The notes below the pieces were generated by a model. That model ran no database searches, was not told the origin of the DNA, and worked only from the letters and a program-made list of their open reading frames with translations. A stretch of DNA of 64,000 nt from Macrostomum lignano. Its lineage: Eukaryota. The stretch spans positions 186,001 through 250,000 of the forward strand of contig NIVC01000740.1 in the NCBI GenBank assembly GCA_002269645.1, given 5' to 3'. Shown piece after piece: positions 1 through 64,000 of this stretch. Within the stretch, counting starts at the first letter, position 1. Each line of letters starts with the position of its first letter. The position numbers and the translations under genes are program-made.

Positions 1-285
1 ACTTTCTGCTTCCCAAGATGAAAACGTCTTGCACTGACTGAGCAGATGCTCAAAACAAATGATGGCGCAGCTGCCGCAGTTGCTTGACTACTAGTAATTA
101 TTCGATTCGAATCGGATCTGGCGAGTAATTGTCATAAATTAGATGTAGGAAATGGGAACTGATTTGAGTCTGCAACACCTGCCATCCGCACGTCCGACGA
201 AAATCCGGGTTGTTGTGCGACACTGGACAGCATTTGGCTGCTTTTTTGCAATCGTATCTTTGCAATTGTTGTAATGTATAACTCA

Positions 286-1420
286 CAGCTCAACAAAGTC
301 ACTCATAGCTCAGTGATGTCACACACAGCTCAACAAAGTCACTCATAGCTCAGTGATGTCACACACAGCTCAACAAAGTCACTCATAGCTCAGTGATGTC
401 ACACACAGCTCAACAAAGTCACTCATAGCTCAGTGATGTCACACACAGCTCAACAAAGTCACTCATAGCTCAGTGATGTCACACACAGCGCAGCGATGCG
501 ACTCACACCTCAGCAATGTCACTCACAGCTCAGTGATAAGAGTCACAGCTTAACAATGTCACTCACAGCTCAGTGATAAGAGTCACACCTCAGCAATGTC
601 ACTCACAGCTCAGTGATAAGAGTCACAGCTCTGCAATGTCACTCACAGCTCAGTGATAAGAGTCACACCTCAGCAATGTCACTCACAGCTCAGTGATAAG
701 AGTCACAGCTCTGCAATGTCACTCACAGCTCAGTGATAAGAGTCACACCTCAGCAATGTCACTCACAGCTCAGTGATAAGAGTCACACCTCAGCAATGTC
801 ACTCACAGCTCAGTGATAAGAGTCACACCTCAGCAATGTCACTCACAGCTCAGTGATAAGAGTCACAGCTCTGCAATGTCACTCACAGCTCAGTGATAAG
901 AGTCACACCTCAGCAATGTCACTCACAGCTCAGTGATAAGAGTCACAGCTCTGCAATGTCACTCACAGCTCAGTGATAAGAGTCACACCTCAGCAATGTC
1001 ACTCACAGCTCAGTGATAAGAGTCACACCTCAGCAATGTCACTCACAGCTCAGTGATAAGAGTCACAGCTCTGCAATGTCACTCACAGCTCAGTGATAAG
1101 AGTCACACCTCAGCAATGTCACTCACAGCTCAGTGATAAGAGTCACAGCTCTGCAATGTCACTCACAGCTCAGTGATAAGAGTCACACCTCAGCAATGTC
1201 ACTCACAGCTCAGTGATAAGAGTCACAGCTCTGCAATGTCACTCACAGCTCAGTGATAAGAGTCACACCTCAGCAATGTCACTCACAGCTCAGTGATAAG
1301 AGTCACAGCTCTGCAATATCACTCAGCTCAGTAATAAGAGTCACAGCTTAACAATGTCACTTACAGCTCAGTGATAAGAGTCACAGCTGTGCAATGTCAA
1401 TCACAGCTCAACAATGTCAC
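286..1420. repeat. Minisatellite built from ~20-bp subunits (60-bp then 40-bp higher-order units)
   Basis: ACTCACAGCTCAGTGATAAGAGTCACACCTCAGCAATGTC-type units repeated head to tail. Confidence 0.95.
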
Positions 1421-2030
1421 TCGAAAAATTGGCTGAGGCGAAAAACTATAGCTGTTTTTGTTAAATATCAATTAGCATGACTTGATTGACCAGGGTAAAG
1501 TATTGAAGTTTTATTGAAGTCAAACTGCCTGCTGGTTTCAGTAAAAAAAACATTTTTTTGTTGATCGATCAACGTACGGACGAACCAGGCGATCTCCCAT
1601 GTACACATGCAGTATCTCTTGAAACCACACAGAAAACCCTAATTTACAGGTAGTATTTAGTCAAAGCAGAAAGAATAAGCAAAGTTTTTGAACTAATACT
1701 ACTAAAAGTACGAGATGATTGCACGCTACTCTTGTGCAGCCCTTAAGAGCGTATAACCAGAATTAAAATGTAGCGAAGCGATGCTCAGCTGAAAGTTCGA
1801 TCGCCATGTCTATACAATGCATGCATTGCTGACAATCTCTGGCTGGGAGAGCGAGACTACGGCAGTGGTTCTGCTCGGATTCAGCTTGCGCTACTACGGC
1901 CGCTAATTAAATAGTTTCTGCTCTGTCAGCTTTTGTCCGGTCTTGAGCAAAGCCACGCTAGCCCGCTCCGTAAACTGAGTATAGACGTCATGCACAACAC
2001 AGCAGACTCGTTTTCGCACTTTCAATCTGT

Positions 2031-2822
2031 TCCCCAACCCCTTTCCCTAACGACCCCTTTCCCAAACTCTTCCCCAACCCCTTTCCCAAACTCTTCCTCA
2101 ACCCCTTTCCCAAACTCTTTTCCCCAACCCCTTTCCCAAACTCTTCCTCAACCCCTTTCCCAAACTCTTTTCCCCAAACTCTTCTCCAACCCCTTTCCCA
2201 AACTCTTCCTCAACCCCTTTCCCAAACTCTTTTCCCCAACCCCTTTCCCAAACTCTTTTCCCCAACCCCTTTCCCAAACTCTTTTCCCCAACCCCTTTCC
2301 CAAACTCTTTTCCCCAACCCCTTTCCCAAACTCTTTTCCCCAACCCCTTTCCCAAACTCTTCCTCAACCCCTTTCCCAAACTCTTTTCCCCAACCCCTTT
2401 CCCAAACTCTTCCTCAACCCCTTTCCCAAACTCTTTTCCCCAAACTCTTCTCCAACCCCTTTCCCAAACTCTTCCTCAACCCCTTTCCCAAACTCTTTTC
2501 CCCAACCCCTTTCCCAAACTCTTTTCCCCAACCCCTTTCCCTAACTCTTCTCCAACCCCTTTCCCAAACTCTTCCCCAACCCCTTTCCCAAACTCTTCCC
2601 CAACCCCTTTCCCAAACTCTTCCCCAACCCCTTTCCCAAACTCTTCCCCAACCCCTTTCCCAAACTCTTCCCCAACCCCTTTCCCAAACTCTTCCCCAAC
2701 CCGGCCCTTTCCCAAACTCTTCCCCAACCCCTTTCCAAACTCTTCCCCAACCCCTTTCCCAAACTCTTCCCCAACCCCTTTCCAAACTCTTCCCCAACCC
2801 CTTTCCCAAACTCTTTTCCCCA
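2031..2822. repeat. Pyrimidine-rich 23-26 bp minisatellite
   Basis: CCCCAACCCCTTTCCCAAACTCTT units; source of the low-complexity ORFs at 1933-2840. Confidence 0.95.
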
Positions 2823-2837
2823 ACTCCCCTCCCAATG

Positions 2838-3060
2838 CAATGCTCACAATTTCACAATCATCCTCTTCAGAAGGAAGTTTTGACCGGGGCAAATCTTCGA
2901 GGCTGAAATCTCTCTGGCGAAACCGAGCAAACCAATCTTGCGCAGTGCGTTCAGACACGGTACCAGCACCAGATGCACTGTTAATGCGGCGGCTCGACTC
3001 GGCTGCTTTGATGCCAAATGCATCCTTGGTACAATATAGTAGGATAGCCAAGAACAAAAT
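2838..3060 (-). mobile_element. Tc1/mariner transposase N-terminal HTH relic
   Basis: ILLYCTKDAFGIKAAESSRRINSASGAGTVSERTAQDWFARFRQRDFSLEDLPRS resembles the mariner (Mos1/SETMAR-type) HTH, consensus-like TVSERTVQRWFxRFRxGDFSLEDxPRSGRP; cut off by the adjacent minisatellite. Confidence 0.8.
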
Positions 3061-3403
3061 ATGCTTTTCGGCATGTACTAAGTAATACAGTGTAGGTAGA
3101 TAGGCAAATATTCATTTACATTAGTTAATATGCCACAACTGTTTTTCGCAGATCTAGCCATGCTTGAATGATTTTTTGGCTTTCCCAAGTAATTGAAGAC
3201 TTTTAATAATTTCGTTCAGAATTGATTTGCCTTCACAAAAATGCAGAAAATAACTTGCAACTTGCAATGCCACTGTACTAACAATGGATAACAATGGGTT
3301 TTTCAGTGAAGACCTACACCACCAACAACATCTGTGGTACGAGTATTAGAAGCAACTTCTTTGCTTTGCTTTTAGGAGCAACAAAATTATAGTTGCAGAA
3401 ATC

Positions 3404-3524
3404 GGATATAGCCCACTTTGGTAACAGACACTTCGGTAACAAAATATGTCCACTTCGGAAACAGAGACATAAAAGCTTGTCACGAATTCAGGACATTTCG
3501 TCAAATAGCGGGAAGTACATGTAG

Positions 3525-3556
<32 letters not shown>

Positions 3557-3923
3557 TTTTAAATTTAAATTTAAGTTACATGTTAAAAATTAGGGTGTAA
3601 AGAATTAAAATAAAAAAGCGTAAATGAATGAATATTAAACACGGTTTCTTTATCAATTAATATTTACGTGTTTTTTTCTTAGAAACAGTTCACTTTAAAC
3701 AAGAAGTATACTTCCTTTCCGATAATGATTTTACCAAGGCATCAAATTATTAGCGACTGACCTAGAATGTTTACTTCAATTTAAATTTGAAATCACCGCG
3801 TACGCATATCACACTAGGCCTATATTTGACGGAATGATCAAATGACTATTTGACGAAAAGCCTTGGAAAGAAAGTGGGCAGAGGCTGTTACCAAAGTGTC
3901 TGTCACCGAAGTGGGCTGTCCCC
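3404..3923. mobile_element. Non-autonomous DNA transposon (MULE-type MITE)
   Basis: ~38-bp imperfect TIRs (GGATATAGCCCACTTTGGTAACAGACACTTCGGTAACA / TGTTACCAAAGTGTCTGTCACCGAAGTGGGCTGTCCCC); 8-bp direct repeat CAGAAATC at 3396-3403 and 3924-3931. Confidence 0.8.
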
Positions 3924-3958
3924 CAGAAATCGATACGTACAAATTTTTACGTTGGAAA

Positions 3959-5646
3959 TTAAGATTTTCCAACGTCTTGTTTCAGCGTGACAGACAGATG
4001 AGCCGGCCAGGCGGGCTGGAGTCCTGGTCCAGATAGAAGTAGCCCAGCCGTTCGAACTGCAGGTGACGCTGATTGGCGGCAGCAGTCAGCAGGTAGCGGT
4101 CGGCCAGGGCGCAGGGCTTCACCGACAGAGAGTTCGGATTCATGGCCACTATGAGGCCTTCGGGATGCTCCTCTGGGTTCTTCATGGTGAGCAGCTGCTC
4201 GTATAGGCGGACATCCCCCTGGATTGGATATTGTGTGATAATTTTACTATCTATGGACACTAAACATACATAAACTACTTATTTAATTCAGTAGTCAGTA
4301 GCACGAGGATTTAATTTATAATCTTCACAATTAGGCCTGATTCCCACCTCTTACCTGAACGGGATCGGCCACCCAGTGCACGAAGCATTTCGGCTTGGCC
4401 GGCAGGCTGTCCAGCGGCTGACAGGCCACTCGCAGCTCAGACACTTGTCCGGCAGCGTCCCGGACAACCTGGCGCACAGCGATGGCCACATTGGCATGCT
4501 TCAGGCCGACTGGCTGGTCCTCGGTGAGCCGTTTGAACCCGGCGCCGGCGCCTGCTTTGCCGCCGTCGCGAAAATCTTCTCTTTCCAAGTAGAGCACGCC
4601 GGATGAGGCGGAGAAGCTGGCAATGGAATGCGAGCCCCGCTCCGGACTAGCCGGATAGTCCGGCACCGTCAGGACGGCCGCTTTGACGGCGTCCAGGCCT
4701 TCAACTATGGTGGCCTTCAACGGGTCGAGCACAACCATGGTGCGCGGCGCCGAGCTGTTGAGGATCTCCCTGGTGCAGGCGTCAAGGAGGCTGGGATCGA
4801 AGTAGGCTGATGCCATGGTGACGCCAACCTTGGCGACGAATAGGCTCACAGCCTCAGGCGGGAAACCGCGGCGGCGCAGCGCTGTGAGGGTGAACAGCCT
4901 GGGATCGTCCCAGTCAGCTACAGCCTTCTTTTGCACCAGGTTGAGAATCTTCCGCTTGGACATGACCGTGTTGCAGACGTTGAGGCGGCCGTACTCCCAC
5001 TGCACCGGGCAGTACAGGTCCAGCGCGTTGCACAGCCAGTAATAGGAGGAGCGGCGGTTCTGGAACTCCTGCGATTGATGTTCACAGATGGGATGAGAAT
5101 TGTTTTGCGCTGTTGCTATGCGATGCATAATTAGATAACAGCAGCCAGATGAGGATCATCGAGGGAACATCAAACAGATGAGGGATCATGGGGCATGGCA
5201 TTACAGCTTGAGAATCCTGGGGGTGAGGGGGGTAGCGATAGCCTCCAACGCTGCCATAGTCTCAACTTGGTGCACAGAGAGTGAGTAATGTTCTCAATGG
5301 AGTCGCACAGGCAGTGAATGTAGTCATAGGTGGGATAGATGCACCACTTGCTGCCAGTCCGGTGGTGCCGGGCATATTTGATCCTGTACGCCACGGGGTC
5401 CTGCTTGGAGTCCTCCATAGTGAGCCGCATTCTCAGGCAGGCCTCGCCCTCGGCGCACATGCCGGCCCGCATCGCCCTGAACAGCTGCAGCGACTCCTCG
5501 GCTGGCCGATCTCGCCAAGGCGACGGCGGCGGGTTGTGGCCCTTCAGCTGGTCGGGCGACTGATGGCTCACGTAGGCCTTGCCGCGCATGATGAGGCTCT
5601 CCGCCCATTCGTACAGCTGGTCAAAGTTGTCCGACGCGTACGTCAC
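3959..5646 (-). pseudogene. QARS1: Glutaminyl-tRNA synthetase, 3' part only (3 exons: ~5646-5263, 5069-4355, 4218-3959); probable pseudogene
   Basis: Motifs [52 protein letters not shown]. The first donor is 1 nt out of phase, a frameshift separates RLI from TVTLKQDVGKS*, and no HIGH-motif exons are found upstream. Confidence 0.75.
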
Positions 5647-5689
5647 CTGGTTGATAGACAGGATTTGGGGGCTTGGAGTTGGGCATTAG

Positions 5690-6668
5690 AGTGACGAGAA
5701 TAGTAGGTTTGGGACCGGAGTGACGAGAACAGTAAATTTAGGATCGGAGTGACAAGAACAGTAAATTTAGGATCGGAGTGACGAGAACATTAAATTTAGA
5801 ATCGGAGTGACAAGAACAGTGAATTTAGGATCGGAGTGACGAGAACAGTGAATTTAGGATCGGAGTGACAAGAACAGTGGATTTAGGATCGGAGTGACAA
5901 GAACAGTAAATTTAGGATCGGAGTGACAAAAACGGTGAATTTAGGATCTGAGTGACGAGAACAGGAATTTAGAATCCGAGTGACAAAAAACGGTGAATTT
6001 AGGATCGGAGTGACAAGAACAGTGAATTCAGAATCCGAGTGACAAAAACAGTGAATTTAGGTTCGGAGTGACAAGAACAGTGAATTTAGGATCGGAGTGA
6101 CGAGAACAGTGAATTTAGGATCGGAGCGACAAGAACAGTGGATTTAGGATCGGAGTGACAAGAACAGTAAATTTAGGATCGGAGTGACAAAAACGGTGAA
6201 TTTAGAATCCGAGTGACGAGAACAGTGAATTTAGGATCGGAGTGACGAGAACATTAAATTTAGAATCGGAGTGACAAGAACAGTAAATTTAGGATCCGAG
6301 TGACGAGAACAGTGAATTTAGGATCCGAGTGACAAAAACGGTGAATTTAGGATCGGAGTGACGAGAACAGTGAATTTAGGATCGGAGTGACGAGAACATT
6401 AAATTTAGAATCGGAGTGACAAGAACAGTAAATTTAGGATCCGAGTGACAAAAACGGTGAATTTAGGATCGGAGTGACAAGAACAGTGAATTTAGAATCC
6501 GAGTGACAAGAACAGTGAATTTAGAATCCGAGTGACGAGAACAGTGAATTTAGGATCCGAGTGACAAGAACAGTGAATTTAGAATCCGAGTGACAAGAAC
6601 AGTGAATTTAGAATCCGAGTGACGAGAACAGTGAATTTAGGATCCGAGTGACAAGAACAGTGAATTTA
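5690..6668. repeat. 29-bp minisatellite
   Basis: GAACAGTGAATTTAGGATCGGAGTGACAA units. Confidence 0.95.
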
Positions 6669-6848
6669 GAGCTAGAATTTTCATAAATACTCGTTGATGC
6701 ATCGATGATCAACTTGCTGCCTGTTTAATTACGTAAATCAACCACTATTTATTTGTTTATTTATTCAATGTTTGCAATGATGCATCAACTTGCTGCCTTA
6801 ATTAGGTAAATCAATCACCTTTATTTAATAATTGTTTGTAATGAGTAT

Positions 6849-9800
6849 TGAAGCGCATAGTTATTTATACATAACGAGAATAGGGAGGTGTGAGTCAGAT
6901 CGAACTGGATGGCTGGGCAAAACTCCCCAGCAGCTAGGCGTGCAGGGGCAGTGGCGGCGCAGGGGGGGGGGCTGCAGCCCTCGGGTGGCCACCGGGCAGG
7001 GGGGTGACCACCGGGCAGGGGGGTGACCACCGGGCAGGGGGGTGACCACCGGGCAGGGGGTGACCACCGGGCAGGGGGGTGACCACCGGGCAGGGGGGTG
7101 ATCACCGGGCAGGGGGGTGATCACCGGGCAGGGGGTGATCACCGGGCAGGGGGGGGTGATCACCGGGCAGGGGGGTGACCACCCTTTAACAAAAAATTCT
7201 GAAAGCATGCGCAAGGCAACGAGTTTTGCCAAATGCCAGGGATAGGGGGCCATAGTTCGGATTGTGTATTAGTGTACGCCTCGTTTCTGGTGTCGCGGCG
7301 CACCGAATGACCTTTTTTGGTCCTTCCTTCTGTCTACTAGGGGGCAGGGGGGTGCCTCCACGGTGCAGGGGCCTGTGTACAGGTGGGCCCCGCTCTCAGC
7401 CGTGCACCAGTCTGGCCGCCACAGAGCTCCCCGCAGCACCGAGCTATTCAGCCAAGGCCGCCGGGCTCGGACGGCACTGGCGGGGCGGCAGTAGGCGGTT
7501 GGGGAAAGCAGCAGTGCGTTGGGCCGCCGGCGGAATGTCGCCAGCTGAAGAGGCGGGGTCGGCGGCAGTGCGCTGGGGGCGGCTCAGCGGGCAGCCGTGG
7601 CGGGCGGTTTCTCGGTCGCAAAGCCGGCGTCGGGACAGGGTCGTCCGCGTCGATGACGGCTGGTTTCAGCCTCTCCACTGACACCCGGTCGCGGCGAGTG
7701 CCCAGGTCCAGCAGGAAAGCTTTGGCGTCCCGCTCGAGGACCTTGAACGGGCCGTCGTAAGGTCGCTGCAGTGGGGGGCGGTGGCCGTCGCGCCGGATGA
7801 AAACGAACTGGCAGGCGTCGAGGGCGGCGGGCCAGGCGGTGGGGCGGCTGCCGTGACGGGACGTCGGCGACGGCCGGAATGCCTGGACGGCACCGCGGAG
7901 CCGGGTGAGGAACTGGTCGTGGTCGCCGGCCGGCGGGCTGGGCTGCAGGCATTGCAGGCACGCAGAGGGGCGCACCGTAGACCAGCTCGGCTGACGAAAC
8001 CGGCAGGTCCTCCTTGGGGGCCGTCCGGATGCCGAGCAGCACCCAGGGCAGCTCGCTGACCCAGGCTGGTCCGGCCAGTCGCGCCATGAGGGAGGCCTTC
8101 AGCTGTCGGTGGAAACGCTCGACCAGCCCGTTCGCCTGCGGATGGAAGGCCGTTGTCCGGTGTAGCTGCATTCGGAGGAGTCGTGAGACATTCGACCACA
8201 GCTGCGACGTGAATTGCGAGCCGCGGTCCGAGGTGATGTCGCTTGGCACGCCGAACCTGGCGATCCAATGGGCGATGAAGGCTGAAGCGCACGCGGACGC
8301 GGAGGTGTCGGTCATCGGGATCGCCTCCGGCCACCGGGTGAAACGGTCCACGATGGTCAGCAGGTGCGTGAAGCCTTGCGAAGGCGGCAGCGGCCCCACC
8401 AGGTCGACGTGCACGTGGGCGAAGCGCTGGTCCGGGACGCGGATGTTGCCAACTGGGGCGGCGACATGCCGCTGCACCTTGGCCGTCTGGCAGGCGACAC
8501 AGGACCGAGCCCACCGGCTGACGTCCTTGTTCATGCCGGCCCACACGAACTTGGCGGCCACGAGGCGCCGCGTGCTCCGTACGGACGGGTGGGCGAGGCC
8601 GAGGATGGCGTCGGAGAGGGGGCGTCGGAAATTCGGCGGCACCAATGGGCGCAGCCGGCCCGTGGAGATGTCGCAGAGCAGGGCGACTCCAGGGCTGAGC
8701 TGCAGCGGCTCGAGCTGGAGGCTGGCATCGGCCTGGCTGGCCGATCGGCCGCCTGCGCCATGGCCGCGAAATCCACGCCGGGGAGCAGCCTGGCCTGCAC
8801 CGAAGAGACCTTGCAGCGGGACAGCGCGTCTGCGACCGAGTTGTCCTTGCCCGCCACGTGCTGGATGTCCGTGGTGAACTCGGATACGTGGGCCAGGTGG
8901 CGCTGCTGCCGGGCGGACCACGGGTCGGACATCTTGGACATGGCGGCGACCAGCGGCTTGTGGTCCGTGAAAGCGGTGAATGCGCGGCCCTCGAGGAAAT
9001 AGCGAAAGTGCCGGACCGCCAGGTACAGGGCGAGCAGCTCCCGATCGAAGGCGCTGTACTTCTGTTCGGGCGGGCGGAGCTGCCGGCTGAAGAAGGCGAG
9101 CGGCTGCCAGGCGCTGCCAACCCGCTGCTCGGGCGCCGCGCCGACTGCGGTATCGGAGGCGTCGACGTTGAGGGTGAGGGGCGCGTCTGGCCGCGGGTGC
9201 GCCAGCATGGCGGCGGAGGCCAGCGCCCGCTTTGCTCTGTCGAAAGCGGCGGTCAGCTCGGGCGTCCACCGGACGAACTTCTCCTTGCCGGCCATGGCCG
9301 CATGGATGGGGCGCAGCAGCTGGGCGGCGCGCGGCACGTGGCGGTGGTAGAAATTCACCATGCCGGCGAACTCCTGCAGGCCCTTGACGGTGGCTGGTGG
9401 TGCGAACATGGCGATGGCGTCGACTTTGGTGGGCAGCGGCACGGCTCCCTGGGCGCTGATCCAGTGGCCGAGGAAGTCGATCTCGCTGCGGCCGAACTCG
9501 CACTTGGCCGGGTTGACGATAAGGCCGTTGTCGGCCAGGCGCTGGAACAGCGTCCGCAGGTGCTCCATGTGCTGCTGCCGGCTTTGGTTAGCGACCAAGA
9601 AGTCGTCGATGTAGGCGAAGACGAAGTCCAGGTCTTGGAAGATGGAGTCCACCAGCCGCTGGAAGGCCTGGGCAGCGTTCTTGAGGCCGAACGGCATTCG
9701 CAGGAATTCGAAGAGGCCGAACGGGGTAGTGACGGCTGTCTTGGGCACGTCAACTGTGGCCACAGGCACCTGATGGTAGCCACGGACGAGATCGATCTTG

Positions 9801-11498
9801 GAGAAGGCGCGCTGAGAAGTCCTGGATGTGCGGCACGGGGTAGCGGTCGGGCACCGTGGCGTCGTTGAGCCGCCTGAAATCGCCACAGGGACGCCAGCCG
9901 CCCGAGGCCTTTGGCACCATGTGCAGCGGCGAGGACCAAGTGCTGTTGATCCGGCGAACGATGCCGAGCTGCTCCAGGAGCCGGAACTCCTCCTTGGCCA
10001 CCGCCAGCTTGTCCGGCGGCAGGCGGCGAGGGCGGGCGTGGACCGGCGGGCCCTGCGTCGGGATGTGGAGCTCCACCCCGTGTCGTGGCTCAGCCCGCTG
10101 GAAACTGGGCTCGGTGAGGGCAGGGAACTCGGCCAACAGCTGGCTGTACGGGTCCTCAGCGGTGGCTGCGGCGAGCTGCAGTCCGGGCCCCGCGCCGTCC
10201 AGCAGGTGCACGCTGGCGAGCGAGCGGGCGTCCAGGAGGCGCCGGTGCGGCAGGTCCACCAGCAGGCCGTGGTGCCGCAGAAAGTCGGCGCCGATCAGCG
10301 GGCGGGAGACCTCGGCTAGTATGAACGGCCAGGAGCAGCACCGGATGCCGAGGTCCAACGTGAGCTGGCGGGTGCCGAAGGTGCGGATCAGGCTGCCGTT
10401 GGCTGCGAAAAGCGGCGGGCCTGGCGAGTGCAGGCGGGCGTCGGAACCGGCGACGGGGAAAATGCTGACCTCGGCGCCGGTGTCGACCAGGAAGCGCCAG
10501 CCTGTCTGCACATCCGGGATGAGGAGCAGGCTGCTGCTGTTGCCGGCCGTCGAGCTGTTCACTGACGGCCGGCCTGCCCGTTTCCCTGGAAGCTGTACGG
10601 GGGCTCGCAGCGGCGGGCCTTCGCACCGAAGCGACGGTGAAAGAAACACAGGCCGTCGTCCGGGCGGTGTTGCCGAAGCCGGCTCTGTCTGGCGCCCTTG
10701 CTGGCCGCAGAGACCGCCGGCTGGGCTTGCTGGACTGGGTCTGCCGCCGGCTGCTGGACGGAGGCCGCGACCAGCTGCGGCCGCCGGCCGGCTGGCCCAG
10801 AGCTTGTCCACCTGCTGCGCTGCTGCCCGGGGGTCCGCGAAACTGACGGTTGTCATGGCCATGCGTACCTCCGGTGGCAGCTGTGGCAGCTCCTCGAACA
10901 GCAGGCAGGGGCGGTGTGGTTCCCCAGCAGGGCGAGCATCTCGTCCATCAGCTCGGACGGCAGCCGGTCGTCGAGGCCGGACATGCTGAGCAGGCGGCTG
11001 GCCCGCTGCTGAGGAGTCAAATCGAAAGTGCTGTTGAGGCGCTCCTTTAGCTGAGCGTACTTGTTCGCATCCGGAAGATCCTCGAGCACATCGAACAGGC
11101 GCTCTGCTGTCTGCTGGTCAAGAGCTGCGACGACCAGATGGGCGTACTATATCGTCCTTGAGTGATGCCTCTCGGGGTAACTGAGCTTTGGCCTGGATGA
11201 ACCAGGCTCGAGGCTGGGCCGCCCAAAACGTGGGCAGCTTCAGGAGGGACACAGCAGAGTCGGTTTGTTGGGCCATTGCACGAAATGGCTGCGTAGGGCT
11301 CACCAATGAAGCGCGGCTTGCGAGTTGTAGCTAAGCGAGCAAAAAGAGCTTGTGATATTTTTTCAGCATAGTTATTTATACATAACGAGAATAGGGAGGT
11401 GTGAGTCAGATCGAACTGGCTAGCTGGGCAAAACTCCCCAGCAGCCAGACGTGCAGGGGTCTGTGCAGTGTACAGGCGGGCCCCGCTCTCTCAGCCGT
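6849..11498 (-). mobile_element. Gypsy/Ty3 LTR retrotransposon, frameshifted
   Basis: gag (AVSLLKLPTFW), protease ([10 protein letters not shown]), RT (PFGLKNA, YIDD), RNase H (VDASD, YSAFDRELLA), integrase (HVDLVGPLP, SDRGSQF, NGLVERFHRQLK, GPF); matching LTRs at 6849-7423 and 11307-11498; PBS TTGGTGAGCCC next to 11306; several frameshifts. Confidence 0.95.
6949..7362. mobile_element. ~414-bp insertion inside the 3' LTR, containing a G-rich 19-bp tandem repeat
   Basis: Absent from the other LTR; flanked by GTGCAGGGG at 6940-6948 and 7363-7371; starts CAGTGGCGGCGCAGGGGGGGGG like hAT-type MITE ends. Confidence 0.65.
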
Positions 11499-12274
11499 TG
11501 AATTTGATTGATTAAAAATTTCTAAGCTTAATTTTAAGTTCAAACTAAACTCGAATTAATTCGGTTGAAGATTTTAAGCAGTGTCCTTTTTATTTAGGAT
11601 TTGATAGAGAATGCGGTAGTCGTGCGAAATTTTTGTGAATACCAAAAATATCCACTTTTGTACATGTATGCAATACACAAACACAAAATATGCAAAAAGA
11701 TGAAATACCAAGCTGGTAATAATTTGATTAGAACGTAAATTCATTTTACATATGCATAGACAAAACTCTAAAAATCAGAAATTGCTATCGTACTGAAAGT
11801 GGAATAGAAAACAGATTTTTATAACTAAAATCATATACCAGCTGTGAGAAAGTATATACTCGTAGTAAAGCGACAAAAATATTAGAAAGCCCTTAAAACA
11901 GTATTTTTGTGCTCGAACATGAGCAAAAAATTGCAGAGTAAGACTGAAGAAGAGGCATAGGGATTTTCCTCTGCATTTTTTCCTTTTAGAGCAAAATCGG
12001 CAGAAAAAGACCTGGTTCTCAAATGTGCAGCAAAATCTGCAATCCGTAATTCCCAGAAACGAGACTAAAGCGTAATGTTACTTTACGCGAAAATTTAAAA
12101 GGTTTTTTCCTTGCTTGCTCAAATTTCGAAAACTTAATTCTCGTCTCGGCGGCTTGCTCGCACAACCCGGAACAGGAAACTAGCCGCACGATCAGCGGGA
12201 ATAAAATTGCGGGAGGGGATTAGCTCATTTGTTAGTTAGTAATTTACGGTTTACAGCCGTGATCTAAAGTGGTC

Positions 12275-28026
<15,752 letters not shown>

Positions 28027-28734
28027 TCTAAATTTAACTGACAATAATAAATAATAAATTAAATACATATCCGCCGCATACTACTGCTGCTGCGCGAGAC
28101 TACTGCTGAACAAAAATTCTGGTAAAACGTCTGCAAGCGATTTCATTCAATCAATACTGAACTCGGGTTCGCAGTCGGACACACTGATTAGAGCCATTCC
28201 TGTATTGCTCATTGATTTCTTGATCAGAGCTCCCTGCCTCTGCACTCCCACTAATCACTGCATAATGCTTTATACACCTCTGCCCCAGCCAGGTGCAATC
28301 CGACTTCCTTTTTGGTCCGTTTTTTTGCTGTCTTCAAGTCTGTCCCCAGTCTGATTCGCAATTTTGGTTTTTTTAGTTTTGTTATAATTGAAAATTTTAT
28401 AAATTGATTATTTTGAGTCAATTCTGTGCAGTAGAAGTGTGTTTTTAACTGATTAGCGCTTTCTTATCTGAGTGATTCTTCCCCAGTAATCCCCTTCAAT
28501 TGGTGCTTTGAAATTCATTTATTCACTGTTTTGTACCTGATTACTATTAGTAATATTTTTATTAATTTGTTACTTTTTCCGCACGGACTGTTTAGTGGAC
28601 ATATATTAAATAATAATGATGATGATAATAGCAACAAATGTTCGCAGGCTCAGGTGCCAATGGACTTATCGACTCATTCATTTATTATCTGAAAGGTTTT
28701 TCCGGCTCTCATCGAAGGTCATGAAGAATTGAAC

Positions 28735-28852
28735 TTTGAGGAAAGCCAGGAAAACGAAAGCAAAATCGAACATTCGCATTTAGGACCCCAAAATTATTAA
28801 AGAAAAAATGCGAATGTTTGTTTTTGCTTTCGTTTTCCTGGCTTTCCTCAAA
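28735..28852. other. Long inverted repeat / hairpin downstream of CLTC
   Basis: TTTGAGGAAAGCCAGGAAAACGAAAGCAAAA..AACATTCGCATTT pairs with AAATGCGAATGTT..TTTTGCTTTCGTTTTCCTGGCTTTCCTCAAA. Confidence 0.85.
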
Positions 28853-29085
28853 CGATGTACCCTTCCTCGACTCTGAATTGAACTTTAAAGTGCACAGTCG
28901 GTTGGAGTTTTCCTATGGCGAAACTCTGAAGCCTCTGACAAGTGACGAGAATTGCTTTTGTCAGCCAAAGTTGAGAATTCCCATTTGCCAGCAGTAGATA
29001 TGGTCTTGCCCATAGACAGGCAAAAAATGGCCGTCAATCAAATTGATAAATCTGATCTTTACTACATGGAAGTAGATGTTTACCG

Positions 29086-30368
29086 GTTCACTGGTCAGAT
29101 CGTCATATCGGATGACGAAGTGACCAAATATTTTGTTATGCTGGATACTTCGTCATCAACCAATCAGTAAAATGGGGGATGAAAATACCTTTAACGTAGA
29201 TATCAACCATGCACAAAAACTAAACCGGATCAATTTGTATCCTAACTTCGTCATTTCTTGAGAAAGAAATAGCCAAAAATAGACACCGAGTCTTTTAGAT
29301 ATTAAAAATTTGAAAAACATTTTTTTGCCATGAATTAAAGGATTTTCCACGCAACAGCTTTTATACGCACAACGCATATCTTTACAATGCCGGATAAACG
29401 TAGACCGCGAAAGTGCAAGAGACGATTGTCTGTTGCATGCTCAAAAATAGTGCGCAATGATGGTGAAGCCCTTTCGTGTGACGCCTGCAAGAAATTGCAA
29501 CGTCGCTGCTGCGGAACAGGTGTGTCGAAAAAAGACTACAATGCTAATAATGCAGGATAAATTCACGTGGATTTGCACTGAGTGCCGGATATCCGAAGCA
29601 AAATCGCCGCTATCGAATTCGCGATCAGGTGCTGCGTCCGCTCTGGCAGCTGTGCTCTCGCAGTCGCCTCCGCTGCCGCCGCCACCGACTTCGCTGCCGC
29701 CTGCGCCTCATCTGGAAGCAGCACTATCGCCGCCACCTGCGCCTCAGTTACTTAAGTATGCATTGCCACAACGGTTAGTAACGTCTATGGCTCAGACAGC
29801 TACCATTTTGGATGAGCCGTATTCCTTCCATCTAGAACCCGTCCGCCATCCTGCGGCTTTACTGGAAAATCCAATCGAGGGTCCTGAGCCGCAAACCGGT
29901 AATTTTCCTGCAGCTGGAATAACCAACGGAGTTTTTGATGAGGATCTGCCGGCAAAAGTCATATGAAGTTAAATGAATTCGTCTTTAAGGATTATTTAGC
30001 TTTCTATTAAAAAACCTTCCAATTGCAAAACTATCTAATAAAAATCCCAAAAAGCAAAGTCCACGGGGGGTGTGTGTGAGATTTGAGTTAGTGTAAACTA
30101 TTTTTTGTTTTTTTAACTATAAGCTGCGGCAAGCAGAACCGATCCATCGACAGGTTTTATCAATCGAGATGACAAAATGACTGGGATCATTAGGATTCCA
30201 AGTAAATATGTTTAATTGCCACATTAATTCACTTGGAAGTTGAAACTAACATGATTGGTGGATGACAAAATGACTCTCTTCAGGTAGTGCATGTTAATTA
30301 AGATGACGAAGTGACCCTAGTCGAGGTGAGCACCCCAGACACCTCAGATGAAGAAATGACTAGGAACC
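29086..30368 (+). mobile_element. Non-autonomous MULE-type element with degenerate PHD finger
   Basis: Right end ATGAAGAAATGACTAGGAACC matches the TIR of the 52853 element; direct repeat GTTTACCG at 29078-29085 and 30369-30376; internal GATGACGAAGTGACC repeats; frameshifted CSKIVR..LSCDACKKLQRRCCGTGVS..FTWICTEC at ~29440-29590. Confidence 0.7.
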
Positions 30369-30734
30369 GTTTACCGACTTAAATGAGCTAATAATTTAAT
30401 TTAATAAATTAATAATCGAGGAATCCTTTGTAGTCAAGTTGTTCCTCCTGAAATTCAGTCTGTCGCTCTTTTCATTTCCTTGCTTTTGGCAGTTGGTTAC
30501 TATACCGACAAACGCCTACATTCCGTTCCTAAAGGCGATGTAAAATTTAATCGATATTGAGTCTTGACTACGGGCTTCTGACTACAGCACAGACGCTAAA
30601 TGTTGCTTGTACCAGCAAGTTGGCTGGTTCGGAACCCCTCCCGAAGGGTCTTTGACGTGACCGCTATTTTTAAGATACTGAATGAAACTGAATGAAAAAC
30701 TTTGATGTCAACAAAGCAGGGCATGCAGCTGCCG

Positions 30735-31219
30735 TCACGTCCGCGAGTTCGGGCAGGGTTCGCACGAGTCGCACTCGGCCGAAATCGTGCGGTCCTTTTT
30801 GACCTCCAGCACTCGGCAGTAGCCTGAGCAGCAGTCCTTGCCGCTCCAGCACCTGGTGCCGCCTTCTGAGCACGACTTGCTGGATGAGCAGGCCGGCGCC
30901 ATCTCTAGCTTTGCAGTGAGGAAATTTTTGTATTTATATAGATACTTTATATAGAGTCTTTGGGGTTAATGGCCCTCCTGGGTGCGAATGGCTCAGTATA
31001 ACCCACCAGAGCCATGCAATACCTGTACTTGAAAAGAAGTCTCAATTGTCAGTTAATAAATGGCATTGCAAATGCATAAAACAGCTACTCACGCGTAACA
31101 AGAGTTATGATAATCAAAAAGTTGAACGTTTGTAATTTAGTGAAGAAGATGGAACTGTGTGCAAAGTGCAGTTGGGTTCGAAGATCGGTGGTACTGAGAC
31201 TACGGACACTTGGCTGCAT
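30735..31219 (-). CDS. Secreted knottin (ICK) peptide 1, two exons (31219-31093, 30904-30735)
   Basis: Exon 2: MAPACSSSKSCSEGGTRCWSGKDCCSGYCRVLEVKKDRTISAECDSCEPCPNSRT*. Exon 1 hydrophobic FNFLIIITLVT ends at C|GTGAGT (phase 1). Start codon and TAG acceptor are less certain. Confidence 0.7.
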
Positions 31220-31609
31220 GATGATGGAGATGGATGGAGAATGATAATTAATCAGGCTTAGTTCTGGCTCAACTGCTGCCATAGACGGTAAAGGCCTGAC
31301 ACAAATTGAAGAGACAAAGAGAGAAGGTTCTGTAGCTGCCGGCGGAGACTGTCCCGCCAAGGGCGGGTTTCTTGTCTATGGTAAAAAGTCAAACTTCTCT
31401 GTGGCACAGTCAACTGCAAGTGCCAGGGGTTCTCAATTCCTCTGCAAGACCTGGTCACTAAAATCTCAAGCTTATATGATGTACTTGCTGCTTGCTTGGA
31501 ATAGAACTGCCCTTTTTACGCAGTTATAGAATTTCTACTGGATACATGTAATTATTGGTCTGAAAGTTGGTAGCGGAAATGAAAGCTTAGCAATCTCTAC
31601 ACACGGATA

Positions 31610-31775
31610 TATTGCGGCAGAGATCAAAACTGGGTGAAAAGCACAGGCTGGGCTGGCGGCAGAGATCAAAGCGGGGCAGCAGGGCACAGGCCGAGTTGGC
31701 GGCAGAGATCAAAGCGGGGCAGCAGGGCACAGGCCGAGTTGGCAGCAGAGATCAGAGCGGAGCAGCAGGCACAGC
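31610..31775. repeat. ~43-bp repeat immediately 3' of the knottin 2 stop codon
   Basis: GGCGGCAGAGATCAAAGCGGGGCAGCAGGGCACAGGCCGAGTT, about 3.5 units. Confidence 0.8.
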
Positions 31776-31778
31776 AGC

Positions 31779-32103
31779 TCAGGTGCACTCTGCAGTGAAC
31801 GTCAAGTTCGGCCAGGCCTTGAGCACTCTGCAGTAGTGTGAGCAGCAGTCTTTGCCCGACCAGCAGCTCACTCCGTTGACCAGACATGGCTCTGTGGCGG
31901 GGCAGGCGACTGATGATCTCAAGTCTGCAACAAATTGATCGGGTAACGGACTGCTCTTTGTTCATTCTAGTCTTGGTTTTAATTAGGAAATAAAATCGTT
32001 ATTTATAGTTGATAGTAGTCGATAGACTGCCTGAAAACTCACAGATTAGCAGTAAATTGAAGAAAGCAAGCAGAAGTGACTTCACGGACTGGCGTATTTT
32101 CAT
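31779..32103 (-). CDS. Secreted knottin (ICK) peptide 2, two exons (32103-32043, 31924-31779), 68 aa
   Basis: Spliced MKIRQSVKSLLLAFFNLLLIYLRSSVA-CPATEPCLVNGVSCWSGKDCCSHYCRVLKAWPNLTFTAECT*; donor T|GTGAGT, acceptor TTGCAG|, phase 1; same Cys spacing as peptide 1. Confidence 0.85.
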
Positions 32104-32257
32104 GGCTGCGTGATCAAGTTGGCAAAACTGCAAACTGACTTCTTGTGGTGGTCGCTCAAGTGAAGGTGGGTGCCAAAGCGCACGGCACCGAGAAGTAAAT
32201 AAAAGTCCTTGTCTTGAAATTGTCTGTGGCTGAAAACCTGTTTCTTGTAAAAGAACA

Positions 32258-32683
32258 CGAAGCCTTCGGCATCTCCTACCCTGAGGTGGTCTCGAACGCG
32301 GCCCTCTACCGACGAGCCGGCCTGCGACCACCCAGCGAGACCATCCGGCGGCGGCGGCTGCAGCTGGCGGGCCACGTGATCCGCGCGGAAACCTACTGCC
32401 CTGAACCGGTGCAGGACGTCCTGCTGCTCACGCTGCGGGGCCCCTGGCGCCGAGGGCAGGCCAGGACGCGCCGGTACGTGGACTGCCTGCTGGCTGACGC
32501 CGGTGTCATCGGCCAGACCAACGCTGCGGCTGCCTTCAGGGAGCAAGCCAGAAGGAGAGTGCTCTGACACTGCCGCCACGCTCTCACATTTCCGTTTCTT
32601 TCCCCCCCTTTTTTGCTCTTCCGTCCCGTGCTGCCCCCTTTTCCTTTTGCTTTCTTTTGCGGCGGTGTACATGTATGTATGTA
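32258..32683 (+). mobile_element. 5'-truncated RTE-type LINE 3' end
   Basis: VSNAALYRRAGLRPPSETIRRRRLQLAGHVIR is typical of the RTE ORF C-terminus; (ATGT)n tail; TSD TGTAAAAGAACA at 32246-32257 and 32684-32695. Confidence 0.8.
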
Positions 32684-32800
32684 TGTAAAAGAACAAGACT
32701 CTGCTTTTACAAATCAAAGAGACCATTCTAAATCAGAATTTATTGCAAAAATTTTATATACCGGTATTTAAAGCAGAAATTTTCAGTGGAAAGAAACCAT

Positions 32801-33900
32801 ATGTCTGGCTGGCTTATGTTACTCCTGCTGGGCCTCTCCGTCAGCAGCCAACTGATTACATGTGAGTCAGGGAGTTTTCAATATCAGCGTTGCGCGCCAT
32901 CATTGTGTTATGAACTTTCATGTTCTGAATTCGTGTTCTGAATTCGTGTTCTGAATTCGTGTTCTGAATTCGTGTTCTGAATTCGTGTTCTGAATTCGTG
33001 TTCTGAATTTATGTTCTGAATTCGTGTTCTGAATTCGTGTTCTGAATTCGTGTTCTGAATTCGTGTTCTGAATTCGTGTTCTGAATTTGTGTTCTGAATT
33101 CGTGTTCTGAATTCGTGTTCTGAATTCGTCTTCTGAATTCGTGTTCTGAATTCGTGTTCTGAATTCGTGTTCTGAATTCGTGTTCTGAATTCGTGTTCTG
33201 AATTCGTGTTCTGAATTCGTGTTCTGAATTCGTGTTCTGAATTCGTGTTCTGAATTCGTGTTCTGAATTCGTGTTCTGAATTCGTGTTCTGAATTCGTGT
33301 TCTGAATTCGTGTTCTGAATTAGTGTTCTGAATTCGTGTTCTGAATTCGTGTTCTGAATTCGTGTTCTGAATTCGTGTTCTGAATTCGTGTTCTGAATTC
33401 GTGTTCTGAATTCGTGTTCTGAATTCGTGTTCTGAATTCGTGTTCTGAATTCGTGTTCTGAATTCGTGTTCTGAATTCGTGTTCTGAATTCGTGTTCTGA
33501 ATTCGTGTTCTGAATTCGTGTTCTGAATTCGTGTTCTGAATTCGTGTTCTGAATTCGTGTTCTGAATTCGTGTTCTGAATTCGTGTTCTGAATTCGTGTT
33601 CTGAATTCGTGTTCTGAATTCGTGTTCTGAATTCGTGTTCTGAATTCGTGTTCTGAATTAGTGTTCTGAATTAGTGTTCTGAATTCGTGTTCTGAATTAG
33701 TGTTCTGAATTCGTGTTCTGAATTAGTGTTCTGAATTCGTGTTCACGAAGCTTCTTTCCTCCAATCCAGCAGCGCAGGCCTGCAAGTGCGCCAGGGACCA
33801 CCGCGGCTGCACCCTGAGTCTGCGCGTCCTGCTGATGAAGCTGAGCTGGCACCAGGCTCCCGCGGCCTCATCGCTTGGGGGGAAGAAACCGCATCACTAG
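32801..33900 (+). CDS. Small secreted peptide, two exons (32801-32861, 33770-33900), 63 aa
   Basis: Spliced MSGWLMLLLLGLSVSSQLITSAQA-CKCARDHRGCTLSLRVLLMKLSWHQAPAASSLGGKKPHH*; donor T|GTGAGT, acceptor TCCAG|, phase 1, GC3-rich exon 2. Confidence 0.6.
32925..33745. repeat. 13-bp minisatellite (~63 units) filling the intron of the small secreted peptide gene
   Basis: TTCGTGTTCTGAA units containing GAATTC. Confidence 0.97.
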
Positions 33901-35509
33901 TGCATGTATTGTAATAAGTTCACTGTTTTATACTCTGTTCATTTTAAATACACAAGTTGCCGCAACAAATCAGTACATTTTAGTACAGTAATAATGTACT
34001 GATATGTCGGCAACTTATTGACAAACTCGGCAAATAAAACTTTGTTTAAAAAATTCGTTGCCCACCTCCGCTTGACTAAATTCCTACATGTACATTATTT
34101 TGAGAATTGGTGTTGCCAGTGCCCATTTTATTGCCGCAGGCACTCATTAAATTTAATTTGAATTTCTGAAAACCTTTCTGCCTTTCTGCAGAGGATAAAC
34201 TATTTTATCCAATGACAATGACTCAAGAAGATTGAGAAAATTCATTAAAGACATAAACAAGCCCCTCTGAACTGCCCTGAGGCTCGATTTAAATAAATGA
34301 GACAGAAGGCGGTGGTTCTTTGTTACAAATATTTTGTATTAATACTTTTGTATTATTTTTGTATTAATACTTTTAATTGTATTTTGTATTAATACTAATA
34401 TTTGTAATACTAATTTGTAATACTAATATTTGTATTAATACTAATTGTATTGTACTTTGTATTAATACTTTTGTATTAATACTTTGTATTAATATTTTTA
34501 AGAACGAGATAATAATGGGCCAAAGGACTGCAACCGTTTGATTGCGGGTGCTTTCTATTTATAGCTTTTTGATGACGATGGGACATTCCGGAAGAAAAAT
34601 GTTCTAGAAAGAGTAGCGCGGGAATTCGAGTTACTATATTTAGAATTATATTTATCGTAGAAATTTCTAGAATGAAATGTTTACTACATGGTCAGAAAGT
34701 TTGCGAAGGTTCAGTACAAGGTCATTACGGCTTCATTTTGGTACGAGTGTACCGATAATATGATCTGCTTTACGTCGAGAAACTTAATTATTTAATAATT
34801 GATGATTAAAGTGTAATAGCAATTTAAATTAAAAGTTTAAATTAAAATAAATTTTAAGAAATTAAGATTTTAAAACTAGGATTTTTCATCAAAAGAATAA
34901 GTTAATAACAGTAATAGAATAGCAACAAACACTAATTATTTTTTGTAATTTTTTCCTTCATTGTACTATAGCCTTAAATAACATTTTTAAATATGAAAAT
35001 CAGCACCCTCTGCGCAAATTTTTAATAACAATATTTGTTGTTAATATGTACGCTCGTAAGTACGGTTGAATTTTTAAAAGAGCGCTTCGAATCACTTCGT
35101 ACTGACCTGCTTGAGGAAATTTTCCAGGCTGAACAAATTCGATTTTTGCAGTGTCCACAGCGTTTGTTCATGCACACTATGCGGCTTGCGGCAACGATCC
35201 ATTTTGTGACCAGCATCAGGTGCGATGCAGAGTTGATCCTGCCTGGCATTTGGACGGCAGTCTCGAATTCGAAGCCATTTCGAGTTTCCCTTCTTGGCCA
35301 CCAACAGCCAGGACTCCTGGCACTCATGCAGACCAGCGGGCCCGATGTCCTTTTTCAGTGTATAGTGCACCTGATCCTCCGATTCACAGCAGTTGTCGCA
35401 GCCGAGACGCCAGCAATTGCCTTGCTCGATCATCGATGTTGGAAACCTGGCCTGCGATTGAAAAGTTTTTTCATAATGACCAGAGGTTTTGGTATAGACT
35501 GTTAGACCA

Positions 35510-36095
35510 TAGACTATAGACTATTCAGTGAAGACCATAGACTATATAGAGACTATTCAGTAAAGACCATAGACTATAGAGACTATTCAGTGAAGACCAT
35601 AGACTATAGAGACTATTCAGTGAAGACCATAGACTATAGAGACTACTCAGTGAAGACCATAGACTATAGAGACTATTCAGTGAAGACCATAGACTATAGA
35701 GACTATTCAGTGAAGACCATAGACTATAGAGACTATTCAGTGAAGACCATAGACTATATAGAGACTACTCAGTGAAGACCATAGACTATAGAGACTATTC
35801 AGTGAAGACCATAGACTATAGAGACTATTCAGTGAAGACCATAGACTATAGAGACTATTCAGTGAAGACCATAGACTATAGAGACTATTCAGTGAAGACC
35901 ATAGACTATAGAGACTATTCAGTGAAGACCATAGACTATATAGAGACTATTCAGTGAAGACCATAGACTATAGAGACTATTCAGTGAAGACCATAGACTA
36001 TAGAGACTATTCAGTGAAGACCATAGACTATAGAGACTATTCAGTGAAGACCATAGACTATATAGAGACTATTCAGTGAAGACCATAGACTAAGA
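35510..36095. repeat. 30-bp minisatellite
   Basis: GTGAAGACCATAGACTATAGAGACTATTCA units. Confidence 0.97.
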
Positions 36096-36402
36096 CCGTG
36101 TTAAGTCAATGTCAATCAGACTCCAGAAAAAATATACCAATATCTCGCATTCTGGACTTCTGTATTGAAAACAAAGCAATTCTGCTTTTTTCGAAATTGA
36201 TGCACAAGTTTCTTACGCTAAAGCTGTCAGTCCAGTCAGGTATCATAAATTCTACCAGAGACAAACCGACTAGTTTGAGCAAAGTGAGCGAAGTTCTGGC
36301 GATCCCACTATTTTCGTGCGTTCTATATACGACCTAAGTTAAGTTGCTGTCCATGCTTTACGAGTGTAAGTACATGTAGTTTGATGCATTTAGCCACGAT
36401 TT

Positions 36403-37851
36403 TTAAACGGCTGTTGAATATAATTTACAATTTACGAGAAAACTCACAGTTTTATCATTTTCTGGCTTAAGATATTCCTTGATCCAATTTTTGTCCAGTT
36501 GATCCAGACCGGCTGCTCCAGATGCTTCCTCAATTTGTCTTCTTTTGTGCTGGGACACAAAACGTAAGCTCGGTAGCCGCTCAGCTGCCTCCTTCATCCG
36601 GCGAATGCCCTCGGCGGGATCTTGGCCGCTGACCAGGAGAAAGCGGCCGAACTCGAACCGGACGTGAAGCCTCGTCTTGTTGCTGTCTGCAGCAGCCTGC
36701 TCTTCGAGGGCTTCGTATCTCTCACGAAGTTCGACCTTGTCGACAGCTTCTTCATTCTCATTCAGACCCAGCAGCCTCAGCTGGGCCCAGGTGTTTGTTA
36801 GATCGACTTTTTGCAGCAAGTATCTGGCTTTCTGGATTCTGTCCTCGCCAGCATCTTTTGTTTTGATGAAGTACAGAGCGCACTGGAAAGCGAAATCGCT
36901 CTTCAGGAACTCGCTATCTGACAGAGTCTCGCCAGTCTTCAAAACCTTCAGCTCCTTGTTCTTGAGCCTTTTCTTGAGAATTTGGTCCTGGTCTCCTTGG
37001 ATTGGCACTTTCTTCCACTGCACCATTTTTGTCAGTCCGCGATAGACTTTGCAGCAGGTGATGTATACCTGGAGGTGCTCGCCTGCAAACTGAACCGCCT
37101 CATCTGCCAGCTGCTCAGACTTGTTGAAATGAACAGCGGAGTACGCGAGGGCCTCAGCGAACCGAGCCAGAAACATCGGGTGCTGGACTTTACATTTGTC
37201 CAGAATCCTCTTAGCCTCATCCCACAGCTCCACTCTTTCCTCTCCAATCTCAGCACTGAGGTCCGCCTGACGCCTCTGCATGGCCATCGCCTCTGCCAGA
37301 CCGAAGCGCCAGTGGAAGCTCTGGACCGACTGCTCCAGATGGTGCTCCACCTCCAGCTTCAGGGCCTCCCGGAACGCCTTCGCGGCCTCCTCCAGCTGCT
37401 GCCTCCCGAAGCTGAGCAGAGTCCAGCCTTTGGCGCCCCAGACTGAGGCCCGGACCTGCGGCTTCTGCCACTCATCAGAGAGCTTCTGAAGCATCATCTG
37501 CTCTTGCTGCTCATCTGGGTGGAATTTGTTCATCAGGTGCAGCTCCGTGGCCTCGATCAGGAAGGCCACATCCATGGTTAAAGGTGAATTAGCATTCAAA
37601 TCCAGCTTTGCTTCGTTAAGGTACTTCAGACACCGTGCTTCATCACCAGGTTGCTCCAGCATGTGCACGTAGACCAGACTCAGCAGGTGCAGCCCCTTTA
37701 GTCCGAGCTGGGTGTCCATCCTGCCTTGCAAGCTGCTGACGAGTCTGTCGATGCTCTCTGGGCTCTCGGCAAGTTTCGGCCTCCACTGGAAGTGACACGG
37801 AACCTCGCCCAGGCTCTTGAAAGACTCCGCTGGATTGTTGAGTTCCGCCAT
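36403..37851 (-). CDS. IFIT-like TPR protein (~482 aa from the Kozak ATG at 37851)
   Basis: CHFQW resembles IFIT CHFTW; GLHLLSLVYVH resembles HNLLAYVKH; GAKGWTLLSFGRQQLEEAAKAFREALKLE resembles [28 protein letters not shown]. One large coding exon behind acceptor TTTGTAG| at 37952; GCCATGG start; possible extra donor near 36447. Confidence 0.7.
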   Translation of the reverse strand: MAELNNPAESFKSLGEVPCHFQWRPKLAESPESIDRLVSSLQGRMDTQLGLKGLHLLSLVYVHMLEQPGDEARCLKYLNEAKLDLNANSPLTMDVAFLIEATELHLMNKFHPDEQQEQMMLQKLSDEWQKPQVRASVWGAKGWTLLSFGRQQLEEAAKAFREALKLEVEHHLEQSVQSFHWRFGLAEAMAMQRRQADLSAEIGEERVELWDEAKRILDKCKVQHPMFLARFAEALAYSAVHFNKSEQLADEAVQFAGEHLQVYITCCKVYRGLTKMVQWKKVPIQGDQDQILKKRLKNKELKVLKTGETLSDSEFLKSDFAFQCALYFIKTKDAGEDRIQKARYLLQKVDLTNTWAQLRLLGLNENEEAVDKVELRERYEALEEQAAADSNKTRLHVRFEFGRFLLVSGQDPAEGIRRMKEAAERLPSLRFVSQHKRRQIEEASGAAGLDQLDKNWIKEYLKPENDKTVSFLVNCKLYSTAV

Positions 37852-39599
37852 GGCGAGAACTGACTGTCTGAATGAACGGGGGGAGGGGGTAGGGTTGGGA
37901 TCAGCTCTCAGGCAGCTGTCAGACCAGAGAGTCGGACTGACATCAGTGGCTCTACAAATGAAAAAAACCGTTAGACCAAGCAAGGAGAACAATTAGTTTT
38001 ACAAAATTACGAGTAGTAATGTTGGGTTACTTCCTTAGTACTTAAGCAGTAACCCTGTTGTTATATATAAATGTTGTCTGTTGTCTCTTTCGATTGAAGC
38101 TAAAATAAACCTTGATGATGTCCGCTTTGGACGAAAAGCTTTGGCACGAGCTAATTGCACAACATTTTTCCTAGCTGCTGGTTCTATTTTTGAATCTGAC
38201 GCTGATCTCAGAAAAATAATAATGGAGGTTACTAAAAAAAGTCACGTACCGGAGCAGCAGTTGACAGATTTGACCCAATGGCTCACAAGGTACAGCCTAC
38301 CTGATCGATATTTTAGTTCCATATTTCTGCTTTAAATAGCTATCCAAATATATACCATATGGTTGAACCTGTTATGAGGGATTTTTAGTGAAGAAAACTA
38401 GCAATCAGCGCCCCCTGTTGGGGAGCCAACATGGTATGGAATAAAAATTATTGAACAAACTACATTTAGCTTCTGACTACTCCTCAGCCTTGATATCTCA
38501 GCAATTCCCCCGACCAGCCTTGACATTACAGCAATTCTCCCCAAGGGTCGCAGCATTAGCAACCTCCCCATGGCTTGACATCTTAGCAATTGATCCCCAA
38601 TGAACCTTTTGTGTTTGACATAGCTCTTCTTTTACGTTAGACATGACAAAAAGTTTTCGTTTCACTGGGGAAGGTGCAAAGTATGAAGTTAGTGCGTTTC
38701 GAGAGAGGTTGGCCCCCTGTTCCACATTTCTGTGGGACCAACAAATTTAAAGTTAAGAGACGCAGCTTTATGAGCTTCAATGACAACTCTCACAGCAGTC
38801 ATATTCATATCACAGGAGCACCCACGGGTTCGCTTGTAAATTTGCAGCTACTGTTCGAAAATGAAAAGAGCAAATTGGCGAGATCACTTACCGAAATATA
38901 GATGCTGAGAATGGCTTAGCGACTTTGTAGCACGGCTGGTTTATGTGAGTTGGTTTTGCTGGCCATTAGTTTCAATTAGTTTCAGATATAATATACAGTG
39001 TATACCATGCAGTCATACATGTACATGTACAATAGTTGGAATGGCAGACCCCCTACGCACTTGAAATCTAATTGGGGTGGGCGAGAATTTCAGATACAAA
39101 TACCAGCATATTCTGTTCGCAACTGCACGCTCTGGCTGTGATCGGTACAGTACGGAGCTAAGAGGAAGTTTGGGGAAATTGAGGGGGAACTTCATTGTTT
39201 CTCAATCCTCGTCTCCCTCCTTACGTACATGCGTGACGGAGTCATATCACGGGTCTTGGGTGATTGCGAGCTAAATTCAACTGGCTCTCTCGAGGGCCCG
39301 ATCACAATCTTGTTCAGTTACCACATAGTAAGTCTATACAAAAGAATCCACATTGACTGTACGTGTGGTAGCCCAGCATTAATGTTGATCGATAATTTCC
39401 GCCTTGTCCTAATGGCAACGCCAAGCAACGGACGCTGACGAGCTCGCTCGAACAACAGCAAGTTGAGATGCCTTCAAGTTTGAGTTAGCAACGCCGCGCC
39501 GTGCTACCCACACTCAGTGCAGGTGTTCATGCTTTACCGGCGGTGACAGGTGCGCACTGTGTTTCGTCGACTGCCTGCTGGCTCGTGCTGTCACCCGAA

Positions 39600-39910
39600 T
39601 TTGGTAGGCGGCAGGAATGGCCTTTGTTTTCGCGCTATAACGCTGCTTTTTTTAGGCTGTAGGCATTCTGGCTCGCGCTCAACGCTTTCGGGGCGAAATC
39701 GTCTCAAAAAAACCAGCAGTTTTGCCCATTTCGCAGACTCCAGGGCACATGCATGCGCAAGCGCGCCAACACTGTATGCTTGGGGGTTGACAAACCCCCT
39801 GTGACCAATTTTCCTGCACACAAGCCCCAAATGAGCGAGGCCACACAAGGAATCGAACCCGGGTTCTTGGCGGGAGAGTCGGACTCGGTTCACCACTGAG
39901 CTGATCCGCC
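39600..39910 (-). mobile_element. tRNA-derived SINE (3' boundary uncertain)
   Basis: Head GGCGGATCAGCTCAGTGGTGAA (A box) ... GGGTTCGATTCC (B box), then a non-tRNA body; no good cloverleaf. Confidence 0.55.
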
Positions 39911-40829
39911 CCGTCCGTAACTGTACGAGTATGGAGGGCGGGGATCCTTGACAGACGGTTAAAGGATGTCGATATTTCACCAAAAACTATGAGCACTGGT
40001 TTTTAAATCTAAGGAATTCAAGCCTGGACATCCAGTCCAAGGAAGCAGCTTCTTAAAGATGTACTTTAGCAGAACAGACAGCTGCCCCTGAACTAGAATG
40101 AGCTGCCTCCAGATCTTCTTCTACGAGCTAGAAGCTGAAGCCGCAACAATAGGCTAGCTTGTGTTCGTGAATTTTGTGTTTCACCTTTGGGATAGTTCTA
40201 CAGGTGCAACCGAAGGAACTCGAGCTGTCCGGCTTTGACTTGCGTCCGAGCAGCGTACATACCATACTACTTTGTAATAAACCAAACCAATTGAACTAAA
40301 AATACAATTGACTGCTGGTCTTATAGAAATGTCATTACCTGATTATATATTTTTTTAAATCAAACCAAATCAACTCGCCTTATCAAAAACATTGAATGTT
40401 GAAGTCTGTAACAGTAGAAAGCGTGAAAAAACTGTATTAAAATACAGCCTGATATTTGGTAAATGAGTATGAATATAGATGGATATAGTGCTGCATAATT
40501 ACTGGTTCTACTCAGAAGCGCTAAGCTGGCTCTAAGAGCGAATGAATAAGACACTAAAAATAGCATCAGCCAGAGTAGGCACACTGGAGTTACAGCATTT
40601 ATTTCTCATTAGTATATAGAAAAAGGGAAGCATAAATCAAATTGGAAACATGTAGAAGAAAATTTGTGCTAAAATTTACACTCAAAATATTTTTATTTTA
40701 TAACCAATGCTCAAGCTACACTACTCGGGCAAGCAAGTCAGTAGCATCTAACGAGTGCATTAGCCGGGCGGTGGGCAACGCGGGTGAAGCGGAGAACATT
40801 TTGGACAGCAATAATGTCAGGCAGGGGTC

Positions 40830-41290
40830 CATAGACACGGACAGGTGAGGTCCTTAAACACGGATACACAGGGTCAATAGACATGGACAGGAGGGGTCAG
40901 GCGGGGTCCATAGACATGGACAGGCGGGGTCAGGTGGTGTCCATAGACACGGACAGGCGGGGTCAGGTGGGGTCCATAGACACGGACTGGCGGGGTCAGG
41001 TGGGGTCCATAGACACGGACAGGCGGGGTCAGGTGGGGTCCATAGACACGGACAGGCGGGGTCAGGTGGGGTCCATAGACATGGACAGGCAGGGTCAGGT
41101 AGGCTCCATAGACACGGACAGGCGGGGTCAGGTAGGCTCCATAGACACGGACAGGCGGGGTCAGGTAGGCTTCATAGACACGGACAGGCGGGGTCAGGTA
41201 GGCTCCATAGACACGGACAGGCGGGGTCATGTAGGCTCCATAGACACGGACAGGCGGGGTCAGGTGGGGTCCATAGACATGGACAGGCGG
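40830..41290. repeat. 33-bp minisatellite overlapping the zinc-finger gene stop codon
   Basis: CCATAGACACGGACAGGCGGGGTCAGGTGGGGT units. Confidence 0.95.
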
Positions 41291-42084
41291 CGCGCGTGGG
41301 CCCGCAGGTGGCGCACCAGGTCGCCGGGGCGCTGGAAGCCGCGCGGGCAGATCACGCAGTCGAGTCGGCGACCGGCGGCGATGGCGTCTTCGTCCTCGTG
41401 CGCCCGCCGGTGGCTGTCCAGGTGGCTGCGGCGGGCGAAGCGGTGCTGGCAGAGGTCACATTGGAACGGCCGCTCGTTGGCGTGCAGGCGGCGGTGGCTC
41501 AGCAGGGAGCCGCTCTGGGCGAAGCTGCGGCCGCACTGGGCGCAGGCAAAGGGCCGCTCGCCAGAGTGCGTGCGGCGGTGGCGGGACAGGTCGGTGTTGC
41601 GCGGGAACTGCCGGCCGCACTGGTCGCAGCTGAACGGGCGCTCCTCGGTGTGCCGGGCCCGCAGATGGCTGCGCAGGTTGCTGAGGCGGGCGAAGCTGGA
41701 CGGGCACTGCTCGCAGCTGAAGGGCCGCTCGCCGCTGTGCACCCGCATGTGGCTGCTGAGGTGGCTCCGCTGGCCGAAGGCGAGGCCGCAGTCGCCGCAG
41801 CGGTGCGGTTTCGCGTGGCTCCGCCGATGCCGAGACAGCTGGCGGAGCTCCGGGAAGCGGCGCGGACAGTCCGGACAGCTGAACTGCTCGGCCGCGGCGG
41901 CCTCCATGGCGTCAGGCGGCTGGCGCTGGTCGGGCGCGGACTGCCGATCCTCAGTGTGCGGCTGCTGCTGCTGCAAGTCGGGCATGGCGGGGCGGGGGTC
42001 AGAGACCAGCTGCTCAGCCGCGGTGTGCATATATTGGGGCCGGCAGCGGCTCACATGCCGGCTCACTGTGTGGCAATGCGCCAT
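41260..42084 (-). CDS. C2H2 zinc-finger protein, 7 fingers
   Basis: Seven CxxC..HxxxH motifs with SGERPF/TEERPF linkers; exact start uncertain. Confidence 0.88.
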   Translation of the reverse strand: MAHCHTVSRHVSRCRPQYMHTAAEQLVSDPRPAMPDLQQQQPHTEDRQSAPDQRQPPDAMEAAAAEQFSCPDCPRRFPELRQLSRHRRSHAKPHRCGDCGLAFGQRSHLSSHMRVHSGERPFSCEQCPSSFARLSNLRSHLRARHTEERPFSCDQCGRQFPRNTDLSRHRRTHSGERPFACAQCGRSFAQSGSLLSHRRLHANERPFQCDLCQHRFARRSHLDSHRRAHEDEDAIAAGRRLDCVICPRGFQRPGDLVRHLRAHARRLSMSMDPT

Positions 42085-42633
42085 TCACATTTCTGCTGCA
42101 GTCCCCACCTCACTGAGCTCTGCTCACAGCTCTCAACACTTCCTCGGACCACCCGGGCCAAGGTGGCTCTTTTCTAACTTTGCTGCTTTTTATCGGCCTG
42201 CCGCACTATCTTGCTGGGCCTCCCTCCCTCTCTCTCTCTCGCTCAGACCACTGGCAGCAATCTATGGGAACACCTGTGGAACACCTGCCAGAAATGAGAC
42301 GTCCTTTTCTATTATAAAAAATGGGTGAGCAGGGTGTTCTTCATTTGCCGATAACTCAGCTAGCTCAGCTAAAATATGTCAAAGAAACAAGCAAGGTGAA
42401 AGACGCACAGGTGTATTGAAATAAAAATAGGGCATGAAACAAAAGTGAAATTGAATAGGAAACCAAAGCGTGTATTTGCCATCGGCCTGGCTGTGACCAA
42501 GCAGAGCGATTCGTACATTGCGAGCTCAGCTCGGCAGGCCATGAAGTCACTGGGTGCCGCAGCATTAGCTGGATATGAATGAAACTGGCTGCCGCAGCAT
42601 TAGCTGGATATGAATGAAACTGGCTGCCGCAGC

Positions 42634-44973
42634 TCACACGGGCTTCGTGACCATCAGAGCAGCTGACGGGCACAGGTCCAGCGTGTACAGCGGCTTCTCC
42701 ATGTCCTCAGCGGTGAACACCCGCTTTGGGAACAGCGTCATAAGGGCGAAGTCCTCACCAGCCCGGCCGTCTGTCCGGTTGGTTCGAACGTAGCAGGCCA
42801 CCGCCGCGAGGCTCTCCTTGGCGCCGAACTGGGTAGTGAGCGGCTGGCCGCCGCCCGACAGGCGGATCTGCAGCCGGCAGGTGTCGCCGTCCGACACCGC
42901 GGCGGGGGTCGCCGCCTTCGGCAGGCTCGGGCCAGACGGCGCGCCAGCGGCAGCCGCAGGGGCAGCCGGTTGACCCGCGGCCGCTCGGCGCTCTTCGGCT
43001 TCGCGCGCCTCCATCTCGGCGCGGTCCTGCGCGTAGCGCTGCCTAATGCGCGCCAGGTACTCGCGCTGCTCCTCCTTCTCGCGCCGGCGCGCCTCGGCCT
43101 CGCGCTTTAACTCCTGCTCAGCGGACTCCTCGCGCCACTTTTTGAGGCCTTTGCCGTCCGTGCGCCGCTTCCGCTCGCGCTCCAGCTCCGCCCGGCGCTC
43201 CTCAGCCTCCCGCTCTTGGCGCTTCGCCTCCAGCTTGGCCTCCAGCTGGCGCAGCTGCTCCGCCTTCTCCTCGGCTGTCAGGGCGCGGACCTGCGGTTAG
43301 GGCGGGGCGGATTCTGCTTGAGAGCTGAGATGGGGGCGGATTTTGGTTGAGAGCTGAGATGGGGGCGGATTTTGGTTGAGAGCTGAGATGGGGGCGGATT
43401 TTGGTTGAGAGCTGAGATGGGGGCGGATTTTGGTTGAGAGCTGAGATGGGGGCGGATTTTGGTTGAGAGCTGAGATGGGGGCGGATCATCCGCTAGTTGG
43501 GGGCGGATTATCCGCTAGTTGGGGCGGATCATCCGCTAGTTGGGGGCGGATCATCCGCTAGTTGGGGGCGGATCATCCGCTAGTTGGGGGCGGATCATCC
43601 GCTAGTTGGGGGCGGATCATCCGCTAGTTGGGGGCGGATCATCCGCTAGTTGGGGGCGGATCATCTGCTAGTTGGGGGCGGATCATCCGCTAGTTGGGGG
43701 CAGTGGCGGATCTGGCATTAGATAATGAGTTCGCTGACATTAACAGCCCTTCCCCAGCTGCTCACCTCCTCCGTGGACTGGGAGAAGTTGGCGTGGCCGG
43801 TCTTGGCGGCGTGGAATTCGGCCTCGGCCGGGCTGCGGAACAACTTGCCGCAGTCGTCGCACTTCAAAGATTTTGCATCGGCATCGGTGGCCTCCGCCGA
43901 GCCGGCGGTGCCTCCCGCCGACTCTCCTGACGCCGCCGACGAAGCAGCTGCCGCGTTGGCTGCCGGCGCGGGCTCCGGTTCCGGGATCGGGTCGTCAATA
44001 TCCGGGTCATCCTGGTGGCTGGACAGCCTGCGGAATTTCCGAGGAAAAAGCAGAGTTAGGCAATGTTGGCATTGCCGAGTCAGCTGGGGTAAGATCGCTA
44101 CTTGGTTAGAGGCGATTCTCAGCTGAGGTCAGATGGCGGTTCTCATGGTGAGATCGGGGGGCGATTCTCATGGTGAGATCAGGGGAGGATTCTCATGGTG
44201 AGATCAGGGGGCGATTCTCATGGTTAGATCAGTGGGCAATTCTCATGGTGAGATCAGGGGGCGATTCTCATGGTGAGATCAGGGGGCGATTCTCATGGTG
44301 AGATCAGGGGGTGATTCTCATGGTGAGATCAGGGGGCGATTCTCATGGTGAGATCAGGGGGTGATTCTCATGGTGAGATCAGGGGGCGATTCTCATGGTG
44401 AGATCAGGGGGCGATTCTCATGGTGAGATCAGGGGGTGATTCTCATGGTGAGATCAGGGGGCGATTCTCATGGTGAGATCAGGGGGTGATTCTCATGGTG
44501 AGATCAGGGGAGGATTCTCATGGTGAGATCAGGGGGCGATTCTCATGGTGAGATCAGTAGGCGGTTCTCAGGTGGTATCAGGTGTCAGTAGGGTCAGGGT
44601 GGATCCTCGGTTGATGTCAGAGAGTGACTTAGGTCTATCAAAATTCAAAGCCAAAATCGACAAACTAAATAAGTTATTACATTGTTACGATATTACTTGT
44701 AATATTAGTATACTCGTACTGATTAAACCAGCAAAAACATGAGTTTGAGAAACTTTAAGTAATACACTGGACTTACCAGTCCATTGCTGCTTCAATCCCT
44801 TTGTTCCCTGACTTCAACAGAGCTTTTTTTCTAAAAAAAAAAGACAAAATAACGATTTCACTGGCAATGTAGCTTGTAGACATAGCAAGTGATTTATTTG
44901 GCATTTCTTACGCTCTGATTTCGGAGAAACCCATGTCTAAGAGCATGCTCAGGTTGGAGTCATTGGATGACAT
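42634..44973 (-). CDS. UBXN1: UBX domain protein 1 (UBA - C2H2 - coiled coil - UBX), 4 exons, 344 aa
   Basis: Exons 44973-44912, 44830-44777, 44027-43766, 43290-42634. UBA [80 protein letters not shown]. Confidence 0.92.
43310..43700. repeat. Adjacent 29-bp and 22-bp minisatellites in UBXN1 intron 3
   Basis: GAGCTGAGATGGGGGCGGATTTTGGTTGA then GGGGGCGGATCATCCGCTAGTT. Confidence 0.93.
44140..44570. repeat. 25-bp minisatellite in UBXN1 intron 2
   Basis: TTCTCATGGTGAGATCAGGGGGCGA units. Confidence 0.95.
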
Positions 44974-45257
44974 GGCAGATTCGACTGTTGCATGAAGTAT
45001 TGGATTTGAAAGCTCATTTGTTTAATTGACTTAATTTGAAGGTTTAAGATAAATTATAATATCTGGTTCTTGTATTTTACAAGTAAAAATTATAATTTAT
45101 AATTAGTTAGAAAAAATGTATGCATTATATGTACATGCAATGTGTGTAAGGCCTTGTCTATTTCGTTCAATTAATAATGCTTTTTGCACAAATTGAATTT
45201 GCACCAAATCTCTGAAAAATATTTTGTTGAAATATTTATACATGTAATTCAACAGGC

Positions 45258-45450
45258 CAGGGGGTTGTAGCCTAGAGGTTAGAAAGTTGGACTCACGACT
45301 GAAACTGAAAAGTCGGGGGTTCAATTCCCAATCCCACTGGAACAATTTGTGTTCATGAGCAAGACACTTAACTCTGCATTGCTTCAGTTCACCCAGCTGT
45401 AAAATGGGTGCCAGCATTAGCTGGGGTAATTGAGGGTGTGTGTGACAACC
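45258..45450 (+). mobile_element. tRNA-headed CORE-type SINE, decayed
   Basis: A box TAGCCTAGAGG, B box GGGTTCAATTCCC, then GAGCAAGACACTTAACTCTGCATTGCTTCAGTTCACCCAGCTGTAAAATGGG resembling the MIR/CORE domain. Confidence 0.6.
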
Positions 45451-46164
45451 CCCAAGTCCTTGGACTGAACAGCTATACTTACTTGACAATGACAAATTTT
45501 TTAAAGTAAGATGGGGAAAGCCTCTTTTTATTCTTTATTTTTAAGCAAAAATCTAATTTTCTAGGCGATTTCAAATCTGCACAAAAACTAAAAAACAAAC
45601 TTTTTGTTTAAATACTCATATTTTTCTAAATATTTTTGTGATTTTTTGTTTTAAATGAACCAAGAAAATAGTATAAATAGATGCAAATTTTCAGACAAGA
45701 GAATCAACCTTGCCCACTGTGGTTACATATAATCAATAATAAACTAGGCCTAGCAGTTAACAAGAAGTGTTCCAAGTGAAATTAAATCTTTGAGAATTCA
45801 ATTTGACTTGGTTAATTTTCTGAGTAAAGTAGAAGGATTATAAGAATATACCATATATACTACTGAGAAGTAGAAAACCATAGTAAAAGAGACAAAGTAG
45901 ATCTTGAAGCAGACATATAGAGGCCATGACCTTCTAATCTCAGAAATGCCCAGGACTAGAAAGATCAATACATGCAATCCATATACTAGTAGAATATATA
46001 CTGCTCAGATCAGATATTTATATATATAACACTACTAGAATTAATTAAGAATGCTACCAATGGAATAATAATGCTACCAGTAAGAAATAGGAAATACTAA
46101 GAACTATTACTTAGACTAATACTTAGATATATACTCAGACTTAGACAAATATTCAGTTACATAT

Positions 46165-46290
46165 ACTAAGAATAAAAGTCCTGCAACGACTGAAAGAGAA
46201 CAACATAACCATCGGGAAGGATAAGTGCAAGTTTTTAGTGGATTAAAATAATCTTCATGGGAATGCTGCTAACTTGCAAGGATATTTAGG
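46165..46290 (+). mobile_element. Heavily decayed Gypsy RT relic
   Basis: KVLQRLKENNITIGKDKCKF followed by IFMGMLL, amid many stop codons. Confidence 0.4.
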
Positions 46291-46880
46291 GTCTCAACCA
46301 ATTCTAAGAAAGTAGAGAATTAGCATAGGAACAACTAGGTGGAAGCTTTTAGGACATTTACAGAGACTGAAGCAAGACCTTAGTGACACCACACTCTCAA
46401 ATCTGCTATATGGTACGCTAGAAAAAATGACCCCCTATACCATAAATTCAAATTTACACCACAAAAGACTAATTTACTTGTGATCTATATATGCCAGAAA
46501 TTATCAAAAAAGCATTTCAACAATAAAGGATTTTTTTGTTGCAGCAATACAAGAATAATTTTTTCTTGGAATTGGGATCAGGATTTGGGATTAGGTCTTT
46601 TAGTATATTGAAGTTTGTAGGTCCATATAAAGTTAAACAAAATTGAGCAAAAAATGTCAATATCAAAAGTAAAACACAACAAAATTGATGCAAAGTTTGG
46701 TAATTAACAAAGTAATAACATAATGAATACAAGTTAAAACAAAATAAATTTAAATAATTATTAATTCTATAAACTTTTGATCAAAAGAACTGTTCCCAAT
46801 TCTTGTGTTTTTTAGGATTGGGATCCTAGTCCCACAGGAACACAATTTTCCTTGGGATCCTAAGATTTTGGGATTGGGAT

Positions 46881-49800
46881 TAGAGGTCGGACGGGATCCC
46901 GATCCCGATCCCGAAACCTCGGGATCCCGAGGAAAATTGGATTCCCGCGGGATCGGGATCCCGACCCTAAAAAAAACGGGAATCGGGAACAGGTCCTTTG
47001 GTTCCAAATTTGTAGAATTGATGATTGCTTTCATGCATTTTGTTTTACTTGTACTTGTTACATCGTTACTTTTTTGGTTACAAAACTTTGCATTCATTCT
47101 CTCGTGTTTTACCTCTTGATCTTAACATTGTTAAAGTTATAAATATTCCATTGATATTTACAAACTTTGTAGAACATATAAATCAAATCGGATTAGTATG
47201 CATGGTTGCGCAATGATTAGTGAATAGAAATTACAGAAGCTCAATACATGCGCAATCTCTGCTGCGATTAAAATTTGATCACTCCCTTTTCACTCCATTA
47301 TAAGAACACAAAAACTTTTTTTTCTCCCTTATTTTAGCACGTCTAGGCCTGTGATTGTGTGCGCAAAGGTTATATAACTTGCGCAATCGTTTATTAATTT
47401 ATTTTCACTGTTTCAGTTTCATCATTTTTGGGCGTGAAATCTGAGGCGTGAATTCAGTAGTTAGTGTTAACACATGTTGCTTGTAATGTTGTATCTTAAA
47501 TAGCTTTTTACTTTTTGTGTAATGTAAATAATGTTTTTTTAAATGTTATGATCGTTTGTTTTATTTTTAATTGCTAAAATAAAATAAATAAACCGAATGT
47601 CTTTAGACAGGATTTACATCAATATTTTCCATTCCAAATGCTTTCCAATTACTTAACAAATCACTTATCAAGTCATCATTAATTCATTCATCAGTCGTTG
47701 TGCAGGTGGAAAGTTGCAAACTTCTGTTGTTTATTTCTCAATAAAAAGGCAGTCGGTGGATGCTACAAAAATGGTACATGTACATTTACGAGTGTAACTT
47801 CCTGATTTGCCTCACAGAGATGGAGATCTTAGTGATATGGATAACGTGAGTGCCATCGGCAGAAACTGTTCGCTTTAAACAAGCAACAAAAAACAGGATA
47901 TAAGAAAGCACAACAGCAGACAAAGTAGGCAATATTTTACTTTTGCACGTTTAATTATTTTACTTTGAATTAGTGTTGAAGTAGGACATCGTGATCCACC
48001 TTACAAATATAGATAAATTGTGTTATATTTTAAAAGGCTAAAATTTCATATCACTTTCTATCAAATCTACAAATTTGTTAAATGTTTAAGGAATAAGGTC
48101 CTCAGGGATTTTATATTGCTTTTTATAATGTGGATCGCAACTTCCTTTTTAGCGCCAATCTAAATTGAAAAAGTAACTGCGTAAGCCGTAAAGTAAAAAA
48201 TGCCTAAAAATCCGTAACAAACGTCTCTAGCATTGGCAAAGTGCATCTTCGAAATTATTTTCCGGCATTGAAGTCAACAAATGGCAAATTAATCTTACAC
48301 AAAACAATCTTTTCTAGCGAATCAGGTGACAGAGAAGCCCGCCTATCTGAGAAAACATTTCCAGCAATACTAAATAGCCTTTCACTAGAAACGCTAGATG
48401 CAGGAATGCAAAATAGTTTTTTCACTAAGGGAATAATCGAAGTCCGAAGCCTTTCAGTTGCCTTTGTAGACCAGTAGATAAGTGGATCACTACTGGCTGG
48501 CTCCAGTTTTGAGGTTAGAAACTCCGTCAACAGCTCTTCAATGCAGCTGCTGGGCTGCAGCACTGAGTTGGCATTAAAATTACTGAACAGATCGTCCAGA
48601 AGACGGCGCTTTGGAGGAGGGGGCTGGTCAAAAGCTTCCCTCGTGCATTCATCATCCTCTGGAGAAGGCGAACTTGCAAAGTTGCCATTGCCAGAAGTTA
48701 CTTCTTGTTCTTGTCTACTATTATGACCAGTGACAGTAGTAGTCGTAGAACAGAATTCTAACACAATCTTCTTCTTCTGGTCTCTCTCAGCAGCAGGGAA
48801 AAAAGCAAGCTTGTAACGCGGATCCAGGGCTGTTGCCAGGATGCAGTCCAATCTGATAGGGATGTCAGAAAATCGCGAATTGACACCACGTACCAGTGAA
48901 TCAAACAGCGACCTCACACCCGAAATTGCATCCTTATCGAGTGCTGCTTTTTCGAGAAACTTTTGCAACAGTGCAACCATTGGAATCAAATATGAGATGC
49001 TGGTTGACTCTTTGCTAACTTCCAGAGTTAGCTCTTCAAAAATTGAAAGCAGATTAACTACTTTTTCGATTATGGTAAATTCATTGCTCGAAATTTCTTC
49101 GAAATCCGATCGATCAGCAACGAAGGCAGAGATAGCACTTCGCTGTTCCAAAACTCTTTGCAGCATGTGTAATGTAGAGTTCCAACGAGTTGGAACATCA
49201 CACTTGAGCTTGTGCTGTGGCAGCTCCAATGCTTTCTGAAGCTTTTCAAATCGGCCTTGAGATGTTGTTGAATGGTGCATGGAGCTAACAAAGCGTCGGC
49301 ATTTGCCTATAATTGCCTCAACACACGGTTGCTGCTTAAGTGCATCTTGCACAATCAGATTCAACTTGTGAGCTGCACAGCTCACACTTCCTCCGATATT
49401 CTCCGAGAAATTGGAGTCAGCAGTAGCACCATTGGCTGAAGAAGGTAGCATTGTGCGCACTGCCTTCAGCATGTTAGCAGCATTGTCAGTAACAATTGCT
49501 ATTGTTTTACTTTCGATACGCCAGTCAGCGAAAATCTCAGTCAGCACATTTGCAATGTTAGAAGAAGTGTGAACTTCAATCAGATGTTGCATAGCCAGTG
49601 TTGTGCTAAATCTCTCTAGCTTGCAGACTTGAGCTTGGGTGTTGTCGTTGCAACAATCAGCCTCAGAGACGGAAAGCATTTCTTTGATTCCGTGGACTGT
49701 GAGTCCAAGGAAGGACAGGCCTTTTTCAGACCAAATGTCACAGGTAACTGCCACTGAGGTCAAGTCGTCAAGCTGCTGCCTGATGTTCTTCTTGGCACAG

Positions 49801-52212
49801 TTGTACACATCATTGAGCTTTTCGCGGTAAAATTTTTCAGACTTAATTGTATACTGTGGTGATGCAATCTTCATCAGGCCTTGAAATCCTGCTTCTTGAA
49901 CCATGGTCCATGGTTGACCATCCAACAATATCATACGAACAATTGCTAAGTCAAGTTCCTTTGACCTGGAATCCTCGATGTCCCATGGACGGCTTTTCTT
50001 AATTGATTGTTGCAATGTTGGCTGGAAAAGCCCTTCAGCTTTTGAGCTCTCCTTCAGTTTCTGGCTGTCTCTCTGCTGTTTAATTTGTTGGAGCTCTTCA
50101 TATAAGTCCTTATGGCATGATTGTAAATGGCGAAGAGCCCCACTTGTAGATCCAGTGGAACACAGTAACATTTTTCCACAACCTGGGCTTAAGCATTTAG
50201 CAAAATCTTGTCCATTGTGCACTTCCTTTTTAAAAAAGCGCCAGACTGGACTTGAGTTTATACCAGACATTAGGTTGATAACTTGATGTTAATTTGACTT
50301 GTATATGGTGTAGCACGTGTGCTGAAAATGGAAAATGATGAAACATTAGTTATACATGTTTACAATCTACATTATAAGAAAATATATAAAAAATATAGGC
50401 ACCTAATGGTTTTATAATTATTTTTATAGTTTGTTACTGAAAGTACTAAACATAAATAGTTTAAATCAAATGGCAATAAACTAGGCCTATTTAGTGACTA
50501 GTAATGATAATGAGATAATAATAGCAAGTTGATTGTTGAATAATAAAAAATTCACTGAATTATTTGAATAAAAACTATAGATTGAAAAATGAAATAGCAT
50601 GCTACGCTAGGATATTCAATGCCTATGCCCTTATTCACTATTTTTTCAATAAGATTTTTAGAGACATTAAATACAGGACAAAGGCCTAGTATTATTCTAA
50701 GGAATAGGCTAGATTACGTTAAAATCAATTGAAGAATTTAATTACAAAAATAATAATCAAACTGAACTCCTAACTCTATTCTATTAAATAATTCTTAATA
50801 TTGACTTGACAATAAGTCAGAAAATTTTGAAATTCAAACAAATAGTCACACAAAAAGACAAGTGATAAAATCAAAAAAATTGCAAAAAGGTCTCTACTCT
50901 ATATAACATATTGATAAAAAACATTTGCAAAATTAAAAGTATTAAATTTATTTAACAGATTAAATCCCATTTTTTAAAAATAAATCTTTTTGATAAAAAA
51001 GAATTTTTTTATTGACAAATAAGCTACAATTTATACTACAATTTATTCTGTTATTGATGAATAGAATACAATTGATTAAGTCAATTGTCATTGAACATAG
51101 TGATAATGAAGTAACCACTTTATCTAATCTGGCATATTTCTAGCTAGCTAACTTTAACTTTTTTTGCATTTTTTGTTAATAAACACTAAATAGTTTTCAA
51201 TGGAATATACACCATCACCATACTGCTATATAGTATATGCTATGAACGTTCAATAAATTATTTTGACTTCAAATTTGTGCTTAGCAAACAGTTCTAAGAA
51301 TTCCCATAGTGAAACAAACACAAATAACTAATAATTTCAAAATTTGTAGCCAAAATAATTTGTTGATTTCAGGTATCAATTATAAACAAATTATATATGT
51401 ACTAAATATACAATCTACATTTGCTTGTTTGTAACGGTTGACAGACTTGAAATTCTTGACCATCATTATTACGAAATGCAAATAAATATAGAAATTTACA
51501 ATCCTATATACTAAAAATGAGTTGATTGTTTGTACGCACCACGCAATCGATTAGAGAAAAACTGGCTGGATTTTCTCTTTTACTTTTACTTTTACTTCTA
51601 CTTTTTTCAATTTTTTTTTCAGTTGATATATAAACTTGATAATTAACATAATATCGTGTCTATTATGTTAATTATTGAAAGTCCCAAGCAATCAGTTTCA
51701 GCATCAGTTTCAATTTTTCTAGCTTTCTATGCTAAAATATTTTAGGCCAAGGTTTATACATTCCATATATACTACATTTTTTCTCTATTTATTTAATTTA
51801 TAAAATATATTAATTTAAAAGTAAAAACATTAATTGTCTAATGTCTGTGTACTGTACATACATTACTATCTATATAATTATTTTTATATTATTTACTTAA
51901 AGGAAATTGATTAGGACTTTTTTATTATAAATTCAAAAGTTTCTATTTATATGCATTTAAATATATTAATAGTAATTATAAATAATAAAGCATAAACTTA
52001 AGAGCCTAGACAAATTTTTGTTTATGTTATATTGTGTATCTATTCTTTATAGCTGTATATGAATATACAAATATACAAACTACGGCTACGGTATATTTTA
52101 ACTTTAAAGACCTGATCCCGATTCCCGAATCCCGATCCCGATCCCGATCCCGAGAAAAAAATTATTCCCGATCCCGATCCCGCCCGAAGATTTCAATCCC
52201 GTCCGACCTCTA
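46881..52212 (-). mobile_element. Full-length hAT DNA transposon (5332 bp)
   Basis: Perfect 17-bp TIR TAGAGGTCGGACGGGAT; 8-bp TSD ATTGGGAT at 46873-46880 and 52213-52220; (ATCCCG)n subterminal repeats at both ends. Confidence 0.95.
48255..50270 (-). CDS. hAT transposase with BED finger, uninterrupted 671-aa ORF
   Basis: BED (SPVWRFF..C..C..LRHLQSCH), TCDIWS, VTDNAANM, CAAHKLNL, TRWNST, SVSSERLFS. Confidence 0.93.
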   Translation of the reverse strand: MSGINSSPVWRFFKKEVHNGQDFAKCLSPGCGKMLLCSTGSTSGALRHLQSCHKDLYEELQQIKQQRDSQKLKESSKAEGLFQPTLQQSIKKSRPWDIEDSRSKELDLAIVRMILLDGQPWTMVQEAGFQGLMKIASPQYTIKSEKFYREKLNDVYNCAKKNIRQQLDDLTSVAVTCDIWSEKGLSFLGLTVHGIKEMLSVSEADCCNDNTQAQVCKLERFSTTLAMQHLIEVHTSSNIANVLTEIFADWRIESKTIAIVTDNAANMLKAVRTMLPSSANGATADSNFSENIGGSVSCAAHKLNLIVQDALKQQPCVEAIIGKCRRFVSSMHHSTTSQGRFEKLQKALELPQHKLKCDVPTRWNSTLHMLQRVLEQRSAISAFVADRSDFEEISSNEFTIIEKVVNLLSIFEELTLEVSKESTSISYLIPMVALLQKFLEKAALDKDAISGVRSLFDSLVRGVNSRFSDIPIRLDCILATALDPRYKLAFFPAAERDQKKKIVLEFCSTTTTVTGHNSRQEQEVTSGNGNFASSPSPEDDECTREAFDQPPPPKRRLLDDLFSNFNANSVLQPSSCIEELLTEFLTSKLEPASSDPLIYWSTKATERLRTSIIPLVKKLFCIPASSVSSERLFSIAGNVFSDRRASLSPDSLEKIVLCKINLPFVDFNAGK

Positions 52213-52689
52213 ATTGGGATCTCATCCAACGGTCCAGTGTTGCCACTACCTGCATTTTTAATGCAGCTACATTTTTTTAGCTTTGGTTCTGCATTGTGCG
52301 ATAATTTTTTCACCAGATGTAATATCTGCATTTTTTCTTATTATATACACCGTACCTATCCTTTTTCATGATTATAAATAAACAAGCCCAGTTGGTAGTC
52401 AAATTTTGACTCTGTTTTATACTTGTCTTTTTAATTTTAAGTAACATTTTTGGTATCTAGCAGTCAGCAAAATGATAATTTGTTTTATTTAATGCTATTA
52501 CTCTCACTTAAAGCAAAAATTAATTAATCCTTTCCATATATTTCAGTGTCCTTATTTTGCAAATCAAACTACTGTTGCAGCCAAGTGCCAATGATAATAC
52601 CAAATAGCAAAGTACCTAGTAAAAGCCACCAAACTCTTTTCAAGAGAGCTGGATTAAGAAATTGAATGCATAGACTTGGTTTCAAAAAG

Positions 52690-53277
52690 GCGAAACCCCA
52701 ACAATTGCTTCATGCTCAGCCTGCAACGATGCCAAAATATCTGTGGCCCAAGCAGGCATTCAAGCTCTGCATTAGCACAAGAAGGGCACTAAGCACATTG
52801 TTGCTGTTGCTGTTACCATGAAGTTGCAGCACTCTATCAAGCATTTTTGCCAGGATCCTAGTCATTTCGTCAACTGCCATTTCGTCAACTGGACACATCG
52901 TCAACCCGTTCCCCATATTGGTCGTTTCGTCAACCAACCAATAGGATACTTTCAAAGCTTGGTTATTTCGTCAACTGTTCAATGGGACGATGTCAACTTT
53001 TGGTCACTTCGTCAACTGCCAATAATACACGCCCCGCATGCAGCCCTCCTCCTTTCTCATTCTGGGCTTGGGACCAGACAATGGCGGAGTTACTGCCACA
53101 AAGATGCAGTTTGTATGGTAAAAAAAGGAAAATGCATTGCACAAAATCACAAAGATCACAAAGGCCACCACAAAGGTCACAATCAAATATAAAGCTGAAG
53201 ATATGCGCAGAGTGTACAGTACACTTATCCACTTCTACACTGTATACACTAATACCTATATACACTTTAGGTACTAG

Positions 53278-53310
<33 letters not shown>

Positions 53311-55940
53311 TGTTGCCGCTGTCTGTACGCAAACTGGGGAACGTGGCCGAGGCGCGAGCACCGGAGCAGGAATGCACGGATTGACAACTCACCAGTGCGG
53401 TACTGCGCCCAGTACCGCTCCACACTCGTTTGCAGACGCTCGTACCGTGCTCTGTGCTGGCGCTCCTGAGCACCCTGGTTCACCAGCGCGGCATGCACTG
53501 GCACAAGCTTGGCCTCCATGTGCAGCAGGTGCAGGAGTGGGTAGAGTGTCAACTGCACTCTCTCGGCCCGCTGCTCGAGTCTCCGGTGCCAGCCCTCGAC
53601 CTCGTTGTTGGTACGTATTGACTGGCAGTACACACTGACTTCGTGGACTCCGTGGACCGGGTTCGACAGCCAGGTTGCGCTCACGTACTCGGCCAGGTCC
53701 AGCAGCAGCGGCGCGTGCACACCAGCAACGATCTGCGCCAGACCCTCGCCCATGTGCTCGGCCGGCAGGTAGGGGAGCGCCATGAGCATGCGAGCGAAGT
53801 CGCGGGTGCCAGGATCTGTCAGATAGGCCTGCTGCAGGCCCAGGTGCTGCAAGCGACGAAATATCGCCTGCGCGAAGTGAAACAGGCAGCCCTGGAACCT
53901 TGCAGCCGGAAACACGGACCGTAAAGCCTGCCATGCCGCAGCTTCGAAGTCCATGACACAGACCTCCGGCGTCGAGTTGCCCAGTCCCTGTTTCAGTGCA
54001 GAGAAGACAGCAGTGTAGTCATTTACCGACTTACCTGACATTAGTGCGAAAGCCAGAGGAACCTGCTTGATTGTCGTTCCCTGTCGGATGTAGCAGTGCA
54101 CCGAGTACAGCTGTTTGAAGGGGGCATGAACGACATCGAAGGTGCCGTCCAGAAACCACAATCTGCGGGAGACAAGCAACTCGATCTGGTTGGATGTGTA
54201 AAGAAGCAGATGACGCTTACCTGAGCCTTCGACTCGGACATCGCTGCGGAGAAAATTCGGAGGCAGATGATCCAAGGCCAGTGCAAACTGGAGGTCGACT
54301 GGAGGCTGCGGGCGCCCAACCTCACGAGACCGATTGGCGATGCGCACCAGCTGATTGATTGGGCCAATGTGCCCGGTCTCCAGCAACTTCGCCTCCACGA
54401 TTGCTGCAGCCGATCTCCACCGCAGGCTCCGCCGCAGGCTCCGCCGCAGGCTCCGCCGCAGGCTCCGCCGCAGGCTCCGCCGCAGGCTCCGCCGCAGGCT
54501 CCGCCGCAGGCTCCGCCGCAGGCTCCGCCGCAGGCTCCGCCGCAGGCTCCGCCGCTGGTCTTGCCTGACAAGTGGCACACGACCATACAAACACGTCCTG
54601 CCGCATAAGCTGCCTGTACTCTGCTTGTGAGATTCTAGTCCCACAAGTTCGATGTTGCCACTTTTGGCATGAATCGCACTGTATGGCCTGTTGACGTGGC
54701 CGCACAGTCTCTGAGCACTGAATACACTTATCAGTCTCCATCCAAAGATGTAAAAATTGAGTGGCCCTCCTGAAACCCTACTCCATTATATAGTGTTTGA
54801 GGAGGTTGCAGTGTCAGGTTTAAAGTATTTTGGATTGGTTTGGCTGGTGGGGTTGTTGAGACATGATAGTTGGGGATAAGACCTGGTGCCAATTCGCACC
54901 TCACAAGAACCTGCCTATACCCCTCCCCTCCGACACCGACACACTTGGTGATTGAAACCAAGACCAAGATAGGGCGCACGAGCTAGGGCGCACATTGACA
55001 GCTTGGGGGGGGAGTGGGTGCGAAGATGGATTGAGAGAACAGGTGTCAACGCGAGGGGCGCTGGTTCAAGTAAAAGAGACAGGGCGCACATTGACAGCTT
55101 GGGGGGGGGTGGGTGCGAGGATGGATTGAGAGAACAGGTGTCAACGCAAGGGGCGCTGGTTCAAGTTACAGAGACAGGGCACGTTGTCAGTTTGGGGGGT
55201 GGGTGCGAAGATGGATTGAGAGAACAGGTGTCAGCGCAAGGGGCCCTGATTCAAGTTACAGAGATAGGGCACGTTGACAGTTTGGGGGTGGGTGCGAAGA
55301 TGGATTGAGAGATTAAGTCAGTTGGTTCATCGGTGGTTCTTTTTGTGGTGAATTCAGAAGTAGTCGAAGAAGAAGGTGGAAAGCGTGAAAGATCGATCTT
55401 GCCTTTGTAGCGGCATGCTTGCTGCATATGTATACAAATTAATAGAGAACGTTCCGGAAAATCTGGGAGTTTCTGGGATAATACCCGATAATAACAAAGG
55501 TAATAAGCGGATATGACATGCGTTAGTTGATGTACATGTTATGACATTTGCAAACTGTAGACGAAGTAACTAACATTCTCAGGTCATTTCGTCAACTGAC
55601 TAATGAACCAATCTAAAACCTTGGTCATTTCGTCAACTGCAAGTGAGACCACCTTAAAATGTTAGTCAATTCGTCAACCCAGTTGACGAACTAGCAGTTG
55701 ACGAAATGACCAGCACCCTTTTGCCAAGCCCCTGGCTGAAAAGGTTGATGCAGCTAAGCCAGCTGATCAAGTTATGGAAGCTGAGCTTTGTTGATGTCTC
55801 TATCTGTGCAAAACAAATACCACAATCAATTTGCAGGATCATTTGGCCCATCTTTTTGATCAAATGTTTCCAGACAGCCAAATTGCTAAAAGAGGACCTG
55901 CAGTTGAACAAAGCTATTGACATTGTACCTTCTTGTTCAT
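52690..55940 (+). mobile_element. Older degraded hAT-like transposase relic split by the MULE insertion
   Basis: Rejoined flanks give C..CNDAKISVAQAGIQALH*HKKGTKH (BED-like) and DHLAHLFDQMFPDSQIAK, with stops and frameshifts. Confidence 0.4.
52853..55718 (-). mobile_element. MULE element with PHD finger and transposase, frameshifted and probably internally deleted
   Basis: TIRs GGATCCTAGTCATTTCGTCAACTGC / GCAGTTGACGAAATGACCAGCACCC; TSD TTTTGCCA at 52845-52852 and 55719-55726; PHD at 54741-54565; MULE core FLDGTF, VMDFE, GCLFHFAQAI, RTNNEVEGWHRRL; 12-bp repeat at 54420-54552; ~118-bp repeat at 55000-55310. Confidence 0.9.
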
Positions 55941-56869
55941 GCCATGGATCCATTCTTCCAGAAAAGTCTGGTAGAACTGCTGAAAACGACACCAAAACAA
56001 CACTAGGCCTACTATGTCTATCATGCCTATAATGTATATGTCATTAGGCCTACTATGTATATAAATTATTTAATAAGTCAGTTCTTTAGGTCTCTGCCTC
56101 AGGGATTAAGTTAATATAAACATTTTTGGGTAGGATGTTGGCATAGACCTTAGTCCTATACCTAAAATAAGTCATCGTAGTAGTAGTAGTAGTAGTAAGT
56201 TTGGCTCAGGCAAGAAGCCTATTTGGCTAATATATTTCAATGTTATTTAATAAATTTCAATAAATCACACTGAATAGTAATTCAAGAGAGAAGGATGGAG
56301 TTTTGCAATAATATGTAATGTATCTTTATATCTATTTTAAAAGTAATCATATTTTGTACTTATTTTAAATTGTGCATTGTTTGTACTTGTATTCTATTTA
56401 TATTTTACTGTACTTTTTACTGTATGTATTTATGTTTATTTTGCTGGACAGTTTAAAATAAAGCTTGTTTTAATGACTAATAATTAACTAATGTAAATAT
56501 GAGTCATCGTTTTTTGTAAGAGTTCGCCGCTCTAATTTGGCATTGGAACTCTGGTCTCGACTGACGATTCAAATATTCAAATGGGACTTCTCGGTAAATT
56601 TATTACAAATATAGTATTTGAAAGAGCACCAAATTTTTCTACGAAACTTTAAACGATCTTTAACGACTAACAAAGCAAAAAGTAAGAAATTAAAAAACAA
56701 GTATTGTATGAAATTGATGTATAGCAATTCGATTGATCCCGTAGGTAATGAAAAATAAGTTGGCGTCACTAGGGGAGCGCATAGATGCTGGCAGGGAGAC
56801 AGGATTTCAATACTAATCTCCGGCTTAAGCCAAAAAAGTTCTGCAACGTCAAAACGAAATGCAAATAGG

Positions 56870-57480
56870 TATTGATCAGACAATAGCAAAAATCAAATGT
56901 AAGGATTGTTGGCAATTCTGTCTGTGTCTGTGTCTGTGTGTCTGTGGACAATTTTGATCGTGTCTGTGTGTCTGTCTGTCTGTGTGTCTGTGGACAATTT
57001 TGATCGCTATGGACTCCCAAACCGCTCAACCAAATGACACCAAACTTTACACCCACCCTAAACTTACTACGGAGAATGTCTTAGGCTACCTTTAAATTTC
57101 CTAGACTCAAGTCTTCCTACCTAAAAGTACAAAAAACTGCTCAAAATGCGCGATTTTTTTCACTTAATTCTCCATAGCGCCGCTCCACTTCTACCGATTC
57201 TCTTCAAATTTGATACAGGCAATTTTCAACTATTTTGACACAATCATGTAAAATTTCGAGTCTCAAAGTTAATCCTGAGCGGTGCTGTGCACTTTTAAAG
57301 TTAGGCTGTTTTTTTCAGCGTAGCAACCACCCCAACCTCCGCCCGCCTGCCTCTCTTTCCCGATCCCGATCTGGGCCCAGATGTGTAAAAGGGTTTCAAA
57401 ATTGACTAACTTTCAGCTGCCATAAGTTTGCTCCACGTAAAGCGATTGACTTCAAACTTGACACAATTCTTCATTGACTC
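56870..57480. mobile_element. Possible Helitron/Helentron-type non-autonomous element
   Basis: (GTCT/GTGT) microsatellite followed by CCCAAACCGCTCAACC..CCAAACTTTACAC and recurring CCGATT..CAAA(C/T)TTGA motifs, a layout like DINE-1/HINE elements; ends not defined. Confidence 0.35.
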
Positions 57481-58164
57481 ATTCTCTGTTTAAATGTAAA
57501 GTTTTAACTCTGTAACTCAACCGAAAAAGAAACTGTAAGCATGTGAAGTTTGTCTGCTTTTTCTGTTGTTTGTGCCACTCACTCACTCATTCCCCCAGCT
57601 CAGACGAAGGGTCAGGCGATAGGACTGAATGTACATAGCGATTGTACAGTGTTTTGGAATAACTTTATTTATAACCTTCTCTGCACCCCGAGAGTAGAGA
57701 GGCTACGTTTAGCCATAACAGTTTAGTGAGAAATTCTAACTACTGCCCTCCCCTCTGTATTGGCAAACTCTGCAGCAGTTAACACTGGATGGCAATTGGC
57801 AAATCGAGGGAATCCAGCATGGTTTGTAAAAGCGAAAGATTTATAAAAAGGCGATGCGATGCAATGCAATACAACCCTACTAAATTAGGCACACCATGGA
57901 AATTTTAAGTTTCTCTTAAAAGTACTTTGAAATTTAAATGGCCTAAGAAATGCGTATTTCCTTGGTTGTTAGACTGATGCAGACTGCAGTGGAGCTGAAG
58001 ATACACAAATTCCTTTCAGGGCTGCAAATTGGCAAGAAAGATGACGTGATCAAAGCATGAGAATAACGATGAGAGTAGTACGTCCCACAAGCTGGCTTTC
58101 GAAGCAGGGATCGGCAGACTTTTACTTCAAAAGCCAGATAAAGAATCCAGCTTATGTGCGGGCC

Positions 58165-59730
<1,566 letters not shown>

Positions 59731-61028
59731 TCGATAGAAATTTTAAAGGATCCAAGGGACATAGGGAGAGTCAGGGAGAGGCCAGAGTTTGCCAATACAT
59801 GTTTTAGAGTCAGACAGACATTGCCTGACATTCTGTGCAGTACCCCAGCCAACAATATCAATGTTTGCCTCAAATCCTAATTTTACACAAATGTGCTCCA
59901 TTTTATGTCTACCTCTATCCTTACTAACTATTAACAAGTTTTTGTTTGTGTATGACCTTAGATTTCAGAATACATGCAAAAGTAGTTCCGGGGATTGAAA
60001 TTCCCCGGGTTCAAAATCTGCGGGTTTCAACAGCTTGTCTATTAATAAAAAAGATTAATAAATTAAAAAATTAATAATTTTTATTTTTATTAAAACTTAA
60101 ACGAGAGCAAGCTTTGTGAATGATGTAATATGAGCTGCCTACTAGAGCTACGCACAAAGCGGTTTGCACTCGTACATTTAACAATCAGCCGATCTCATGA
60201 GTAAATGTATATGTCTCATGATTTCCTCATCGTATCCAACTGAAGATGATGATCCTAATGTGAAGAGCAGTCCTTGATGTGAGACTCGGTTGGCATGCTG
60301 ACTGTCTTTGTTTCAAAATGAGGCCTAAAACTCGAAGATCGTCTATCTCCTCCTGAGAAAAATGCTGGCCTTATAGCTGGGCGAGGCCGGCTGGGGCGGG
60401 TCCATGAGATTTGCCCTTGAGCGAATTGCCCGCCGATATTTGCCCGCCGAGATTTGCCCGATTTGCACGCAATTTACATGTAGTGCTATCTTAGACGGCG
60501 AAAGGGCAGGAATGAGTCAATTAGAGTTAGTCTATAGGGATCTTGAAGGCTTTAATCTTCTGGATCAGCTCTATGGCGACAAGTTGACAAATTTCAGGCC
60601 AAAAGCGAGAAAGCACATGCACATGTATTTCTGAGAGTTCAATGTACTTCGTACGAGTAATAGTGCATCCAGCGGAGAGACTCCTCAGCGCAGGAACCCC
60701 TGGAAAGTCTTCTCTGTCCCTGCATGGACACGACAACCCCCTGGCCGATTTTCGTGCACAAGCCTCAAATGAATGTGTGACCGCGGGCACGGAATTGAAC
60801 GAATTAGGGTCCGCCTCTCAATTACAGTAGCTATATGTACAGATACATGCGCCAGAAAGTTTTCATCCATGAAATGTTTGGCTATATGAAGTCCTGGCTT
60901 GCTAATCTGTCCAATTTAATAAATGATTGAGCATGCATTGATTAATCAGTCGACAAGGCGCTCTGGAGAAACGGGAAGTCTGCAAAGTCACAGCGTCACT
61001 GCGAGGGAGCTCCACTCGCAGTCATCGA

Positions 61029-61833
61029 TCAAGCGCACCGGAATACCTTCTTCCTATTGCGGATCGCCACCATGGAGCAGATGCCGCTGCAGCAGTCGGA
61101 GTCGCTCTGTGCGCACTCGGTTCCGGTGGCCTTGCAGCGGTCTCGCAGGCAGGTGGAGGCGCTGTCTTAAAATGCCAATGGTTTTGCATTAAATTTTAGA
61201 TTTTTCGATAAGTTTAAATAATATCGAATTCTTGTTCGATAACACCTAATTGTCGAAGAAGTCATGAAAAATTAGGTTGTCTGTCATTTCGGACAGAACG
61301 ACATCGCGACCAAATGTCTTTCCATCGAACACTACAATCCCCTTTGACAGCTCTAGACTGAGCTGACTGATCCTACCCACTGCAATCTGCTCACACTGAC
61401 TGATCCTACCCGCTGCAATCTGCTCACACTGACTGATTGTACCCGCTGAAATCTGCTCACACTGACTGATCCTACCCGCTGCAATCTGCTCACACTGACT
61501 GATCCTACCCGCTGCAATCTGCTCACACTGACTGATCCTACCCGCTGCAATCTGCTCACACTGACTGATCCTACCCGCTGCAATCTGCTCACACTGACTG
61601 ATCCTACCCGCTGCAATCTGCTCACACTGACTGATCCTACCCGCTGCAATCTGCTCACACTGACTGATCCTACCCGCTGCAATCTGCTCACACTGACTGA
61701 TCCTACCCGCTGCAATCTGCTCACACTGACTGATCCTACCCGCTGCAATCTGCTCACTCACAGAAGTTCTTGAATGATTATGAAACTTACTGATGATGAC
61801 TAATAGACAAAATAAGAAGAACAGCAGTCTCAT
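61029..61833 (-). CDS. Secreted knottin (ICK) peptide 3, two exons (61833-61791, 61165-61029), 59 aa
   Basis: Spliced MRLLFFLFCLLVIINSAST-CLRDRCKATGTECAQSDSDCCSGICSMVAIRNRKKVFRCA*; donor A|GTAAGT, acceptor TTTTAAG|, phase 1. Confidence 0.85.
61360..61760. repeat. 33-bp minisatellite in the intron of knottin 3
   Basis: CTGACTGATCCTACCCGCTGCAATCTGCTCACA, about 12 units. Confidence 0.96.
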
Positions 61834-64000
61834 GTTTTACCAATGAGTGCGAGCAGTGCAGGAACAAGTGATCTTTTACAAACGACAGAAGCTAATTGAT
61901 TGTAAACCACTGCAGCCACATGTGCAACCATTTCTACATGCATTAAGCTCATAATTTTTTTGCCATAGAAATGGGAAGTTCTCGCTTCTTGTTTCAGCCA
62001 GAAGCAACATGCAGCTATAATAACAGAAGATTCATCCAAGATGAATGAAATTCTTCTGCAGAACAAAATTCGCAAAAAGCATCAACTCTTTTAGTCGCAT
62101 TGCTCTTTTTGGATGCATACAGTTAGGGGGGGGGGGGCGCGTTTCACAATCGAAAAGGTTTCTAATTTTTAATTTTTAAAAATCAAAATAAGACGTTAAT
62201 TACTTAATTTCTACTGCACAGTGTAAATAGACTATACGCTTTAAATCATTGGGACTGTAGAGCCTTCACCAACTCTGGAAGTGACTGGTGTTGTTATTGC
62301 AACAGCGTTTTAGCAATTCAGCTGTGGAGGACCCCGGCATCAGGCGTTGCATGCGTCGCTACCGCAAATCGAGATTCCGTTGTACCCCAAAGCGATGCGC
62401 TCATTCGGATGTTTCGAAGACGAAACGCACATCCGAGAATGATGTTTCCGGGTCTCCGCAGCCTTTTGTAGTCCTCGTTCTCTATATCCGACCAGCCAAA
62501 ACTATTCAGCTTGGCCCAGCTGAAGCAGAACGGGCAGGTTTTCAGCTCAGTCTTGATTCTTGTGGGGTTGTCGGGGGGGGGGGGGTCAAGGCTCATGTGG
62601 TCGCACCGAGTTGGCCGCGGCGGGGCTCAGGTGGAAAACCAAAATTGCAGCAGCAGCGAAGGCAGTAGCGACACGGAACGGCTGAGCGTGGCTGCAGTCT
62701 TGGCGAACTGAAATTTGTCATTTGGACGCAACTTCTTTTATCGCTAACTTTTGTGGCTAACTTTTATGTTATGACTGACTCGTTACTGGCGTAAGAAATA
62801 ATAACTTGTCTAATTAATAGTGCATATTTCTCGCTCACATACGGAATAAGTTTTTTTCAGCTTAAACCATGACAAACTAATCAAACAGTAACCAACAGTA
62901 GCATGATGCGTAGCAGATCTGAAGTCTTGGCTTACCAGGTTCGGCGACTGTATAGGTCAGAAAAAGTATTTCTGAAAATGTCAATGAAGATTTGCAGGAT
63001 ATTAAACTTAAATTACTTCGATTTAAATACACATGTAGATGGCGCGTGGAGTTCTGCGAATTTGTAAATTTCCCCTAATTGCGAATTGATTTTTCGAAGG
63101 CATTTTAATTTAAAGAAGATTCAAGCAAATGATTTTTTAAATAATAAATCGCAAAACTCAGACGCAATGGATTGCGCAGTACTGAAATATAATGGCCAAA
63201 CACGAGTGCGCGCACGAGTGTCTGTGGCCATTATTTCAGCCCCTTACCTACTACGCAACGGCATTGTCTATAAGACACATAGAGGCCATTGTAATTATAC
63301 TTTTTACCCAGACGCAATAACAAAATATTTGGGCCATTATTCCACAGTTTTGATGTGTACCATAGACATTTGGATTGAAAAAATCATCGCACAGCATTTT
63401 TGTTGATAAATACATAACAGCAAGGAGTAAATGAACAAAAAGGAAAAAAATCATTAAAACTAAAGTACCAGCTACAGGAAAAGAGTTCATTATAAATGTC
63501 ACAGCTAGTGCAGGTCATCAGTTTGTAGTCGAAATTTGACAATGTGAAAATCTGTCACTCAAAGTGAAACATGCAGTACTCAAAGCCGCAGTTCCTAAAG
63601 ATGCTCGACACTTTAGCCTGATGATTTGGCACTGCAAAAGGAGTTGGTCTATTTTGAATGTTTTCTATAAAAGAGAAATACAGGTGCTCAACTATAGATG
63701 CCGAACTTACCATTTGAAAGATGCACGTCTTGGTTGGCTTGCGACTGATAAGCTTCGTCTGATGGCCTTCTTTGGTAACGCAGTATCCAAGTTGGGATTC
63801 TTTGGGACTGTCGGCTGCTCGACTAAATCTATCGGCTGCTTTGAGTCATCGCTTATAGCCATCGAGGCGTTGAAGACTGCATGGTCGCGTTTTCTTCCTA
63901 GGTAGCGCTGCACGGTTCGTTCAGTCGTCGACAGGAAGATTTTTTCCAATTAATTAGCGCGGCTGTTTGACGAGATGCACCAGTTAAAGTTGTTTGACAA

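What the first reader, a model, noticed from the sequence alone, without database searches (positions are those of the whole stretch)
36403..37851. IFIT-like antiviral TPR protein in an invertebrate genome
Seen: a single-exon ~482-aa helical protein with the CHF.W N-terminal motif and the GW.LL..G..Y/L E.A..F..AL block in IFIT-like order and spacing. Known: vertebrate IFITs are ~470-490-aa TPR proteins encoded almost wholly by one large exon and bind 5'-ppp or cap0 RNA. Inference: an interferon-independent IFIT-type RNA sensor. If the host does SL trans-splicing, its cap specificity would be of particular interest. The similarity was judged by eye.
Basis: partly seen in the sequence, partly recalled or inferred. 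Interest (0 to 1): 0.72.

Follow-up and report, generated by a model that had tools for sequence, protein, structure and literature searches.

The report
IFIT-like TPR gene in a flatworm
An intact gene with no gene call on record in the flatworm Macrostomum lignano encodes a true relative of the vertebrate antiviral IFIT proteins, a family thought to exist only in jawed vertebrates, but this copy lacks most of the residues that IFIT1 and IFIT5 use to grip the 5' end of viral RNA.

Summary
Window 36403-37851 (minus strand) is an intact 482-codon ORF with a good start context and coding-type GC3. The CHFQW and GW..LL..G....E.A...F..AL motifs sit at IFIT-like spacing.

Homology to IFITs is well supported:
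- In a 1.84-billion-protein library the protein hits only an uncharacterised invertebrate family and NCBI-named vertebrate IFIT1-like and IFIT5-like proteins.
- The family profile ranks human IFIT5, IFIT1 and IFIT2 first in the PDB.
- hhalign against vertebrate IFITs gives 98.9% probability, E 2.5e-17.
- An AlphaFold model built without any vertebrate sequence (pLDDT 82) has IFIT5 and IFIT1 as its top nine Foldseek matches (TM 0.4-0.7).

The host is Macrostomum lignano (100% identity to contig NIVC01000740.1), which does SL trans-splicing. No gene is on record for this ORF.

The functional inference is weakened. The positions matching IFIT1 R38, K151, R187 and R255 (IFIT5 K150, R186, R253) are S, S, M and I here. 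Most family members keep basic residues at several of them. The equivalents of W146, K257, R260 and Q288 are kept.

Verdict: a real IFIT-superfamily member with a remodelled pocket, probably not a canonical ppp/cap0 RNA sensor.

The parts
36403..37851 (-). Coding ORF of the IFIT-like protein (482 aa plus stop). No gene is on record here in M. lignano assembly GCA_002269645.1.
   Evidence: ORF. (GC3 0.66 against flanks 0.34-0.43). (identical to contig NIVC01000740.1; no called gene on record at L008 14120-15568).
37783..37797 (-). N-terminal CHFQW motif (residues 19-23). It aligns with the CHFTW motif of IFIT5, IFIT1 and the vertebrate IFITs, and with the CHF.W motif of the invertebrate family.
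37012..37824 (-). Residues 10-280. This is the region with direct sequence similarity to the invertebrate family and to vertebrate IFITs (IFIT subdomains I-II).
   Evidence: phmmer stretches 5-271. (tblastn). (hhalign 11-419).
37360..37428 (-). The GW-LL-FG ... E.A...F..AL block (residues 142-164). W143 matches IFIT5 W146. S147 occupies the IFIT5 K150 / IFIT1 K151 position.
37270..37302 (-). Residues 184-194 (GLAEAMAMQRR). M191 sits at the IFIT5 R186 / IFIT1 R187 position. R194 sits at a position that is basic in every invertebrate family member.
37036..37071 (-). Residues 261-272 (QVYITCCKVYRG), aligned with the IFIT Y..RY..K..R motif. I264 stands for R253/R255 and T265 for Y254. K268 and R271 keep IFIT5 K257 and R260.
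36541..37011 (-). Residues 281-437. This is the C-terminal TPR half, modelled with block pLDDT of about 64-93 (mostly 72-93) and matching IFIT over the full length by structure. Q323 aligns with IFIT5 Q288.
36406..36540 (-). Residues 438-482, a low-confidence C-terminal tail. It contains a donor-like GTGAG at 36442-36447, so the last 14 codons could be intron read-through.
   Evidence: pLDDT below 50.. (M. lignano donor motif).
37852..37992 (-). Upstream extension of the open frame with no ATG (P/S/T-rich), most likely 5' UTR. It holds an acceptor-like ...tttgtAG at 37952-37960 and ...cattcAG about 25 nt before the ATG. These are possible cis- or SL trans-splice acceptors.
   Evidence: Motifs from PMC8629364. 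Inference only.

Best explanation
The ORF is a real, intact, single-ORF gene of the free-living flatworm Macrostomum lignano with no gene call on record. It encodes a short (IFIT-sized) member of a previously uncharacterised invertebrate protein family that shares ancestry with the vertebrate IFITs.

The protein is predicted to fold into the same all-helical TPR arrangement as IFIT1 and IFIT5. That arrangement has an N-terminal subdomain carrying the CHF.W motif, a second subdomain carrying the GW..LL motif, and a C-terminal TPR subdomain.

Shown here: the homology, the predicted fold and the host.

Inferred: how it works. This copy has lost the basic residues that hold the 5'-triphosphate or cap bridge in IFIT1 and IFIT5. 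It keeps the tryptophan of the GW motif and the K/R/Q residues that contact downstream RNA backbone in IFIT5. It is therefore most likely a derived paralogue with a remodelled central pocket. Either it binds single-stranded RNA through end chemistry other than ppp/cap0, or it acts as a non-sensing partner or regulator, as some vertebrate IFIT paralogues do. It is not likely to be a canonical ppp/cap0 sensor.

The M. lignano long-form paralogue PAA70671.1 (P0024) and the partial model PAA70660.1 (P0005) carry basic residues at all seven pocket positions compared. Another long form, PAA92423.1 (P0004), has Cys at the K150 position. P0024 and P0005 are the better candidates for IFIT1/5-like RNA end binding in this animal.
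For: Real gene: an intact 482-codon ORF, a gccATGG start context and GC3 0.66 against AT-rich flanks.

Host: window 31260-51970 is 100% identical over 20,711 bp to M. lignano GCA_002269645.1 contig NIVC01000740.1. No gene call is on record at the ORF.

Homology:
- phmmer against 1.84e9 representatives gives only 20 hits. These are 15 invertebrate family members (best 9e-14) and five vertebrate proteins at 1e-7 to 5e-5. Four of the five are NCBI-named IFIT5-like or IFIT1-like, from two frogs, a stingray and milkfish; the fifth is an unnamed electric-eel protein with the IFIT motifs.
- P0014 and P0009 match human IFIT1 and IFIT5 at 7e-51 and 1e-52.
- The family profile against the PDB puts IFIT5, IFIT1 and IFIT2 first at about 2e-8, collinear from the CHF motif. 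Natural non-IFIT TPR proteins score above 0.03.
- hhalign of the family against vertebrate IFITs gives 98.9% probability and E 2.5e-17, covering query residues 11-419.

Fold: AF2 with an MSA of invertebrate sequences only gave pLDDT 81.7 and pTM 0.78. The Foldseek top nine PDB hits are IFIT5 and IFIT1 (E 2e-6 to 7e-5, TM 0.40-0.74). The next hit, the OGT TPR domain, has TM 0.39.

Pocket: in the alignment table, the query has S40, S147, M191 and I264 at IFIT1 R38, K151, R187 and R255. It keeps W143, K268, R271 and Q323. The family is K/R at the R38 position in 12 of 16 members and at the R187 position in 16 of 17. P0005 and P0024 are basic at all seven positions compared; P0006 and P0011 are basic at six and seven of the positions they cover.

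Family context: M. lignano has long paralogues. Another invertebrate contig carries three tandem copies. In an NJ tree the query sits next to the M. lignano paralogues and apart from the vertebrate clade.
Against: - There is no expression evidence, and no gene call is on record for the ORF in the deposited assembly.
- No close orthologue was found, so purifying selection could not be measured.
- Pocket inferences rest on alignments at 20-26% identity. For the first helix, MAFFT and hhalign differ by four residues; with hhalign, R36 would occupy the IFIT1 R38 position.
- Vertebrate IFITs themselves vary at the K150 and R253 positions: T/S and C/Q/S in some of the hits. Loss of these residues therefore does not by itself exclude RNA binding.
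- The electrostatics of the model could not be computed because coordinates are not returned.
- TPR repeats are known to inflate profile-profile scores. The non-repeat CHF.W motif and the collinearity argue against that here.
Confidence: 0.62

Rival explanations
1. The protein is a working IFIT1/IFIT5-type sensor that clamps the 5' end of non-self RNA (ppp or cap0) in a basic tunnel. In a trans-splicing host it might tell TMG-capped or SL-bearing self mRNA from foreign RNA.
For: - The fold and motifs are IFIT-like over the full length.
- W143 (the IFIT1 W147 position), K268, R271 and Q323 are kept.
- Other basic residues lie close to the lost positions: R36, R44, R150, R193 and R194.
- The host is confirmed to use SL trans-splicing with a TMG-capped SL RNA (PMC8629364).
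- Relatives keep a complete basic set.
Against: - The three residues with the largest electrostatic contribution in IFIT5 are K150, R253 and R186 (PMC9677429). They are S, I and M here. The IFIT1 R38 position is S by MAFFT.
- The first 280 residues have net charge -8. This is weak evidence, because a frog IFIT5-like fragment is -14.
- There are no binding, expression or induction data.
Confidence: 0.2
2. It is an unexpressed or decaying paralogue. A duplicated short copy of the family has lost the C-terminal domain and the pocket residues, and it is still open only because the loss is recent.
For: - No gene is on record at the locus in the deposited assembly.
- It lacks the C-terminal domain that the long forms carry, and no such domain lies elsewhere in the window.
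- It departs from its own family's consensus at three conserved basic positions.
- It sits in a repeat- and transposon-rich stretch.
Against: - 482 codons are open with no stop or frameshift, and the start context is good.
- GC3 is clearly above the flanks.
- Hydrophobic core and TPR signature positions are kept well enough for a confident model through about residue 437; per-10-residue block pLDDT is mostly 72-97.
- IFIT-sized short forms occur elsewhere in the family (P0017, 426 aa).
- At 25% identity to its nearest paralogues the copy is old, and an old dead copy would not stay open.
Confidence: 0.13
3. It is a generic TPR scaffold protein whose likeness to IFITs comes only from the degenerate TPR repeat, with no shared ancestry.
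For: - Pfam gives only sub-threshold TPR_2 and TPR_16 matches.
- The protein alone hits IFIT5 in the PDB at only E 0.23.
- TPR proteins are a known source of false profile-profile matches. Earlier 'IFIT-like' invertebrate candidates proved to be other TPR proteins (PMC3688568).
Against: - Among 1.84e9 proteins, which include very large numbers of TPR proteins, the only non-family hits are vertebrate IFITs.
- The shared CHF.W motif is not part of the TPR consensus, and it sits at the same distance from the GW block.
- The alignment is collinear over about 400 residues.
- IFITs out-rank all other TPR structures in both sequence-profile and structure searches.
Confidence: 0.05

Closest known systems
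Human IFIT5 (PDB 3ZGQ, 4HOQ-4HOT) and IFIT1 (5UDI, 5W5H, 5W5I, 6C6K)
   Same: - Length: 482 aa here, against 482-residue (IFIT5) and 479-residue (IFIT1) PDB chains.
- An all-helical TPR architecture.
- An N-terminal CHF.W motif, and a GW..LL.FG...A...F..AL block at the same spacing.
- The K..YR motif (IFIT5 K257 and R260) and the Q288 equivalent.
- They are the best structural matches, TM 0.57-0.70 over the whole chain.
   Different: - About 15% identity in the structural alignment.
- The K150/K151, R186/R187 and R253/R255 equivalents are S, M and I. Y250 and Y254 are Q and T. IFIT1 R38 is S or R depending on the alignment.
- The host has no known interferon system (background knowledge).
- The gene stands alone in the window rather than in an IFIT cluster. 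Any RNA binding is untested.
Vertebrate IFIT paralogues that do not sense RNA ends themselves (for example IFIT3 as partner of IFIT1; PDB 6C6K, 9MK9)
   Same: A member of the family whose pocket residues differ from IFIT1 and IFIT5 and which may work through partners. The vertebrate hits P0012, P0014, P0015 and P0018 also vary at the K150 or R253 positions.
   Different: No partner is known. No C-terminal interaction motif could be tested. This is a functional analogy only.
Uncharacterised invertebrate 'CHF.W.PE' TPR family (M. lignano PAA92423.1, PAA70660.1, PAA70671.1; unnamed ENA contig proteins P0001-P0003, P0006-P0008, P0010, P0011, P0013, P0016, P0017, P0019, P0020)
   Same: These are the closest sequence relatives (E 9e-14 to 6e-4, 20-30% identity). 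They share the N-terminal 250-280 residues and the single-ORF gene structure.
   Different: - Most members are 860-1090 aa and carry an extra conserved C-terminal domain with no Pfam or PDB match. The window's protein lacks it.
- Most keep K/R at the IFIT1 R38 and R187 positions, which the window's protein does not.

Membership tests
[quoted passage not shown] | Significant sequence similarity to bona fide IFITs that is stronger than to other TPR families | tested here: met
   phmmer E 1e-7 to 5e-5 to vertebrate IFITs, four of five NCBI-named IFIT5-like or IFIT1-like, in a 1.84e9-protein library with no other TPR family hit. The family profile ranks IFIT5, IFIT1 and IFIT2 first in the PDB. hhalign gives 98.9% probability, E 2.5e-17.
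IFIT superfamily | N-terminal CHF(T)W motif followed, about 125 residues later, by the GW.LL.FG block | tested here: met
   C19-HFQ-W23 and G142-W143...G149, a spacing of 123 against 127 in IFIT5.
IFIT superfamily | An IFIT-type three-dimensional arrangement of TPR subdomains over the whole chain | tested here: met
   On a predicted model only. AF2 pLDDT is 81.7 with no vertebrate sequence in the MSA and no templates. The Foldseek top nine hits are IFIT5 and IFIT1, with TM up to 0.70.
IFIT1/IFIT5-type 5'-RNA end sensors | Basic residues that hold the triphosphate or cap bridge (IFIT1 R38, K151, R187, R255; IFIT5 K150, R186, R253) | tested here: not met
   The query has S40 (or R36 by hhalign), S147, M191 and I264. 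K257, R260, Q288 and W146 equivalents are kept. Residue lists come from PMC9677429 and PMC13197388.
IFIT1/IFIT5-type 5'-RNA end sensors | An enclosed positively charged tunnel in the structure | not testable with these tools
   Model coordinates are not returned, so no electrostatics or cavity analysis was possible.
IFIT1/IFIT5-type 5'-RNA end sensors | Binding of ppp-RNA or cap0-RNA | not testable with these tools
   This needs biochemical or structural data.
IFIT genes (vertebrate definition) | Induction by interferon or virus through ISRE elements in the promoter | not tested
   The promoter position is unknown and no expression data are at hand.
IFIT genes (vertebrate definition) | Two-exon structure, with exon 1 carrying the ATG plus two nucleotides (PMC3688568) | tested here: inconclusive
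   The ORF has its own ATG at an IFIT-like distance from the CHF motif. The frame is open for 47 codons upstream. An AG at 37952-37953 lies in the phase such an intron would need, but there is no RNA evidence.
IFIT genes (vertebrate definition) | Tandem clusters of paralogues | tested here: not met
   There is only one copy in the 64-kb window. Three tandem copies are seen for the family on another invertebrate contig.
Invertebrate CHF.W.PE TPR family, long form | A conserved C-terminal domain (invariant R-E-H, two W, and A-H-.-A-A-E-F-A-E) | tested here: not met
   It is absent from the ORF, and tblastn found it nowhere else in the window.

The most novel reading that the evidence does not exclude
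IFITs did not arise with interferon in jawed vertebrates. They descend from an older bilaterian family of cytosolic TPR clamp proteins that already bound RNA 5' ends. In a flatworm whose own mRNAs carry either m7G caps or TMG-capped spliced leaders, members of this family (this gene or its long paralogues) tell self from non-self RNA ends without interferon. The unknown C-terminal domain of the long forms would be the effector.
Probability: 0.15. Interest if true: 0.85.

Novelty: new variant of a known kind. Interest (0 to 1): 0.6.

Why it matters
The reference study of IFIT evolution found IFIT genes only in jawed vertebrates. It concluded that the family arose together with interferon, and its invertebrate candidates turned out to be unrelated TPR proteins (PMC3688568). 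A zebrafish ISG survey also places IFITs among the 'young' families.

Here a flatworm gene, its M. lignano paralogues and relatives on other invertebrate contigs pass sequence, profile and structure tests of homology with IFITs. If that holds, the IFIT fold predates interferon, as was recently argued for Mx (PMC11789081). M. lignano is a transgenic model that trans-splices about 30% of its genes. It would therefore be a natural place to ask what an IFIT-type protein does where self mRNAs carry two kinds of cap.

The particular copy in this window is the less promising member for that question, because its phosphate-binding residues are gone.

Tried and rejected
- Word-indexed protein search with the single protein returned 0 hits. 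With the family alignment it returned only P0007. The index seems to be swamped by TPR words.
- The single-sequence AF2 model was too poor to use (pLDDT 44).
- Pfam on the query gave nothing above threshold. Rfam and tRNA scans of the window were empty.
- Exact look-ups of the query protein found nothing.
- The JGI metagenome scan failed with the alignment because it had no conserved stretch. With the protein it found no relative.
- tblastn of the long-form proteins against the window found no C-terminal domain exon.
- The clathrin exon search gave only about 70% identity to fish, bird, fly and nematode proteins, which meant only 'non-vertebrate metazoan'. The host was finally identified through an exact match of the hAT transposase ORF and then the zinc-finger gene.
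- M. lignano P0024 alone does not hit IFITs in the PDB.
- The C-terminal domain of the long forms has no Pfam or PDB relative by sequence.
- Three literature searches were badly framed, with min_terms too low, and gave nothing useful. The well-framed searches found no paper on an invertebrate IFIT.
- I considered that the spliced leader's terminal ATG could supply the start codon. At both acceptor-like sites it would be out of frame with the ORF, so I dropped the idea.
Full report
**1. The observation**

Window 36403-37851 on the minus strand is an open frame of 482 codons plus a stop. It starts at an ATG in a gccATGG context. The frame stays open, with no further ATG, for another 47 codons upstream to 37992.

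- CHFQW is at residues 19-23.
- GW-LL-FG....E.A...F..AL is at residues 142-164.
- They lie 123 residues apart, against 127 in human IFIT5 (alignment printed).

The ORF has GC 0.54 and GC3 0.66, while its flanks have GC 0.34-0.43. The clathrin and tRNA-synthetase exons in the same window have GC3 of 0.65-0.85. This is coding sequence of the host, not a chance ORF.

**2. What it is related to**

The weaker searches gave little.
- Pfam gives nothing above threshold.
- The protein alone hits only IFIT5 in the PDB, and only weakly (E 0.23), although the match is collinear from the CHF motif.
- The word-indexed search found nothing.

The exhaustive phmmer search of 1.84 billion representatives found 20 proteins at E of 0.001 or better. 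They fall into two groups.

- Fifteen belong to an uncharacterised family with a shared N-terminal CHF.W.PE motif. Five family sequences (three of the representatives plus cluster members) are 'hypothetical proteins' of Macrostomum lignano, one further cluster member is a 4203-aa M. lignano UniRef entry named AMP deaminase (probably a fused model), and the rest come from unnamed eukaryotic contigs in ENA assemblies.
- Five are vertebrate proteins. Four of them NCBI calls IFIT5-like or IFIT1-like: from the frogs Phyllobates and Dendropsophus, the stingray Hypanus and the milkfish Chanos. The fifth is an unnamed electric-eel protein with the same motifs.
- Two of the five were checked and match human IFIT1 and IFIT5 at 7e-51 and 1e-52.

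No other TPR family appears among the 20 hits. That matters, because TPR proteins are extremely common in such a library.

Profile-level tests agree.
- A profile of the invertebrate family puts IFIT5, IFIT1 and IFIT2 first in the PDB at about 2e-8.
- Designed consensus TPRs follow, matching through single repeats only. Natural non-IFIT TPR proteins score above 0.03.
- hhalign of the family against the vertebrate IFITs gives 98.9% probability and E 2.5e-17, collinear over query residues 11-419.

**3. Structure**

Folded alone, the protein gave a useless model (pLDDT 44). With the 16-sequence invertebrate alignment, and with no vertebrate IFIT and no template, AlphaFold2 gave pLDDT 81.7 and pTM 0.78. 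The model is helical throughout, and only residues 438-482 are unreliable.

Foldseek against the PDB returns IFIT5 and IFIT1 chains as the first nine hits.
- E-values run from 2e-6 to 7e-5.
- TM is 0.57-0.70 for seven of the nine, with alignment columns spanning the whole chain. Two IFIT1 entries (5udi_A, 6c6k_A) give about 0.40-0.43.
- The next hit is the OGT TPR domain at TM 0.39.

That condition is not met.

**4. The host**

A clathrin exon in the window is only about 70% identical to fish, bird, fly and nematode clathrins. That pointed to a fast-evolving non-vertebrate animal.

- The intact hAT transposase ORF at 48255-50270 has exact matches on two contigs of M. lignano assembly GCA_002269645.1.
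- Walking from there, window 31260-51970 is 100% identical over 20,711 bp to contig NIVC01000740.1, positions 217260-237970, in reverse orientation.
- The gene calls on record for that stretch are the hAT gene, a UBA/UBX gene and a C2H2 zinc-finger gene. Nothing is called over the IFIT-like ORF.

M. lignano trans-splices a 35-nt leader onto about 30% of its genes. SL RNAs carry a trimethylguanosine cap (PMC8629364).

**5. Gene structure**

- The long M. lignano paralogues and the copies on contig L001 read as essentially uninterrupted ORFs. A single coding exon is therefore normal for this family.
- The query's ATG lies 18 residues before the Cys of the CHF motif. IFIT5 has 17. This ATG is most likely the true start.
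- Two acceptor-like AGs lie between 37992 and 37852. A donor-like GTGAG lies 42 nt before the stop.
- The ORF holds two GT[GA]AG in all, close to my own rough chance estimate of about three. I give these sites no weight without RNA data.
- The spliced leader ends in ATG. At both acceptor-like sites that ATG would be out of frame with the ORF.

**6. How it may work**

The residues that matter for RNA 5'-end binding were taken from papers, not from memory.
- For IFIT5, substitutions at T37, Q41, K150, R186, Y250, R253, Y254, R260, Q288 and F337 have strong effects. K150, R253 and R186 contribute most electrostatically (PMC9677429).
- For IFIT1, the phosphates are held by R38, K151, R187 and R255, and W147 is part of the cap pocket (PMC13197388).

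Four motif anchors allow a gap-free mapping: the first long helix, GW.LL.FG, W..G......R, and Y..RY..K..R.

| IFIT position | Residue in this protein |
|---|---|
| IFIT5 W146 | W143 (kept) |
| IFIT5 K257 | K268 (kept) |
| IFIT5 R260 | R271 (kept) |
| IFIT5 Q288 | Q323 (kept) |
| IFIT5 K150 / IFIT1 K151 | S147 |
| IFIT5 R186 / IFIT1 R187 | M191 |
| IFIT5 R253 / IFIT1 R255 | I264 |
| IFIT5 Y250 | Q261 |
| IFIT5 Y254 | T265 |
| IFIT1 R38 | S40 by MAFFT, R36 by hhalign |

Its own family mostly disagrees with it.
- The R38 position is K/R in 12 of 16 members.
- The R187 position is K/R in 16 of 17.
- P0005 and P0024 (M. lignano) are basic at all of the R38, Q42, K150, R186, R253, K257 and R260 positions. 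P0006 and P0011 are basic at six and seven of the positions they cover.

So the family as a whole looks like it could hold an RNA 5' end as IFIT1 and IFIT5 do, but this copy has changed the pocket.

Two cautions apply. Identities are only 20-26%. Some genuine vertebrate IFITs also vary at the K150 and R253 positions.

I could not compute a surface because the tools return no coordinates. My reading is that this is a derived paralogue. Either it has altered RNA-end specificity, or it acts as a non-sensing partner. It is not a canonical ppp/cap0 sensor.

**7. Family context**

- A crude NJ tree puts the query beside the M. lignano P0005/P0024 pair inside the invertebrate group, with the vertebrate IFITs as a separate clade.
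- Most invertebrate members are 860-1090 aa. They add a C-terminal domain with invariant R-E-H, two tryptophans and an A-H-.-A-A-E-F-A-E motif. This domain has no Pfam or PDB relative by sequence.
- The window's protein lacks that domain, and tblastn finds none elsewhere in the window.
- One ENA contig carries three tandem copies.

**8. Comparison with what is known**

The reference study of IFIT evolution found IFITs only in jawed vertebrates. It showed that its acorn-worm, lancelet, lamprey and hagfish candidates were unrelated TPR proteins (PMC3688568). A zebrafish ISG study lists IFITs among the 'young' families.

I found no paper in the held library that reports an invertebrate IFIT homologue or links Macrostomum with IFITs. 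The library lacks most subscription papers, so prior description elsewhere cannot be excluded.

I file the gene under the IFIT superfamily. I do not file it under the IFIT1/IFIT5 class of RNA-end sensors, because that class's defining residues were tested and not met.

**9. Verdict**

- Novelty: a new variant of a known kind.
- Interest: 0.6. The homology is solid and runs against the accepted origin of IFITs. However, function is unknown and this copy is the least sensor-like of the family.

Noticed in passing
window 46881-52212 (transposase ORF 48255-50270, minus strand): A hAT DNA transposon with an intact 671-aa transposase (ZBED1-like and hAT dimerisation domains). A second copy on another M. 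lignano contig (NIVC01001888.1) is 99.8% identical over 5.3 kb with different flanks, so the insertions look recent.
   Followed up: partly
long-form relatives P0002, P0004, P0016, P0019, P0024, P0025 (about the last 290 residues); alignment A3: A conserved C-terminal domain with invariant R-E-H, two W and A-H-.-A-A-E-F-A-E motifs. It is shared by M. lignano and the unnamed invertebrate contigs and has no Pfam or PDB match by sequence. It may be the effector part of the family. The window's protein lacks it.
   Followed up: partly
L001 239-2575, 4314-7248, 10001-12006 (ENA ERZ25074608 contig ctg182779): Three tandem, essentially intron-free copies of the IFIT-like family on an unidentified AT-rich invertebrate contig, next to retroelement fragments. 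The clustering recalls vertebrate IFIT loci.
   Followed up: partly
window 35504-36092: A 30-bp-unit minisatellite (about 19 copies, 95% matches) starts about 300 bp downstream of the gene's stop. The window holds more than 20 such arrays, including several inside the clathrin gene (for example 18877-19382, 24253-24704, 25834-26454).
   Followed up: no
window 17123-27228 (plus strand): A clathrin heavy chain gene with unusually long exons. One exon tested is only about 70% identical to vertebrate, insect and nematode clathrins.
   Followed up: partly
window 41260-41970 and about 42634-44988 (minus strand): The upstream neighbours on the same strand are a C2H2 zinc-finger gene (236 aa as annotated) and a UBA/UBX-domain gene (349 aa). 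A 33-bp tandem array (40871-41290) overlaps the 3' end of the zinc-finger ORF and reads as a long repeat ORF on the plus strand.
   Followed up: no
window 7448-11000 (minus strand): A very GC-rich (up to 68%) LTR-retrotransposon pol region with integrase zinc-binding and rve core domains. Several long overlapping ORFs on both strands reflect the composition.
   Followed up: no
window 53274-54644 (minus strand): A MULE-type transposase ORF (456 aa). A 12-bp tandem array encodes an (RRSL)n stretch near its N-terminus, and it has a poly-Q tail.
   Followed up: no
window 45309-45473 against L002 14830-14994: A 165-bp repeat is shared at 90% identity with the flank of the long paralogue gene PAA92423.1 on another M. 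lignano contig. It is probably a dispersed short repeat family.
   Followed up: no
window 58264-59720: About 1.4 kb of purine-only GA/GAGGAGA low-complexity sequence (GC skew 0.70, AT skew 0.60), which gives spurious long ORFs on the minus strand.
   Followed up: no
window 4331-5128 (minus strand): An exon of a class I Glu/Gln-tRNA synthetase, covering the end of the catalytic domain and the anticodon-binding domain.
   Followed up: no
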